Assembly (NCBI GenBank): GCA_008632985.1
Contig: QPGO01000033.1
Location: forward strand, 1-64,000
DNA length: 64,000 nt
Source: Psammoneis japonica
Taxonomy: Eukaryota
Direction of reading: 5' to 3'
Program-made: the position numbers and the translations under genes
Shown: positions 1-64,000 of the stretch, piece after piece
Position numbering within the stretch: position 1 is the first letter of the stretch
How the letters are laid out: every line of letters starts with the position of its first letter
Notes under the pieces: model-generated
Told to the model about the DNA's origin: nothing
The model's database searches: none
The model's input: only the letters and a program-made list of their open reading frames with translations

Positions 1-1569
1 AGGAAGAGAACTTCCCTATGTGGTATTCCGATGTCATTGTCCTTAGCGAGATGATTTCGTACTATGATATCAGTGGGTGCTACATTCTTCGTCCCTGGTC
101 TTACAAGATTTGGGAGCTTGTGCAGGATTGGTTCAACCCCAAGGTATGTTGTCGCTTTTGCGTTTCGCTCGCTCGTACGTCTTTTTCTTTTCGTACGTGT
201 CTTACCTTTCTGTACTTTTCAGATTCGCGCGTTGGGTGTTGAGAATTCGTACTTTCCTCTCTTTGTGTCGCAAGACCGACTTGAGAAAGAAAAGGATCAC
301 GTTGAAGGATTTGCTCCTGAGGTTGCATGGGTAACAAAGTCCGGCGAGGATACGTTGGCCAAGCAGATTGCTATCCGTCCAACGTCTGAGACAATCATGT
401 ACCCCGCCTTTTCGGATTGGATCAAGTCTCATCGTGACTTGCCGCTCAAGCTCAATCAGTGGAGTAATGTCGTTCGATGGGAATTCAAGGACCCTACTCC
501 ATTTTTGCGTTCCCGTGAGTTTCTGTGGCAGGAGGGCCATACGGCTCATGTGGACCACGCTGATGCGGACGTCATGGTAATGCAGGCGCTTGAGTTGTAC
601 CGAGGAGTGTATGAAGATCTCTTGGCTGTCCCTGTCATTAAGGGATACAAGACCGAGAAGGAGAAGTTTGCTGGTGGACACCAAACGACTACAGTCGAAG
701 CCTACATTCCCATGTCTGGACGTGCCATTCAAGGGGCGACATCTCACAATTTGGGACAGAACTTTGGTAAAATGTTTGACATTACGTTCCAAGACGATGC
801 TGGAAAAACACAGATCGCATGGCAAACATCTTGGGGACTTACTACGAGGACAATTGGTGTCATGGTCATGGTGCATGGAGATGACGCTGGACTTGTGATG
901 CCTCCTGCCGTCTCTCCTCTCCAGGCCGTTATCGTTCCTATTGTCAGTAAGAAGTTGTTATTGGAGGACGCGGCTCCCTATTGTGATAAGATCCTTGGCG
1001 ACCTGAAGGCGTTGGGTATTCGTGCCAAGTTTGATGACCGCACCATGTACAATCCAGGATGGAAGTACAATCACTGGGAACAGAAGGGTGTGCCAGTCCG
1101 TATCGAAGTCGGACCTCGTGATATCGAGCAGAATCAAGCCCGCGTTGTCATTCGCTACAATGGACAAAAGATTGACCTCCCAGTCGACACACTAGCGTCT
1201 ACCATATCTACAAAGCTAGATGAGATCCAGGTTGCCATGTTTGCAAAGGCCAAGGAGACTCGTGACAAGCACCTGGTGCAGGTGACAGATTGGAAAGACT
1301 TTGTGCCCAACCTAGAGATGAACAATCTCGTCTTGACTCCGTGGTGTGGCGGTGAACACCAGGACTGGGAGGAATGGGTCAAGGAAAAGAGTCGCGAAGA
1401 GAGTTTGGCTGCTCGCGGAGAAGAAGGCGAGGATGAACGTACCGCCACATCAGTCGCCGCTAAGACTTTGTGCATTCCATTTGATCAGCCCGAGCTTCCT
1501 GAAGGAACCAAATGTATTGCAAGCAACTTGCCAGCTACGTGCTGGGTCCTTTGGGGACGTTCATACTAA
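1..1569 (+). CDS. PARS1: Cytosolic prolyl-tRNA synthetase, 5'-partial; intron 144..222
   Basis: Class IIa ProRS motifs [57 protein letters not shown] and the C-terminal GRSY. A GT..AG intron at 144-222 joins the 18..242 and 64..1569 frames. Confidence 0.96.
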
Positions 1570-1902
1570 GAAAGACGTTCTTTTGGTGGATTGGAATGCA
1601 CAACGCTGGGCCGTATTGTGCTGTAAAGTATGTTGCCGTTATAGATACCTATTGCACTGTGCTTTAGCTTGCGTGTAAATGCAGATTGATCGCTAGCGTC
1701 AGGCACAGCATCAAGCTCATCGAGTTCCAGAAAATTTCTTCGAAAGGCATCGATTTTTCTTATTTTATTAGGTTGATCATCAGCTGTTCCGGTGCCTCCA
1801 AATAGTAATTATACATGGTATTGCGTTTTTTGTTCAGGGTCACATATCCAATCCCAATCGTATGGCGCATACATTTCTTAGCGCCTTCAGAAGATTTCAC
1901 GT

Positions 1903-2430
1903 TCAAAGCAACAAAAGTTTAGGATCTTCGCCGTCGTCGTTGCCGTCTTCATCGTTGCTGCTAGCATCATCAAAGATTAAGAGTTGCGAATCCGAATTTC
2001 CCGCCTCGGAAGCAGACGCCTCCCAAGCCGCATCATCTCCTTCATCGTCGTCTGCTGCCGCCCTTTGCCAATCCTCATCGGACGCTCCTGCATTTTGGGA
2101 CTCCAACATGCCTAGTTTGGCCAGTTCTGCACGTCTCCGTGATGCCTCGAGAAAGGCTGATTCGGACGTTGGATACTTGCTGGCGAGTCCTTGCATCTGA
2201 TTATCTAAATTATCCAGAACCAAACCCTGCTCTTCGCTTTCATCTTGGTCAGTTTGTTCATTCTGGTTATAATCACTTTGACTGGAGCTGACAGCAACGA
2301 CACGTGTGCCAAACATACGATGATTCCGCAACAAATTTGTTGGAATCGCTCTGTTCGTGCACACGGAGAACGATGCCACTGGAGAAACAAGGACGACCAC
2401 CACCAGAATTAGAGAAGCCGCAGCTTTCAT
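1903..2430 (-). CDS. Hypothetical protein with signal peptide and ASF-type plastid transit peptide, acidic C-terminus
   Basis: Starts MKAAASLILVVVVLVSPVASFSV, a bipartite presequence pattern. Open frame to the stop at 1903. TpA content is normal. Confidence 0.7.
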   Translation of the reverse strand: MKAAASLILVVVVLVSPVASFSVCTNRAIPTNLLRNHRMFGTRVVAVSSSQSDYNQNEQTDQDESEEQGLVLDNLDNQMQGLASKYPTSESAFLEASRRRAELAKLGMLESQNAGASDEDWQRAAADDDEGDDAAWEASASEAGNSDSQLLIFDDASSNDEDGNDDGEDPKLLLL

Positions 2431-3216
2431 TTTATGAAAGAAGGAAAGACGTTGTCTTGCTGTTTTGATGCTCTCAGTTTTCTTTGCCTCCCTACCGTAG
2501 CTGCTTAGGGGTTGAGGGTTGATTGATGATTGATTGAATTGGAAGATGGCAGCAAAACGGTTCAGTTCGTTGATGGCGGGAAAAACGTCAGAAAAATTTG
2601 AAACGAACCCGGAGGAAAAAACCGTTGAGCCGACGACGTGCGGACGATTTGGCGCGCCCAAAATAAATCGAATCGTCTCGCCACTCGTACGGCACGTACT
2701 CGCCATCGAGCTCGCGACGATCTGGAACCGAGAATTCAAGACTCTGCTCAGAAGCACCAAACCATGGACCATGGCGTTCAGCAGCAACTGGCAGTGAACC
2801 ATCTCAAGCATTTGCACTGCAAAAAAGAAATGTCTTCTCCCCGTGCTCTTTGTGCGACTCCCAGGAAGGTCGCTGGTGGTTCCACACGATGTGCAAGCCT
2901 CAAGAACCGCCACGCACAATGTGGGTCAAAATCTCTGGTCTTAGAAGGGTTTTGTTCCAGGACACAAACACTGGTGTTGCAAGTTTCCTGACCAATGATG
3001 AAGCAGCAACAGAGAAGACACGGCTGGCAATGTGGAGGCACCAGACGAGAGCCGCTGCTCAAGTCTCTTGGAGGGCGAACAGATCATTGCGGCAAAGTTG
3101 ACAGCAGCAGGTTGCTGCTGCTTTGATGCTTTGATCTTCAATCACCTCCCGCACCCCCGTCAGATCTCTGCATCCAGCTGCAGTGCCGCTGAGCCCCCGT
3201 TTGCCCACAAGATGCT

Positions 3217-3492
3217 TGACAGGATTTGAACAGGATTTGGGTGCGCGCGAAATGTCGCGCGCTGTTTAGTTCACCGCGCACAGTTTTGTGTGCTTTAGTT
3301 CCGCGCGTTCGCGCACGATGTGGTTTGCTTTCGAGCCACAAGGCTCACAAGAACAACAACAGCAGCCCGATTGTGCCGACTTGCACGTCTTTCGGCTCCT
3401 GCAACGGTCTCTGAGCGGAGACTCATCTGCCATTTAGACAGCAGTGAGGAGTCATTGTTTGAATTCTTGCCATTTGCCTTCAATTTCTGTCA
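3217..3492 (+). repeat. 5' LTR of Copia copy 1
   Basis: Direct repeat of 9011..9286 with TG..CA ends. Confidence 0.97.
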
Positions 3493-4587
3493 GATTGACA
3501 GTCTTGCTCATTGTCAACCCATTGAGCAACCGCCATCGTCATCGTTGATTTACCGACGACGCCACTTCAATTCTGCGTGGACCTCCGTGTGTGTTCTACA
3601 TGCATCGGCAAGTCCACGCGCGTTCAATGCCAGGCATCGGCAGGAATTTAACGTCACCGTCAAGTCTCCTTGCCGCTGGATGTCTGGATTGATCATGCTG
3701 CCTTTGATCGCTGAAGACACACATCAACGGTCATGTCCAAGTCTGTCCTTGATCCTCATCCCTTGACACACCCATTCATCGGTTAACGGTCAAGAACCCT
3801 GCATGTTCAAGGATCTTCGTCGCTGAAGACACACATGTGTGCACATCTTCACGGCCAAGAACTTGTGCCCACTCTTCGGACTGCGGTTTTGCTGCCACTC
3901 TACAAGCACACCGAGTCCATTGCACCTGATCTGCCCCGGACTGCTGGTGCTCTGCAGATCTGCCAGGTCCACGAGGACAACTGTGAGAGCAAGCAGCCGT
4001 GGTTGCAGCCTGCGTTGGGGCGAGGGTGCTTTCCCGCGTTTGTTCATTCGTCCACAGTGCCTGACGCCTGCGTCAACTGGCCAGCCTGATCGGGAAATCC
4101 AACCAACATAAAATGAGAACGGTTCGGGGGTCTTGTCCACCTCTGGTCAGCTTGCCTGCAGGGGTTTACAACCCACTGCTCCGCTCGCAAGCAACCCAAA
4201 GCACCGCTGGCTGCGGGTTCGGACATGCCGGCACAACTCTACGGACCGGACAGGAAGTTTAGCACTTGACAACGAACGGGACAGCACAGCCCGGCGACTT
4301 CTGATTTTAAGGCAGTTCAAGATTTCAAGTCAAGTCCATTTCAAGTCAAGTCTGTTCTCACCCAAGTTTCAAGTCTGCCTTTGCTTCCCAACAAGAATTG
4401 CTTGTCCTGACACCACTTTTGTCCACCATGGTTCTCACTCGTCAGCAACAAACCGATGGTTTCGAGCACGTTGTTGGAACCGTGCTTGCCCAAGGTGCTG
4501 GGAGCCCTCTTCGTTTGGCTTTGACACAAGACGGCACGGACTCGCATCAAGAACTGTTCACGTTCACACCGTCCCAAATCGACTCGC

Positions 4588-7500
4588 TTGAGTGCGACAA
4601 CGGACCAATGGAAACGTCTCCCTCCCGACCACCAACGGATTTGGGATTCGTTGCCCCATTCCTCCAAGGCGATCATCCTTGAGCATTCTCGTCCGCCTCC
4701 CCGCAACCTGCGAGCCAGCAACTGCCATGAGTCCATTGCGGCCAACCTTCATGACCAATGCCTTGGGAGTGACGGTGATGTCAACTTGTCCAACACGACT
4801 CCTGCTGACTCTGGTGACTCCGCTCCAAGTGTGGATGCCACTTCGGATGGTCCCATCCTGGCGCACCTCACCAAGCGCAAGCCACTGCCACCCGGTGATC
4901 TGCAACGTCTGTTGTCTCCTAACCAAGCCCCCAACGCCAGTCGACCGGGGCCATCTGCCGCTCCCTCTGCCCCGCCAGCTTCTGCCCATGACACAGAACC
5001 CAATGGCCGCACTTGCCGTCGCATTGACAACCACAATGTCATTTGCTCTGCCTCTGCTCATCGCTCCACACGCACTGGTGCTCCAGTCGATCGTGGGGCC
5101 AACGGCGGCATTGCTGGCGACGACGTTCGCGTCATTGCACGCACCTCTCGCCAAGTCGACGTTCAGGGCATTGACGACCATCAATTGGTGGACATCCCTG
5201 TTGTCACCGCGGGTGCCGTCATTGAGACCCAGCGTGGTCCCGTCATCTCCATCCTCCATCAGTGCGCATGCACGGGCAAGGGCAAGACAATCCATTCCTG
5301 CGGCCAGCTCGAGTGGTGCAAACAGGATGTCAATGATCGCTCTGTCAAGGTGCCCAATGGCTTGCAACGTGTTGCCACTCCTGATGGCTGTGTCATCCCC
5401 ATTGACATCAAGGGCGGCCTGCCTCATGTTGCCATGCGACCTTGCACTGATGCCGAGTGGGACACCCTGCCCCATGTCATCCTCACCGGTGATGACACAT
5501 GGGATCCTTCCGTCCTCGATCACTCTGTCACTGATGACGACCAGTGGTGCGACGCGATCTCTGACCCACAGGACGATCCCACTGCCAACCTGTTTGACGA
5601 ATGCGGCAACTGCTGTCATCGTGTCGTTGTCAACGAGACCATCATGTCCGCTTCCTTGTCTGCCGATCACGCGTCTGCCCTCGATGATCACCTCATTCCG
5701 AACAACGACGTGTTCTGCGAGTGTCATCTGCACGCTGTTGACCCCAAGGATGATGACGTTCCGCCCCCGGAGCGCACTGTGCAGCCCAAGGACCCCCCCT
5801 TCGAGTCTCTTCGGCCTCACTTTGGCTTCCCACCTGCCGATGCGGTCCATCGCACTTTTGACTGCACCACGCAGTGCGTCCGCATGCCCGCCAGCACACA
5901 CCTTAGGAAGGCCCACAAATCACCCAACCCCGCCCTTAATGTGCACCGCCGCAACGAGCCTGTCGCCACTGACACCATTTGTGCCGACACCCTGGCCATC
6001 GACTCTGGTTGCACCAGCGCCCAACTGTTTGTTGGCACCGAGTCCACCGTCACTGACGTCTGTGGCACCAAGACGGACAAGGAGTTTGTCAACACACTCG
6101 AGGATCAGATCCGTGAGCATGGTGCCCCATCCAAACTCATTGGCGACCGTGCTCAAGTTGAGATCAGCAACAAGGTGCTCGGGATTCTACGAGCCCTCTT
6201 CATCTCCAGCTGGCAAAGTGAGCCTCACCAGCAACACCAAAACTTTGCCGAGCGTCGACACCAGACCGTGAAGCACATGGCGAACACTGTCATGGATCGT
6301 TTCGGTTCGCCTGCCCACACATGGCTGCTGGCGCTCATGTGCGTGTGCTTCATGCTCAACCATGCAGCGTCCCCACATCTCCACTGGCACACACCCCTCG
6401 AGACTCTCACTGGCTCCACCCCGGACATCAGCCCATTGCTTCGCTTTCACTGGTGGGAACCCGTGTGCTTCCACCTCGATGACTCCGATTGGCCATCCGA
6501 ATCCCGTGAGTTGCGTGGACGCTTTGTTGGCATTGCTGAGCACGTCGGCCACCAGATGACCTTCAAGATTCTCTCTGATGAGACTCAGAAGATCCTCTGC
6601 CGGTCCAACGCACGATCTGCTGCCACCGATCCTGCCGTTCGAAACCTGCGTCTTGATCCTCCTGATGGGGAGCCACCTGAACCCATCATCAAATCTCGCC
6701 ATGACGACAACCCCGTCGATTCTCCTGATGGGGAGATCAGGACACCCAAGATGCCAGTTTTTGATCCGCAAGACATCATTGGATGCACCTTCCTCATGCA
6801 GCCACAAGAGGACGGACAATGCCACAGAGCTCGCATCGTCAAGGCCGTCGAAGACCACGAATGGAAAGTGAACGGCAATCCCGAGCTCACCAAGTTCGTC
6901 TGCTCTGTCAACAACGACGAATGCGAGGAAGTCCTTGCCTGCAACGACATCATGAATCACATTGAGCAAGAAGACGAAGACACTGCTGTTTGGAAATTTC
7001 GACGCATTGTGTCACACGAAGGACCTCTGAAGCCTCATGACCCAACCTGGAAAGGCTCAAGCTACAACATCATGCTTGAATGGGAAAGTGGGGAGATCAC
7101 GTCCGAGCCTCTTGCCATCATCGCCAAGGACGACCCCGTCACCTGCGCCATCCATGCACGAGAGAACGGACTTCTCGACACTGATGGCTGGAAGCGGTTC
7201 CGCACCATCGCGAGGCGCCAGAAGAAGCTATTTCGCATGGCCAACCAAGCCAAGCTTCGCTCCTTCCGCACTGCACCTCGCCACAAGTGCGGATGCGAAG
7301 TTCCCCGGAACTGCAAACACGCCATGTCACTGGACAAACGCAATGGCAACCGCAAATGGGGAGACGCAACTAATCTCAAGATGGACCAACTCGGGGAATA
7401 CGAAGTCTTCCATGACTGCGGGCCCTTCGAGTCTTCCACTCCTCCTGCTGGACACAAGAAGATCCGAGTGCACCTGGTGTACGACGTGAAACACGACGGT

Positions 7501-9010
7501 CGCCACAAGGCATGACTCGCAGCCGATGGGCACCTCACGGACGTGCCCATCGACAGTGTCCACTCCGGAGTAGTCTCCCTCCGTGGCCTTCGGCTGATGA
7601 TTTTCCTGGCCGAACTCAACGAGTTGGAGACGTGGGCCACCGACATTGGCAATGCCTGCCTTGAAGCCACCACCAAGGAGAAGCTCTACATTGTGGCCGG
7701 ACCCGAATTTGGCAAACTCGAAGGACACATCCTTGTCATCCACAAGGCCCTGTGTGGACTGCGCAGCTCCGGTCTCCGCTGGCACGAGCGCTTCACCGAC
7801 TGCCTGCGAGCTGAAGGCTTCTTCCCCTGCCACGCCGAACCCGACATTTGGATGCACAGGAACGGCGACCACTGTGAACACATTGCCGTTTATGTGGATG
7901 ACCTCGCCATTGCTGTGAAGGACCCTCAATCTTTCATCGATGCTCTCACGGAAAAGTGCAAGTTCAAGCTCAAGGGCACGGGACCCATTGAGTTCCATCT
8001 GGGTTGCGACTTTTCCCGGGATCCCGACGGCACCTTGTGCCTGTCTCCGCGCAAGTACATCGAGCGCATGGTCGACAGCTGCACCCGACTGTTTGGGGAG
8101 AAACCCACCACCAACGCCCTGTCACCTCTGGAGAAGGGTGACCACCCCGAACTGGACACTTCTGAACTGCTGGAGCCCAATGGCATTCACAAGTTCCAGT
8201 CTCTTGTTGGTTCACTCCAATGGGCAGTGTCCCTTGGTCGAATTGACATTGCCACGGCCGTCATGTCACTCTCCAGCTTCCGAGCTGCACCCCGTCAAGG
8301 CCACTTGGATCGTGCCAAATGCGTCTGTGGGCACCTCTCCAAGATGCGACACGGAACTCTCCGCGTTCGCACGGAAGAGCCCGACTGTTCGGATCTCCCT
8401 GCTCTGGCCTGTGAATGGATGCATTCCATGTGCGGCAAAGCAGAAGAGATGATCCCGAAGGATGCTCCACCGCCCCTTGGCAAGTTCATCACTGCCACCC
8501 ACTACGTCGATGCAAACTTGCACCATTGCATGCTCACCGGACGCTCTGTCATGGGAATGCTCCACTTCCTCAACAAATTCCCGGCTGATTGGTTCTCTAA
8601 GAAGCAAGCCACCGTGGAGACTGCGACCTGCGGGTCTGAATTTGTTGCCGCAAGGACTTGTGTCGAACAGATTGTCGACCTGCGCATCACCCTGCGCCAC
8701 CTTGGCGTCCCGATCCGCAATGTCAGTTGCATGTTCGGTGACAACAAGTCGGTTGTAGACAGTGCCACCATCCCGCACTCCAAGTTACACAAGCGACACA
8801 CCGCACCATCGTTCCACCGTGTGCGTGAGGCGATTGCCTCTGGTCACCTTGAGTTCCACTTCATCGAAGGCTCCCACAACCCTGCTGACATTCTCAGCAA
8901 GCATTGGGGTCACTCCCAAATCTGGGACCTTCTCCGCCCCCTCATGTTCTGGAACTTCATTCCATCCGAAGTCGAATCTGTTTCTGTGACTCCTCAAGCA
9001 AACTGGGGAG
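4588..9010 (+). pseudogene. Copia pol (protease, integrase, RT, RNase H) with an in-frame TGA at 7513-7515
   Basis: Protease VDRGANGG. Integrase region SEPHQQHQNFAERR. RT ATDIGNA, LCGLRSSG and YVDDL. RNase H GDNKSV and NPADILSK. The stop replaces the Arg of KARL (CGA->TGA). Confidence 0.93.
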
Positions 9011-9286
9011 TGACAGGATTTGAACAGGATTTGGGTGCGCGCGAAATGTCGCGCGCTGTTTAGTTCACCACGCACAGTTTTGTGTGCTTTGGTTCCGTGC
9101 GTTCGCGCGCAATGTAGTTTGCTTTTGAGCCACAAGGCTCACAAGAAGGACAACAGTGGCCCGATCACACCGACTTGCACGTCTTTCGGCTCCTGTGATG
9201 GTCTCTGAGCGGAGACTCATCTGCCATTTAGACAGCAGCAAGGAGTCATTGTTTGAATTCTTGCCATTTGCCTTCAATTTCTGTCA
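9011..9286 (+). repeat. 3' LTR of Copia copy 1
   Basis: Follows the PPT and is followed by TSD ATGCT. Confidence 0.97.
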
Positions 9287-11491
9287 ATGCTGCTGCAATT
9301 TTTGACACATTTCCCAGCGGTGGCATTGTTTTTCATGTCATCCAATGGCCCTTTGGGCACATTGTAGAACCTGCCACACGCATTGGTGTCAGCAAAGGAT
9401 CTTCTCAGGCAACTTTCTTTCATGTGGCGGTTGTTGTCCAAAAGAGAACGGCAGTTTTGGAGGGAAATCACAGAGCAAATCTCAGTTTTGGGATGCCCTC
9501 AAAAAGACACAGCACCATGCAATCATGCACAGGGTGTTGCATTGATTGCTGCTGTGATCCTGAGGCTTAACAAGATTCTGTCACAGTCGCATCAAGCTGC
9601 TTGATTGATTCCTGTGCACGCCGTCCAGTGCACAAGGAAGTGCTCGATGTTGCTGTTGTCACAGCTGATCTTGCCGTTTCAAGGGGATCTCTGGGAAATT
9701 TTTGTCATGTGGAATTCTGTCGGGTCACAGAGCTTCTTGAAACCTGCATGAGTGCATGCTTTTGGGGTGTTGCAGCCATGTGGCTTGAGTTCATGGACAA
9801 ACCAGAAATTCCAAAGGAGCTGCAGATGGCGCACACAAGGCAACAATGCCGGGTCTTGCCTTCAAGCCGGCATCAGATTGTGCTCTCTCTGAACAGTGCT
9901 GCGTGAAAGCATTGTTTTGCACAAAAGAGTTGTCAGACGCAGCAACGATTTAGTTGAATCTGCTGTGTCTGCACTTTTTTGAAGACAGGTGGGATTCAGG
10001 ATGCCACTGGGGGTGATGTGCGCCACGACAAATCAGAGCAGTGCCTCTGGGGGCTCTTTCAAGATGTGGATTGCCTGTTTGCTGCCCATGGTCTTGAGGA
10101 CTTGTCACCCCCTGCTGTCACTTTTTCAAAGCACCTGAAACTGCACCTCCAGAGATCTGCCAAGGCACATTGTGCTTTGGTTGATGCAACGAGAACGGAT
10201 TCTGTGCAGACATTTTGGTCCAAGTTGGGATCCTGTTTGGAGCCACACAAGGATCCTTTTGCATTTCTCATTTCTGTTCTGTGGGTTGGAAGAAAGGGCT
10301 TCTAAAGAGATGCTTGTGAGATTGTTTTGGAGTGCAGGGATCACAGACATGTTCTTTTCTCCCAGTGCTTTCATCCAGGACACAATTTGACAGAGAATCC
10401 TGTGGGCTCTTGTCTGTGCAAGACAGTGGTTTGCTGCTCAAGGGGTTGTCAATGAACTTGACAGGATTTGAACAAGAGCTCAGTTTGTCACGCACAGTTG
10501 TGTGTGCTCTCAGTTCTGCGCGCAATGTGCCGTGCAGTTTGCTTTTTTTTACAACAACAACAACAGCACCGAGCGATGTCACGACACCAGTCTTTCGGCT
10601 CCTGTGATGGTCTCTGCATGGAGACTCATCTGCTGTTTAGACAGCAGCAAGGAGTTGTTGTTTTCTTCCACCCAGTCATCTTCAATTTCTGTCAGATCAA
10701 CAGTCTTGCTCATCTTCATCCATTGAGCATTCATCATCGTCATCGAGAACAATTTGTGCACCGTTGGCAGTGGAAGCACACACACACCTGCCTTCTTCAC
10801 TGTTTGGTTTTGTCCAATGCCTTCCGTCGTTGGGTGTGTTTGTTCAACAGACATTTGTTTGGTCAGGAATTCCCGAACTCTCAGACATCCGAGATCCCGG
10901 ATTCCCCGTGGCAGATTCTGTCTTGGTTGGCAGACAGACCAATCCATCCGCTCGCATTCACGCACACACAACACAAACCCTTGACTCTGGCCCTGCTCCA
11001 TGCATGCCCAGTCTGCCGCCTCACATCTGCACCAGATCACTGGTCTTCTACAGTCCTGCAAGGTCCACGAGGACAACTGTGAGAGGAAGCAGTTTGTGAT
11101 TGCAGCCTGCATTGGGGCGAGGGTGCATTTCCCACGTTTGTTCATCCCTCCACAGCACCAAATTTGGCCGGCCTGATCGGGTTGTCCAACCAATGTAAAA
11201 TGAGAACGGTTTGGAGGTCTTGCCCACCTCTGGCCAGCTTGTCAGCAGGGGTTTTTAGCCCGTCACTCCGCTCTCAGGCAACCCAAAGCGTCGCCGGGTT
11301 CGGACGTGCCGGCACAACTCTGAAGACTGGACAGGAAGCTTGGCATTTAACTGCAAACAGGACATCACAGCCTGGTGGCTTCTGACTTGCAAGACAGTTC
11401 AACACTTCAAGTCAAGATTCAAGTCAAGTTTCAAGTCATTTCAAGCTCACCCTCCAACTCCAGCCAGCCCCGACACCCACCCATTTGCAAC

Positions 11492-14400
11492 ATGGTTCTC
11501 ACCAGGCAGCAACAAATTGATGGCCTCGAGCACATTCTAGGCACTGTTCTGAATCAAGCTGCAGACAGTTCATTGCGCTTGGCCCTCAGCATTGACGGCA
11601 CTGACTTGCACCAAGATCTCTTCACTTTTACTCCGATGCAACTGGATGCCCTGGTTTGCAATGATGGCACCAATCAAATGCCCTTGCCATGTGGTTGCAA
11701 AGCACAGATGGCTGCGCTGATTAGTCTGCACACAGCACTGGCGCGCGGCAGCGCCGATGTCAGCAATGACCCCCACCTGTTCACACTTGAGGAGTTCACT
11801 GACTGTTGTCTCAGTCCTGAGCATGTGGCATCCCTCTCCATGGGTGCAGCACCATCTGCTCCCACTCCTGGCTCATTGCCACCAAAACCACCACATGACC
11901 CTGTGCGTGACTTTAAATGAGGAATCAAACTTGATCCACTCACCTTCGCGACTCTCAAGTCAGACAAACAGTGGCACATGTGGCACACCTCCATCATCGC
12001 ACAGGCCCGCTCCCAGGATGTCGACCATGTTCTCGATCCAGCGCACAAGCCCTCTACAGCTGAGGACAAGGCCCTGTTCAACAAGCAACAGAAACACATG
12101 TTCGCCACATTCGAACACATCTTGCAGAACAACAAAGGCAAGGCACTTGTTCGTGAACATGTCGGCTCCTCTGATGCTCAAGCAGTGTGTCGTGACCTGT
12201 CCAAGTGCGCCCTTGCATCTGCTCCTGCATCCCTGGAGTCCTTAATCCTTCTCACGCACCTCACCACTGCCCGCCTTGGTGATGACACCTGGAAAGGATC
12301 CACTCATGCCTTCATGCTTCACTGGCAAGACCAGCTTTGCAAGCACAAAGCTCTTGTTCCGGGTGCAGACCACTTCTCTGCTGGCCAGAAATGTGCCATG
12401 CTTGAGAACGCCATTCATCCCATCGAAGAACTTTGTTTGGCAAAGAATCAAGCCAATCAGTTTTGCACTCAGAATGGCAGAGGCCTTTCTTGCCAACAGC
12501 ACTGTGGGCTCCTGCTTTCTGCAGCAGCACAGTGCAACAGCATGTTCACCCCCAAGATGGCTCCTTGTGCTCCATGCTGTGCCATCTACAAACATGACTT
12601 GGCCCCTGACGACCCTGATGATGATGTGTTCTTCAACATCAACAGTGATGTGTTGATGTCATTCAAGCTCATGCTGCACAGACTCGTGGCAACTCCCTCA
12701 CCAGGGGACAATGGCATCGCATCCCGTTGGACCATCAGCGCATTTGGGACACCTTTCCCCAGTCCACCAAGGCTGTCATCCTTGGCTCGTGCACTGCCCA
12801 CACCGGCAACTGCCATGACTCGATGGCAGTCAACCTGCACGACCTCCACATTGGCAGCGATGGTGATGTCAACTTGTCTGCCAATGCCCACAATCTTGCG
12901 TTGGCCTCCGCACCACAGGATGCTGCAGCCAATGCAGCCAATGCCAACCCAATTCTGGCTCATCTCACCAGGTGCAAGCCTCTGCCACCCGGCGACCTGC
13001 AACATCTCCTGGCACCTGAGCGGCCTCCTTCCGCCCATTCTGGAGAGAAACCCCCCAGATCTGCAACTTCCGTCTGCTCCAATTAGAAGCCCAATGACAC
13101 TGACATCAAGATCAGTGGTCATAAATGCCATCGCGCTAACAACCACAATGTCGTCTGCTCTGCATCAACCCACAAATCGACTTGCAAAGGCACCCTTGTG
13201 GATTGTGGTGCAAATGGTGGCATCGTCGGTGATGATGTTTGTGCCATTGCTCACGCTGGTCACCAGGTTGACATCCAAGGTGTCGACAATCACCAACCAG
13301 TTGACATTCCCATTGTCACTGCCGGTGGTGTCATCCACACACAACGCAGCCCCGTCATTGCCATTCTTCACCAGCATGCCCACACTGGAAAAGGCAAGAC
13401 CGTGCACTCTTGCGGTCAACTTGAGTGGTGCAAGCACGGCATCAACGATCAGTCCATCAAGGTCCCCAATGGTCTGCAGCACATCACCACCATTGATGGG
13501 TGCATCATCCCCATTGACATCAAAGGTGGCCTTCTGCACATCACCATGCATCTGCACACTGATGCCAAATGGGACACCTTGCCACAAGTTGTCCTCACTG
13601 GTGGCGACACTTGGGACCCATCTGTCCTCGACCACCATTTCGCCGACAATGAGACGTGGCATGATGCCGTGTCTGACCTCCAGGCCGACCCAACTGCCAA
13701 CCTCTTTGATGAGTTTGGCAACTGTCGCCACTGCCATGTCATCAACAATGCCATGCTTGTGGACTCCGTCCTTGATGACCACCTGCTCCCGATGTCCGAT
13801 TTGTTCTGCAAATGCCATGAGCACGAGATCAATCCAAAGGATCCCAACTTTGAGTCTCTGTTGCAATGTGCAGCTGCCAATGAGAGCCAATGTATCACGG
13901 CGACGTGTTGCAGCCTTTAAATGTCACAAAGGGCGTGACAAAAATAACCTTTTGTCTGCATGCATGCTGCACTGTGAATTCACAGTGGAGTGGTTCATCG
14001 CAACCATCAGGCAGGAGGCCAGGGGTTCGAAACCCTGAGTGGGAGTTGTCTGCAGCAACGTTGATCACTGTCGAACGCGCAAAACTCTGTGCAGTTCTGT
14101 GTGTTCCTTCGTACGTGCCCACACTGTTCCGCCAAAACCGTGCAGTGTCAGCACACATTAGCAAAGAGCCGCATGGACGTGTGACACATGGGGAGGAGTG
14201 CAACACACAGCTGCTGACAAGAGTCAATGCATCACGGCGACGTGTTGCAGCCTTTAAATGTCACAAAGGGCGTGACAAAAATGACCTTTTGTCTGCATGC
14301 ATGCTGCACTGTGCCCTCATTTTGGCTTTCTCCCAAAAGGTGCTGTTTGCCACACTTTTGATTGCATGACACAACACGCCCGCATGCCAGCCAGAATGCA

Positions 14401-17400
14401 CTTGAAAAAGGCGTGCAAGTCGCCCAACCCGGCTCTCAATGTCCGCCGATGCAACGAACCTGTTGCTGCTGACATGGTGCACTCTGACACCCCCACCATT
14501 GACTCTGGCTGTGCCAGCACCCAGCTCTTTGTTGGCGCCAAATCCCTTGTCACGGACGTGTGCGGAACCAAGACCGACAAGGAATTCATCAACATGCTTG
14601 GGGACAACATTCATGATCGTGGTGCCCCGTCCAAGCTCATCAGCGACCGTGATCAAGTTGAGATTGGCGACAAGGTTCTTGGCATCCTCCGTGCCCTCTT
14701 CATCTCTGGCTGGCAAAGCGAGCCTCACCAACAGCATCAGAATTTTGCTGAATGTTGCTGCCAAACTGTGAAGACCATGGCCAACACCATCATGGATCAC
14801 TTTGGGTCTCTGGCTCACACCTGGCTGCTTGCCCTGATGTGCCTGTGCTTTGTGCTCAACCACACAGCATCTGCCAAGCTCCGCTGGTGCACCCCCGCTA
14901 AAGTGCTGTCTGGCTCTGCTCCCAACATCAGCCCGCTCCTCTGTTTTCAATGGTGGGAACCCGTGTGCTGTCACCTGGATGACTCTGACTGGCCGCCCAA
15001 ATCCCGTGAATTGTGTGGTCGCTTTGTTGGCATTGCTGAACACACGGGCCACCAAATGACATTCAAGATTCTTTCTGACGACACTCAGAAGATTCTCTGC
15101 CGTTCCAACGTGCATTCCATCCATGACCCATCTGCTCCAAACCTGTGTCTTGATCCTCCTGACAAGAAATCTGCTGAACCCATCATTGAATCCCGCCATG
15201 ACTCTGAGGATTCGCCGGATTCACCAGATGGGGAGGTGATCAGGATGCCCAAAATGCCAGTCTTTGACCCCAAGGACATCATCAGATGCACCTTCCTCAT
15301 GAAGCCACAAGAGGACGGACAATGCCACAGAGCCCGCATCATCAAAACCGTTGAGGACCATGACTGGAAAATTGGAGACAATCCTGAACTGTTCAAGTTC
15401 ATTTGCTCCATCAACAATGATGAATGCAAGGAAGTCCTGGCCTGCAATGACATCATGCACCACATCAAGCAAGAAGACAAGGACACTGCCCTCTGGAAGT
15501 TCCGATGCATTGCATCGCACAAAGGACCATTGCAACCCCATGATCCCTCTTGGAAAGGCTCAAGCTGCAACATCATGCTTGAATGGGAGAATGAGGAGAT
15601 CACGTCTGAACCCCTTGCCATCATTGCCAAGGATGATCCCGTCACCTGTGCCATCTACGCACATGAGCACGGCCTCCTTGAAACTGAAGGATGGAGATGT
15701 TTTTGCAAGATGGCTCTGTGCCAGAAGAAGCCATTCCGCATGGCCAATCAAGCCAAGTTACACTCTTTTTGTGCTGCGCCATGACACAAGCATGGACATG
15801 AAGTGCCACGGGACTACAAGCATGCCTTGGCCCTCGATGAGCGCAATGGCAACTGCAAGTGGGGAGATGCAACAGACCTTGAGATGACTCAGCTTGATGA
15901 GCACGAGGTCTTCCATGACTGCGGACATTGCAAGGATTCCAGTGCTCCATCAGGACACAAGAAGATCTGGGTGCATCTCGTCTGTGACGTCAAACATGAT
16001 GGACGGCACAAGGCAAGGCTTGTTGCCGATGGACACCTCACAGACATGCCCATCGATGGTGTCTGCTCTGGAGCAGAGTCTCTTTGCGGCCTGCGAATGA
16101 TGATCTTCCCAGCCAAACTCAACGAACTGGAGACTTTGGCCACTGACATTGGGAGTGCCCATCTTGAAGCTGTGACCAAGGAGAAACTGCACATCACAGC
16201 AGGCCCCAAATTTGGTGAGCTAGAAGGACACATCCCTGTCATCCTTTGGGCCTTGCACGGACTCCGCAGCTCCGGCCTCAGATGGCATGAACGTTTTGCT
16301 GATTGCTTGTGTGCTGAAGGTTTCTTCCCATGAAAAGCTGAACCTGACTTCTGGCTGCGTGGGAACGGTGACCACTGCAAATGTGTTGCAGTGCATGTGG
16401 ACGACCCAGCCTTTGTCATGAAGGATCCCCAGGCTTTTGCATGCACTCTCATGGAGAAATGCAAGTTCAAGCTCAAGGGCACTGACCTTTGGAGTTCCAT
16501 CTCGGTTGCAACTTCACCCATGATCCAGATGGCACCCTGTGCCTTGCCCCTTGCAAGCACATTGAATGCATGGTTGACAACTGCGCGCGCCTCTTTGGGG
16601 AGAAGCCCCGCACTGATGTGCTTTCACCCCTTGACAAGGGAGACCACCCTGAGCTTGACACCTCCAAATTGCTCAAACCGGAAGGCATCCACCAGTGCCA
16701 ATCCTTGATTGGCTCCCTGCAATGGGCTGCATCTCTTGGTCACATTGACATTGCTGCGGCTGTCATGTCCCTGTCCAGCTTTCATGCAGCACCCCGCCAA
16801 GGCCACCTGGACCGCGCCAAACAAATCTGCAGATTCCTCTCCAAGATGCGTCATGGTGCCCTCCGAGTGCACACCGAGGAGCCCAACTGTTCGGACCTTC
16901 CCAAGCCCGTGCATGACTGGGCCCAGTCTGTGCATGGGGAGGCAAAAGAGCTGCTCCCACAAGATGCGCCCAAGCCACTTGGCAAGTTCGTCACCATGAC
17001 ACACTGTGTTGATGCGAACTTGCTCCATTGCACGCTCACTGGACGCTCTGTCACCAGCATCCTTCATTTCCTCAACAAGTTTCCGGCTGATTGGTTCTCC
17101 AAGAAACAAGCAACAGTCAAGACTGCCACGCATGGATCCGAGTTTGTTGCTGCAAGGACATGCGTTGAGCAGATCATTGACCTGTGCATCATTTTGCGTG
17201 ATCTTGGCATCCCCATTTGTGAAACATGTTGCATGTTTGGGGACAACAAGTCAGTTCTGGACAGTGCTGCCATCCCGCACTCCAAGTTACACAAGCAACA
17301 CACCACCCTCTCATTCCATCGTGTGCATGAGGCGATTGCTTCCAGCTTCCTCGAGTTTCATTTCAACGAAGGTTCCCGCAACCCAGCTGACATCCTCAGC

Positions 17401-17529
17401 AAGCATTGGGGTTGCTCCCAAGTCTGGAACCTCCTTCATCCTCTGATGTTTTGGAACTTGGATCCCGAGGCTTTCAACCAATCTGACCTCAAATCTGTCA
17501 CTGTTGACCCCCTCAAGCAAACTGGGGAG
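11492..17529 (+). pseudogene. Copia gag-pol of copy 2, broken by stops, frameshifts and a nested insertion
   Basis: Fragments 11375..11920, 11978.., 13198..13920, 14297..15784, 15803..16333 and 16489..17532. The pol fragments align to copy 1 pol. Stops at about 11918, 15782 and 16331, and a frameshift near 16485. Confidence 0.9.
13862..14308 (+). mobile_element. Miniature non-autonomous LTR element (TRIM-like), 447 bp, nested in Copia copy 2
   Basis: 110-bp direct repeats at 13862..13971 and 14199..14308 with TG..CA ends. Purine tract GGGGAGGAG immediately before the second repeat. 4-bp TSD CTGT at 13858-13861 and 14309-14312. Removing the insert restores the frame FESLCPHFGF, which matches copy 1 FESLRPHFGF. 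Confidence 0.88.
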
Positions 17530-20390
17530 TGACAGGATTTGAACAAGATTTCAGTTTGTCACACATGGTCATGTGTGCTCTTAGTTCCATGCGCAATGCT
17601 CCATGCAGTTTGCTTTCAAGCCACACGGCTCACAAGAATGACAACAGTGGCGCCAACATCAAAACACCAGTTTTTCAGCTCCTGTGATGGTCTCTGCATG
17701 GAGACTCATCTGCCATTTAGACAGCAGTGAGGAGTCATTGTTTTCTTCCACCCAGTCATCTTCAATTTCTGTCAGAACTCATTGGCACCAAAGCCACAAA
17801 TGCAATTGTCCAACATTCTCTCTGGAGAGAGCTCTGCATCATTGAAATGATTCAAAAGTCTTTGTGTCGCTTCTGGCCAGTGGCAGTGCAAAATTTGAAC
17901 AGCGGCGTTATGAGCAAACTGGTTTGACATGGCTTGAGAGCTTTCCATTGGCGCCAAAACAGGGGCTCACATTGTCAAAAACGTCGCAGAGACATCAACA
18001 CTGCATGCGACTGGAACATTGTTGTTCTCTGCTTTTGTCAGGCTTGTGTGCATCCATGATTGTTGGATGAAGTCTCGTTTGTGATGTGACACAGTGCCAT
18101 GTGTAGAAAAAACTCAATCTCATTGCAAAAAGCATCTTCTGGGTGCATGCTTTCTAGTCAAATTTGCTTCCATGAATCACCTTGACATGATCTGGGAGAG
18201 GGACAAGTGGATCAGGCATTGAATGGTCAGCATGCCAATGCAAAATGTGAGAAGTCACAACACGGAAGAACTGACAACATCCCGCTTGTTTCTGTTTTCT
18301 GTGGCAATGCTGCACGCGGAGTGCAGTCCGTCATCCAAACGAGTTCATTGGCCGCCAGCGCAGGAAGTTCTTCCTTGCATGAGACAATGCAAGTGATTGC
18401 ACCTGCCATGGCAATCAACAATGCCTGGGACATTCTTGTTGACAAGAGCATCCCACAATTCACTTGTGTTGCTGATGTTGGATGCCATGTGGATGCCTCC
18501 ACAATGTTGATCGGGCTCAAGCAACGCGCCCCGGCCCCACGGATGCTCCTTGCCCAGATCAAATTCTGATGCATTTGGGTCCTCGGAAAACACCCCCGGC
18601 AATTCAATGTGGAGTCCCTGACATTGCTGGGCATGTCTGGCTTGTACAAAACTCTCGTGAACCGTCAAGTGGCCGACTTGACCAAGTTCTTCCTTCATGT
18701 GCGGACATTTTTCTGTGCAGCTGTCATGGCAGCACTGAAGACAAGCAGGGAGTGATTCCTTGTCTCTGAATCAAAACAGCATCATGTTTGCATTTTGATC
18801 AGCAGGCTCTGGGAATTCCACAACTCCGCACGATGCAAACGCAATGGATCCTTTAAGAGAGTGCACGACATGGGTTCGTTCTAACCGTTGGGGGGACAAT
18901 TTCCACCCCGAGGAAAAATGTGGAAACCGTCTCCTTCATTCAAACTGACATTGCCCACACATGAAGCAGGTGGTGTCAGGGTGATGTGCTTGGCCCATTT
19001 GGATGCAACAAATGAGCAAATGTGATGCACAATCGTTGTGTCGCATCCACACAAGACATGGAGAGAACTCTTGAGATCCCATGTTCCTGCCAGCAGAAGC
19101 ATCAACTCAGGTTTCCAACCAAAAGACTTGGTGTCAGGATAAAAGCCACATGCCAGCGCTGGAAGGCGTTGCATCATCCTCGCTTCAGCTGCATGGACAT
19201 TAAAGGATGGACCTTGTCTAACTCGCGAACGCGTGGCAGAGCTCCAGATCCGCTTCAGGCTCATCTGCTCATTGCAAGTCAGATTGTGTCGCTTGCTTGC
19301 TGATGCGATCCTTCAGCATGTTATTGTATGCTTTACGACGTATGTAGTTAGTTTGCTCTTTTATGCTTATCAAACGTGCAGCCACAGCATTGTCATGATC
19401 TGATGGAACAGATCACAGCAATCCGATCCGCGAAACGTGCGACCTGCGGCGGCGCGGCTGAATCGTGCATCCTGTCTGTCCGTACGTGAAAAACCGCGCG
19501 CGCCAACATCAGATTTCTAAAACGAGCATTCGATGCGTATCATGCCATGCTTTCGCAAACGCGATTGTGATGTTGGAAACGACGGCAACAATAACTGCTT
19601 ATCTGCACAGATATTTTTCGCATTCTTAAAATTGCTCTTTAGCCGCTTGCGCGGGTTACTTGACGAACCGCAGTCTTGCACTTTCTTCACTCGATCTAGC
19701 CGGGGCCATCGGTGGGGTAATTCTCGACCAGGTAGGTAACCTTTCGCTTCGTATTGCAGTGAGCCTTGAAAAGGGGGCAACTCGGATACACTCGTGTGTG
19801 GAAGCCTTGGTTGACCGAAATTGAAAAAGAACTCACATCAAGATCAATCAAGAGATCTCCGCCAGGTTCACAAGATTCCGTGAAAATGCTTTTAACGAAC
19901 CATTCACCAGAATTCCTAAAACCAAGTTTGGAACTCCTGTCGCCATGATGTAGGGCCCACCTTGTGCATCTTTCTGATTGCTGGTCAACGTCGAATCCTT
20001 TCAATGAACAAATACAACCGTCCTTGGGAGGACAGTGCTCTTCGTTGTCTTCACCTGATAAAGCTTCGAACAAGACCTCCAATGAGTTCGAAACACATGC
20101 AAAAGTGGCAGCCTTTCGCAGTGTCACAACAGAACGATTCTTCATGATATAAAGTACACAACACAGGCTCTTGTTTTGAGAAAGGATGAACGGGAGATGG
20201 AGGCAGAGGCCGGCCACCGCAAGCACCAATCAGAAGAAGCCCGGAAATTTTCAAGCGCCGTACGGTACTGTATGATAAAGTTCCAGCAGCGTGAGCCGTA
20301 CATACACGGCTGATGCACCGTTCACTTAGTCCCCATGATACTTTAGGCTGCAAATAGAAAGAACAGGAACTGCCGGCTCTTACATCGAAA

Positions 20391-23300
20391 TTATGACTGT
20401 GCAGCTTGAGACTCGTCCGGCGCGGTCAAGTGTAGACTGCTTTTTCCAAAAGCATCCAACGTTAACCCCCTGTGCATACTTGTGATTGAAGCGTTATACC
20501 GTTGCCTTCCCTTAACATTCGACGTGTGAGCGCTGGAGTCTGCTGGCGAAAATGTTAAATGATAGTTGCTTGACAGCTGGTCCGCTTTGGCCTTTGCTCC
20601 CCATTCTTCGTATAAACGATGTGCTTCTGACAAATAAGTCGAAGCCCAGTATTCATCGCCATGCCTGTGACAGAACATTCCTGCTCGTTCACAGGCCAAT
20701 GCAGTATCTTGAAGAAAGCCAGCTCTTTTTGATGTCTTGATTGCAAGGTCGTAAGCGCCCTTTACCTTGTCATTCACTTCCTTGCTCCCGAGGGCCTTGT
20801 ATTCCGCATCCAAGAGTTGGAGCTTGTGTAGACAGTTGCCAACCCCAGATTTCACCCATTTACGCATTGTCTTGATATTCATCTGAGCGCTCGTTTTGAA
20901 TTTTCGTTTTGCTGTTGTTTGCGCCAAGTCAAGATACACCAAGCCTTCAAAGAATGTGAACACGAAGTAAACAAAGTGACTTTTCAGATTTTTGCAATTC
21001 GTGCGGAACTGATTCGCCATTTCCATGGCAACGTCCAACTCTCCGAAGTAGTACGCCAGCTGCAAGCGTTGAAGCCAAACACCCTGCACAGCTGGACCAT
21101 TACCGCCATTTTCCACAACGTACAGCTCCTGGTTCATCACTTCGCCCGTCAATACAACGGGATCATCATTCTGCCCCATAAGGTTCAATATGGACTGCCA
21201 ATACGGAAGGCGTCCCTGCAGCATTGTCATAAGACCGTGTTCTCGGGCCTGGCCTACATAAGAACGAATGTCGCTCTCCACCGGCTGATGAAAGAGAGTA
21301 GGCAGAAGGCAAACGGTAAGGAACGAGAGCAAGTGATTCAGATTTAGCATGCCTGGTAGACAGATATGCAAAGTAGACCATTACTCACGTTCAGTGGAAG
21401 GCCGCAAAAATAGTAGGCCTGCGAATACAACCCAGCTGCATTTGACCCGGATTCAATGTCTCCAGTTTCCATTCCAGAGTAATGCGCTGCCAAGAGCGCT
21501 TCGAGTGAATCATGAAGGGGCGCTTGCCAAGGATTGATAAAGGAATGCACCAGCACAAGAACACGCGCTTTGCACTCCTTTGCCCCAAGCCTCTCGACAA
21601 GCTTTATGGCGAAGCTGCCAAGTCGATAAGCCTCTTTAAACTGCCCAAGGGAACATAAAAGTACCGCGTAGTTTGCAAACGCAAAAGTGGAAACATTCGT
21701 CACACCATATGCAAGCGTAAGCTGCATCATACGAAGGATGCACAATGCAAAAAGGGAAGACTGCTCCATCCAAAACGAACAGATAACCATAGAGTTCAAA
21801 ACCTTTAAAGCCGCAATTTTGTCGGCATTCTCCATCGCGCCAAGATTTTCAATGTCACTGTCGCTTTTATTTCTGAACATTCGCTTGGTCTTTACAAAAA
21901 CAACCAGGACACGCAATGCAGTCGCGTTCTTGGGAAAGGTCTCGCCTAGATCGCTCAGGACGGTGAACCCTATATCCATGGCTTGTTGAAACTTTCTTTC
22001 CGAATGAAGGAGCGTTTCAATTATCACACAAAAGGCAGGAAGCTTGTCATGTAGGGAGTGGGCATTGGTTATGACTGTTTCGGTGGTAGCCTTGCAGTCT
22101 TTCGTATTCCCATTGCAATAATGCATTTGCGCAGAAGCAACGTGGAGCTTGAGCGACAAATCGTAGTGGTCAGCCCAGGAATCTTTATGAGTTAGTGATG
22201 ACCATGAAGCCAATGCCTTGATCCCGGACAAAATATAGTCGGAAGCAGGGACAAAGGCGGAGAGCGAGATGGCTTTGATACCCACCTCTAGATTGACAAT
22301 GGCCAGCTCGAGCAGCTTCGTAGAGTTCGAAATGCACGATGCGCCTCGGTTCAGCTGTTGCGCTGCCGTGAAAATAATGTTTTCTTCTGTTTTTCTGTCT
22401 TTTACTAGCATGGACAGAGTCTCTCCGACTCGTAAATGTAGTTGATTCCGATCGCCTGGTGGAATAAGTGAGTACGCCGCCTGCTGAATGCGATCGTGGA
22501 CGAATCGGTATCGATCTTGTGGTAATTTCTCAACCAGACCCTCATCTATTGCAACGGTGAGGATTTTTAGAACGTCTTTCTTGTTCTCAATCGACATATT
22601 GTTGCCATTCAATCGTTGTAATACAGGTATTAAAATTTCAACATCGAACGTGGTGGACCACAAGCTCGCTGCAATCGAAATGCAAAACTGAACATTCTCG
22701 TTTAGCTTTCCGAGTTTCTCTGCCACGACTTGTAATACATTTTCGCAAATGCTTGTCTGCTCTTGGATTTCTCGCAGATCCCACGTCCACTGAAACTTAA
22801 CTAGAGAAAATCGCAAGAGTTTCTCCTGGACAAGGAGATCCAAGAACTGCAGGATAAAAAATGCATTTCCCAGTGTTCTCTGGTGCACCAATTCAGCTAA
22901 CGGCGCCACATCGTCCACATTGACAAGGTTGGATATCATCTCATTGACCATGCTAACACTCATGTTTTCAATTTTGATAGTAACGCTGTGCTTACCATCT
23001 ATCGTTTCTTGGATATGGGTTGTATCGTCCTCGTCCCGATAAGCACAAATAAGCATTATACCACGTTCAACCATCGCTGCTGTTTTGATCAGTTCCAATG
23101 AAGATGTATCTGCCCATTGTAAATCATCCATGAATATTATGAAAGGACGAAAGTGTGCAGTGATTGCACGGAGAAACGCTCGAAATACATACGTCAGTTT
23201 GTGAAAGGCCTTCGAATCGTCTTGAGCGTATTGACGACTTATTTCGGGTTGCTCTCCAAGAACCTCGCTCAGTCTATGAATCAAGTTTGCCAGGATGTGT

Positions 23301-23704
23301 GCTTCTGCCCCTACCGCGTCCTGTATTGCACTTCTAATTTCTTCTCTATCATGAACTTGGTCAATCAACTCATTCATTGCGTCTGCTAACGCGGCATATG
23401 GTTTGCCCTCGCGATATTGATTAAATTTCCCGGAAACATGTTTGATAGAAGTGGAACTGCTGTAAAAGTGGTGCACAAGAGCTGATTTGCCCGTTCCAGA
23501 AGCACCCTGAATAAACACTGTGCAACTGTTATTGCATTCAACGTCGTCATAAATCTCTTGCAACTGATTCAGTTCGTGCGAGCGTCCGAAGAGTGGCAAT
23601 TCCTTCGTTCTTAATTGCGACAATTCAGATGCATAGGATCCAACGTTTTCTTCCGAATTCGTTGAGTATGTAAAGGAGGACGACGACAATTCATGATTCT
23701 CCAT
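20391..23704 (-). CDS. STAND-type AAA ATPase with helical/TPR-like C-terminus (type found in kinase/cyclase-AAA fusion proteins); intron 21285..21388
   Basis: LFGRSHE, Walker A GASGTGKS, Walker B FMDDLQWAD, TLGNAFF, YRFVHDRIQQAAY, and C-terminal EWGAKAKA. An in-frame GTGAG..CAG intron joins the two ORFs. Confidence 0.88.
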
Positions 23705-23828
23705 TTTCTATCGTTGACTTCTTGTTTTATACTACCAGAGGCAAGCTAGGCATCTCTTGCTTCTTGCTCGATCTGTGAATGAAACGGACGGCGCGACAAA
23801 CGATCAAACGATGGGCGTTTCAGGGGGT

Positions 23829-25201
23829 TGCAGGAAAAAACGAAATTTTCATTTTTCCTTGTTTTTACTAAGTTTTTCCCCTCATTTTCGAACTCCGCGG
23901 TCTTTCGAAGCTTCAGCTTCTCTCGATTTCGCAGAAGTTCGAATTTTTTATTTTTTATTTGAGAAAATGCGATAAATATCATTGTGAATGGAAAATGGAC
24001 GTTTTTCACTAAAATCCATCATCGAGGTGCATTCGCGCACGGTGCTTTCGCACGATTCTTCGCGCAGCAACGGGTGGCTTCGACCGAGTTCGCTTCGGAA
24101 GGCTGATGAGTTGATGAGAACTCCGATTTGAATCATTAACGACCCTCTCACCCCTCTACTTCTTGCGGGATAGTCTATTTCAAATTCAAATACCGCCAAA
24201 TAACTCCAACTGCCAAAACCAACAAAGGCCTCTTGGGGGGGACTATTTCGATGTAGTGGATTTCGAGATTCCCTTGCAGATCGTACTAAAAACGTTCCAA
24301 GATCGTTCCAAAAGCGTTCCGAGAACGTTCTCAAATACACTAATTCGCGCTGAGAGCCAACTTTGGAGCCTGAGAATCAGCCAATGGGAAAGATGATGCA
24401 TCATTATGACCGTATTATTGTTCAAACTATCCGAGCATGACACAGCAATGTAAAATTTAAATGGATTTGATTGGCATATTGCTGAGAGGTACACCTGTCA
24501 AAACCGGTTTTTATTTTCTCCCAAAAAAAGTACGGTTCTTAGAAGCCTTAATACTTTTCAATTACAGCAGCTGCAGTTAATCTATTATAATGTATTGTAA
24601 CTGCTGGGCTAGCTTTACACTAAATATGCTCTATAACAATCACCAACAGCTCCAACATTGAAAAACCATTCGACGAAATAGGCATTTCGTCATTCCCGCA
24701 TTTTGACCGTTCTCGGAACGTTCCAAAAGCGTTCCCGAATCGTACCCAAACCGTACCCGAAGGGAATCTTTGAAAAGGCCTATCCACGAAAAACAATTTT
24801 TGACTACACTCTGAACAGATGAGAACCCCAACAGGTCCGCAGAAACTGAATCCACCTGCGGCGACAAAAACTTCTGCCTACCGCCCGCGGTCGCTGTGGC
24901 ACGCAGCCAGCATCACTTGGTAAGAATACAAAACATCAAGCACACGATGACCACAGAAGCATACACTCACCATGTCAATGCACCCATCCAAAGCCACAGT
25001 ACATTAAGCCCAGACAGTCATCCAGTGGCTAACACAGCAGGGTCGGAACGGATTTCGGAACAGCAGTGCTGTCGGTTCATTCGCATTCGCATCGTGCTTA
25101 TCTCCGCAAGACGAAGAACAAAAAGGCGCACCGCGTGACCGCGTGGTGTTCGAAAAAGCGGGAAAAAGCAAGGAAAAATGAAAATTTCGATTTTTCTTGC
25201 A
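23829..25201. repeat. Imperfect inverted repeat, arms 23829..23902 and 25137..25201
   Basis: tgcaggaaaaaacgaaattttcatttttccttg...ttttcgaactccgcggtc matches the reverse complement of the second arm, tgcaagaaaaatcgaaattttcatttttccttg...ttttcgaacaccacgcggtc. Confidence 0.75.
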
Positions 25202-25316
25202 TCTCCCAGTGTCGGAAGAAACCCGGAAAGTGACTCAGCCATCCACCATCATCACGCATCCATCTCTTCGCGTTGTGTGTTGCGTAATGCGTAGTCACTA
25301 AACTGCGTACATAACC

Positions 25317-26241
25317 ATGATGAGACTTGTTGTCGTTTGTTTGATAGCTTCTGCCGCTTCTGCATTTGCACCTGTGGTTACTTCTCAATCGCGTGTAAAC
25401 CATGCTACAGTTTTGTTTGAGCAGAAAGAGCCAACGTTTGATATGCTCGACTCGATTCTGGAAGATTCGCAATCGCAGCCCTCCAATCAAGATTTGCAGA
25501 AAATGGCAACCGCCACGAGTCTCATGTGGATGGCTTCTGCGACCGCGGCAAATGCTGATTCGCCTGATTGGGGTCTGTTTGAGGGACGGACCGGATCCCT
25601 GCTTCATCCCATCATGATGGGATCTCTTCTCTTGTTCAGTCTCAACACGGGCTTCAAAGGATGGCAATGGCGTCGTCAACGTACCATGGGCGATGAAATC
25701 ACGGCTCTTAAAAAGGAACTGTCTGCGATTGCTACTCCTCCCTCTGACGATGAAGAGGGAAGCAGCGTGCCATCTCCTAAGGAAAAGGAGCTGCAGAGCC
25801 AGATTGATAGCCTGACGAGCGAACGCAAGGAGCTTTCCGCTCAGGGAAATCGTGACAAGCACTTTAGTCAGGGAGCTCTCTTGGCATTTTTGGGAACGGC
25901 CTTTGCCATTGAGGTACGTGTAGCTTTTTAGTCCTGTACGCCAGTGGTTTATTTCGTTTTGCTTAATGGTTGTATTCTTCTCTTTTTCTTTTTAGGGACC
26001 ACTCAACACGTACGCACGTGCTGGCAAACTCTTCCCCGGTCCTCATCTCTATGCCGGTGCCGGACTTGTAGTCTGTTGGGCTGCAGCAGCCGCATGCGTC
26101 CCTGCTATGCAAAAGGGCAACGATACCGCACGGTCGATTCACATTGGAGCCAATGCTGCTGGGATTGGGTTGTTTGGATGGCAGCTTGTGTCGGGATTTC
26201 CAATTCTTCAGAAAGTAATCGAGAAAACGTCTTGGCCTTAG
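25317..26241 (+). CDS. Plastid-targeted membrane protein, DUF4079-like; intron 25914..25995
   Basis: ASAFAP motif, LLHPIMMG, GWQWRRQRT and RDKHF. After splicing it reads GPLNTYARAGKLFPGPHLYAG...KTSWP*. Confidence 0.85.
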
Positions 26242-26692
26242 GAAGCTAATAGTCGACGTCTAGATTGGTCTAGATGGAAGATTTTGAAGATTTTCAGTGC
26301 GTGGACACTCTCATTTACAGAAAATTGACACAAGGTATTGCATGAGAAACTCTGAAAAGCAGCAGTAAAATAGCACAAGTATGATAGCAAATCAAGGATC
26401 AAAAGCGATCACGTGGCGTACGTAGGTACTAGCTAGATATAATCGAAAGACCGCATCCATCTAGTGTTGTGGTTGGAGGGTGGAAGAGAGGGAATAACCT
26501 CGTACAACATCGTGCGTATGCCTTCCTTTTCTCCGTGCGTGTGTGCTTCGTCCGTCACGATCGTGGATCTTTCACTTTTTTCGATCTTGGATCTTTCGCA
26601 AGACTCCTCCTCATTTTCAATTTTCAGAAGTCGACAATGGTGACATCCAACATGGTGACTACGAATAATAATTGTTGTTCGCGGCGTTGGAG

Positions 26693-28303
26693 ATGGATCC
26701 TCCTCCATACCATCCTTCCCCACCGGCCATAGACACCTTGGCAACTGCTGAAAGCAGTCATCACATCATTGCAAACTCGCTGGATAATCTAATCTCGTCA
26801 TCAACGCCACGGAATCTTCATAGCGAGCCCAACGAACAGACTGTATCGCCTTATTTTCAATGGGAAACGGCAATGTGGCGTCAACGCAACTTGGAATCCA
26901 ACGTTACGCTTGATTTTGATGCGTTTGAAGTGGCCCTGACGGAAGCTTCGCAACAACAGTGCAATCTAGGAATCACGGCGACTGTGTTTGATGCAAGCTC
27001 AAAACAAGTCTATCAGCGCACTGTCGGTTCCTATTACAATGATTTATCAGTCAACGGTTCGCCTTTTGTGGATGGGTGGACTGGGGATACTCTCTTTGCC
27101 CTCTACTCCAATAGTAAAATCTTTGCTACCGTGCTCTTTATGGTGTCTGTGGTCGATAGCGGATTGGGGTACTTGGACGAACCCCTTTATCGGTCCTTTG
27201 ATTACTTGACAGAGAGCGATCGGGTCGGAACCATAACACCGCGAATGATCATGTCCCATCGCACCGGCATACAGCCATACAGTCGCAATGACATTTCAGA
27301 TCCTCTCTATTCATGCCTGAAGAATGAAACCACGGCACTTCCCGATTGTGTACAAGTACACTTGTTGAATGATTCGGTGCTTGTACAAGAGCCCGGCACG
27401 GTTGTTCGATACAGCAACGATCCGTGGTATATTTTGGCCGATTTGATGGTGCGCAAAACGGGACTCGCCACTCTTGAAGATATTTTACAACGCTACCTTG
27501 TACAACCACTCAATCTAACATCAGTCTCGTACGAGTGTCCCCTCGTGGGATCCACTGCCGCCAAACCACACGTGTCGTGGGGGATCTGCGGCACGGGTCA
27601 TGACGTGCCGCGATTGATTCAAGTCTTGGCCAATCGCGGACGAACTGTTCAAAATGACACTCAATTCATCACCGCCGGCAGTGTCCAGCAGATGTTTAGC
27701 TTCCAAGCGGGCATTGCTACCAATGCTGACGAGCCCTTGTCCTTTGCCGTGCCACTCAACAATTGTCTGGCCAGAACAGGCAGTAAACTAGACAGTCCCA
27801 ATGCCTTGATTGGGTACGGTCTTGGTACCATGATTACAGCCGGTGTCAAGGGACAATTATTCGTGCACGCTGCCACCGTGGGCGGATACTTGGTGGTGGC
27901 ACCCGAAAAGTACTCTGCCTACTTTGGCTTTATGAAAAACGGCGCCTTTCCACCGGCCTATGCGTGGGTGGCACGCATCATTGATCGATTTGAACGTGCC
28001 AGTACGGTACGGGTCCGCAATGCCTACGATAGTGCAAATGACAACTACGATTGGACCGACCTGACACCCTGTATTGACGGCATGTTTCTCGACACGGACA
28101 TTGTCGACCGGGCCGCCGTTTCCGACGTTTCGTGTCCCAACAATGTAACACCGGCGCCCATGCCAACAACGAAAGCTCCTACCCAAATCGACACACAAAT
28201 GCCATCATCCAGTTCTAGTTCAACCTGTATTGGAAGCAACTTTGGTCTGCGCTTGTTGTTGCTACTTGGCTTTTATAGTTTTGCAAGCTTTTGGGGTTGG
28301 TGA
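26693..28303 (+). CDS. Beta-lactamase-fold serine hydrolase with hydrophobic C-terminal tail; start uncertain
   Basis: SxxK motif (YSNSKIF), IMSHRTGI, EPGTVVRYSN, VQPLNL and YGLG. Pro/Thr/Ser linker followed by a hydrophobic tail. Confidence 0.8.
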   Translation: MDPPPYHPSPPAIDTLATAESSHHIIANSLDNLISSSTPRNLHSEPNEQTVSPYFQWETAMWRQRNLESNVTLDFDAFEVALTEASQQQCNLGITATVFDASSKQVYQRTVGSYYNDLSVNGSPFVDGWTGDTLFALYSNSKIFATVLFMVSVVDSGLGYLDEPLYRSFDYLTESDRVGTITPRMIMSHRTGIQPYSRNDISDPLYSCLKNETTALPDCVQVHLLNDSVLVQEPGTVVRYSNDPWYILADLMVRKTGLATLEDILQRYLVQPLNLTSVSYECPLVGSTAAKPHVSWGICGTGHDVPRLIQVLANRGRTVQNDTQFITAGSVQQMFSFQAGIATNADEPLSFAVPLNNCLARTGSKLDSPNALIGYGLGTMITAGVKGQLFVHAATVGGYLVVAPEKYSAYFGFMKNGAFPPAYAWVARIIDRFERASTVRVRNAYDSANDNYDWTDLTPCIDGMFLDTDIVDRAAVSDVSCPNNVTPAPMPTTKAPTQIDTQMPSSSSSSTCIGSNFGLRLLLLLGFYSFASFWGW

Positions 28304-28881
28304 CGATCACAAGTTCTCGTGTGTTTACTCTAAGTTGTGGACGATCCAAAGGAGGTGTTCTGGGCAAAAACGTTAATGTCGGTACAGCAATATCGATTTA
28401 CTCCCATCGTCCAACCCAACAACGGAAAACTGAACGAGGGCGTTTGGTATGAATTGATTAACCCGACTCTCTGACCGCGCAAGACAATTTAAAAAGTTAT
28501 TACTAGATCTTAGGGTAGGAATATTTTGTATTTGAAGTCATTTCGAAAAGTTTGAATGCCGCCAACAACAAGACTTATGCCCCGCAAACTCGGTATCGAC
28601 AGTCACAAAGTCCGTCAATCCCAAAAAAAGGCCCGAACAGTTTGTTGCTATTATGTATTGATTTCTGATTTCCGCACTACCGTATGCTTCTTTCTTCATT
28701 TCTACAACAACTACTCGCTGTACGACTATTTAAAGCTCCCGCACAAGGAAACGAAAGGCCCTCATCTACATATACCTGCCGCCACACGTCGAGAGGAAGT
28801 CCACATCCCAAGTCTCAAGTACACTCACCACATTTGCACGACTAAGCAGCTCCCTGAGTATCCAGCATTTGAAAACCATTC

Positions 28882-29496
28882 ATGGCATTGGCTCGTTCTT
28901 ATAAATCAAACACCGAAACAGATATGCAGCCCGAGACTCGTTTAGAACCAGAACGCAGACACACGGCGCCCTCCGGTGAAATTTCCAGGAATTCCAAAGC
29001 ATGTCAAGATCACAAGGATTTCAAGAATGTCATTCGAGACCTTAGAAAGAAAGGCATAGTTACGCAGATGGGAATCAAGCAAGCTCTTTCGAAAGGAGCC
29101 CTCAATATCGAGACGTTTGAAGAAGAAGACGACAAGAAGGACGCTGTCAAGAACGAGAAAGAAATCAAGAAGCAACAAATGTATCGTCGTCTAAAGGCGC
29201 CATCTTTGGGAAAAGCAGTTGAGACAATGGTCAGGAACGACTCTGACACTCTTCATGTGTTGACGAGACAAGATAAGCAGACAGGCGGGACGACGACGGA
29301 CGAAGCTTCAAGTAGTTTCCGTCGATCGCAACGACAGGGCTTGGTCAAGGACGCTGATGGCTCCATGAATTCCAACATTTACAAGCTCGATGATCCTGCG
29401 AAAAAGAGAAGATCTGCAGGATCTCTCATACATAAGCTTGGCTCTGCTTTCAGCTTGGCAAGCTTGGAAGAAGAACTCGGTGACGAGAAACGTTAA
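28882..29496 (+). CDS. Hypothetical charged protein
   Basis: 204-aa ATG-initiated ORF in TpA-normal DNA. No recognisable motif. Confidence 0.55.
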   Translation: MALARSYKSNTETDMQPETRLEPERRHTAPSGEISRNSKACQDHKDFKNVIRDLRKKGIVTQMGIKQALSKGALNIETFEEEDDKKDAVKNEKEIKKQQMYRRLKAPSLGKAVETMVRNDSDTLHVLTRQDKQTGGTTTDEASSSFRRSQRQGLVKDADGSMNSNIYKLDDPAKKRRSAGSLIHKLGSAFSLASLEEELGDEKR

Positions 29497-29997
29497 ATGT
29501 ATACATTGCATCAATTGACTAACCACATCTAAGTGTTCTATAATATTATGCACCGACTTCTGGCAGTGTGTTTTGCCGAGTGCTCGTCACTCGGACGTAG
29601 TTCTGTAAACTTATCCTCTTGAACAAAGAAGCTTTCTCAGCCAGCCATCAACAGTTGAAACATCTCACGCAGCTTTCGTCCTTTTCGTTTCGCGTGTGTG
29701 GGAGAAGTTAACCTTATCCATTCTTGGACGAGATCTGAAAGAACACCGTCTCTGGGACGAGTCCAACGAAACGCTCCACATTCTCAAGGGCAGTCTAAGG
29801 CACTAGTATCATCTATGGGTAAAGGTAGAAAACGAGTTCACAGTTCTCTAGACTACTTTGAAGCTACATGAGATACCGAAAACCATTTCCAGATTCGGTA
29901 CCCCAGCGTCTGAGCTAGAGGCATGCTTTCTCACAACAACAATTTCCACATTATGCCACACGATTTCCATGAAATGTGAGCATACCGGCTGCCAAGA

Positions 29998-30740
29998 TTA
30001 CGGTGCCATGCCGTTCCAGGTCGGCGATCCGATTCCTGCATTGCCGGCTTTGGTCTGCACGGCCACTTTGGATCCGTCGAGCTTCATGAATTTCTCGTAA
30101 TCTTCTTGGACCTTTTGCTGCAGAGCCATTGGCGCCTGGAGCGCTTCCAACTCCTCTTCGATAGCGTCTTTTTCGTTTCGAAGCTTTGCTTGTTTTGCTT
30201 CAGCAATGGCAGAGAGAAAGCGGGTCTTCTTTTTTGCGTCCTTCTTTGTTTCGCGCAGATCGTCCTTGAGAGCTTCAATTTGGCGAGCATAGGAAGACAC
30301 CTGCTTTCTGGAATGGACAATAAGAAACGACATTTGATGAGTGACACACATAATAACACTCAGAAGGTGCAATAAGCGAGTAAAGCGTGTCTGACATACC
30401 TCAACTCACTCTTTAGCTCTACAATTTCGCTCTTGAATTCAATCTGCTTGGTGATAGCCGAGGCCTTGAAAGCTTCGTATTCTTCATGAAGCCCAAAGAG
30501 CTCAGACGCGTATTCTTCTTTAAGTTTCTGGTTCTCTTGCTTGACTCTTTCGAGCTCGGAAGATCCAAACAAGTCAGACAAGTCTGGAATATTATCAAAC
30601 CAGCCCTTCAACGCGGTACCGGTACTTTTCCTACCGGCGGTGGGCAATGACGGCTGCGACACAAATCCGTCAACACCACGAAGCAACACCGTTGTGATTG
30701 CGACGAGCGTCAACATACTATCAGTCCTAAGAAAAATCAT
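29998..30740 (-). CDS. Putative plastid-targeted coiled-coil protein; intron about 30308..30399
   Basis: Signal peptide ending VDG-FV. A GTATG..CCAG intron joins the 30360..30740 and 29998..30372 frames in phase. Confidence 0.6.
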
Positions 30741-31069
30741 TGTTCAATGAGTATGTTATGATGTTGAATGAGACGAAATGCCGATCGATGTTTTTCAACG
30801 TTGACTGTGACTGCATGTGTTTGAACATCACGTTCACGTGTCGTCGTCGCCGCCCCGTGTCATTTTTTTTGAATTTTTCTGCCATAATTGACCATGACGT
30901 CATGAAGTTTTATTTGCAAAAGGCGTTTGAGCTCTACAAGACAGGATCTTTCGACGTCCGACGTACGGACGGACCAAGAAAAGATCGCGTCTCGATTTTG
31001 TCGGAGCAACCGTGGGGAAGGTGTGTGGCCTTTGTTGTTGTTATAACCAAACATAGTTGCATATCAATC

Positions 31070-32617
31070 ATGAATGCTTTTGGTTCAAGAGCAATGTCAG
31101 TGTCACGTCAGTCCTTTCGCGAATTCGGTCGAAAGACGAACTTCTTTGGTGCACGACGGAGCTCGGCATCTGCTTCCAGCAGTTCCGAAAGCACGACGAA
31201 GCAAAAACTAGGAGAAAAAACCGACGATCCGGAAGTTCCTTTAGTGGGTCAGTTTAAGAATCCCATTGTTCAAAAGTTATGGGCTGCTCGTCATGATGCC
31301 AAGATGAGATTGGGGCTGTCACATGATGCTCAGGGAGGAGGATCCGAAACAACCTCTCTTTCCAAAGTGACGGCAGAGATAATTCGATCGGGCAAACAAG
31401 AAGGATCTCCTGAAGCAAACAAAGGAAGAACTCCCGCCGAGTCAGAAACTTCAATCTCGTATCCCTTTTCATCGGATGAGTTTCTCCTTGAGGTAAGAGA
31501 GATCTTGTATGGTGTGGGCACATCGGTACTATTCCTTCTCAAACTTCCTCTTATACGATTCTCTTTCTCCAGAGCTATCGTAATCCTTGGGGACAAATGC
31601 GATTCGGAAAAATATTGGAAGACTTGGATGCGCTCGCTGGGAATATTGCCTTTTGTCATGTAGAGGGGAATCCGCTTATTGTGACGGCGGCTGTTGATCG
31701 GATTAGGCTGAGGCGTCAGCCAGTGATTGGACAAGACCAACACTTGTCTGGGCGAGTCACATGGGTGGGCAACAGCAGTATGGAGATTCGTATGCAATGT
31801 GAAAACGACAAAGGAGAGGAATGGCTGGAGGCCTACTTTACCTTTGTCACGTTGGATCCTGAAACCAAGAAACCGGTGAGAATGCCTGCCCTCATTACAA
31901 CGACCCAAAAAGAACGAGCGCAGTTCGAATTAGGCGCACTCAAGGCCAAATCGAAAAAGCTTGCACGCAAGGACAAGCTCAAGGTAGGAAAACCATTGAC
32001 CGAGGTTGCATTGCAAACGGACGTGGAGGCGGCTCGACTCTTGGATGAAGCCGGACCTCTTATCAACATGCCGAGTTTGGCGGATCCGCACTCGATTCTC
32101 ATGGTTCATACGAAAATGCAAAACGCCATGATGGCACAACCGCAAGTACGGAATTTGCACGACCGTATCTTTGGAGGCTTTCTCATGAGACGGGCTTTCG
32201 AATTGGCATTGCCAATGCCTACGTCTTTGGAGGAGCCAAGCCACGCTTTCTAGAAGTCGATGATATCAGCTTTGATGCACCGGTGGATGTTGGCGATTTG
32301 CTGGTTTCAACAGTCGCGTGCTGTACACGAAACCGGAGGGAGGATATTTGGGAAACTATTACGACAGCTTGGACAAAGAAGATGGAGGCGACGCAAAGCA
32401 GCATATCAAAAACATGCCTCTAGTTACGATTGAAGTAGAGGCTTGGGTAACGGAACCCGAGAAGGCGGATGCTCGCGTATGCAACCATTTTTACTTTACT
32501 CTTGCCCTCCCCGAAGGCACGCCATGTCGAAGGGTTCTACCAGGAAACATTGACGAAGCAAGAAGGCAGGCAACCCGAATGGCAGCCGACAAAGAACAAG
32601 CTAGCCTGAGATCGTGA
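31070..32617 (+). CDS. Double-hotdog acyl-CoA thioesterase (ACOT9-like); intron 31493..31572; two apparent 1-bp deletions near 32209 and 32306
   Basis: SYRNPWGQMRFGKILEDLDALAG, IVTAAVDRI, VTWVGNSSMEI and RNLHDRIFGGFLMRRAFELA. The shifted frame continues FLEVDDISFDAPVDVGDLL. Confidence 0.88.
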
Positions 32618-33062
32618 GCACATCACGATACATGAAGCTACACCATAAGTCGGTTTCCTAGGTATCCCTGGTGACGGATCAGATGAGATACTGTATCTGA
32701 TCCTGATGAGATAATATCTGATCCTCCGCCTCTTCCGATCCTCGTCCGTCCATGTTGTGACAAGCGACAAGCTCCGGGAGAGCGGATGATGAGACGACGG
32801 ACGGGGGCAAGACACAATTTTCGACCGTTACGTAGAATCCAGTACAAAACCTACGAACGTGGTTGCCCTACCAGATCTATCGTACAAGTCAATGTTCCCG
32901 CCAAACAACGGTTTCTTTTTGGTTTCTCGCATTTTCTCGCAACTCGCACAAACGTCTCGTCGTCGTGACATCCAAGGCAAGAGTGTCAAAGCTTTATAAC
33001 AAGCCCATACAACAACAAAGACCCTTTGCGGCGTTCGATTATAGCTGACGATCATCGATACG

Positions 33063-34983
33063 ATGAATGCAACACCGTTGAAATCGTCGCGTTCGGCGGA
33101 GGACGCTTCCGATTCGTTCAAGATCGATAGCGATTTGAAAACGACTGGTAACGGTAAATCTCAAAGCGAGTCGCCGGGAAAGGCTGATATGAGTTCGTGG
33201 GAAGCAGGAATGAGACGAAAGCTCGCGGCCATGACGAAGAATATCAACGTGAAGAATGTGAGTTCGATTCTTTTTGTGATTGTCGTCAATGCATCGACAG
33301 TTTTCGAAAATCTGTGCTGACTATGTTTTTCAAATTTTTTCATCGTTTCGATGCGTTTGTTCAACCATGTTCGTCCGCAATGTAGCCGAGTCCGCCCGCA
33401 GAAAAGTCCGATGACGAATCGAACAAGGTAAGGATCGCAGTTCGTCGGGGTGGAATCTTGTCCTTATCTAGAGCTTTCCTTTCTAACTTCCGACGTTCGT
33501 GTCTTTATTTGTTTTGAAGGATCGGTTGAAAACTGTCAAGATTGAAGAATCCAATGGAGAGCAACCGACGAGCGGCGAGAGTCTCAACACGCCGTCGACG
33601 TTGATGAACACTTCGATAGGTACCTTCACGGCAGGCTCTTCCGTGTCGACATCTACTTTTTCGGGCGATGTTGCACATTACTTGTGCATTCCGGTGGATT
33701 CACAAGGAATAGCAGACCCTTCGAAAGCCTTTTTCTCCACGACTCCGCCTGAGAATACCCAGTTTGCGGAAGAATGCAAGAAGATGGGCGCAATGAGCTC
33801 GACGGACCTAGTTGGCTATCTGCATGGTAGAGCCAACGAGGGCCGTGCGGCAAATTTTGCCACTCCGCAGCTGCGTCCGGATACCCCTGTGAGTCACCTG
33901 GGGCTCTCTGCGTCTCGGGCTCGGCTCCCCCCAGACGCACTAGGAACTCCCTCTCCATGGACTGCAGACTCTCTTGCCGGACTTTCACGCTCTTTGCCCC
34001 AGTCATTGAACCGCAACGGCAGCGGCAGTTTGGGTCATCGATCTCTGTTGGCTACAATGCCTGAAGAGGGGGGCGCACCACCCTACCCTGGTTCCAGCGC
34101 AACGCCCGACACCCATACATCCTATAGCAGTAGTCCGGCTGCCCAGCGCCGCATTGTATACAGTGGTGATCGAGGTCGCATTGTACCCATGGGTTCAGTC
34201 TTGTCTGACTCGTCCATCAATAGCCTGGCTGATGGCGCCAAGCGTGTTGTTCTGGCCAAGGACGGAACGCCGATGGCTTGCGTTGGGAACACAATGGAAG
34301 TTCTAGCACCCGTGGAAACTCCTGTGTCTGATCAGCGCAAGTGGCAGCGTTGGACAGATTCGGAAGATGATATCCTCCGTAGTGCAGTCGAAACCGAAGG
34401 CAATCCTCACAATTGGAAGAAGATTTCGAAGAAATACTTTCTTGGAGTGCGGTCGGACACCCAGTGCAAGAACCGTTGGAAAAAGGTAAGATTGGTACTA
34501 TGTGTTGGTGTGTTTAGCCCCCTTAAACTTCAGAATCTCACTCTGAAGGTATGCCCATACCGTTGCGATTCGTAGGCACTCCAGCCAGGCTTGATTCGCG
34601 GTTGCTGGACCGATGAAGAAGACAAGACTATCCATGAATCCGTGGAAAACGGCATGAAGTTTTCTGATATTGCCAAACTTCTTCCCGGTAGAATCTCCGA
34701 GCAGGTGAAAGAGCGTTGGGTCAACACCTTAGACCCGTCCTTGAAGAAAGAAGATTGGACGGCAGATGAGTTGCACACGCTTTTCGCAGCCCAATCTAGG
34801 TTGGGGAACCAATGGAAGAAGATTTCCGAGTTACTACCCGGAAGGTCAGAGAACCATGTCAAGAACCGTTGGTACAATGCCAAGCAGGCGCAGCGGAGGA
34901 AGATGAAGAAACTCGCAGCCGAGACCGAGATCGTCGAGAGGCTCAAGCGAGCTCGAGGGGACGAGCAAGCTGCGGAGCGCTAG
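33063..34983 (+). CDS. MYB transcription factor with three repeats; introns 33258..33385, 33428..33519, 34486..34575
   Basis: WTDSEDDIL..NWKKIS..RSDTQCKNRW, WTDEEDKTI..GRISEQVKERW and WTADE..GNQWKKISELLPGRSENHVKNRWY. All three introns are GT..AG and in phase. Confidence 0.9.
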
Positions 34984-35700
34984 TAGCTTTGCTACAGAAA
35001 GCGTGCAAAACTATGTGTAGACGGCTGAATTCAGCGAAGGGATAATGATGTGTTCGTTGCGCTGGTTGTTACTTGCGAATAGCCAGGAGAAGTAGCCCGA
35101 GGGAAAATATAAACTTTAGGATTGATAGCAATCGGAACGCTTCCTTGTCCGCTTTATTTCAATGAGCTAGTTTGAAGTCGGCTTTCGTAAACAAGTGTCT
35201 CTACTTTTTCGAAGTTACGAATGACGACAGTAACAAGCTAACGTGCGGGCTTCATTAAAGAAAAGAAACACCTCCTAGCTAGCTACTAGTAGTAGTAGTC
35301 CTTCAAACTAAGAAGAGAGAAGTGGGGGGCGTCTTTGGAAGTGAGATCGTCGAAGGCGGTCTGATCGCCAGTGCGTTTGGGGGTTTCCAGTACAATTGTA
35401 CGCAAGAAAACACGTAGATCTGTCCAGAGGTCCCAAATACCAATCGCACTGATTGACAGACTGTTTAGTACAATTCTACGTAATTTCTTCGACAGTCTCA
35501 CTTCCGAAGACGTCCCCCAGAAGAGATTTCAGACTTCAAGCCGATCAGCATCTCACGCCACGGTTCGCCCACTTTCAACTTCGCTCAAAAGCACGGGAGT
35601 TCGCGTTTCTGCGCTCGCGCTCCGCGCACGTTGCATGTGACTGGCCGCGATCAGCGATTTCCTCTCTTTTCATAAAACTCTCAGAAAATCGCCGTTGACA

Positions 35701-37498
35701 ATGTTGTTTTCTATCTTTCGTCGTTTCGATGCGTCTGCTCAACACGATCCATCCACGTCACGGTCAGATGAACCTACAGAGGGGACTGTTGACGAATCAA
35801 TCTCAAGCAATAAGGTAAGGCGTGTGATATGTTGCTCCCTAGGGCTAGGTTGATGGTGTCGTTAGGCAGTTTCAAAGTTTCAAGTTCTCACTTCTCTTGT
35901 TCTTTCTTCTGATGATTTAGTCTGCGTTAGGCACTGTAGGAGAAGATACCAAGGAACAAGCTTCCGTTATCACGGGATCGGGTCATATGATAACGACGTC
36001 TATGAACGAAGATTCTTTCGGCACCCCTTCAGTCACCGGTTTGCACGATTCCCGTTCCAAACGCACTCCGTCGGACGATTTTCCTCAATACTTATGCATC
36101 CCGGTTGATTCGCGTGGAACTGCATATCCTTCGAAAGCCTTCACCTCGAGGACACGGCCTGATAATTCGTCGTTTGTTGAAGAGCTTGCGAAGACGCGCC
36201 CAATGAGTTCGACTGAATTGATTGGTGTTCTGAAGGCAGGCATGAATGCGGGACAGGAAACTACACAACATGACTTGCGTTCAGTAGCTCCTATGAATGA
36301 CAAATCGCCCAGCAAGTTTGCTGGACTTTCATGTTCGGTACCCAATGGATTGAGTCGCAATACCAGAGCCGATGATGGCCATCTTGACTTGTTGGCTTCT
36401 GCCTCCGCCAGGATAACGGGCGACAACAATATGTTACCTGCGGGTCATGAAAGTCCGTCTCAAACCCATCGCCTACGACCAAATGCTACTATGATTAACC
36501 CACCACCCGATGCACATGCTGGACTTTCACATTCAGTACCGAATACATTGAGTCCCAATACCAGACACGGCCGTCGTCGTCGCAAATCATCGGCTTCTAT
36601 GCCTGACGTGAGGACGGGATCTAGTAGTCCTGCATCAAGTTCGTTACCACCCGTTACAGATGATGTTAATGCAAAGGCTCAACAGCTTCGATATGTTTTT
36701 AATGGCACTCAAGGTCAAGTGAAGCCACTCGAATCTATTTTGTCGAACTCGTCCATCAATAGCCTGGCTGATGGCGCCAGGCGTGTTGTTTTGGCCAAGG
36801 ACGGAACGCCAATGGCTTGCGTTGGGAACACAATTGAAGTTCTAGCACCCGTGGAAACTCCTGTGTCTGATCAGCGCAAGTGGCAGCGTTGGACAGTGTT
36901 GGAAGATGAAATACTCCGTGGTGCAGTCGAAACCGAAGGCTCTCCTCCCAATTGGAAGATGATTTCGAAGAAGTACTTTCTTGGTGTGCGGTCGGACACC
37001 CAGTGCAAGAACCGTTGGAAAAAGGTAAGATTGGTACTATATGTTGGTGTGCTTAACCCCCTTAAACTTCAGAATCTCACTCTGAAAATGTGCCCATCTC
37101 GTTGCGATTCGTAGGCACTTCAACCAGGCTTGCTTCGTGGCAACTGGACAGCCGAAGAAGATAAGACTATCGTTGACTCCATGGAGAACGGCATGAAGTG
37201 TTCTGATATTGCCAAGCTTCTTCCCGGTCGAATCTCTGAGCAGGTGAAAGAGCGTTGGGTCAACAAATTAGATCCGTCCTTGAAGAAAGAAAATTGGACG
37301 GAAGATGAATTGCACATTCTCTTCGCGGCCCAATCTAGGTTGGGGAACCAATGGAAGAAGATTGCCGAGTTACTACCTGGAAGGTCAGAGAACCATGTGA
37401 AGAACCGTTGGTACAATGCCAAAAATGCAGAGAAGAGACAAAAGGCGAGGACTGAAAGAGAGAAGCGACTCCGCGAGAGCAAGGTATTGCCGGAATGA
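35701..37498 (+). CDS. MYB transcription factor, tandem paralogue; introns 35815..35920, 37025..37114
   Basis: Same three MYB repeats and a near-identical last intron. ATG 35701 is in frame across the first intron. Confidence 0.85.
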
Positions 37499-37863
37499 AT
37501 GTTATTCGTAGATAATTTCCTACAAGCGGGAAGTGGAGAGATTAAATCGTCGAATATCTAGAACAGTTGGGGTTGATAGAGCAACAAATTTTATCATAGT
37601 ATATGTTTTAGAAATCTTTTCACTACTACTCTTGATGATTTGTTTGTGCTGTTGTATTCGACTTGTATTGAAACGCTACGAACTGAGAGCTACGACGACC
37701 ATACAAAAACAAATGACAGCACAGTATTTCAAACCCGAAATGTAATTACGTTTAGAAATCTACAGCTTCAATAGATACTCCAACTTTACTTGGAATACAC
37801 CGCAGCCTCGTAAGACGTTTTCACGGTGAAGTATCACCCCCAGAGATGACGTCTGACGTTGCT

Positions 37864-39273
37864 TTATCCCCTTGGAATGGAATCGGCATAAATCATGCTC
37901 TCTTCCATCTTTCGCTCGGATGCTTCCCTCTGCTTGGCCATGAAGACTTCCATCTCTAAATGAGGGTACGCGAAGAAAAAAAGTAGTGGTAATGAGATAA
38001 TACGAATTGAATTTGTTTTGGTTGAAGACACTGAAAGAAACTCACCAGCCTTGTATCGCTTCATGTCTTCGTCCGCCTTCTTCTTATAGTAGTCTAGCTC
38101 TCCGGGTTCGAGATCCTTCCAGCGTTGTCCAATCATCTTGGCAAGGCTTTCAAAGCCAATCTTGCCGTGAGGAGCCTTCTTTCTTCTCGCGGCGGCTCCT
38201 TCACTCTTGGCCTTGTCCTCGTCGGAACCGCTCTCTCCTTCTTCTTTCTTGTCCTCGTCGGATCCTCCACCCTCTTTGTCTCCTTCTTCTTCCTTGACCT
38301 TTTGCTTCTTGGCCTTGCTTTCCTCATCGCTGCCGCCGGCCTCCTTGTCGCCTTCTTCTTCGTCATCTTCCTTCTTGCGCTTGTCTCCGGCCTTCTTGTC
38401 ACCGTCCTTGTCAGGAATGCTCTTGAGGATACGAGCACGCTCTTCCTTGAAGAAGATGTTATAGGCACTAAGAGGCCTCTTGGGCTTGTCCTTGGGCTTC
38501 TTGCGTGGCAGATTCTTGAGCTTGACGGTTCCTCCTGCGTCACCGGCTCCATCCACACGACCCAAGCCAAACTGCTGTCCCTTATCGCCTCCAAACAAAC
38601 CCGTGTATCCAGAGGGAAAGCCCCCGGTAGCCGCCATGAAAGCGGGGTGGGTCTGCCACGCCCCGGCTCCACCGGCGGCAGCTCCGGCTTGTTGCTGAGC
38701 CAACAGCTGCTGCAAGAGCATGTTTTGCTGTTGATTCGCCATGAGAGCCGCTTCGTTTCCTCCTCCACCAGCACCGCCAAAGTCTTGCCCACCGGCACCT
38801 CCCATACCTGCCCCCATGCCGCCAAATCCACCCATATTTCCATAAAAGCCTCCCTGCAAGGCCATGGCGGCATTCATATTGGCAGCCGCAGCACCTTGAT
38901 CGGCAGCACCTCCCGCCATGCCTTCTTGTTGACCTCCGGCACCAGCGGTTCCACCGGTACCATCGCCTCCACCCATACCACGTGCGGCAAGCATATTCAT
39001 GAGTGCACGGTTGTTGCCAGCAGCACCAAATCCCATCATGGCTTGCTGTTGCATGGCTGCGGCCTGTTGTTGCATGGCCATCATTTGCTGTGCCTGCTGT
39101 GCCGCGGCATCGTCTGCTACTGCTTGACCGTTCTCGGCTCCTCCTCCGCCGCCTTGTTGTTGTTGCTGCTGCTGCTGTTGCTGACGAGCCATCATGAGGG
39201 CATTGTAATTGTCAGCACCAAAGGCACCCGACTGCATGGCTTGTTCGTATAGTTGCTTTTGATTCTCGTCCAT
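37864..39273 (-). CDS. HMG-box protein with Q/G/M-rich N-terminus; intron 37956..38045
   Basis: KPKRPLSAYNIFFKEERARIL, a charged insert, then HGKIGFESLAKMIGQRWK..DMKRYKA(E)MEVF. Confidence 0.92.
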   Translation of the reverse strand: MDENQKQLYEQAMQSGAFGADNYNALMMARQQQQQQQQQQGGGGGAENGQAVADDAAAQQAQQMMAMQQQAAAMQQQAMMGFGAAGNNRALMNMLAARGMGGGDGTGGTAGAGGQQEGMAGGAADQGAAAANMNAAMALQGGFYGNMGGFGGMGAGMGGAGGQDFGGAGGGGNEAALMANQQQNMLLQQLLAQQQAGAAAGGAGAWQTHPAFMAATGGFPSGYTGLFGGDKGQQFGLGRVDGAGDAGGTVKLKNLPRKKPKDKPKRPLSAYNIFFKEERARILKSIPDKDGDKKAGDKRKKEDDEEEGDKEAGGSDEESKAKKQKVKEEEGDKEGGGSDEDKKEEGESGSDEDKAKSEGAAARRKKAPHGKIGFESLAKMIGQRWKDLEPGELDYYKKKADEDMKRYKAGEFLSVSSTKTNSIRIISLPLLFFFAYPHLEMEVFMAKQREASERKMEESMIYADSIPRG

Positions 39274-40383
39274 GATACAAGTACGTACTCTATTTGTAAT
39301 CGTGTCTATGAAGAAGAGTCATTGTGAAGAAACAGAGTGTCAGAAAATGCGAAGCGTGATATGATTGTTGTTGATTGTGTTTGAATTGCAAAACCGAGTT
39401 GTGTTGATATTGTGATGACAGTCGTCGCTCATGGCGTACCTTTCCTTTGTCTCTAATCACACTCTTGGTTGACTTATGATGGACGTTTCCGACTTGTTAT
39501 GAAGTCAGGACGGTCTCGTTGTAATGGTGTGCTCGACGAGAGTTATGAAAAAGGCGTCTTGTCAATTTTGTTCGTGACATTTCTACAATGGACTCGTAGA
39601 ACGCTACATAAATGCGGTATGTGCCCCAAGTGACGCGGAGAAAAAACAATTAACACATGCGTGATACCGCAGCTCTACGTGAGCATAAGTGCCATTGTGG
39701 GCGATAGTGAGCGAAGGCCGTTGGTCAAACGAAAACTCTAAATAATCATTGAATTGTATATGGTCAGGTAGAAGAATGAAATGATCGCAAATGAGAGAAC
39801 CCGGAAAATGAAAATTTCGCAGCGCGACTGAAAACAAGATCTGTCCATTCCACATGGTATCTCAGTATGTTTCTACTTCAAAATCGGGATTACCCAAATG
39901 ACCCTAATTATTTATAACAGAGATCCGTCCATTATTTATCAATGATTACAAACAAAGGAGCGTTGGCCAATCAAAAAGAGTCACAGAAAAATCCACGATT
40001 AGAAAGTGCCGTTTGAAACAAAGGAATTTTTCATATGGATATATACCGATCCTAATACTTTTAAAATGTCCGCTATGACATTGGATATCCATCGATGTCA
40101 ATAAATAAAAAATAATGACGCACCTCTTTTCCCATAAACGTGGTGAGTGTGCCGTCGCGTGGCACTATTAACGTTACGCGGACGGTCGTATGTACAATAA
40201 ATACGAATCGTGTCGTACATCCGCCGACAAGTGCACCGCACAATTATAATCAGACCACACAATAAAAATTCCTCTAAACACGGCGCTCGTCACTGGAAAG
40301 GCGACAGAGAGAGGTCGTTATTTGTGTACAAGAAACAACCTAACTGCCACTCTTTCTCATTTCCTCACAAATCCAGTGTATCC

Positions 40384-41427
40384 ATGGATAAGACTGGAAT
40401 GCAGAACATCTTTCTCTATGGGGGAAACGCCGCCGCCATGGCGCCCGCTCCTCATTCTGGCGGCGATCAAGGGCATGTTGCGATTGCTCCAAACCCGCAG
40501 CAGCAACAACAACAACCCGTAATGTATGCTCCAACCGATCCGTCTGCGGCTGCCATGGCGGCGTATCATTCAAACATGTTTGGCTACTTCAATCAAAGCC
40601 AAGCCGCTGCTCACGCTCATGCTGCTGCAGCCATGGCAGAACAGCGTCTCTCTGGTTCTTACAACGGACAGCAACAGCCGCTTCAGCCTCAGCAACAACA
40701 ACAGCCATACATTGGTTATGGTATGCCTACAAATCCTTACACGACAGCCACTGCGGCTCCGGTTGCCACCAATTGGATGAATTACGGAGCCGCCATGCAT
40801 CAGCAACAAATGCCTACTACTGCGGATGGCGTATCATCCGAGTACACCATGGCCCCGTGGTCCGTCACGTCTGCCGGTGTCCTTAGCAAGATGAACCCCG
40901 AGCAGGAGAAAAAGAAACTGGCTCGCAAAAAGCACAAGGACAAGCCGAAACGTCCTCTCAGTGCGTACAATATTTTCTTCAAGGAAGAACGTGCTCGTAT
41001 TCTGGCGAGTATTCCTGAAAAACAAGACAACAAGGCCGAGGATAATGTGGATGAGGAGGAGGATGCTGACAAGAACAAGACGGGACGCAAGCGCAAAAAG
41101 GCGCACGGTAAGATTGGGTTTGAGAATCTTGCCAAGATTATTGGACATCGATGGCAGGAACTCAAGGGAGACAAGGCGGACAAGTACAAGGAGGCTGCAG
41201 CCAAGGATATGAAGCGCTACAAGGCCGAGATGGAGGTCTTTCTTACAAAGCTAGAAGAGGAAAAGAAGAGCCAAGAGGGATATTACGATGAAGAAGAAGG
41301 AGGAGAACAACAAGAAGCTTACGTGGCGGAAGAACAACAGCCTGCCGAACAAACCGAAGCTGAACAAGAAGAAGAGCATGAAGCCAAGCGAGCCAAGGTG
41401 GATGAGGAGGCTGTGAACACGCCGTAG
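40384..41427 (+). CDS. HMG-box protein, divergently transcribed paralogue
   Basis: KPKRPLSAYNIFFKEERARIL..HGKIGFENLAKIIGHRWQ..DMKRYKAEMEVF, with a Q-rich N-terminus. Confidence 0.92.
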   Translation: MDKTGMQNIFLYGGNAAAMAPAPHSGGDQGHVAIAPNPQQQQQQPVMYAPTDPSAAAMAAYHSNMFGYFNQSQAAAHAHAAAAMAEQRLSGSYNGQQQPLQPQQQQQPYIGYGMPTNPYTTATAAPVATNWMNYGAAMHQQQMPTTADGVSSEYTMAPWSVTSAGVLSKMNPEQEKKKLARKKHKDKPKRPLSAYNIFFKEERARILASIPEKQDNKAEDNVDEEEDADKNKTGRKRKKAHGKIGFENLAKIIGHRWQELKGDKADKYKEAAAKDMKRYKAEMEVFLTKLEEEKKSQEGYYDEEEGGEQQEAYVAEEQQPAEQTEAEQEEEHEAKRAKVDEEAVNTP

Positions 41428-42091
41428 AGACAAATGACGGTATGCTGTCATGGACATACCAATGCACATATTGCTGGGATCGCAATTTTTGATAGACACG
41501 CGGTAGATTTGTACATTTGCAACGAGGGGTACTACATGGTGGGGACTACTGGCATAAACTTTATTATTAGAGTTTGACATTATAGCAAGAAGACTGATAC
41601 TAGCTAGAAGTGCTGGCGCCGCTCTTCGGTACTTAACTAGGAACCTACCTCAACAGGAAGTGTCCGTTCTCAGTTCCATTTCATATCGAGATAACCCACT
41701 ACCTACTCTTGTGGGGTTTGACAGTCGTACCGCTAGAAGACTCGACAAATCACCAGCAGCTAGACTGCTTGCTTGTTCCACGTCAAAGTGCGCTGGCCTC
41801 TGCTTTTCGTCCTTGAAACCAAATCGGGTCAAAATGAGTACACTGTGCTCTGCTTGTGTTTCAGACAAAAAAAATCGCCTGCTCCAAGCTTCGCGCTGGC
41901 GCCAAATAACAATTTTTCAACTAAATATTAAACTACAAAAGTGTGCTCTCTTCTACAAGTGGCGGAAAGTCAGCGGTTTCCTTGCACTATTCCATTCTCC
42001 AGACTTGCAACATGTATGTATGTATCCTGATTTTCGATCCCCCACGTTCACGTGGTAAGTGCGTTTCCGTGACACAGCATATAGTACGTCT

Positions 42092-43346
42092 CTACGTGAA
42101 ACATTCCACATTGCACTGCTTGGGACAAGCAGTGGAAGCCGGAACAGAATTCTGATCAATTTTGTTACAGCGAGATTTACGGAGTCTCTCACACTTGAAG
42201 CGTCCAATCCTTGCACACTTCTTCTGGGACGGTTTGACCCACCGACAACGTCTAATCTTAAATTTCCTCGTAACGAGCCTCCAGTTGCTGTCATTCACGC
42301 AACGAGGATTTCCAGGGGGTGACGGAGTGGGATTCGGCGTAGGAAAAAGGGGAGGAGCGGTTGAAGGAACTATTGCACCACTTGGAATGGGTGTCCTCTG
42401 AGAGACCATTAGAGGCTGAACAGTGCATTGTTCTGCCCCTACTGCTAGACACGAAATGCCACACACATAGTGTCCATGTCTCGTCGCATAATACTCGAAG
42501 CCCGAATCGCAAATGTCGTCCTCCTGGTATCCAATTCTTCCAAAGGTAGTGTCGTAGTATTCTATCTGCATAGTTTGCATGACACGGTTGCCGATCCTTG
42601 CGTCCGGGCATACAGCATTGACTGGATGGGCAATTGATGATGCTTTGAGGTCAGCGGCACTCCTACCAACGCAATCAAATTCAATTGCCGAGGCTTGTAG
42701 AACTAAACGATTTCTTGAATCTATGATTTGTACCTGGCAAGCTATGTACGACCCGCCAGTATTTGAAGGATACGTTTCGCATTCGGGCACTGGGCGAACC
42801 ACACCTGCACTTGGCAAGTCTGGAAAAGCCTTCGCTGCACGCTTGAGAATCGCACTTCCTCTGAAAACCAGTCCCTCACGTGAACAGAAAAGTACAAGCC
42901 TCGCAGTCGTAGTTTCACAGTTTGCAGAAAATTGCTGTTGGCTTGTTTCCCAAGTGGCAAGATAGGAAACTTTGACAAAACCCTCGTCTTCGTCTACAAT
43001 CGCAGGATGGCGAAGAAGAAAACTGACCATGAGTGCAAGACAAACCAATGTACTGTACAGAAGAATGTAGATGCGGGTACGAACGCTGTGGCGACTTGCA
43101 GCGGGCATGGTCGTCACAGTAAAGTGCCGCGGATAACGTACCTGTCCTCACGTCACCTTGAACAACAAATTTTGTCGCACGATCAAAAATGTTGTTCGAC
43201 GGTATTGTCCCTACCGTCTCCTCGTTCAACGAAGAAATCCCATCGGTCTGATCTGAGCTGTATGCCTGTGAGGCAAGAAGCGAGACAGTTGCTAGGAACA
43301 AAAGGAAAGCCTGACAACGGACCCTTGAAGAGGACATCATAGTCAT
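42092..43346 (-). CDS. Putative secreted/surface protein with Pro-rich linker and Cys-rich C-terminal module; exon structure unresolved
   Basis: Signal peptide in the 42915..43346 frame. The 42092..43117 frame ends PTPNPTPSP-CVND..CRW..CPKQC. Possible donor site at about 43141. Confidence 0.55.
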
Positions 43347-44885
43347 TGCTAAGTTGACCTGCCCACTCGGAATTCCAGCTGGTTATTGCTGGCACCGTTT
43401 GTTGCTACGATGATCCGTGTGCGCTTTCGCTAGAGCTATCGGTCGTCGTTGTGGCTTTCGTTGCTTCATTCGGGCTTCATTCGCGCTTGCGAGTGGGCCA
43501 ACCATTTCGCTATGCGACGCCGAACAAAGAAGAAAATGAAAAACGGAGTTGAGGAATACAGACCTGAGAAACTTCAATGTTCCATTTTCCCGCCCTTTTG
43601 ACCACGCGCGCAAACCCGACTGCGAAATTCCATGTTGGTTGTCTAATTTTGTGTCCCTCGAAAAATGTTACTTCGTGCCTTAAAGATGGGATTGATTTTA
43701 TGTCACAACATATGGAATGATTTCTACATGGGATGCAACAAGATTTGGCACATCCCTTTCTCTCTCAAAATCGACCATGATGCCGCTTTTGAAGCCCCCC
43801 AAAACACAGAAGCACCACGTTCAGACAACGAAGAAGAAAGCGACACTTGCAAAGGGCTCTGCCGGCGCCTCACTGAGAAGCTTTCTGTTCCAGATGCAAC
43901 AAAGAGTGGGTCCAACAAGAAGACCACTGAAGCCAAGAATGATCAAGACAAGAAGCACAAAGCACCAACGGATGGCAGCAAGAGCAGTGGGTGTGTTGTG
44001 GCAAAGAGGCCAAGGATGAGCTGGCCCAAGAGGAGCCTTGCCTGCCAGCCATGGCGGGAGCAGTGAATGAGCAGCTTGGCAAGAAAAGCTGGCACTGTGA
44101 TGAGAGAAGCTTGGTCAATGGAGGCATTTGTCAATGATGTTGGAGCAGTGTGATGCCTGTCAGTGCTTTCTCAGAAAAGCGTGCCAACGACGACCCCCCT
44201 GCAAGAGACTCTGAAGCTGCTCTGGCACCACTCTTTGTTGCTTCTCCACTGGAGCCCCATGGAAAGTGTCCATGCTTGATTCCAGCTCAAATCAAGAAAA
44301 CCCACTGCTCCTCCCATGCAAAAGGCTTGACAGTGCGCAATGGAAGACCCAACAAACAACCACCAAGCTCTAGACTGTCCACTCAGAGATTTGCCAGGGG
44401 CACATGCAGTTGGGACAAATTGCTGTCCTTTCCCAGCTTGTTTGTTGGCAATGCAACACAAAGTTGGTGCAGCAATGGCACGTCAATGCTGACTCAGCTC
44501 TGCCAGTGGCATGGACACAAAGAGGGCATTGTGCCAGAAAGTGCACATGATTCTGAGATGGCACAGATGTCTGCACTTGCTTGTTGCAAAGAAAACCCTT
44601 GATGGTGCTTCTTGAGTGACACCCAGTTTTCAACAAGTGCAACCTTTTTGAGCTTCAAAGTGCCAGAGTGGTGATGGTGTCAACAATGATTTGGCTCTTC
44701 CAGCATGTCATCATAAAGCTCTCATTCTGAAGACAGGCACACTCTTCTTGTTTGCTGCCCAGTTCAATGATCATGATGTGACAATGCTGGTTGGTCAGGC
44801 AAATGTTTGGCCCAAGCTCTGATGGATGGAAGGAGGTGGACACAATGGAAAGACCATGTTGCTGGACAGACAAAAACCCATGACC

Positions 44886-44887
<2 letters not shown>

Positions 44888-44916
<29 letters not shown>
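44888..44916 (+). repeat. (CT)n microsatellite
   Basis: Perfect CT run of about 14 units. Confidence 0.95.
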
Positions 44917-44920
<4 letters not shown>

Positions 44921-46179
44921 GCACACTTCATTTGTGAGCCACAAGGTTGCAAAAAAGACTGCTCACACAGCTTGTGTGCTGGTTTGGAGAACAGCACCCA
45001 CACATCTTGTTTGCTGAGCCACAACACGGACACAGCAAACAATTGATGCTCCCAACAATCAACCAGCCTTCAATGATTGGGAGAGGTTGCTCCAATCTCT
45101 CTGCACTGGCTCTCCACATCAGAGTCATTTCTGGGAAGATTTCAAGCTGTGGCAGGGGCAAAATTTTCCTGGAGTTTTGCACTCAGGCAGCAGCTCAAAA
45201 TGTGTTGCCAATCAACCCACTCTGTGACAATTTGTTCAAAGAGTCATCAGCAGTTTGTTCCTTCAACTGTGTGCCAAGGAAGTTGGCAATGTTGTCCTTG
45301 TTGGCTGGCTCAAGCCTTTTGTCATGCAGGAGCCCTGAGCAAGCACACCTGGTCAATGTCTGGCTTGCATCATGCTTTGCCAATCCCACAGCCATCAATG
45401 TGCAGACAGATGATGCAACTGGCTCAAAGCAGGAGGCAAGGGTGCACATGGGCAAAGAGGCATAAAGTGGTGGCTGAAATGTGCCTTGATCTCCTGGCTC
45501 AAGTTGTGCTGGTGGCTCTCATGGACCAGCAAATGAAAGAGCTGCTCTTGACAGGCAGACCACACAGGGGCAGGCAGCAATCCAAGATGAACAGAAGTTT
45601 GGGCTGCACAGACACCTGACAAGTCACATCTGGTTGTGTGCACTGGAAGAGCCCAGAGCACAGCAGGGGCTGCCTGGAAGTCTGCAGCATGCTTTGATGC
45701 GGGGCAGGTCCACACTTCCTGACATCAGTTGCCCACTTGCATCCTTGGCATGTGTTTCTGCATGTGCTTTTGTGCTGATGTCACTCTTTTCCGATGGCAT
45801 TTTGCTGGGTCCCCTGACACCCTTTTGGCCACTTCTGTCATTGGTGTGCCCTCATTTCAGCATCATGTGCAACAATTTTTAGTGGAAACAACTGGCATTG
45901 ATGCCTTGTGGTTCGCATGCTTGTTGCCTTGTTCAGAATTTTTTTCAAATTCAGTGCATTTTCTACACAGGATCTGGTGCAAATTCTGTGCACTTCAGAA
46001 ACACCCACCGATGATTGCAACGTCCTTGATGATGAAAACAACTTCCATTCACACCCGTCAGCCCACCATGATTTCTTTTTCTCCTGCCAGCTGCTCAAGT
46101 CCTTCACCTCATGTGGTGAAAGTGCTTTCTAAAAGGTCAACAAACAAGTTGTTCTTAAGACTTTGAAAGATTGCAGCTG

Positions 46180-47110
46180 GAATCAGATCCAAACTTGGGG
46201 AGCCCCTCTTCATCTGTGAGCCCAGTTGGAGAACCAAGCTGCACTCAAGCAAGCAGTGCTTCAGGAGCACAACAGCACCCATCCTTGTTTTTGCTGGCAG
46301 CAATGCACAGCTGTTGAACTTGATGCAAACTGTGGCAAACTTGCACAAGATCTGTTGTCGACCAACAAGATTGTCCACCGCTACAACCCAACACATCCCG
46401 ACTGCTGCACACACTGCCAACATCTGCTCATGGACAGAGACCACAATTTTGTGGTGCGAACACAATGAGTCTTGGTGGAGCACCTTTCTCCAGTGCTTGC
46501 GGAAGAAGTGTGATGACATGCACACATCTCTGTCACTCCAGGATCTGTTGCTGCATGCTCTTGAGGGATGGTTTCATGACAACTTGCTTCATTCTGAAAA
46601 TGTCCATGAGAGTGCTGTGGCAGTGTTTCAATCTCAAGACAAAGTTGGTTGGAGACAGATTTTCAATGGGTGTTTCTCCTCATTCTGGAACAAAGCTCAA
46701 GCATCACACTTGTTGTCCACTGGTTTGTGTCACTCCTTGTCAGATGAGGAAAGGCACTTAGATTGGGCCGCCATGATTGGCAGTTTTGTGTGTGGTCTCA
46801 ATGGTGGGAACTTTGGGACAGTCACAACGACGCTGTGCATGGGCACAATTCTGAAACAAGAAAGTCCTCACAGTGCCAAGATGCTGAGGCAGAAGTGCAA
46901 GCTGTCTGTTCCAAGGCTGAAAACTGTTTGGCTTGTGATCAATCTGAGTTGCTTGATTCAGTGGAGGAACATCTTACCCATTCGACCCACAGATTGCGCA
47001 ATTGGTTGGCTGTGGTCAGGCCAATGTTCAAGTCAAACGTCCACGAAGCCCGGTGTCCAGCAGTGAGGGGCACTTGCACCATTGCAAGTTGCTTTGGCAT
47101 GGCATCACCT
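46180..47110 (+). mobile_element. Degraded 3' part of a non-LTR (LINE-like) retrotransposon ORF
   Basis: Frameshifted motifs LLSTNKIVHRYNP..CCTHC...DRDH (zinc-knuckle-like), QDKVGWRQIFNG and WELWDSHNDAVHG resemble the C-terminus of LINE ORF2 proteins. Confidence 0.6.
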
Positions 47111-50100
47111 CAGGGTGGTGGTGCCAATTCAAGCCATTTGTTGTGTGCTCCTGCCACACCTGGTGCACTGGGAGTGTGGGTTGGCTTTGCCAGAGTTTCA
47201 GGGTGGAAGTGCAGCAACACTTAAGGTTGGACTTTGGGCTTTGTTTCAATGCAAACTGCAGAGCTGCTAACTTGGCTGCAGCTGAACTGGAGTGCCAAGA
47301 GTGGCCAGCAGCAGCACCATGATTTTGGTCAAGTCATCTAGATCTCCAGAAGCAAGCAGCACAACAGTTTTGCCAGTCCACATTCCTTGAAGTGACCCAC
47401 TGCACTCTTCTTGGAAATGAGCCAAGACTCAAGCAACTTGCACCTTGGCTCCTCCTGCTGCAGATGACCTCACTGGATGTCACAGCTGTGCTGACTGAAG
47501 TTGTGAGCTGTCTGAGACAAGTCCAGTGAGCATCACAAAAAGCCATTTTGTTGCACACACCTCTGCCAAAAAGCACCGCACGTCATCCATGAAGACAAAT
47601 GTCATCTCTGCAATGATGGACCTGGGAGCACTGCTGAAACAAAATCATGCAGCTGCTGTTTCAGCCTGTCACTTGCAGGTCCATTGCTGCTTCAAAGTGA
47701 TCTCAGCTCAGCAGCGTGGTCAGTGTGACATGAGAAAGTTTTCAGCTGAAGAGCTCTCCAATGGGTGGAAGGACAGACACAACAAAAAAGACTGAGTGTT
47801 GCCAAAGAGGTGACCCATGACTCTGATCCAGCTGTGTGCCAGTTGTGTGGGGACAGAAGCAAAAAGTGCTTCTGAAAAGCAAGCAACCATTCTGGAGATG
47901 CTGCAGAACCCCCTCAATTGTTGAAAAAGCTCTGGCAGTGCTGTTTGAGTCTCATCCACTCCAACAAGTGCATGAGTGGCACTCATGAGTAATTTTCCAA
48001 GCAAAGAGAGGCAGGAGGCAGCCACTCTCATGGCTCTCTGCAGGTGTGGCTCTCCTTGGTCTTTTTGGCATTCTGGTTGCTTGTCACGGTTGGCAGGCAC
48101 CACTCATGTGGGGCTGATGGAACAGAGTTTGGTGGCTGGCTGTCAACATTTGCATGCTGCAGCTTGAGTGGCTGACCCTCTGCACCCCATTTTTTAAGCA
48201 CTTGGCAAATGTGCTGGGAAAGGCTGTGCCCCTCCCCCCAGAAGCATGCGCTTCTCTTCTTGGTGGAGGAGCAGGGGAAGGTGGCAGAATTGCCGCAGTT
48301 GTGGTGCACCAGTTCTCCATCCTTTCCTTCTCTAATTTCTCCTTGGTTTGATGTTGTGAACAGAGAAGAAATTTGGCAATCTGGTGCTGGCAATGCAAGA
48401 GGCCCAGAGAAACATTGTCAACAAAAGCATCTTTGTTGGTTGGGGGCACATGCGCGACATCACCTGGTGCTGGCACGGGGTGCAGACAGTGGGTGCAGTG
48501 CAGGGTGAAACAGTGTCATGTGGGTGGGGAACAAGCAGGTTCTGAAGATGGGAGCAGCAAGTTGTGCATGCAGTTTGGTGGAGCATCAGAGAAGTTGCTC
48601 AGCGAGGGACTTGGTGGCAGCAAAACTGCTGGCTGAAGCCAGTGGGCAGGAGTGTTGGCAGCATGGTGAGCAAGTCCAAATTGGGCAGAGGTGATGGTGG
48701 TCAATGAAGCTGCAGCAGCAGGAAAAAGGCCCAATGTAGAGAGTTGAGTGTTGGCACAGGCCCAGGCAGCATGTGCAGACAGGTGTTGGGAGGAGGAGGG
48801 TGCTGAGTTCCAGGGCGGAGCAGGAGGGGGGGTGTTGGATGTTGGCACCGCTCTTGGTTGGCTCCAAAGAGAAGGCAGTGAGCAAAGCATCCAGGGGCTC
48901 CGAGGTGGTCTGTGGCGTGAAGGGCATTGGGTGGATGCCATCTTTGTCAAGGGAAGTGATCATGGCAGTGCCGCATTTCGCAGCCAAGACTCTAAGCCAA
49001 GCAAGGAGAGGACCTCCTTGACTGGACCGAGAGTCACCGCACGAATGTGGGAGCGAAATGGGTTGAAGGACGGACGACGGACGAGACGAGCGGAAACGAG
49101 GCCAGCCCAAGGGATCCCCTCATTGTCTGGCAGGATGGGAGACACCATGGTGCTGTCGGAGGCGTCTCCTGGGAGATGCCAACGATGAAAATCGAATGGT
49201 TTTTCTCCCTCTCCTGTCAGTCAATGCTGAAAATCCCTTGCGTGGTCTGCTTGCGCAGCCGGGAGTGTCTCGTGCATTGGCACTGTTTGCCACCACGCCA
49301 TTTCGGCGCTATCCTGTGGATGCACCTCCCAATTTTTTTTGCTGTTAATGCTGACTACGGCCACGCCATCTTGGCGCCATGTCATGTGGGCATTGCTCTA
49401 AATCCCGACTGGGTCCGCTCATTGGCGGGGACCGCTTCAGCGGCCGAGGATTGCCTCGCACTCTGGCCTGTTTGCCACACCTTTCAACGGTGCTTTCTTA
49501 CAAGGAGCACATCCTCATTTGGACGGTCTCAGTGCCATTAAAGTCCCGCATGGGCAAACAGCAGTGTGGCTTTTTCATTCCGCCTGCCACTTTCTCCTGA
49601 ACGCCCAGGTTGGGTCTTTTTCTTTTGCCGCTCTGCGGTCCATGGTCATCGCCTTCCCCCTCGGCGTGTCCAATTTTTTTCCCTCTCCCAGGGATGCAGT
49701 GTGTTCAGGCTTGTGTGCCAGTGCACTGCAGCGTTGGAATTACCAGTTCTATCTGGTCGATGTCAATTGCACGCACATGTGTGCATTCCCGCGAGGGTTT
49801 GGTCAAAACGAAATTTACCACCACGTTTCGGGGTTTTTCGTCTTCTCGCGAAATGCGCGCCATCACGATGATGAATGGTGATGGAAACTGACCCGTCACA
49901 TGGGGGATGAAACTTGGATTTCTTCTTGTCTCCATTCATTGGATAAGTGCAGGAATCGCGAAGGGTTACGTTTGCGGAACTGACACGGCATCAGTCAACG
50001 CTTGTCCTTCTCGAGCAATTTCCACACGCTGGTGTCCTTCACTTTCCGGTGAGATTGCTCTCACTTTTCCTTTTTTTGCGATCGGACGAGCCTTCAGTTT

Positions 50101-50122
50101 TCTGCTGCCCTGTTGTTCCACC

Positions 50123-52360
50123 ATGAGCCAAGCCCACGCTGCTGCCATCAACCGCGGTGAGCTCTCCGCTGCAAAGCGGCACTCCGCCGCTTTGCCCTCC
50201 TCCACGGGTGCGATCGAGTCTGTCTCAACTGCTGTCCACCGTGACACCCAGAAGGAGCTACGAGACCATGTCTTCGCGACCTCTGACCTTTTCTACGCGG
50301 TCCATAATCGCAAGATTGCGGTTGTGGCGAAACCTCGCCCCAGGCAGCACGCCGATGGGAATCTAAAGTGGATCGGGAGCCTCTCGGATGCGATCGGCGA
50401 GGTCATCCCGATGTCTGGCAGTTGGACTCGTTTCCAAGGCCATGTGACCACTCTAGTCCCCCAGGGCGCTGTGGATGCTCATCACCTGCCCAAGTGCGAA
50501 CTCAGCCCTGACGAGATTGACGGTCCCGTTGGCAACGACGGCAACAACGTGCCGGCGTCGATGGGTCGTCTCCATTTTGGGAATCCTTCCGGACCGGCAG
50601 AGCGTCCCTCCATCGTCGCGCTCCCGATGTTCCTGCCAATCCCAACGGGCATCACCCTTCCTGTTGACTTCGACCCAGCAGATCCCCCAGCATCCCTTGC
50701 CACTGACTTTCTGCTCGGAGCGGTTTGGGCTCAGGGCATGTCCTGGTTGCTTCAGCACAACGCTTCTGTCTCTGTCACGGAAGGCGGCCCTGTGTTTGAG
50801 CAGAACGGTTTTGCAATTGTCGATGAGTTTGCAGGCCTCAAGATCTACAATCTTGATGACAATGATGTGCAGATGCTCCAACCTCTGACGGATTGGTGCA
50901 CACCAGTCAAGACCACGATGGACGCCTTTGCGGATGAGACCTGGAGGCACCTCGGTGGAGAAGAGCCCGCGCAGATGCAAGCTCCCGCCGCCCCAGCCCA
51001 AGGCACCAACGGACAGGTTCCGAACTGTGCCATCCACATCCCGCGCCAGGACTCGAAGAAAGAGTCAGACCAGAAGCTGAGGGCGCGCCGACATTGGTTG
51101 CCGCTGGTCACTCTGTGCGTTCCGAGCGACTGCTGGTGCAGGTCCGGAGGACCCGCCTGTGATCATCGTGGGCGAGCTTGCAGACCAAGCGGTTGAGATT
51201 CTTCAGGACACGTCGGCTGCCAATGCAAACCGTGACCTCGCGGATCTTGTTAAGATGGCCATTGTTGCATCAGCCCATGGTGATGGCAGTCTAGACGCTG
51301 GGGTCGACTGCAAGTGCACCATCGTCAACAAGGCCCACACGGACTGTTTCCGCGGCTTTAATGTGGTTGCGGAGCCCCCGCAGTGTGGCCAGGCTTCGCA
51401 CCATACGAAGCTGTCTGTCCTTCCTTTTCTTCCCCCGAAGACTGCATCATCTTCATTTGCTGGTCTCGAGGACGAAGGGAGGGTGCTCCATCGGGTGCTT
51501 GCTGACGGCTCCGACTGCAAGATCCCTGATGACGCGAAGGCAAGCGACCTTCATGTCCAAGGAAGGATGGACACCGCCAGCGATCTGTGGTCAGTGCTTT
51601 GCAACTTTCGCTGTGTCCTTGGATGCTGGATCAAGGACTTCGACAATGCGGAGCTGTGGAAGTCCCTGGATGCGTGCGCAAAGGTTCTTTGGTCGCACCC
51701 GGGCCGCACGTGGCTCAAGAATCTCGAGGACCCCAAACCAGTCGTCGCTGGCATCCCAGACGATTTCCAGACTATCATCAAAGTCTGCTTTGAGATCGGA
51801 GACTCTCCATTGTACCGTCAGGCGGTAGAAACCGAGCGTCCACTGAGCCATCAGATGGCAAAGGACGCCCGCACTCTGGTCAAGTCCCTCATTGCGGACC
51901 TCAACACCGCAATCACGCGGGGCAAGCCTCTGGCCTTTGTGGAGGCATCTACGTTGGCCCTTGTCCCCCCAGGCAACTCTGTGTTCCTCTCTGCCAGCGG
52001 AACGAAGGATGATGCGACCAAGTCTGGTCAACCTCTGAATGAGAAGCCGCGCACGGGGGAAACAGATGACAAAACCGCCGAGCTCTGCAAGGCGATGGGC
52101 ATGCTCAATTTTTCGGGCACGAAGCGGCTCCCGACCAGCCCCGTTTTCTACAAGAAGCGAGGATCAGATCAGGAGGAACGCATCTGCATGCACTTTTGTG
52201 CTGAGGGGCACTTCTGCAAATTCCCCAACTGCCCGAAGCCCCACCCATCGTCACTCTCCAAGATTCCGAGTGAAAAGAGGGATGCCTTTTGCCAATTTGT
52301 CAAAGACACCCCGGGGCTCGATTTTGTTCCTGGCAAGGGCCCAGACGGTGCGTCCCAATC
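50123..52360 (+). pseudogene. gag-like ORF of the YR element with C-terminal CCCH zinc finger, frameshifted near 51.1 kb
   Basis: Frames 49907..51196 and 51159.. are collinear. Contains CMHFCAEGHFCKFPNCPKPH. Confidence 0.6.
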
Positions 52361-52484
52361 AGGTTCGAATGTTCCCAGTCTATGCACCATGCCCTGTTGC
52401 CAATGCAGTGTTGTCCAAAACTGTTCCATTTTTCACTCTCGATTAGTCTACGTTGTCCCTGACAGGTCCGTTCGTCTCATCGCA

Positions 52485-55346
52485 ATGGATGTCGACGACG
52501 ACAGCGATCAGGAGTACAAGGTGATCGATGCAGAGCAAGACGAGACCGGAGTGAGTGTCGCTGAAGCCATCCCAGCTGTTGACGCTGCACTTGCCACGTC
52601 GGTGAAGGAGCCGCACCCGAGCCCACGCCGAGGTGCGGTCACGCCGCAGCCTCCCGTCGACGAGAATGAGCTGATCGAGCTGTTCCCTGCCTTCTCCATG
52701 GTCCATAAGAAGAAAGGGACCGATTTGATTCCTGCAATCAATGACGGCTTCAATGAGAAGGCACGTGAGCACTTTGCCAACACGGAACTGTCACCGGGCG
52801 TGCGTGCTAAATTGGACCAAAAATTCGGCAAGGAAAACTTGAATCAATGTTTCTTGTCGGAAGCGTGTTTGCGTCATGTGTTGCTGCCGCTGTTGAAATC
52901 TGGATGCATGTCGCCACCGGTTGATTGCACGAGTGACTCGTCTGCCCAAATCGTCTTTGGGGGCGATTGGGAGAACTTCGGAGCGGCCATCCCGGAAGTA
53001 GCCGAGTTTATGAGCCTGGTCCGGGAATGTGGCGACATCGACTTTAATCCTCTCCAAGGCTGCCCCGAGGGATGGCAAAAAGAGACAACGGTTAATGCGG
53101 ATAGAGCTGCGATGACAACTGCCGCGTTGTTGCATTTTGATGGCGACCCAGCAAACCTCGTTCGCTGGGTTGGCGGACCGCACGTCGGTGAACACAGATG
53201 CACGCAGAAAATGCTCCGCTTTCTACAAGGTCGTGCACCCGACGAGACAACAGCACACGTTTGCCGCATCTTCCAAGACGGGGCGCCAGCGAAATGCAAC
53301 ACTGCTTTCACTGAAGCCAACTTCCAAGCAGCTCTCAAGTGCGGAAACCACAAGACCGTCGACGCTGCACCTGACAAAACATTGGCGGCAGTCGTCAAGG
53401 ACAATCGCAAGGGTTTCACGCTGCTTTTTGACCAGCGTCTGGTGCCGCACTTGCTGAACTGCCATCTCACTCCTCAGGGGATGGTGGACCTTGACAAGAA
53501 ATGCAAGAGTCCGCGCCCTGTCTTCGACAGCACGATGCGAGCGACTCCGGGTGGCATGGCAATCAACGACACGTTGGACCTCAAGCACGAACCGCCAATC
53601 ACGTTCCCATCAGCGGAAATGGACTTTATGGTGTGGACATGGAACATGAGAATGTCCCACCCACACGAGGAGATCTGCCTCGGCGATGATGATGTGAGTG
53701 GCGCTTTCCGCAACATGAAGCACCACCCGAACCTCATCGGGATGCACGCCAGCGTCCAGTGTGGACTGGGCATCCTGCAGACGGGTTGCACCTTCGGCGA
53801 TGAGACCAACCCAAGCAACTGGGACGCTGTTGCCAACGCAAGACAATGCCTTGCTCAACAATTCTGGCTGGTGCCCAACGTGGTGGAACTCGCCCAGCAG
53901 CATCTCCCGACGACATCATTCGCCGAACCTCCCACAGCTGAAGAGGTGGCGTCATTCTGTCCTGCGGAAGCAGACGCTGTCAATCCGGGTGTGTTCCTAG
54001 ATGGCAACCGTTTGCCACCAACATGCAAGCACCACGTCGACGATGACTTCTACGGAGACATGCGTGACTTGATGAAAAGAACAGTCGCTGCGAGCGCCCT
54101 GGCCGTGCATGTTTTGTTGGGCTTCCCACGCGATGAAACTCCGGATTTCCCAAGCAAAGAGAAACTGGACACACTGTGCTTGCATCTCCGACGAGCCCCA
54201 GGAAGGCACTTCAACTCAAGAGTGCTGTCGGTGGGAATGCTCCCATGCAAACGAGAACAGTTCCTTGAAACTTTGCGAGAATGGCACGACAAACAACGGC
54301 ACACACTGTTGGATGCAGCGAACCCAAATGGTCAATGTGAATTCCACACGCGGCATTGTCCATGGGCTCGGCCGAATTTTTTTGCACTCCAGAACTCCAT
54401 GCGGCGGGCTGTGGTCGTCCAATGCACCATTGTCAAACGAATCATGGAGCGACAAAATTTCAAATTAAATTTTGAAACTCAACTGCTGAGTCATCTCAGA
54501 AATGGGCTGCCGAGCTTGCTCGCGCGCACACAGGCCCAGCTCCTCTGTCAGCTGAAGACCGAGATCCCGATGACATCTGATGTCATTGATGTGACAAAGG
54601 GTGCAGTGTCCCACATCGAATCAACGCCAGACCCATGGTCAGCACCGATTGGATGTGTCATGCCATGAGTGCCACATTGCCAGGCAATTGGAGATGCCAG
54701 TGACGCAGGTGGAGGAGCCTGCTGCGCGGAACTCAAATTTTGGTTCGCATTTCTTTGGGGACCAAAAACAGCGAAAGGGCTCCGGCTGAGGAAGGCCTCC
54801 GACCCAGAACATGTCCACATCAACACAGCAGAGTTTGTTGTCATCACACTCAAGCTGGCAGCTACAATTGTCCGCATGGAGACTGTGACCCGAGAACGGG
54901 CCCATGAGTTCTTCCGGAACGGCATCGTCCCGCTGTACCTGGTCGTCAGGAGTCGTTCAGACAACATGGTGTCGGTCAACCGGTCCAACAAAGCAACGTC
55001 AAAGTCGCCACAGGGGCAACGATTTGTCTGGGTCTTCTGCGAATTGCTCCGCCGTGCTCGTGCCAACTTCAACGGAGATCACATCTTTGGCGACGAAAAT
55101 TTTGTTGCCGACGACATCTCACGACCTTCTGTTTTTGCCTTGATCTCGCATCGCACCCATTCTGAACAGCTGTTTCGGAAGCATCCCTTTCTGAAGACCT
55201 GGGACTGTTTCCAGCCGAGTCAAGAGCTGCTGCAGCTCCTCTCCTCACAGCTGTCCACCAAGCACAGAATGGCACCCCAGATCCCAAGCGACTTGGGACA
55301 GCTCGATCCCGCAAAATCCATTTCCTCCACTTTTACAAGAGCATGA
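52485..55346 (+). pseudogene. RT and RNase H of the YR element; in-frame TGA at 54666-54668
   Basis: RPVFDST, LGDDDVSGAFR, TFG..NPSNW and HVDDD (decayed YVDD). RNase H motifs IGDAS, HINTAE, SDN and ENFVADDISR. Confidence 0.85.
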
Positions 55347-56422
55347 AGTGGCATCTAGGAGATCCGGAAATGACTGTGATTGGCAAGGACCTGAAGCGCT
55401 GCCAACTGGTGCCAGCTGTGCATGCTTTGCATCTAGCCAGCGGCTCCACTCTCTGCTGCAAGAATGTCTCCTCAGGTGCCATCAAGGAACATGTCCACGA
55501 CGTGTCAACGTTCGTGTCTCCATTTGGTTCCACGCATCGGGACGTCCGTAAAGACAACAGCATGGACACCAAGATGGGGTGGATCCTCAGGGGAGCATTC
55601 GATGAACTCCAATGGCATGAGAAAGTCCCGGAAAGGCACGAGTCACACACATTGCTCATGCAGCAACAAGCGACGTCAATGGCAGACACTGTGCGAGAAA
55701 CCGACCCGGATGCGATCGAAGTGGTCCTCGCTGACTGGTTTGAGATTGGGCCAATGGCCGGCTTGCGAAGTGTCGAATGGGCCCAATCCAATGAACACTC
55801 AGAACTGGAGAATCCAAGGCTGAACATCTTCGAGGAGACCTGCGCGTTCTGCCTCGACGACGTCCGATGCGAGACAAAAGACAAGCACCGACACACCGGG
55901 GCGGATTGTCTTGTCCCCAAGCAAGAGGATGTCGAAAGCATGTGTGTCATGTTCCGAGCTCAGAAGAACATGCACAATGGTGAGGAACGCCAGTTTGCAA
56001 TGAACCTCGATGGCAAGCACGACTTGGCAAAGCCGATGCTTTGCGTCATCCGACGTTTCGTGCAGGTCCGTGGCAAGGATGACAAGATCTGCCCCCTTGC
56101 TCTCTACTTTGATCCAGAGAAGGGCAAGTGCCGTCTCGTCACGTCCAAGAAAATCGAGACCCACATGCGCCGAATTGCCACAGAAGTGTGCCACCTCGAC
56201 CCGGTGAAAGACAAGAAAGCTCTTGGCAAATGGTCAGCTCACTCCCTCCGTGTTGGAGCCTGCAACATCCTTCACGAGATGAACTTTAGTGGCGAGCAGA
56301 TTAAATGGCTGCTCAGATGGCGATCTGATGCCTTTGTGGCTTGTCTCCGCAACTGCCTGGGTCTTTCCGAGGCCCATTGTCAAGCTCTCGACAAGGCGGC
56401 ACCCATGCCGTTCTTCGATTAA
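55343..56422 (+). pseudogene. Tyrosine recombinase with catalytic Tyr replaced by Cys
   Basis: GLRSVE (catalytic R), FRAQKN (K), HSLRVGA (HxxR) and RWRSDAFVACLR, where Tyr is expected at the Cys. Confidence 0.88.
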
Positions 56423-57647
56423 TTCCTTTACACGGATTCAATGTGTCCCCTTTCCACGCGTCCTCTCTGCGTGATGTAAAATCGCACACTGTCGTCCCAT
56501 TGCATCTGAAATTTCAATTTTGAAATTCGAAATTTGATCCCAGCAACGTGATCGTGTGTGTGCATTCAGGAGGAACATTCGTTCCTCCATCATGTCTGAA
56601 GAAAATGGATTTTTTTTTTTCCGGTTGGCTCTGCCTCCGATGACATGGGCGCGTTCGCAATGCTTCCAGCATTCCGCGTCGGCAGCATGGTCTGCACACA
56701 GTGAAAAAGGGAACCAATTGCTTGGCACTGGTGATTCCAAGCCCAGTCCCATGTCCCAATTGCTTCACCTGCTAGCGACTGTTTTCATCGTGGCAACAAT
56801 GTGAGTCTGTGTGCGGGTGTGAGTGCTGCGTGTGTCACAGACGACACCAATGTGTTGCATCGATGGATGAGAGACGCTTCCACTGTGCCATGTCATCGGA
56901 GTGCAGACAGCCGAGGCGGAGGCAGGGAATCCGTGGGATTCTCGCAGCCAAGACTCTAAGCCAAGCAAGGAGAGGACCTCCTTGACTGGACCGAGAGTCA
57001 CCGCGCGAATGTAGGAGCGAAATGGGTTGAAGGACGGACGACAGACGAGACGAGCGGAAACGAGGCCAGCCCAAGGGATCCCCTCATTGTCTGGCAGGAT
57101 GGGAGACACCATGGTGCTGTCGGAGGCGTCTCCTAGGAGATGCCAACGATGAAAATCGAAAACCCACCACTCCCTCCCCTGTACACAGTGAAAAAGGGAA
57201 CCAATTGCTTGGCACTGGCGATTCCAAGCCCAGTCCCATGTCCTAATTGCTTCACCCACTAGCGACTATTTTCATCGTGGCAACAATATGAGTCTATATA
57301 CGGATATGAGTACTACGTATATTATAGACGACACCAATGTGTTGCATCGATAGATAAGAGACGCTTCCACTGTGCCATGTCATCGGAGTGCAGACAGCCG
57401 AGGCGGAGGCAGGGAATCCGTGGGATTCGGGCTTCGTGGGTTGCGTCGAATTTCGACCTCACTTTTCTTTTCACTTCCACCGCACACCGTACACCGCGCA
57501 CACCGCACCGCAAAAATCGTCGAAACGCGAGAAGGGAAAACGTATGAGAGAGAAAGGGATACGATAACGTAAACAAACTCCAAACAGCAGTTGTTACTGC
57601 CATTGCCTGACTACATACAAGAGCACATTGCCATATAGTAAGACACA

Positions 57648-58511
57648 ATGGTTCTAGAAGCACGAGAAGTGGTGTACTGCGGAGCATGTGGAATGCCACC
57701 GGAGTATTGTGAATACGGGCCAGACTTTGAATCGCACTGTTTGCCGTGGCTAAAGGAAAATCACAAGGAAATGTACATTAAATTGCACTCGAATAAAAAC
57801 AAGGACGAAGACGGTGATGCTGCCAAGGAGGAGCGCCCTGAACGACCATGGACAACAGAAGAACGATTAGTTGCTTTTTATACAAAGTACCTGCCAGAAA
57901 AGGTATGAGTATGTTTGATGGCTTCCTCGCTGCCAAACTGTGTGTCTGCTCGACGATTTCTCAATCTCTGACGCATTCCAATCGTCTTTATTATTCACTA
58001 GATCGACGGAGTCCCAGCTCTACTAGAAAAGTACGAAGGAAAGCATGACAAGCTTTTTCAGGCTCTCGTGAAGAAGTACGGGCCTGAACCGGACGATCCT
58101 TACTATGCCGAAAGCAGTGACGACGAAGACAGCGATTTGGCTGAAGAAATGGGACAAGCTTCGCTGTCAGACGGCAAGAAGAAGAAGCGCCGAGGCGTTG
58201 CCGCTAAGAAAGCCACCAAGGTGGATACCCGAGTGGTGATTCAAAAGATTTCGCGGAACAAACGCAAGGCCGTCACAATTGTTGTTGGGATGGATACCGT
58301 GCCGAATGTCAATCTCAAAGATGTGGCCAAGGCGTTCTCGAAACGCTTTGCCGGGTCGTCGTCTGTCAAGGATGGGACGCATGGGAAAGAAATTATTATC
58401 CAGGGTGATCATGTGGATGATGTTGCAGACATGGTTGTATCCAAGTTTGGTGTGCCTTCGGATTCAGTGTTTTTGGATGAAGGTGGAGAACTAGTGCCGT
58501 ATGATGCATGA
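57648..58511 (+). CDS. DENR: Density-regulated protein / TMA22 (SUI1 domain); intron 57903..58001
   Basis: VVYCGACGMPPEYCEYGP, RNKRKAVTIVVG, FSKRFAGSSSV and IIIQGD. Confidence 0.92.
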
Positions 58512-58939
58512 TCGTTGAGCTAGTAAATGACGTTGGAGATGGACTGATACAGTGTGCCGACTTGACCTTGAGCGCGTGCAACTGAATTCTTTCTTTTCAG
58601 ACGAGAAGCAGTAGATGACGTGACTTGTTTAGAGTAAGATGATCGCGACGTGACGAAGATCCCCCTTTTAATGTATCTTTAAAATCAAGTTGACGTTTTC
58701 AGCTGCAATGCAATGAGTTGTGTCGTTCTGTGCGTGCATCTTCTAAGCACCAAAGCTTGTTACCGGTACGAGAAACGATGGAAAGGTTGCGCCATAACAA
58801 TGACAACTGACGAAGATAAAAGCAGAGGAAGGCACTGACAGTTGTTTGGATCTTTGTCCACAGACCCCACACATGAAGAGATGATGCTCAGAAGAGAGAT
58901 GGAGATAGATGGAATGCACCTCACGCCTGAAATAAATAA

Positions 58940-61840
58940 ACAACGCACACATTGACACAGAAGTGCATGAGTGCAACACTGCCACACTGCTGGCAGTGCC
59001 AGCTAGAGCAGGGAGAAGGACACACCGGCACATCCAAGGCAAGTGCAATGAGTTGTGCAGGAGACTTTGTTGGATTTCCTTTTGGTGACATTGACTTGCC
59101 AGCTCAACATTCACTTCAAAGAGTCAGGAGAAAGAGCACTGTGTTTGGTGCTCAGATGCTGCAAGACTCCCTGCTGTCAATGCCCAGTTGACAGAATGCC
59201 TGCACTGTGAGTGGCAGAGGAGGTGGCAAGATGAGCTTCCAAGGCTGAGGACATGGTCATGGCAGAGGTGACAGAAGCCACAGGGCCATGAGCAAGAACA
59301 AGAAGACCAGAGACAAAAAACAATTTCAGACCAAGATGAAGTTCCAACCTCCATCGCTGAACAGCAATTCTTGCAATGCAACACAAGGAAGTCAAGGAAA
59401 AGATTGTTCAACACACATGCAGATGGAGAGCACCGACAAGGTGTGCACTTGCGCACTTGGCAAAATCCACAGAGGATGTGAAGCCAAGGATTTTAAGGCC
59501 AAGATGCCTGCTGCAAAGATGTCAAAAGCAGATCTGCCAAATGAAGATGCCAGTGACTGCCAGAAACCACTGAAAGAGAAAGAGAGTGTGAATGACAAAA
59601 AATTGGAGGTGCAGGCAGCGCAAAGCAGAAAAAGTGGCTGCCACAAGAAGATCAAAAGAAAGTTCAAAGAAAACAAGAATGCCATGTTTGAAAAGATTGT
59701 GGACAACTGTTGTTCCAAGCAAATGAAAAAGAGAGTGCAGGGTGATCCTCATTTTGACAATGTTGACGTGTTCCAGCCGCACGTGACCCAAATCGTGCAC
59801 AAAAACGACATTTGCGCGATTTTTGCACGGTCTCTGACTTACGAATGGTTTTTCACCACCAAAAGTGTCGATTTGTACAAATTCTAATGTTTTGCAACAC
59901 TGACAAGACTCGTGTGAGTGTTGCAAAAGCATTGTCATTGTGCCATCAATGTTTTTCATGGCGACAAACGAATCGCAACACAGCGGATGATTTTCGGTGA
60001 AATTGTTGCCGTCATTTGGATGTCAACCAAGCACATCTTTCTACGATGCTTTTTTGCACATTTTCTGCTTACAAAGAAATTTCTGTAAAAAGAGTGCGGA
60101 CGTGCAATCAGCATTGAGTCTGCTGAGGAAGTTCATGACACACATCCCATGAGGAATTTGACACCCCACAAAAAACTGTTTAATTCTTCACAATTGTTCA
60201 CACTCTGGATGCCTGCAAAAGCCAATCCGCTCAAGTGTTTTGTGTGAAAATGCTGCATGCGCTGACAGACACACAATTCATGCTCAAAATCGATTGTCCT
60301 TTTGTGTGTCACCTGGGACTGGAACACGTCTGTCAAAGGACATGACCGATGACCCGATCATGCCGCTGAAGTCAGTCCTCCCAAGACCCTTGCTTGCTCA
60401 TTGAGAGGTCAACACCCATTCTGTACACACAAAACACTGTCACAAGGAACAACTGCAGCCAAAATTGCAGAGACAACAACAGCGACAACAACGGGGAAAC
60501 TGGGCCCGGGAGTCAAAAGGACCAGAGGGTGCAGAGGAGAAAAGAAGAAGGAACAACAAGAGCCACCAAAAAGCAGGAAGTGACAAAAAAAAAAGCTGAG
60601 ATCACCCCAGTGATCAACAGCAAAAGGAAGAAGGAAGATCCAGTCATTGTTGAGGGATGCAATGATGAGGAAGCTGTCAGACAAAGGGGAAGATGAGGTG
60701 CTGTCAGACTCCCAAACAGACACAAGCTGCGATGCAACGCATGTCTGGAAAAGGGAATGAGTGAAGCCAGAGGCAATTGCCATGAGTCCATCTGGTGTGG
60801 GACCATGTGCTCCATGTCTGGTGCGCCAACACCCTCCCCTGATCAAAGCATCGGTTTGATCACAAAAAAGAAGAGCTGCACAAATGGAGCAAATGGTGCT
60901 GTCATCAGAAAAACACATCCGCGCCATGCCTGAGATCATTTCTGGCCATCTAAGATGCTGCACAAGCCTGTGATAACTTCTTCTCTTTTCATCTTTTCTT
61001 TGTGTTGTTGTTGCTCTGGCTGCTTGCTGCTCCACACAATGCAGAGCTGCTTTTTGCTGTCGACACTGCTGCTGCTCTTGCCCCCACGACCTTGGTGCCA
61101 CCCCAAGTGAAAAGACTGTGCTGGCAGCTCTGTGCCAAACACCAAAGCTGCAAAGATGATTGCCCAGCTCTTCAAAGAGGTCATGAAGCACATGCTTGTG
61201 GCTCTCATTCGACAGAAGCAGCACACAGCAGCAGAGAGACATTTTCAGCAAGCTCTGGCGCTTTTGCACATGCTTCTTGGAGATGCATTGTCAAGCACTA
61301 GAGCAGTTTTTTTGTGTGGCAGCTCTCAATGACAACTGGGTCACACCCCAAAAATGTGCCAAAAACACTTTTCAGGGGTGCTGTTTGGTCATAGACAACA
61401 CACACAGAGACTCTTGGCTGGCCTGCTGGGGCGGCAATGAGCTTTTGCTGGGTTGTGCTGCAAAGCATCTCACAACTGCTTGCTTTCAGCTCCCAAAACA
61501 GCTTCACAATTTCCCCTTTTTGGCATTTTGTTCACCCCTTCCACCCGATTCTTCAAGGCACAGCACACGCCGCTGTTTTCTGTGCAGGCTTTTGCCCCTC
61601 TTGCAGCTTCTCTTTTTTTGCTTCTTTGCACTCTTGCTCTGCCTCCTCTTGCAGCCTCTTTCACTGGTGCTGGCATGGCTGGACACTCTGTTTCTGCAAA
61701 AGCTCTTTGTTTGCAGGTTGCATTTTGCTTTTCATGTTGTTCCTTGTCCTTGAGTGCAGCTGCCTTTGGTGATGGATGGGTGCCGCAAGCCGCAGGAAGC
61801 GGTTTCGGAAACGTGACGTGTTGGTCGACGTCGATCTGAC
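58940..61840. other. TpA- and CpG-depleted repeat domain 3 (unidentified degraded elements; possible gag remnant at about 59290-59765)
   Basis: TG/CA-rich with very few TA apart from a patch at about 59840-60185. KFKENKNAMFEKIVDNCCSKQMKKRV is weakly gag-like. Confidence 0.65.
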
Positions 61841-62420
61841 GTGTTTACAGAATCGACTAGGTGACGTTGTCAAAGTGCGAACCCCGATCACGGAGTTTGG
61901 CAGGAACAGCTGTTTGCTGTCACCCCGCTCAACGGCAGCCACACGATTTGGTGTCAGATGCGATTCCGAGGTTGAGTGTGATTGGTCAACTAGAAAGGAA
62001 AGTGCAATGCTGTTAAATAAAATTTTCAAATCTGACGAGGAAAAATGAAGAATTACTTATCGATTTGAACGAATCCGAACAATCAACATCAAAGGCATTT
62101 AAATCCCATTTTTGAATATTTAAGAAGGTCATCAAAATATTTAGGGAATCAATCACGATCAGACTGGGCAATTGAATCTTCAATATCAAAACGGTTGAAT
62201 TATCTGATTGGTTATCGTCCTTTTCTTGACATCTTGAAGGGCCCACTTGACACCTGACCATAAATACCAATTCCATTCTTAGTTCCGCGGAACACTGAAT
62301 CTTCTACGGAGGAATTCCTACATATTTACGTAGGAGACGGCTCGCTGGAGTGCAGTGTTGTTGCACGTGACAGGGAACTCCCATAATTTCCTTCGCCAAC
62401 AAACAACGGAAGAAACGACC

Positions 62421-62904
62421 ATGTTGAACATGATGCATCTCCCCACCGCCGCAATCCGTATCGAAACCCGAGTCGCACCCCGTGCAGCTCATCCTCCTGT
62501 CATTACACCCGACGACAGTAGCGAGAGCTGCTGCCTGCACTCATCGCGATCGATTCCTATCCAACATCAGTTGGATCGGACCGACTCGGAACTTCAACTC
62601 CACGAAGATGAAGCAATGGCCGACTACAGAGACTACTGCATGTACCAGCGCATCGTCAGCGGTATGGTGAAGAGTCAGCAAGACAGAAGACAGAACATGA
62701 ATCAGCTTCACTGGGGCATGACGCCAGCGGCGACCACCAATCCTCAGGACCCTCTGAACAGCATGATTCGCACACGGCATGAACAAGTTCCGAGCCAAGC
62801 CTCATTTTCTACCCTCAACGATGATGGTATGACTTCTCTTACGAAATGAAGATGAAGATCAAGATGATAAGAACCAAGACGAGATGTTTGTCCTTGACAT
62901 GTGA
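62421..62904 (+). CDS. Hypothetical protein; probable 1-bp frameshift near 62840
   Basis: EAMADYRDYCMYQRIVSGM core. The acidic tail EDEDQDDKNQDEMFVLDM* continues in a shifted frame past the TGA at 62849. Confidence 0.6.
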
Positions 62905-63679
62905 ACATCTTCACTGTACAAAAACTTGCCGCATCGACCTTTACTTGCTCGAACCTCACTCACTCGGAATATTCACCCAAAATTTTGTTAAAATAGATCA
63001 CGAAGCTAACTATAGTAACTCTTCTTAAGACGAAAGTGTTCCATTTTTAAAGAACAGACTAAATAGAATTATACTTCTCCTTCAAAAGGAGATGCGAGCA
63101 AAAGTCACACTACCCTCCGGCGGTTGACCAACGCCAATTCAGTCCTGCCTGCATCGAGCTGCCGATATGCATGGTACTCTGCGACACCATCATAGACTTG
63201 ACTTTAGTAAGGTAGCTTGGTCATAATAGAAATACTAATCTAAAGAGGAAGACGCAGTCAAATACTTCAGCTACAGTAGCTGTGAAGGATCAAGCGCGAC
63301 CGCGTTTCTTGGTTCTTGGTTTGCCTCTTGAAGAAGCCCAGGAATTCGCTTTTTCGTTCTATTTTACGTCACAGCTTCAAGTTACACGTACGAAGGACGG
63401 TCGTCAGTGTCCTGATGGCCACGAGTTTGCGTTGCGGGTGGAATTCGTACTAAACGTACACGATTCTACTGCAGATCATATTTATGTTCTAAGGTCATGA
63501 GGAAACGAAATACATTTTACTTCAAGTTAGTGACGTCATCATCTGTGCTGGGGCGGGATGCACCCACCATCGCGCGGACATCACGAAATGGGATGATTCA
63601 GGCTCGATCCAACACAAGATGGAAGTGCCCCCAAATCGTGCACCACAGGGCACTCAGCGGTGGAAATTACACAAGGTGG

Positions 63680-64000
63680 TGATCAGCACCAGCAACTTTG
63701 TGGGAAGTAAAGTGAAAGGCTGCTGCACCTGGCTTTGCTTCTTGTTGTGACTTGAAAAGCAGAGGGGGGTGCATCAGTCTCTGAATGATTGCTGCACCAC
63801 CTGACAGAGTTGCTTTTTGACCATGTTCAGAGCAAAAACAAGCCCCAAGCCAGAGGAGAGATCATGCGCTCCAGCCCCGGGCTTGGCTTTTTGTGACATG
63901 TCAGCCACAGAGTTCTGCACCCGAGCTCCTTGAAATTGTGTTGTCTGATGTCACCAGCTCTCATTGAACAAAAGACAGAAATGTGCACTTGTCCAAATTG
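63680..64000. other. Start of another TpA-depleted domain
   Basis: Last TA is at about 63708. The remainder is TG/CA-rich. Confidence 0.5.

Follow-up and report, generated by a model that had tools for sequence, protein, structure and literature searches.

Loss of TpA by mutation in transposon blocks of the diatom Psammoneis japonica

Introduction

What removes nearly every TA dinucleotide from some stretches of a diatom chromosome and leaves the neighbouring genes at normal density? The question is raised by 64,000 nt of Psammoneis japonica DNA (assembly GCA_008632985.1, contig QPGO01000033.1, positions 1-64,000, forward strand), the whole of which is referred to here as the window. A first-pass annotation had proposed a repeat-targeted hypermutation of transposons, with A replaced by G within TpA, naming a Pol-eta-like polymerase among the possible agents and knowing of no described system of the type. 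The signature, its direction and its strand symmetry were upheld by the present analysis; the repeat targeting, the polymerase and the lack of a described system were not.

Results

Between positions 2701 and 19320 there are 77 TpA dinucleotides, against 665 expected from the frequency in the non-depleted parts of the window (Poisson P of 77 or fewer, 3e-185) and 909 expected from base composition (TA observed/expected ratio, O/E, 0.085). All 16 one-kb windows between 3001 and 19000 gave TpA O/E values of 0.02-0.18, with flanks at 0.27-0.77, which bears out the original observation that TA is nearly absent over about 16.6 kb between normal flanks. The interval is not the sole location of the depletion, however, since two further blocks, at 43.73-56.94 kb and 59.0-61.99 kb, are depleted likewise (Table 1). 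Judged by the TA positions, the block borders are sharp to <100 bp. The left border of domain 1, at ~2700, is less abrupt than the others; TA positions are sparse beyond 2697 and dense anew from 19322. The border of block D falls between TA positions 43725 and 44371, and the borders of block E are at 59004|59494 and 61991|62014.

Table 1. Features of the 64,000-nt window.
Feature	Position	Strand	Details
TpA-depleted domain 1	2701..19200	.	two nested Copia insertions and unclassified sequence at 2701-3211, 9292-10453 and 17780-19200
Element A, Ty1/Copia LTR retrotransposon	3217..9286	+	LTRs 3217-3492 and 9011-9286; target-site duplication ATGCT at 3212-3216 and 9287-9291
Element B, older Copia copy	10459..17774	+	LTRs 10459-10694 and 17530-17774; target-site duplication GAACT at 10454-10458 and 17775-17779
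Block D, unclassified, poor in TpA and CpG	43730..48977	.	TA O/E 0.03-0.08, CpG O/E 0.07-0.23
Element C, mutated part	48978..56941	+	repeat A1 48978-49196; internal region with RT-RNase H ORF 51081-54665; repeat B1 56692-56941
Element C, spared 3' terminus, 487 bp	56942..57428	+	repeat A2 56942-57160; 18-bp spacer; repeat B2 57179-57428
DENR-type gene	57648..58508	+	Pfam DENR_N E 2e-17, SUI1 E 3e-20; normal TpA density
Block E, unclassified, TpA-depleted	59005..61990	.	TA O/E 0.07-0.10, CpG O/E ~0.4

Composition was compared between 32.5 kb of TpA-depleted domains and 30.0 kb of gene regions from the same window, which served as control. The domains hold 165 TpA (O/E 0.091) and the control 1202 (O/E 0.582), in agreement with the proposed confinement of the loss to transposon blocks. 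Per base, TA falls from 0.0400 in the control to 0.0051 in the domains and CG from 0.0572 to 0.0410, while TG rises from 0.0711 to 0.0967 and CA from 0.0716 to 0.1014; the joint gain of TG and CA balances the loss of TA. The process removes both TAA and TAG (7.0 per kb versus 34.3 per kb). Additionally, CpG O/E is lower in older elements, with a value of 0.46 in element B.

Depletion extends to the DNA that separates and surrounds elements A and B; the three unclassified pieces of this DNA gave no Pfam match and no other homology. Neither a Pfam match, a homologue nor terminal repeats were found for block D, and a Pfam search of block E returned no match. These blocks and pieces may represent either ancient transposons or DNA of the host.

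Elements A and B were identified as Ty1/Copia by their LTRs, 5-bp target-site duplications, RVT_2 matches in Pfam (E 6e-20 in element A and 1e-6 in element B) and polyprotein alignment; the integrase domain was not detected by Pfam in either. The pol frame of element A (4525-9060) is interrupted by one stop, and the internal TA O/E of this element is 0.10. The alignment with its closest intact homologue, P0175, a Copia polyprotein of full length, covers 4585-8979, and tblastn with this homologue places the ORF at 4588-7515 in the pol frame. As first reported, the ORF contains 3 Tyr, along with 35 Cys and 53 His; intact homologues carry 2-6% Tyr.

The identity of the substituted residues shows the direction of the mutation. 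The 53 Tyr of the homologue that align with element A are read there as 24 Cys, 9 His, 6 Phe, 4 Tyr and 10 others, and the 61 that align with element B as 23 His, 21 Cys, 5 Phe, 2 Tyr and 10 others. At 12 conserved-Tyr columns, element A has five His, four Cys, two Tyr and one Phe, while conserved residue classes other than Tyr are 60-100% retained in elements A and C. The peptides singled out by the first-pass annotation were located at homologous places of elements A and B, respectively: LCGL (7750) and LHGL (16253), TCGSEF (8626) and THGSEF (17128), NACLEA (7651) and SAHLEA (16154), and YVDD (7891) and HVDD (16394), with APRHKCGCEVPRNC at 7273. Since Cys and His products are similar in number, as are TG (3146) and CA (3300) in the depleted domains, both strands are targeted, as had been supposed.

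The choice of product and the survival of TpA both depend on the neighbouring bases. Tyr codons preceded by a pyrimidine gave Cys and His in a ratio of 28:9, and those preceded by a purine in a ratio of 17:23 (Fisher p = 0.005). TpA survival ranged from 0 of an equivalent of 83 in ATAT up to 0.44 in TTAA, being minimal in R-TA-Y and maximal in Y-TA-R. The favoured context of the mutation is T-A-Y.

Comparison of copies provided information about timing. CA/TG exchanges account for 5 of the 7 adjacent double differences between the LTRs of element A (92.8% identical), 9 of 15 between those of element B (~80-84% identical) and 72 of 251 between the two elements (~75% identical), versus none of the 11 found in a host gene present in duplicate. 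These doublets, within LTR pairs and between elements, confirm the claim that the copies were mutated independently.

Element C shows the A1...B1-A2-B2 layout of split direct repeats found in the DIRS order, with RT and RNase H, and the fold of its protein family matches RT and RNase H structures. No Pfam match, to a tyrosine recombinase or otherwise, was obtained in the other ORFs of the window's element C, which are hypermutated. Four metagenome relatives (L037, L063, L070 and L071) keep the layout, with repeats 99.6-100% identical. At nine conserved-Tyr columns, element C reads four His, three Cys, one Trp and one Tyr. Among its metagenome relatives, 79/79 have a TA O/E of 0.44-0.86, so the loss of TpA is not a matter of family composition.

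Evidence for direction also came from the repeats at the 3' end of this element, where TA O/E changes from 0.14 in the mutated part to 0.77 in the spared terminus. Repeat B1 (250 bp) has lost 16 of 17 TpA, whereas its twin B2, 240 bp away, retains 17/17, and A2 retains 3/3. All 20 differences between B1 and B2 are transitions; they fall on 16 of 17 TpA, 2 of the 96 remaining A/T positions and 2 of the 120 G/C positions, which substantiates the earlier contention that TA was lost rather than gained and that the change is specific to TpA. With 1 of 12 CpG lost in B1, TpA loss per site outpaces CpG decay about 30-fold in this one polarised repeat. The A repeats are 98.2% identical and show few TpA-type differences. 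The A repeat had only ~3 TpA in 219 bp at insertion.

Because the LTR pairs differ mainly by CA/TG doublets, and B1 differs from B2 mainly at TpA although the repeats of the relatives are nearly identical, mutation followed insertion and proceeded separately in each copy. Additionally, homology alone does not attract the mutation, since the spared 487-bp A2-B2 duplicate adjoins the mutated copy; the proposed repeat targeting could not be sustained for the same reason. The spared end could also be the result of gene conversion from an intact copy. The ATG of the DENR-type gene, at 57648, lies 220 bp 3' of the element. Altogether, the depletion is a genuine DNA-level, post-insertion mutation of TpA to TpG or CpA on both strands.

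Discussion

Considering the signature, direction and post-insertion timing together, we regard it as likely that the process is of the same kind as the TpA hypermutation of Bigelowiella natans. Transposable elements would insert in the diatom chromosome and join silent blocks, in which a DNA-level process would then turn nearly all 5'-TA-3' into TG or CA. The change takes A:T to G:C at the A of TpA, whichever strand carries it, and is strongest with a 3' pyrimidine (T-A-Y). The process saturates within the lifetime of a young insertion and ends abruptly at the border of active genes; codons for Tyr, Ile, Leu and other residues of the elements are scrambled, with no new stop codons created.

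Such a mutation would be enzyme-driven and may serve as genome defence. The single boundary beside the DENR gene and the CpG decay of the older blocks suggest that chromatin state, rather than sequence homology, aims it. The likeliest candidate agent, put forward tentatively, is an adenine deaminase of the TadA/ADAT2 type that would act on DNA, with the resulting inosine read as G; no deaminase domain (HxE...PCxxC zinc site) was detected among the window ORFs scanned.

Sequence alone cannot separate A->G on one strand from T->C on the other, and an alternative that we consider rather improbable is that the chemistry begins at T. A TET/JBP-type thymine dioxygenase would make 5-hydroxymethyluracil (5hmU) or 5-formyluracil at TpA in silenced DNA, and occasional pairing of the modified base with G would give T->C, so that an epigenetic mark would entail TpA decay as a side effect, in the way that 5mC entails CpG decay. 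The symmetry of TA->CA and TA->TG is described equally well by T->C and by A->G, 5hmU favours TpA, and 5-formyluracil mispairs with G. However, near-full saturation in a young element would require a highly mutagenic mark. In the portions available of a report on dinoflagellates, which also belong to the SAR group, 5hmU made by TET/JBP enzymes is used for transposon silencing (PMC11572971), yet a TpA context has 0 occurrences in those portions of the dinoflagellate 5hmU literature that were searched. Moreover, the B. natans mutations occur in bursts, and in some lines only, from which the authors of the preprint, in the part available, infer induced enzyme activity.

Editing before integration, either of element RNA (ADAR-like) or of cDNA (APOBEC3-like), would place the borders at the ends of elements, and we judge it very unlikely. 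The sharpness of the borders and the few TpA-type differences between the A repeats of element C would suit it, and double-stranded cDNA could also yield the LTR doublets. Against this, the strands are about equally affected, whereas editing of RNA or minus-strand cDNA predicts one product; the mutated part stops inside element C, sparing the co-copied A2 and B2; and depletion takes in the DNA that separates and surrounds elements A and B. In the accessible part of the preprint, the B. natans mutations occur in situ, in integrated DNA. ADAR-type hyperediting fixed by retrotransposition was rejected because the two products are similarly frequent and the divergence of the element C repeats postdates insertion.

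An error-prone polymerase at silent DNA, or GC-biased gene conversion, would account for domains richer in GC than the control (52.7% versus 47.5%), and Pol eta favours A within WA motifs. Nevertheless, AA is not depleted (O/E 1.159 in the domains and 1.165 in the control), AT drops only marginally (0.921 versus 0.941), and the polarised changes are exclusively transitions, 16 of them at TpA; gene conversion, in turn, lacks dinucleotide specificity. There is thus very little to recommend this explanation, and the earlier suggestion of a Pol-eta-like enzyme was abandoned.

A sequencing or base-calling artefact, in which a modified base at heterochromatic TpA would be misread and the true sequence would still be TA, is highly unlikely. 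The platforms of the assembly and of the X1 data are not recorded, and the assembly may have been built from X1 itself, so X1 is no independent proof in this matter. Even so, exact-word X1 contigs cross unique depleted stretches unbroken at full depth (~60x word depth) and match the window there, differing from it at 1 position in 1-3244, 2 in 9260-10603 and 3 in 18165-19034, of which one alone restores a TpA. Strand-specific miscalls would fragment contigs, give CG and leave TA; CpG shows no rise, and each site has one fixed product, the choice of which tracks the neighbouring base. TA is callable in the Copia family, since at 5 sites that read CA or TG in copy B an RNA-like X2 contig (GT..AG spliced at 141-221) carries TA. 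Copia fragments lacking Tyr are also present, for other families, in public protein sets (4 among the 150 matches listed).

That low TpA is an inherited adaptation of the transposon families (TA avoidance) would fit the few TpA of the element C A repeat at insertion, but is refuted for elements A, B and C by the Tyr content of intact homologues, the TA O/E of the relatives, the 17 TpA per 250 bp retained in B2 and the CA/TG doublets of the LTR pairs, and has next to no probability.

Comparison with known systems

Like the repeat-induced point mutation (RIP) known from Neurospora and other fungi, the process is a post-integration transition hypermutation of one dinucleotide on both strands that inactivates each copy independently. 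The polarity is the opposite, as the first-pass annotation had recognised: RIP changes C->T at CpA and makes TpA, whereas TpA is destroyed here. RIP is called at a TpA/ApT of at least 0.89 (PMC7884421); the domains have a ratio of 0.099 and the control one of 0.618, and (CpA+TpG)/(ApC+GpT) is up in the domains, at 1.71, not down. RIP also creates stop codons, in contrast to the removal of TAA and TAG, and is triggered by duplication, whereas the A2-B2 duplicate is spared here, although at 487 bp it is short and a length threshold is possible.

Decay of 5mC at CpG resembles the process in being domain-limited, strand-symmetric and directed from a palindromic dinucleotide to TG/CA, and it co-occurs with it here; the two differ in target dinucleotide and in speed. 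In the accessible part of one report (PMC9998398), DNMT5a is the enzyme that methylates the transposons of diatoms at CG.

The APOBEC3/AID enzymes, whose targets are retroelement cDNA and immunoglobulin genes, share a deaminase-type hypermutation directed against mobile or foreign nucleic acids, but they convert C->U on single-stranded substrates with strand asymmetry, while the change here is A:T->G:C, symmetric and post-integration. TadA, ADAT2-ADAT3 and ADAR convert A to I, which is read as G. The natural TadA site, U-A-C, and the 5' U/T of TadA, ADAT2-ADAT3 and derived base editors would by analogy fit T-A-Y; the natural substrates of all these enzymes are RNA (tRNA or dsRNA), whereas DNA is changed here. 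ADAR favours a 3' G, opposite to the 3' pyrimidine preference observed here.

A literature search found no report of TpA hypermutation in diatoms. The kind of process is, however, already in print for one unrelated alga, the chlorarachniophyte B. natans, in a 2026 preprint (Mettrop et al., bioRxiv 10.64898/2026.01.13.699255) whose accessible part has the exact signature, so that the system is not undescribed. According to that part, two viral insertions of mutation-accumulation lines acquired 231 de novo mutations, of which 230 were A->G or T->C, every one of these at TpA; the rate in the insertions rose ~1000-fold across generations, while the rest of the genome mutated normally. Reverse transcriptase and DDE domains were over-represented among TpA-poor coding sequences, and the authors, naming no enzyme, propose an ADAT2-like deaminase.

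In both cases, as far as the accessible text goes, TpA goes only to TpG/CpA, on both strands, towards GC and in foreign or mobile DNA only; here, TpA-restricted transitions with both products lie in depleted domains beside normal host genes. The hosts differ, a diatom (stramenopile) as opposed to a chlorarachniophyte (Rhizaria), as do the targets, Copia and split-direct-repeat retroelements as opposed to NCLDV and virophage insertions. In the window, depletion has almost reached saturation (O/E 0.09), versus a Rho of 0.45 given for the B. natans NCLDV region. The evidence from the window is historical, resting on comparisons of copies and not on de novo mutations, and it adds to the available content of the preprint the T-A-Y preference, a comparison of rate with CpG decay and a border that falls within an element.

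Extent and composition of the TpA depletion

All 16 one-kb windows between 3001 and 19000 gave TpA observed/expected ratios (O/E) of 0.02-0.18, as compared to 0.27-0.77 in the gene-bearing flanks (per-kb dinucleotide counts). In 2701-19320, 77 TpA were counted, against 909 expected from base composition and 665 expected at the TpA frequency of non-depleted sequence in the window (Poisson, P = 3e-185 for a count of at most 77 when 665 are expected). Further depleted stretches were found at 43.73-56.94 kb and 59.0-61.99 kb. Domain edges are sharp, with TpA density switching at 43725/44371, 57134/57182, 59004/59494, 61991/62014 and 19219/19322; the softer left edge near 2700 is the sole exception. 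When the pooled depleted blocks (domains, 32.5 kb) were compared with non-depleted sequence of the same window (control, 30.0 kb), the loss of TA and CG was offset by a rise in TG and CA. The depletion is real and striking. Just two TpA (63668 and 63708) lie beyond 63528, and a further depleted block may start at the window end (63530-64000).

Dinucleotide frequencies per base in control and depleted sequence
Dinucleotide	Control	Domains
TA	0.0400	0.0051
CG	0.0572	0.0410
TG	0.0711	0.0967
CA	0.0716	0.1014

Identity of the depleted sequences

Elements A, B and C were delimited by self-comparison and inspection of their ends. Elements A and B are about 75% identical and both carry the Pfam domain RVT_2. 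P0175, a Copia polyprotein of 1881 aa that is intact in the public collection, could be aligned in a single frame over 4585-8979; this confirms the 975-aa ORF as pol, as the first-pass annotation had it. This ORF is indeed nearly Tyr-free (3 Tyr, 35 Cys and 53 His), and the Tyr-replacement peptides quoted in that annotation were all found, at homologous places of both Copia copies. The summed read depth of A and B, which does not equal copy number, exceeds the flanking depth by a factor of hundreds and points to an origin in high-copy families.

The 1195-aa ORF of element C has 54 homologues (P0121-P0174), for which neither a Pfam match nor a PDB sequence match was found. A confident AlphaFold model (pLDDT 87.7), built from the homologue alignment, resembled RNase H as well as the reverse transcriptases (RTs) of foamy virus, Ty3, CaMV and MMLV. 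Four metagenome relatives (L037, L063, L070 and L071) share the split-direct-repeat layout of element C, with repeats 99.6-100% identical. Given this fold match and the layout common to its relatives, element C is a split-direct-repeat retroelement. Its family (L001-L079) occurs frequently in contigs of marine and mat metagenomes. The RT-RNase H protein that it encodes, roughly 950 aa long, matched no Pfam model at a threshold as loose as E <= 1, and the family seems to be a DIRS-order lineage overlooked by current domain libraries.

Pfam searches of the depleted blocks, even at E <= 1, returned nothing but RVT_2. Blocks D and E, like the pieces flanking A and B, stayed unclassified: they showed no terminal repeats and no similarity to one another or to the transposon proteins compared, and no homologue was found for the longest ORF of block D. 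The "single-copy" read depth around A and B was not accepted as showing that mutation also reaches non-repeated host DNA, since old hypermutated copies would miss the 95% likeness needed for read matching.

Features of the window, with repeat identities and CpG O/E
Feature	Position	Description	Repeats	CpG O/E
Prolyl-tRNA synthetase gene	64-1569	88% identity to a marine-transcriptome protein; named relatives all diatoms (Thalassiosira, Phaeodactylum, Cyclotella, Skeletonema)		
Element A	3217-9286	Copia; target-site duplication ATGCT	276-bp LTRs, 92.8% identical (terminal-repeat identity 93%)	0.82
Element B	10459-17774	Copia; target-site duplication GAACT	LTRs about 80-84% identical	0.46
Direct repeat in element B	13871-13976 / 14208-14313	106 bp	93% identity	
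Tandem Myb-domain genes	33499-34575, 35987-37114	TpA-normal region	91% identical over 683 bp	
Diverging HMG-box genes	37864-39273 (-), 40210-41427 (+)	TpA-normal gene region	weak inverted similarity	
Block D	43.73-48.98 kb	unclassified	no repeats found	0.07-0.23
Element C	48978-57428	split-direct-repeat retroelement, A1 ... B1-A2-(18 bp)-B2	terminal-repeat identity 98%	0.86
B1 repeat of element C	56692-56941			
B2 repeat of element C	57179-57428			
DENR-type gene, start codon	57648	DENR_N and SUI1 domains		
Block E	59.0-62.0 kb	unclassified		

Loss of TpA at the locus and read support

Positions where Tyr is conserved were used to establish the direction of change. At 12 such columns of element A (at least 70% Tyr among 37 long Copia homologues), the residues were His 5, Cys 4, Tyr 2 and Phe 1, with 67-100% of other conserved residue classes retained; the nine columns of element C, compared with 53 homologues, read His 4, Cys 3, Trp 1 and Tyr 1. 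Similarly, where P0175 has Tyr, element A (53 positions) reads Cys 24 times, His 9, Phe 6 and Tyr 4, with 10 others, and element B (61 positions) reads His 23 times, Cys 21, Phe 5 and Tyr 2, with 10 others. Intact homologues contain 2-6% Tyr. All 79 metagenome relatives of element C have normal TpA (TA O/E 0.44-0.86), in a scan whose peptide patterns favour intact copies and which is uninformative on the frequency of the process elsewhere. Taken together, these comparisons indicate that TpA disappeared at this locus and is not lacking as an inherited trait of the element families.

Three runs of one study match the sequence. Run X1 gave exact-word contigs, about 60x deep, that are continuous through unique depleted stretches, with one difference from the window in 1-3244, two in 9260-10603, none in 17747-18175 and three in 18165-19034; just one of these differences restores a TpA. 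These reads are supportive and not independent, because X1 may be the assembly's own data. Run X2, listed as "DNA?", behaves like a transcriptome: one of its contigs, in the prolyl-tRNA synthetase gene, lacks the 79 bases 142-220, which are bounded by GT..AG, and marks an intron (141-221). Domain parts without X2 cover were not counted as evidence of silence. A 226-nt X2 contig at depth 162 matches element B at 13978-14203 with nine differences, five of them TA where the window reads CA or TG. Thus, TA is callable in the B family and less-mutated copies exist, and the expressed copy seems to be a less-mutated paralogue.

Post-insertion change on both DNA strands

The two LTRs of an element are identical at integration. 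A CA/TG doublet, in which one copy reads TG and the other CA, was taken to represent one ancestral TA. Such doublets made up 5 of 7 adjacent double differences in the LTR pair of element A, 9 of 15 in that of element B and 72 of 251 between A and B (next class, 23), against 0 of 11 in the duplicated host Myb gene.

The 20 differences between B1 and B2 of element C are transitions only. Among the 17 TpA of B2, 16 are altered in B1 (TG 12, CA 4), as opposed to 2 of 96 other A/T bases and 2 of 120 G/C bases; the remaining differences include one CA/TG doublet, one CpG->TpG and one GA->GG. A->G change is thus enriched at TpA over other contexts, and the central proposal of the first-pass annotation holds, namely an A->G mutator that is specific for TpA and restricted to transposon domains.

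Because TpG and CpA products are similarly frequent, both strands are targets, which rules out editing of sense RNA or of a single cDNA strand. No clear strand-coordinated (processive) clusters were found among the A-versus-B doublets (n=100; 51 runs vs 49 expected); the run count in B1 (4 vs 7 expected, p = 0.046) gives a weak hint of such clusters.

Context preference and rate

TpA survival depends on the neighbouring bases in a strand-symmetrical manner, being lowest in ATAT (0), GTAT (0.009) and ATAC (0.019) and highest in TTAA (0.44), TTAG (0.40), CTAA (0.28) and CTAG (0.23). Tyr codons always carry a 3' pyrimidine, and their products were Cys 28 to His 9 after a pyrimidine and 17 to 23 after a purine (Fisher p = 0.005). 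Survival and Tyr-codon products together fit a mutated A that favours a 3' pyrimidine, that is, T-A-Y (R-T-A on the opposite strand). Polarised non-coding sites outside Tyr codons were few and gave no uniform picture of product choice, with four sites following this rule and three not. A WA-hotspot polymerase of the Pol-eta type, also proposed in the first-pass annotation, does not fit, given that AA O/E is not reduced (1.159 vs 1.165).

CpG O/E declines with the age of the element, and TpA is close to saturation in C, A, B and D alike. In B1, 16 of 17 TpA and 1 of 12 CpG were lost; on these small numbers, TpA loss is roughly 30-fold faster per site. The CpG decay is consistent with the known CG methylation of diatom transposons by DNMT5a (PMC9998398).

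Targeting

The limit of mutation falls within element C, at the B1/A2 junction +/- about 60 bp, with TA O/E of 0.14 over A1...B1 and 0.77 over the terminal A2-B2 (487 bp). A2 retains all three of its TpA, and A1 lost two of three. As A2 and B2 duplicate mutated sequence and are nevertheless spared, homology alone does not draw the process, and its description as repeat-targeted fails. The spared end lies 220-706 bp upstream of the DENR-type start codon. We infer that the process would track silent chromatin and halt at an active promoter. Alternatively, the spared A2-B2 end may reflect gene conversion from an intact copy.

Consequences for transposons and annotation

Because it can run to saturation and outpace CpG decay, the process influences how transposons evolve and what GC content a region has. 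It also invalidates dating by LTR divergence, a large share of which is due to TpA change here. TAA and TAG together occur at 7.0 per kb in domains vs 34.3 in control (both strands), and frames of at least 90 aa at 48.9 vs 29.6 per 10 kb; long open frames arise in all six frames because these codons vanish and the process makes no stops. The depleted blocks are therefore a trap for gene callers, and public collections already contain such Tyr-free "proteins". Among the 150 Copia RT homologues listed from the public protein representatives, four (P0226, P0254, P0260 and P0282) have 0-0.5% Tyr with raised Cys and His and just 45-58% identity to A and B; these seem to be proteins predicted from hypermutated copies that belong to other families.

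Possible agents and relation to known systems

The first-pass annotation knew of no described system, a statement since overtaken, as this kind of process is already in print. According to a 2026 bioRxiv preprint on Bigelowiella natans mutation-accumulation lines (10.64898/2026.01.13.699255), 231 of 302 nuclear single-nucleotide mutations fell in integrated NCLDV and virophage sequence. Of these 231, 230 were A->G or T->C changes, every one of them at TpA. The rate in insertions was about 1000x background, only some lines were affected, and RT and DDE domains were enriched in TpA-poor coding sequences. Its authors propose an ADAT2-like deaminase as a hypothesis.

For the diatom, an adenine deaminase may possibly be the agent, a suggestion we hold tentatively and at somewhat less than an even chance; a route through thymine modification instead seems improbable. 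Rather doubtful, and still worth stating, is a common ancient defence enzyme of diatoms and chlorarachniophytes, possibly SAR-ancestral. Such a dedicated enzyme would edit chromosomal DNA naturally from A:T to G:C. It would read T-A-Y, be brought to silent chromatin and not to repeats, and erase TpA from any DNA turned heterochromatic, as a mirror image of RIP. If true, it would be the first natural eukaryotic DNA adenine deaminase serving defence and a ready template for base editors, and the T-A-Y footprint could be used in the dating and mapping of invaded DNA in many protist genomes. The T-A-Y preference, post-insertion action, homology independence and presumed stop at an active promoter provide testable handles for the enzyme hunt.

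A full-text literature search found no report of TpA hypermutation in diatoms; a Rhizoctonia study used ordinary RIP indices and is unrelated to TpA erasure (PMC7884421). The direction of change is opposite to RIP, as first proposed, in that TpA is destroyed. Additionally, fungal RIP is triggered by duplication, whereas the diatom process spares the duplicate A2-B2, and it differs from a purely small-RNA-guided model in not being drawn by homology alone. A process described once before, in a single preprint on a rhizarian alga, is now extended to diatoms, which are genetically tractable and make up a major part of the phytoplankton; this occurrence is a hint of wide distribution of TpA erasure within the SAR supergroup. 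The B. natans case, as described there, concerns viral insertions in another lineage of the supergroup, whereas the diatom case concerns retrotransposons and is saturated.

Follow-up and report, generated by a model that had tools for sequence, protein, structure and literature searches.

The window analysed here, a stretch of 64,000 nucleotides of the diatom Psammoneis japonica, carries host genes together with retrotransposons, among them one of the copia type and one Ngaro-like element with a putative tyrosine recombinase. The Ngaro-like element spans positions 48978–57428 and has the arrangement A1-ORFs-B1-A2-B2, in which B1 and B2, the twin direct repeats that form the focus of this study, are its B arms. 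Both of these lie in blocks that have been largely erased of TpA dinucleotides, and the twin repeats fall on opposite sides of a block edge. The features are listed in Table 1.

Table 1 Features of the window, with positions counted from its first nucleotide
Feature	Position	Strand	Description
Copia-type LTR retrotransposon	3217..9286	+	RVT_2, E = 6e-20; inside another erased block
TpA-depleted domain	44371..56957	.	Holds A1, element body and B1; ~5 TA/kb vs ~40/kb in normal blocks
A1, 5' arm of split direct repeat	48978..49196	+	TpA-erased; 1 TA; odds ratio 0.12
Internal region of Ngaro-like element	49197..56691	+	TpA odds ratio 0.14; CpG odds ratio 0.8–0.95
Pol-like frame	51081..55346	+	Presumed reverse transcriptase and RNase H, from motifs; one in-frame TGA at 54666–54668
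Tyrosine-recombinase-like ORF	55166..56422	+	Putative; homologue profile matches Cre weakly
B1, inner B arm	56692..56941	+	TpA-erased; one remaining TA, in CTAG context
A2, inner A arm, with 18-nt link	56942..57178	+	Homologous to A1 up to 57160; 3 TAs
B2, terminal B arm	57179..57428	+	Unerased; 17 TAs; odds ratio 1.02
Host DENR/SUI1-domain gene	57649..58511	+	ATG at 57649; one intron; Pfam SUI1, E = 3e-20

Architecture of the Ngaro-like element

In the split direct repeats B1 abuts A2, and the sequence across the B1|A2 junction is the one that a circle would show where B2 meets A1. Contigs of a separate run, X1 (longest record 315 kb; sequencing platform unrecorded), were used to represent other copies of the family and the unoccupied locus. 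One of them joins position 48977 straight to 57429, removing exactly A1 through B2, and the 8451 bp therefore behave as one insertion unit. No letters are shared or duplicated between the two sides of this joint, which indicates, in this one contig, the absence of a target-site duplication; the shorter side measures 30 letters at 80% likeness, and such joints need caution.

Two coding frames occupy most of the internal region. The pol-like frame has 66 homologues at 36–46% identity, and the homologue consensus contains ADDDVSGAFR, HVDDNLYAD, GDAS..GGGAY and HIAGV.NV.ADDISR, which, by eye, we take to be reverse transcriptase and RNase H motifs. Neither the window ORF nor 26 homologues gave a sequence match in Pfam or the PDB, and a PDB profile search returned nothing credible. 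The recombinase-like ORF has 805 relatives at E ≤ 0.001. Used alone it matched no Pfam or PDB sequence, whereas a profile of 35 homologues matched the C-terminal catalytic segment of Cre recombinase weakly (E = 0.0075), and two of six homologues matched Pfam Phage_integrase at E = 0.012, short of the curated cut-off. Pfam gave no match for four ORFs of the element, and Rfam gave none at gathering score across the whole window. The in-frame TGA of the pol-like frame stands where 65 of 65 homologues have Arg, and the copy is dead.

Substitutions between the twin repeats

A repeat search recovered B1 and B2 as gap-free direct repeats of 250 nt with 92% identity, offset by 487 nt. A first-pass annotation of the same DNA had described B1 as the TpA-erased twin of B2, citing 14 differences counted by hand in a core stretch (11 TA>TG, 2 TA>CA and 1 GA>GG) and four additional sites; all of these proved exact on base-by-base comparison. 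It had also proposed aligning the two arms end to end. That alignment yields 20 mismatches in 250 positions, every one a transition: B1 has G for A of B2 at 14 positions, C for T at four and T for C at two. At 16 of the 20, B2 reads TA, and B1 reads TG (12 sites) or CA (4 sites). The rest comprise an adjacent double difference at 56770–56771 (TG in B1, CA in B2), an off-motif AT>GC change at 56817 (GG in B1, GA in B2) and a CpG-class difference at 56732 (TG in B1, CG in B2), which is the sole one of its class among the 20 and was missing from the earlier list. B1 retains a single TA, at an odds ratio of 0.08, and has a GC fraction of 0.544 against 0.480 in B2. The 18 outcomes along B1 fall into 4 runs (p = 0.03), which hints at coordination by strand.

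Two host-gene paralogues within the window (34201–34883 and 36740–37422), which differ at 59 positions, provided a control pair. TA-class differences account for 18/20 between B1 and B2 and for 4/59 between the paralogues (Fisher p = 4e-12), and the share of transitions is 20/20 against 32/59 (p = 7e-5). Where single TA-class differences separate the B arms, the TA is always on the B2 side (16/16, binomial p = 3e-5).

The A arms repeat this pattern on a smaller scale. BLAST aligned A1 with A2 at 98.2% over 219 nt, leaving four differences, two of them CpG-class and two reading TG in A1 and TA in A2, both in the direction seen in the B pair. A2 has TAs at 56957, 57012 and 57134, and two of these three read TG in A1. 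Taking both pairs together, the change is in B1 or A1 at all 18 single TA-class differences and never in B2 or A2. The TAs that both twins retain stand in CTAG (B arms) and CTAA (A arms), the class of TA tetranucleotides that survives best over all erased blocks. Outside the TpA and CpG classes, only one of 469 positions differs across the A and B pairs, and transversions are absent.

Distribution of TpA-depleted blocks

A 1-kb profile separates the window into two states. TA odds ratios of 0.02–0.2, together with TG/CA values of 1.3–2.1, mark the intervals 3000–19000, 44000–57000 and 59000–62000, about half of the window; elsewhere, including the blocks that hold host genes, the TA odds ratio is 0.4–0.77. 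CpG is depleted as well (odds ratio 0.07–0.5) in the older blocks at 9000–19000, 44000–49000 and 59000–62000. The edges of the domain around the Ngaro-like element are sharp: on the left, TAs stay dense as far as 43725, on the right they become dense again at 57182, and the right-hand edge falls within A2.

Beyond that edge lies a TA-normal island at about 57180–59004, flanked by two erased blocks and occupied by the DENR/SUI1 gene. A2 and B2 are situated just outside the erased block, 220–700 bp upstream of the start codon of a host gene. The best named matches to the SUI1-domain protein are diatom proteins at 56–75% identity, and among the 120 matches listed all 14 that carry an organism name are from diatoms. 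A separate host ORF of 543 aa has its best database match at 63%. On both counts Bigelowiella natans was rejected as the host.

The depletion changes how the erased elements read as coding sequence. TAA occurs in them at 1.9 per kb and TAG at 1.7 per kb, where the comparison value is 8.4 for each, and this loss of stop codons produces long false ORFs in all frames. The loss of Tyr codons causes domain searches to fail. Gene calling and transposon annotation will both go astray on such sequences. Among 10 ORFs taken from the other TA-poor blocks, Pfam found a single match (RVT_2).

Polarity of the changes

The coding frames of the element favour an ancestral TA. Tyr makes up 0.42% of residues in the pol-like frame and 3.05% in its homologues (0.42–0.48% over both frames). 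At 22 columns where most homologues have Tyr, the pol-like frame has Cys at 10, His at four, Tyr at one and other residues at seven; in the recombinase-like ORF, five such columns (92 homologues) hold His at two, Cys at two and Tyr at one. Over both frames the 27 columns thus include 12 Cys codons (TGY), six His codons (CAY) and two Tyr codons, whereas the conserved residue persists at 225 of 261 further columns. Among the replaced residues is a Tyr present in 98% of recombinase homologues, which is Cys here (TGT at 56342–56344).

Other copies of the family carry the same information. The family is multicopy, with 778 X1 contigs at no less than 80% likeness, 73 of which fit two places. Comparison of the window copy with these contigs gave 1972 changed places, and 8 of the 32 variable sites among those listed alternate between TG and CA. 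At 53028–53029, where Tyr stands in 67% of homologues, the window copy reads TGT and three contigs read CA; at 49048–49049, A1 reads TG, A2 reads TA and three other contigs read CA, a distribution that takes the fewest changes if TA is the ancestor. TA odds ratios reach at least 0.45 in 79 of 80 metagenome relatives, against 0.14 in the window element, and the family is therefore not intrinsically TA-poor. In addition, the near-normal CpG odds ratio of the internal region alongside its low TpA value indicates that the ancestral dinucleotide was TA and not CG.

The copia-type element serves as the classical control for identity at insertion. Its LTRs are 276 nt long, have TG...CA ends and are flanked on both sides by the 5-bp duplication ATGCT. 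Of the 20 differences between them, 19 are transitions, 10 of which make up five TG/CA double sites, against none among the 59 differences of the host paralogues. Two LTRs copied from one template can come to differ in this way only after integration, and the TG/CA doubles, both between these LTRs and between the Ngaro-like copies, show that copies were erased independently.

These data support the direction proposed in the first-pass annotation, from TA to TG or CA, on four independent lines: the Tyr columns, the CA/TG alternation among other copies, site 49048–49049 and the precedent in Bigelowiella natans discussed below. TA appears to be ancestral and TG/CA derived, judged from the coding region and the A-arm site; the changed places listed for other copies all lie outside the B arms, and an exact 32-nt B probe had no matches in metagenome contigs. 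With polarity set from homologues, 17 of the 18 single changes in B1 are AT>GC and the other is CpG>TpG; 16 of the 17 lie in a TpA context, giving the 12 TG and four CA outcomes described above. For split direct repeats, identity of the twins at insertion, which the annotation expected, has to be assumed; here the assumption is supported by the single off-class difference in 469 positions and the lack of transversions. Split direct repeats are not necessarily homogenised at each retrotransposition, and some of the B1/B2 difference could in principle have been inherited from the source copy.

Proposed explanation and alternatives

The reading that we consider probable is hypermutation of TpA in the element body after insertion, with A1 and B1 included and A2 and B2 spared, so that B2 keeps the ancestral TAs. 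A Ngaro-like retrotransposon would have inserted into the diatom genome with B1 and B2 identical, and its body would then have been hypermutated at the DNA level, TA becoming TG by a change of the top-strand A and CA by a change of the bottom-strand A. Conversion would have approached saturation within the targeted domain, and the last ~480 bp (A2 and B2), near the adjacent host gene, would have escaped by lying outside it. The lesion may be deamination of adenine, leaving inosine in the DNA, or a modification of thymine that is equivalent in giving T>C, and the neighbouring active gene may set the boundary of the erased domain. Since B1 and B2 were one sequence and met opposite fates, their contrast argues for targeting by position, possibly through silent chromatin or gene proximity, rather than by sequence homology.

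An improbable alternative is that the A2–B2 segment came from another, unerased copy by recombination, gene conversion, joining by the tyrosine recombinase or chimeric assembly, in which case the contrast would be real but would no longer be a control within one insertion. The multicopy nature of the family and its contigs that fit two places leave room for such an exchange, as do the other B/A arrangements seen in several contigs (joints 56798>57339, 57119>56705 and 57122>57364); moreover, none of the contigs listed spans the whole stretch, and X1 contains only a 0.50 share of its sampled 31-letter words. Against this, transversions make up 429 of the 1972 changed places between the window copy and other copies, as opposed to none within the A and B pairs. 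The empty-site contig, which lacks precisely the stretch from A1 through B2, and the B1|A2 junction, with the form expected from a B2|A1 circle junction, also speak for a single insertion.

It is very unlikely that B2 is instead the derived copy, produced by a RIP-like process or a cytosine deaminase turning CpA/TpG into TpA in A2–B2, with B1 holding the ancestral TG/CA. The pair alone gives no direction, and 17 of the 18 positions at which B1 has G or C and B2 has A or T lie in a CpA/TpG context in B1, the classical context of RIP; the TA odds ratio of B2 also exceeds that of the host blocks. Against this, the coding region of the same element is polarised the opposite way, since 18 of the 27 Tyr-majority columns hold Cys or His, and site 49048–49049 costs more steps if TG is ancestral. 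Only 16 of the 56 TG and CA sites of B1 would have been hit, and it would be a coincidence both that the TA density of B1 matches that of erased blocks and that its single TA sits in the best-surviving context. C>T changes alone, furthermore, cannot yield TG/CA doubles between LTRs.

We give very little credence to ADAR-like editing of the transcript before reverse transcription as the source of the A>G changes. ADARs typically favour a U on the 5' side, as the B. natans preprint (10.64898/2026.01.13.699255) states, and sense-strand TG outcomes outnumber CA outcomes by 22 to 10 (p = 0.05; B1 plus 16 columns with 10 Cys and six His). Outcomes from the other strand are nevertheless common (four in B1 and six His codons), the TG/CA doubles of the copia LTRs place the changes after integration, and B1 and B2 would have shared one RNA.

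Scarcely credible is an artefact of long-read assembly, with modified TpA in silent chromatin systematically misread as TG or CA: strand-dependent miscalls could conceivably mimic the TG/CA alternation and sharp edges, but the separate run X1 contains half of the sampled words and includes 194 contigs with at least 99% likeness to the stretch, an agreement that would not arise with ~40 wrong sites per kb, and in the preprint the same signature appears in B. natans with Illumina reads and in some lines only. GC-biased gene conversion and selection against UpA in RNA were both rejected, as neither accounts for strict TpA specificity, near-complete loss in non-coding repeats belonging to dead elements or TG/CA alternation between twin LTRs.

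Hypermutation after insertion thus remains the preferred reading, under which B1 and B2 constitute a natural experiment, a single locus where two identical sequences of equal age met opposite fates, and the boundary between them is placed within about 200 bp, open to experimental probing. A broader generalisation is plausible but falls somewhat short of probable: diatoms may possess a TpA hypermutation of silenced transposons, guided by position or chromatin and the inverse of RIP, that prefers RTAY over YTAR, saturates faster than methyl-CpG decay, is excluded by neighbouring active genes, would be identical with the system of the rhizarian Bigelowiella and hence ancient or widespread in SAR, and has so far gone unnoticed in published diatom genomes.

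Comparison with known systems

Ngaro and PAT elements of the DIRS order have the organisation A1-[ORFs]-B1A2B2, in which the recombinase gene precedes the inner repeats, according to PMC8547959 and PMC4157794. The window element shares these split direct repeats and the lack of a target-site duplication at its empty-site joint, and differs in that its pol family lacks Pfam and PDB matches, its recombinase is weakly recognised and the copy is dead.

Decay by methyl-CpG deamination likewise turns a palindromic dinucleotide into TG or CA, and is also active in the older blocks of the window. In the Ngaro-like element, however, CpG is nearly intact while TpA is nearly gone, and one of the 20 B differences is CpG-class. 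APOBEC3 editing of cDNA and ADAR hyper-editing of dsRNA resemble the present case as clustered, deaminase-type transitions in retroelements, but APOBEC produces G>A/C>T changes and ADAR edits RNA, confined to a single strand, whereas both strands are affected here, after integration. Confinement to sense-strand A>G before integration, the pattern expected of ADAR, was not what we found, given the CA products and the LTR doubles.

Fungal RIP is similar in being a dinucleotide-specific transition hypermutation that disables transposons, operates on DNA after integration and leaves compositional scars in blocks. RIP turns CpA into TpA and depresses GC, while here TpA is destroyed and GC rises; the window repeats are TpA-poor and GC-richer, with polarity from TA to TG/CA, instead of showing TpA excess and lower GC. 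RIP is also guided by homology and strikes both copies, unlike the present locus, where one of two identical copies was spared.

The closest counterpart is the chlorarachniophyte B. natans, and the phenomenon is not wholly new, being preceded by a preprint of 2026 (Mettrop et al., bioRxiv 10.64898/2026.01.13.699255). Our search of openly readable papers and preprint main texts found TpA>TpG/CpA hypermutation elsewhere in this preprint only and in no diatom report. Mutation-accumulation lines there gained 231 mutations within two integrated viral regions, 230 of them A>G or T>C; the GC-biased new mutations all fall on TpA, and ADAT2/3-like deaminases are proposed as candidates. The likeness extends to A:T>G:C changes at TpA only, giving TpG or CpA according to strand and restricted to foreign-derived regions, to clustered TpA depletion coupled to CpA and TpG enrichment, and to the enrichment of reverse-transcriptase and DDE domains among TpA-poor genes; the accessible text of the preprint contains neither a tetranucleotide preference nor an edge within an element. 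There the mutations arise de novo, at rates exceeding the background by orders of magnitude, and were followed in real time, whereas the window offers a sequence pattern, in which LTR pairs and A/B pairs that differ almost only at such sites give indirect support. There, too, the target is integrated viral DNA with a TA odds ratio of 0.45, as opposed to Ngaro-like and copia-type retrotransposons of a stramenopile at 0.02–0.2 here. The present locus suggests the same signature in diatoms, a distant and ecologically dominant lineage, acting on retrotransposons and carried near to saturation.

Differences between the twin repeats

The repeat search recovered one family of 250-nt direct repeats in the window, the twins B1 and B2, which align without gaps at 92% identity with a spacing of 487 nt. 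Base-by-base comparison yielded 20 differences, all transitions (20/20): TG in B1 against TA in B2 (12), CA against TA (4), TG against CA (2, an adjacent double at 56770-56771), TG against CG (1, at 56732) and GG against GA (1, at 56817). B1 contains 1 TA and B2 contains 17, and TA lies on the B2 side in all 16 single TA-class differences (binomial p = 3e-5). The hand counts in the first-pass annotation proved exact, their sole omission being the CpG-class site 56732. As a control, host-gene paralogues within the window (91% identical) show 59 differences, comprising 32 transitions and 27 transversions, with four in the TA class and no TG/CA doubles; the TA-class excess of the B pair is significant (Fisher p = 4e-12). 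Along B1 (56695-56869), the outcomes run CA CA, TG x12, CA CA and TG TG, giving 4 runs among 18 (permutation p = 0.03), which hints at strand-coordinated events working along one strand.

Coordinates of the features discussed
Feature	Position	Remarks
TA-poor blocks	3000-19000; 44000-57000; 59000-62000	
Copia-type LTR retrotransposon	3217-9286	RVT_2 E = 6e-20; 276-nt LTRs TG...CA; 5-bp duplication ATGCT; looks intact
Second element	~10459-17776	75% similar to the copia-type element; terminal repeats 80% identical
Tandem host genes	33487-34575; 35921-37114	683 nt alike at 91%; ordinary substitution spectrum
Control segments of these genes	34201-34883; 36740-37422	
Ngaro-like element	48978-57428	mobile element of the poor blocks
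A1	48978-49196	
pol frame	51081-55346	
Recombinase ORF	55166-56422	last ORF of the element
B1	56692-56941	
A2	56942-57160	
B2	57179-57428	
Joints in other family copies	56798>57339; 56743>56852; 57119>56705; 57122>57364	X1 contigs

The Ngaro-like element and the origin of the twins

The second repeat pair, A1 and A2 (219 nt, A2 directly following B1), is 98.2% identical, and the layout A1-[ORFs]-B1-A2-B2 is that of split direct repeats of the Ngaro/PAT type. Such repeats are described for two groups of DIRS-order retrotransposons, Ngaro and PAT (PMC8547959, PMC4157794), and it is this arrangement that the element shares with them. The putative recombinase ORF has 805 relatives at E<=0.001; a profile built from 35 of these aligns to Cre recombinase at the latter's C-terminal catalytic segment (E = 0.0075), and Pfam Phage_integrase was found in two of six homologues, below the Pfam cut-off only. 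In the segment aligned with the Cre catalytic end, a Tyr present in 98% of 92 homologues is replaced by Cys in the window copy (TGT, 56342-56344). This position is probably the catalytic Tyr; given the Cys, the window copy presumably cannot be autonomous.

The pol frame has 66 relatives among database proteins (36-46% identity) and belongs to a widespread family with 170 confirmed metagenome loci. Neither the frame nor its homologues matched Pfam or PDB sequences, and its RT/RNase H label is our assumption from motifs recognized by eye in the homologue consensus. It is interrupted by one in-frame TGA (54666-54668), where 65/65 homologues carry Arg; this looks like a CpG-type CGA>TGA change, not a TpA change. 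Contigs of X1, a separate sequencing run, also contain other family copies with deletions or altered joins in the TA/TG-rich B core and the A/B junction (window 56743-57364).

With TpA- and CpG-class changes set aside, the two repeat pairs (A and B) show 1 difference over 469 positions and no transversions. Furthermore, a single X1 contig (n=1, shorter side 30 letters) joins 48977 straight to 57429, with 8451 bp absent and 0 letters common to both sides. As support rather than proof, this joint is consistent with A1..B2 having integrated as one unit through a recombinase that leaves no target-site duplication, and it is suggestive of an empty allele or strain. Because of these two observations, the simplest reading is that B1 and B2 derive from one insertion, so the twins would have been identical at that time, as the first-pass annotation had supposed. 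An origin of B2 from a donor copy, through conversion or recombinase-mediated joining, or a chimeric assembly, is improbable: the near-absence of off-class differences stands against transversions at 429 of 1972 changed places between the window copy and other family copies, and the empty-site joint likewise argues against it.

Direction of change

The B1/B2 pair by itself cannot reveal direction, and outgroups were therefore used. At 22 Tyr-majority columns of the pol frame (Tyr in at least half of 66 homologues), the window copy encodes Cys (TGY) at ten, His (CAY) at four and Tyr at one, and at five such columns of the recombinase ORF (92 homologues) it encodes His at two, Cys at two and Tyr at one. 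One-step TA>TG or TA>CA products are therefore found at 18 of 27 columns, whereas other conserved columns are unchanged in 225 of 261 cases (Fisher p = 2e-6). Tyr accounts for 0.42-0.48% of residues in the window ORFs versus 3.05% in the homologues. In metagenome relatives, the TA odds ratio is at least 0.45 in 79 of 80 (range 0.29-0.86), compared with 0.14 in the Ngaro-like element; the family is not intrinsically TA-poor.

Comparison with other family copies in the X1 contigs covered 32 variable sites, taken from the best-supported 40 rows of 1972 and hence no random sample: 8 TG/CA doubles, 9 sites with a single TA versus TG/CA in both directions, 6 CpG-class sites and 9 others. These copies were erased independently of the window copy. 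At 53028-53029, the window copy reads TGT and three contigs carry CA, with Tyr in 67% of homologues. At 49048-49049, TG in A1 stands against TA in A2 and CA in three contigs; a TA ancestor requires two changes and a TG ancestor three.

The two LTRs of one element are copied from a single template at insertion. Those of the copia-type element show 20 differences, 19 of them transitions, of which 10 form five TG/CA double sites (e.g., TTGTGC versus TCACAC). Since CpG is undepleted there (0.77-0.98), the ancestor of these sites was TA, and each LTR resolved its own TAs separately after integration. The same pattern is seen in the pairs 13871/14208 (4 of 7 differences) and 10459/17530 (18 of 38). 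Together, the Tyr columns, the relatives' DNA, the family copies at other sites and the copia LTRs support B1 as the erased twin and B2 as the ancestral one, the direction originally proposed from sequence alone.

TpA depletion across the window

Over the whole window, the odds ratios are 0.35 for TpA, 1.41 for TG and 1.34 for CA. The depletion is concentrated in sharp-edged blocks, where 1-kb TA odds ratios are 0.02-0.2 and those of TG and CA 1.3-2.1, compared with TA values of 0.4-0.77 in the remaining gene-bearing blocks; TA density is 5.1 versus 39.6 per kb. The poor blocks appear to be mobile elements. The copia-type element has TA odds ratios of 0.02-0.18; the second element is low in both TpA (0.02-0.15) and CpG (0.4-0.5) and, with both dinucleotides depleted, looks older and methylated. 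Two stretches are unclassified, 44000-48977, which the Ngaro-like element directly adjoins, and 59000-62000 (TpA 0.03-0.1, CpG 0.07-0.43, TG/CA up to 1.5-2.1); a Pfam scan of three ORFs from them gave no match. CpG shows a deficit in certain blocks (0.07-0.5), yet none in the Ngaro-like element (0.8-0.95); loss of TpA is therefore a process distinct from CpG decay and, in the window, the faster of the two.

Surviving TAs are non-random in context. Relative to normal blocks, survival is 0 for ATAT, 0.009 for GTAT, 0.02 for ATAC and 0.08 for GTAC, compared with 0.49 for TTAA, 0.41 for TTAG, 0.30 for CTAA and 0.23 for CTAG, indicating that the process prefers RTAY over YTAR. All poor blocks together retain ATAT 0, GTAT 1, ATAC 2, TTAA 25, TTAG 19, CTAA 16 and CTAG 15. 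The sole TA common to B1 and B2 is CTAG, and that common to A1 and A2 is CTAA. TAA and TAG occur at 1.9 and 1.7 per kb in poor blocks versus 8.4 and 8.4 in normal blocks (~4.5-5x rarer), with TGA unchanged at 21 per kb. This scarcity explains the long overlapping ORFs in several frames at 50000-56500 and in other poor blocks, where ORF length is misleading.

Probable positional targeting and candidate mechanism

A poor block takes in A1 and B1 but not A2 (3 TAs) and B2 (17 TAs), which are situated just beyond it, 220-700 bp upstream of the start codon (ATG at 57649) in a host gene with a SUI1 domain. This gene occupies a TA-normal island (~57180-59004) flanked by two poor blocks; elsewhere in the window, poor blocks reach a few hundred bases to ~1.4 kb past element ends, which fits recognition of a domain better than of a sequence. 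Since B1 and B2 were the same sequence, a purely homology- or small-RNA-guided search could not have distinguished them, and the difference must lie in their location. We infer a DNA-level, post-integration process that turns the A of 5'-TA-3' into G, whichever strand it is on, targets silent mobile DNA by position and would have spared B2, which lies upstream of a host gene. The most likely chemistry is deamination of adenine to inosine; thymine oxidation leading to T>C is an alternative. The enzyme and its link to chromatin are likewise putative.

Comparison with known systems

RIP is ruled out by its opposite direction and by the sparing of one of two identical copies, and ADAR-type editing by changes on both strands after integration; CpG decay is likewise ruled out. 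The same signature is described in a very recent preprint on Bigelowiella natans (10.64898/2026.01.13.699255), so the kind of process is already known and the window adds another case. In its mutation-accumulation lines, two integrated viral regions received 231 of the 302 nuclear mutations; all but one of these (230) were A>G or T>C, and the GC-biased ones were all at TpA. The genome contains 124 TpA-poor, CpA+TpG-rich clusters, the TpA-poor genes are enriched in reverse-transcriptase and DDE domains, and the authors put forward an ADAT2-like deaminase as the candidate enzyme. From its figures (211 mutations, 6169 TpA, 3132 generations), our own arithmetic gives ~1.1e-5 per TpA per generation and 90% loss in ~2e5 generations; if the rate were similar in Psammoneis japonica, saturation could already have been reached in an insertion that is still polymorphic.

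Among metagenome relatives of the pol gene, L044, and also L027 and L018, have lowered TA (0.29-0.48) and raised TG/CA, so that other hosts may harbour this process as well. Searches of the literature outside subscription journals found no report of TpA hypermutation in diatoms or elsewhere beyond B. natans. The host differs from B. natans: of the 120 listed matches to the SUI1-domain protein, 14 carry an organism name, and every one of these is a diatom (56-75% identity), and the best match of a 543-aa host ORF in the window is at most 63% identical. To the picture described for B. natans, the window adds retrotransposons as targets, erasure that comes near saturation and a preference among tetranucleotides, and the B1/B2 pair provides an internal control that points to positional targeting.

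Follow-up and report, generated by a model that had tools for sequence, protein, structure and literature searches.

Why a mutational process that has removed nearly every TA dinucleotide from a mobile element should stop inside that element, some hundreds of bases short of an expressed gene, is the question raised by a 64,000-nucleotide stretch of diatom nuclear DNA from Psammoneis japonica (contig QPGO01000033.1 of assembly GCA_008632985.1, positions 1 to 64,000; hereafter the window). The features of the window are collected in Table 1.

Base composition divides the window into two kinds of DNA. Over ~33 kb in four tracts the observed/expected ratio (O/E) of TpA is 0.09, compared with 0.58 in the rest of the window; tract by tract it lies at 0.04-0.14 against 0.28-1.01 in the adjoining segments, and the borders are sharp. 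TA accounts for 0.50% of dinucleotides in the depleted tracts (33,148 bp) and for 3.96% in the other 30,852 bp, a difference that rules out chance. An excess of TpG and CpA matches the shortage of TpA: the depleted tracts are lower by 3.46 percentage points in TA and by 1.68 points in CG and higher by 5.6 points in TG plus CA, with a GC content of 0.527 versus 0.476 elsewhere in the window. Wherever this can be checked, the tracts consist of mobile elements, and in the older blocks CpG decay and TA loss have common edges at a resolution of 500 bp. Among the TA dinucleotides that survive in the depleted tracts (n = 165), TTAA is enriched 3.7-fold, ATAT is absent as against 83 occurrences in the other DNA, and ATAC/GTAT stands at 0.11. 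The mutation thus prefers A-T-A and spares Y-TA-R, an enzyme-like context.

Table 1 Features of the window (positions are those of the window; TSD, target-site duplication).
Feature	Position	Strand	Remarks
TA-depleted tract 1	2698-19320		older CpG-poor sequence and two nested Copia-type LTR elements
Older CpG-poor sequence, tract 1	2698-3216, 9292-10453, 17780-19320		
Copia-type LTR element (Copia-1), nested in tract 1	3217-9286		TSD ATGCT
Copia-type LTR element (Copia-2), nested in tract 1	10459-17774		TSD GAACT
TA-depleted tract 2	43726-56940		unclassified block and tyrosine-recombinase element as far as B1
Unclassified block, tract 2	43726-48977		low CpG and low TA
A1, left terminal repeat	48978-49196	+	1 TA left; TG at 49049 and 49171 where A2 reads TA
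Internal part of the element	49197-56691	+	three ORF regions
ORF	49892-51196	+	no family match
Pol-like ORF	51081-54668	+	goes on in 54669-55346 beyond a stop
Tyrosine-recombinase ORF	55343-56422	+	
TGT (Cys) at the invariant C-terminal Tyr of the recombinase	56342-56344	+	Tyr in 67/67 homologues
B1, hypermutated copy of repeat B	56692-56941	+	1 TA left
Step interval, mutated to unmutated	56870-57012		includes B1/A2 junction 56941/56942
A2, spared copy of repeat A	56942-57160	+	3 TA kept; followed by spacer 57161-57178
B2, spared copy of repeat B, right element end	57179-57428	+	17 TA; TA O/E 1.01
DENR upstream region and 5' leader	57429-57647	+	
DENR coding region	57648-58511	+	exon 1 57648-57902; GT..AG intron 57903-58001; exon 2 58002-58511
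TA-depleted tract 3	59005-61845		left edge at start of multi-copy sequence, 59034-59078
TA-depleted tract 4	63530-64000		runs into window end

The element that carries the edge has a TA O/E of 0.14 from A1 to B1, its mutated part. A structural model of a homologue of its recombinase (pLDDT 80.6) matched Cre recombinase over the whole length (E 1.5e-6), and 36 PDB folds matched at E <= 0.001, each of the matches listed being a tyrosine recombinase. PF00589 was hit weakly in one of 26 members, at 0.003, and a recombinase profile found nothing among PDB sequences, so the identity came from the fold search. Judged by this modelled fold, the element encodes a tyrosine recombinase. Its repeats are ordered A1 ... 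B1 A2 B2 and the internal ones follow the recombinase gene, as in the Ngaro/PAT layout, a split-direct-repeat arrangement defined in the available text of PMC4157794; no target-site duplication was seen for this element. Elements of this layout also encode reverse transcriptase and RNase H; for the pol-like ORF, neither the window copy nor any of 30 homologues matched a Pfam family, and no PDB sequence matched below E 0.24. Atlas clusters reached at a score of 0.96 offer a lead, since RVT_1 occurs in 10% and 52% of their members, and the ORF may contain polymerase-like motifs. Its HVDD motif is not a mutated YVDD, because the homologues too read HVDD. The search for Pfam domains, including the methyltransferase that PAT and DIRS elements have and Ngaro elements lack, returned none in the ORFs of the element, an absence not separable from divergence.

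Mutation could in principle have run either way. Repeat-induced point mutation (RIP) turns CpA into TpA, so that DNA becomes AT-rich, and is triggered by duplication; were the elements TA-free at first, A2 and B2 could have gained their TA by such C-to-T change at CpA, and the differences between B1 and B2 alone give no direction. The direction is set by the LTRs of the two Copia insertions, where the same TA had different outcomes in the two LTRs of one insertion. The Copia-1 LTRs differ at 20 positions, made up of 5 CA/TG swaps, 2 TA/TG sites, 6 transitions at CpG and two other single-base differences, and the Copia-2 pair contains 9 CA/TG swaps. Such swaps are the commonest kind of adjacent double difference in all three alignments examined (5/7, 9/16 and 58/194). 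Coding sequence agrees: 18 of 29 conserved Tyr columns in the recombinase and pol-like ORFs now read Cys or His and only 2 keep Tyr (recombinase, 4/6 His or Cys with 1 still Tyr; pol-like ORF, 14/23 Cys or His with 1 still Tyr, counted in an alignment of 40 of 89 homologues), and the invariant catalytic Tyr of the recombinase has itself been lost to Cys through a TA to TG change. Other genomic copies of the element read CA at sites where B1 reads TG and B2 reads TA. Moreover, TA O/E is 0.48-0.92 in 77 of 79 metagenome relatives, and the family therefore normally has TA; in the two hypermutated relatives (L048 and L079) no A/B repeat layout was recognisable. A RIP-type gain of TA is refuted by these observations and retains practically no probability. 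The change runs from TA to TG or CA on integrated DNA, and TA is removed and not created as it is in RIP.

The preliminary description of this locus had also proposed that the changes did not arise by editing at an RNA or cDNA stage, and two observations bear this out: a given TA has ended differently in the two LTRs of a single insertion, and the older DNA outside the LTRs, around the nested Copia elements (2698-3216 and 9287-10458), is equally depleted. Outcomes at the Copia swap sites (27 TG to 31 CA) indicate that the strands are about equally hit. TG and CA outcomes are not clustered along the 58 Copia swap sites (z +0.84), while B1 gives a weak hint of clustering (4 runs versus 7 expected, z -2.1); together these tests make no case for long processive events on a single strand. 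When a run contig was compared with the window over 1,679 unique bases, the sole difference was a CA to TG change at 59029-30, at the edge of a tract.

The internal repeats of the tyrosine-recombinase element permit the edge to be located closely. B1 and B2 form a 250-nt direct repeat of 92% identity, and A1 and A2 a 219-nt repeat of 98% identity. All 20 positions at which B1 and B2 differ are transitions, with 0 transversions. At 16 of them B2 has TA where B1 has TG (12) or CA (4); one site reads TG in B1 and CA in B2 (2 positions), and the two single differences set CG and GA in B2 against TG and GG, respectively, in B1. B1 has accordingly lost 16 of 17 TA and keeps 1, against 17 in B2 at a distance of 487 bp. 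The TG/CA site, at 57257-57258, is one possible hit in B2 (CA, with TG in B1), and protection of B2 may thus not be absolute. A1 and A2 differ at 4 of 219 positions and hold 1 and 3 TA, respectively; two of the four differences are TA against TG or CA, as described earlier (gtagga and cctagg in A2, gtggga and cctggg in A1). To the left of the edge 16 of 17 TA have been lost and to the right 0 of 20 (Fisher p = 1.3e-9). TA loss is last seen at 56869 and an informative TA is first retained at 57012, which makes the change a step at most 143 bp wide. It lies 636-778 bp upstream of the start codon of DENR and 420-560 bp inside the right end of the element. The preliminary description was therefore right that the spared A2 and B2 are the part of the element closest to the DENR start codon and that mutagenesis changes within the element, but wrong in that it does not fade gradually.

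These two repeats were alike at the start, since in the metagenome relative L019, which has the same A1 ... B1 A2 B2 layout, both repeat pairs are 100% identical. That B1 has been rewritten and its twin left untouched excludes guidance by sequence and indicates a positional signal. Nor is B2 exempt wherever it occurs, the finding named beforehand as speaking against a role of the neighbourhood: at 57012, 57183, 57287, 57297, 57299 and 57311, TA sites of A2 and B2, 72-87% of the contig depth summed over copies in the genome has the mutated letter. The view that the process ignores the sequence of the element, and acts on neither RNA nor cDNA, is well supported. A process that senses homology or repeat length as RIP does, recognising long duplications and leaving the terminal 0.49 kb outside the recognised unit, would also account for the mobile nature of the depleted tracts and for the edge at 59004-59078, which lies where multi-copy sequence begins. 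However, A2 and B2 are spared although they repeat A1 and B1 in cis and many copies in trans. A linked 683-bp gene duplicate is likewise untouched, with an ordinary spectrum of 32 transitions to 27 transversions and 21 and 19 TA kept, so repetition of sequence alone is not enough. As the available text of a preprint reports, a hypermutated viral insert in Bigelowiella natans is single-copy (bioRxiv 10.64898/2026.01.13.699255). We consider homology sensing very unlikely.

A step could also arise if A2-B2 and the mutated part had different histories. A2-B2 might have been present already as a solo A-B unit, or have been overwritten by conversion from an unmutated copy, and have become attached to an already mutated element through homologous or recombinase-mediated exchange within A; or the assembly could have fused two loci across the repeat. 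Both the B1/A2 junction and the first 71 bases of A, where a crossover of this kind is to be expected, fall within the step interval. Summed contig depth is about 1640 for A and 560-880 for B, compared with 160-450 for the internal part and 61.6 for unique DNA, so that extra A/B units probably exist; among the contigs listed, which are short, none spans B1 to B2. Against a mosaic, the 469 bp of A1/A2 and B1/B2 contain 0 transversions and 0 gaps outside TA and CpG sites, and both A1 and A2 possess the base found at 57080, absent from 1246 of 1860 depth units of the other copies, which speaks for one insertion. The order A1 ... B1 A2 B2 is moreover the normal layout of the family (L019; as defined in the available text of PMC4157794), and an unmutated 0.49-kb piece of an element beside a promoter would still need explaining. 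Mosaic origin or misassembly is on this evidence unlikely.

The gene beyond the step is DENR, the density-regulated re-initiation factor, with a zinc-binding N-terminus (DENR_N 2.2e-17) and a SUI1 domain (3.1e-20) in Pfam, and it is expressed: a spliced contig of run X2 joins both exons and starts at 57522, 94 bp past the end of B2. A2 and B2 themselves received no cover in run X2, a result neutral as to their transcription. The nearness of B2 to the transcript could mean that selection sets the edge, the mutator reaching A2-B2 as well but hit lineages having been lost because A2-B2 now serves as the DENR promoter; B2 contains TATA-like runs, and its possible hit at 57257-8 suggests that the region may be reachable. 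Such selection would have to keep 20 TA singly where 16 of 17 were removed from the neighbouring copy, with no intermediate zone, and A2, lying another 270-490 bp upstream, has likewise escaped, which makes this explanation quite unlikely. The abrupt stop ~0.6 kb before DENR suggests that position or chromatin state, rather than DNA sequence, is what the process reads.

That the edge is set by a chromatin domain excluded by the promoter, as first proposed, is plausible, and rests on one case. The other sharp edges claimed in the preliminary description recur in the TA map at 2697|2942, 19219|19322, 43725|44371, 59004|59494 and 61392|61846, with a further one at 63528|63668, yet a position within an element is demonstrated only for the edge beside DENR. 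The protected distance is not constant: tract 1 approaches to within 268 bp of a start codon at 2430, whereas three further start codons have 576-778 bp. The start of the DENR contig just past B2 and the common edges of CpG and TA loss in older blocks fit a chromatin domain. CpG O/E in the young element does not yet separate the mutated part (0.86) from A2/B2 (0.80-0.83) and so gives no sign that the mutated part is methylated; in its repeat pairs 18 of 20 TA sites but only 3 of 28 CpG sites differ, so CpG decay is much slower here than TA loss.

A signature of this kind has one precedent. In mutation-accumulation lines of Bigelowiella natans, the available text of a preprint reports de novo change of TpA to TpG or CpA in integrated viral DNA, from both giant viruses and virophages (Mettrop et al., bioRxiv 10.64898/2026.01.13.699255). 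The TA signature of the window matches that hypermutation as there described: TpA alone is hit, by A-to-G or T-to-C transitions on both strands of chromosomal DNA, in foreign tracts only and with normal DNA alongside, leaving TpA depletion and an excess of CpA plus TpG. The host here is a diatom (a stramenopile) and not a chlorarachniophyte, and the targets are two Copia-type retrotransposons, the tyrosine-recombinase element as a putative third, and older repeats, whereas viral DNA is the target in the preprint's available text. TpA O/E is 0.09 here, near saturation, versus 0.45 reported for the viral insert, and mutation was seen there in real time, whereas the signs here are indirect, namely LTR divergence after insertion and the single swap at 59029-30. 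The window adds the edge within an element beside a promoter and the flanking preference (ATA hit, YTAR spared). Our literature search, which covered few subscription journals, yielded no account of hypermutation directed at TpA in diatoms or in any other stramenopile.

Other known systems share part of the pattern. RIP in ascomycete fungi is likewise a chromosomal hypermutation of mobile DNA at one dinucleotide, with transitions on both strands, sharp edges and destruction of element genes. Its chemistry is the opposite, since here TpA is destroyed and GC rises, and the duplication that triggers RIP does not do so in the window, where the A2/B2 repeats and the gene duplicate are spared. RNA editing of the ADAR type and cDNA deamination of the APOBEC type also leave clustered transitions in retroelements, and ADAR makes A-to-G changes, preferentially where U precedes the edited A (available text of bioRxiv 10.64898/2026.01.13.699255). 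Unlike either, the process here strikes both strands about equally, has hit the LTRs of one insertion differently and the flanking older DNA as well, and has left one member of an identical repeat pair in the same element intact. In methylated transposons, deamination of 5-methylcytosine at CpG resembles TA loss in converting a self-complementary dinucleotide to TG or CA in the same tracts, but affects another base by another chemistry.

The whole is best explained, with about an even chance that the explanation is correct, by chromosomal TpA mutation of silent mobile DNA whose edge is set by position or by the open chromatin of DENR. Integrated mobile DNA would undergo TpA-specific transitions on the chromosome, the A of 5'-TA-3' being changed to G on either strand so that TA ends as TG or CA, and the process would run near to saturation within contiguous silent tracts. 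The simplest chemistry would be enzymatic deamination of adenine to hypoxanthine in DNA. The DNA to be mutated would be chosen in cis by position and not by sequence, with a mutator active only in repressed, probably cytosine-methylated, chromatin. Open chromatin at the DENR promoter would then set the edge of the tract some 0.5-0.65 kb ahead of where the transcript starts, and the last A2-B2 unit, abutting the expressed gene, would be left intact. ADAT2/TadA-type adenosine deaminases are the enzyme class proposed in the available text of the preprint (bioRxiv 10.64898/2026.01.13.699255). By deaminating A to hypoxanthine they would yield exactly the A-to-G change, and here they are a candidate class only. 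In the natural tRNA substrate of ADAT2/TadA, U precedes the target A; to our knowledge, such enzymes are not proven to act on DNA in chromatin in any alga.

If this reading is true, directed point mutation serves to disable mobile DNA in a second eukaryotic lineage, with a chemistry opposite to that of RIP. The signature has so far come from one 2026 preprint on a chlorarachniophyte, and its saturation in diatom retrotransposons extends the range to major primary producers. The locus is a natural experiment, in which repeats identical at the start and 487 bp apart met opposite fates. For annotation, TGA is the only stop codon left in TA-free tracts, so that long spurious ORFs appear on both strands; such tracts also shift GC content, and TA loss inflates age estimates drawn from LTR divergence. 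More tentatively, and with somewhat less than an even chance of holding, diatoms may possess a genome defence guided by chromatin, a mirror of RIP in its chemistry, in which an adenine deaminase erases TpA from silenced mobile DNA in cis and promoters halt it; the same signature in a rhizarian alga would make the system old and widespread in the SAR supergroup. Such a defence would explain the GC-rich, TA-free and stop-codon-poor transposon islands of these genomes.

Composition of TA, TG, CA and CG, scanned along the window at 500 bp in an analysis that covers this one 64-kb window and the contigs of one sample, revealed four tracts nearly free of TA. TA makes up 0.50% of these tracts (33,148 bp; observed/expected, O/E, 0.09) and 3.96% of the DNA elsewhere (30,852 bp; O/E 0.58). 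TG and CA together account for 19.8% in the tracts vs. 14.2% in other window DNA, and CG for 4.08% vs. 5.76%, such that the gain of 5.6 points in TG+CA matches the TA and CG deficit of 5.1 points. The tracts contain two nested Copia-type LTR elements (RVT_2 score 1e-19), the older sequence that received both, unclassified blocks, and a tyrosine-recombinase element adjoining the gene DENR. The window is diatom nuclear DNA, since the best matches of its prolyl-tRNA synthetase gene (64-1569) are diatoms (88% identity to an MMETSP transcript; about 80% to Thalassiosira, Phaeodactylum, Stephanodiscus, and others). TAA and TAG are absent in the depleted stretches, leaving TGA as the sole stop, and long open reading frames overlap in several frames of both strands (e.g., 975 aa on the plus strand over 450 aa on the minus strand at 4564-7515); such stretches would mislead gene callers.

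Coordinates of tracts, elements, repeats, and genes in the window
Feature	Position	Evidence or remark
TA-depleted tract 1	2698-19320	500-bp scan and TA map
TA-depleted tract 2	43726 to about 56940	500-bp scan and TA map
TA-depleted tract 3	59005-61845	500-bp scan and TA map
TA-depleted tract 4	63530-64000	500-bp scan and TA map
Copia-1, LTR element	3217-9286	target duplication ATGCT; Copia-type
Copia-2, LTR element	10459-17774	target duplication GAACT; Copia-type
A1	48978-49196	repeat alignment
B1	56692-56941	repeat alignment
A2	56942-57160	repeat alignment
B2	57179-57428	repeat alignment
Pol-like ORF	51081-54668, continued in 54669-55346	90 homologues
Recombinase ORF (last ORF)	55343-56422	67 homologues at E <= 1e-5
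DENR	start codon 57648, intron 57903-58001	DENR_N 2.2e-17, SUI1 3.1e-20
Tandem gene duplicate	33499-34883 and 35987-37422, 2.5 kb apart	683 bp at 91%

Four independent lines of evidence (LTR pairs, tyrosines, relatives, and other copies) identify TA as the starting state. Between the LTRs of one insertion, which were alike when it integrated, CA/TG swaps account for 5 of 7 adjacent double differences in Copia-1 and 9 of 16 in Copia-2, and between the two Copias for 58 of 194 (next class, 15), making the swap the commonest such difference in all three alignments. Starting from TA, each copy has to change once to produce a swap; otherwise two changes are needed, which supports a TA ancestor. At six columns with a tyrosine consensus, the recombinase reads His, His, Phe, Tyr, Cys, and Cys, including a Cys (TGT, 56342) where 67 of 67 homologues have Tyr. 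The 23 tyrosine columns of the pol-like ORF, scored on the first 40 of 89 homologues, hold 9 Cys, 5 His, 1 Tyr, and 8 others, while for other residue classes the proportion of columns retained ranges from about one half to nine tenths; tyrosine content is 0.3-0.4% in the window ORFs vs. 2.9-3.2% in homologues. A low TA content is not inherent to the family, as 77 of 79 metagenome relatives have a TA O/E of 0.48-0.92. The remaining two carry the same TA-free, TG/CA-rich signature (L048:1-2768, O/E 0.08; L079:2501-3554, O/E 0.29), indicating that the process also occurs in other environmental organisms. Finally, contigs from DNA sequencing of the same organism, aligned to the window at 80% likeness, show many CA/TG swaps inside the tyrosine-recombinase element, and read C at 57287, 57297, 57299, and 57311 where repeat B2 has T and its partner B1 has G one base on.

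The TA changes date from after integration and occurred on the chromosome, because the LTR pairs diverged by such changes and the DNA outside the LTRs is equally depleted (1 TA in 519 bp at 2698-3216; 4 TA in 1172 bp at 9287-10458). The same observations bear out the preliminary description in setting aside editing at the RNA or cDNA stage, whose defining expectations the window elements do not show. Over 1,679 unique bases (57429-59107), a DNA-run contig differs from the window solely by CA to TG at 59029-59030, on a tract edge, as if a single ancestral TA had been hit separately in each of two genomes or haplotypes that are closely related. Both strands are affected about equally at the Copia swap sites (27 TG vs. 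31 CA), and the sites look independent of each other (runs z = +0.84). Among the 165 surviving TA, TTAA is enriched 3.7-fold and TTAG/CTAA 2.7-fold relative to other DNA, while ATAC/GTAT stands at 0.11 and ATAT is absent. These flanks mark ATA as the favoured target and YTAR as the most resistant context, an apparent A-T-A preference in the depleted tracts. Both tyrosine codons retained at consensus columns lie in CTAC.

A tandem gene duplicate served as an internal control for repeat-triggered mutation. Its 683-bp match has 32 transitions and 27 transversions with 21 and 19 TA kept, an ordinary spectrum with normal TA, indicating that repetition alone is not the trigger; we consider sensing of repeat length highly improbable. 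Two divergent HMG-box genes, at 37864-39273 (minus strand) and 40210-41427 (plus strand), look like an inverted gene duplication and have in common a 123-nt inverted repeat (38395-38517 and 40912-41034, 78% complementary).

The tyrosine-recombinase element is ordered A1, internal part, B1, A2, B2, and no target duplication was found on searching for one. This is the split-direct-repeat layout of PAT, Ngaro, and Viper elements, in which, in the available part of the published account, A2 is identical to A1 and B2 to B1, with the internal repeats downstream of the recombinase gene (PMC4157794). A model of one recombinase homologue (pLDDT 80.6) matches Cre recombinase along its entire length (E 1.5e-6), followed by Tn1549 integrase and XerH. 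Sequence searches with the pol-like ORF gave no Pfam family and no PDB match, and an Atlas search provided a lead, and a lead only, towards RVT_1; the element is likely a retroelement. Some 90 environmental proteins, 660-1280 aa long, make up the pol-like family (P0188-P0277). Precomputed Pfam domains are absent from all of them, and an alignment of 30 brought up no match to Pfam or to PDB sequences. The family probably represents a reverse transcriptase/RNase H lineage, so far unannotated, that belongs to tyrosine-recombinase elements. One metagenome contig (L014) encodes two tandem copies of a related element (2992-9846 and 11120-17974; 6.9 kb, 99.97% identical). In an independent relative (L019) with the A1..B1 A2 B2 layout both repeat pairs are 100% identical, as they are in L012 and L040. 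The repeats were therefore alike at the start, and differences record events after insertion.

In the window element, 20 of 250 positions distinguish B1 from B2, all of them transitions. Sixteen of these are TA in B2 vs. TG (12) or CA (4) in B1; the remainder comprise one TG (B1)/CA (B2) site, one CpG transition, and one GA/GG, and B1 keeps 1 TA to the 17 of B2. Between A1 and A2 there are 4 differences in 219 positions. The alignments reproduce exactly the TA-retaining B2 of the preliminary description, and its A2 with gtagga and cctagg where A1 has gtggga and cctggg, which make up two of these four. That account had mutagenesis fading within the element; the drop stands (TA loss 16/17 to the left vs. 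0/20 to the right, p = 1.3e-9), but as a step that lies between 56869, the last TA lost, and 57012, the first informative TA retained. The junction of mutated B1 and unmutated A2, adjacent as given by the assembly, falls inside this interval. That A holds a joint made by recombination, or a misassembly, is unlikely. Against a mosaic origin, neither repeat pair has a transversion or gap across 469 bp, and the base at 57080, common to the window copies, is missing from about two thirds of the other copies' depth. Within B1 (56771-56834), TG replaced each of 12 lost TA in a row, with CA outcomes flanking (4 runs vs. 7 expected, z -2.1), a weak hint of strand-coordinated loss over about 60 bp that has no counterpart at the 58 Copia sites.

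DENR is expressed in the material of sequencing run X2, in which a contig covers 57522-57900 and 58000-58665 with no letter differences, skips exactly the GT..AG intron, and thus behaves as a transcript copy. The leader reaches at least 57522, 94 bp beyond B2; relative to this position the spared A2-B2 part extends from about -94 to -580, with mutated DNA starting 510-650 bp upstream. If B2/A2 now contain a promoter, purifying selection might have spared this part, an unlikely explanation that we judge slightly less probable than a joint or misassembly inside A. A and B are not immune as sequences: in other copies, at 57012, 57183, 57287, 57297, 57299, and 57311, the mutated letter makes up 72-87% of the depth of the contigs listed, a summed depth and not a copy number, in which B1-type and B2-type copies are indistinguishable. 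At four of these six sites the TA-bearing remainder is about 48-50, roughly one unique-depth unit (61.6), and the window's B2 may be the only TA-bearing copy. B2 is thus not spared throughout the family and B1 and B2, alike at birth, differ, which upholds the earlier proposal that targeting does not follow the element's sequence. The process is specific to TpA, produces nothing but transitions, affects integrated DNA on both strands, and is limited to tracts set by position.

The similarly sharp edges previously described elsewhere in the window are confirmed on the TA map, which adds one more (63528|63668). On promoter sides, the distance from edge to nearest start codon is 268 bp (2430), 618 bp (43108), 636-778 bp (DENR), and 576 bp (62421). 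The edge 3' of DENR is an element end, as the TA-free tract starts 30-70 bp from the multi-copy onset (loose ends 59034-59078). The upstream DENR edge is the only case in which a mutated tract demonstrably stops short of the element end. We favour a reading, supported by this one case, in which the mutated tract would be a repressed chromatin domain with its edge set by the DENR promoter. Two observations speak for it: the DNA left intact is precisely the half kilobase nearest the promoter, and tracts of CpG decay and TA loss share edges in older blocks (at 500-bp resolution). CpG O/E is 0.15-0.51 in older TA-free blocks (within 9287-19320, 43726-48977, and 59005-61845), and the younger Copia-1 and tyrosine-recombinase element show no such depletion (0.84-0.86). 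In the repeat pairs of the young element, differences affect 18 of 20 TA vs. 3 of 28 CpG, with TA loss far ahead of CpG decay. Such a pattern is what methylated tracts would show if TA were lost quickly and CpG decayed slowly.

The available text of an April 2026 preprint describes the same signature in giant-virus and virophage DNA integrated in Bigelowiella natans, with further TA-poor, TG+CA-rich clusters elsewhere in that genome (bioRxiv 10.64898/2026.01.13.699255). There, every GC-biased new mutation falls on TpA, at a rate about 1000-fold above background, and adenine deamination is proposed, with an ADAT2-like candidate; by analogy, the chemistry here would be adenine deamination in DNA. 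RIP follows a similar logic, but the chemistry in the window tracts is opposite and its duplication trigger does not apply. The available text of the preprint makes no mention of diatoms or tract boundaries, and full-text literature searches found no report of TpA-directed hypermutation in diatoms or other stramenopiles. Relative to Bigelowiella natans, the host lineage, the targets (retrotransposons), the saturation, and the flanking-base preference are new, as is positional targeting, shown here at one locus.
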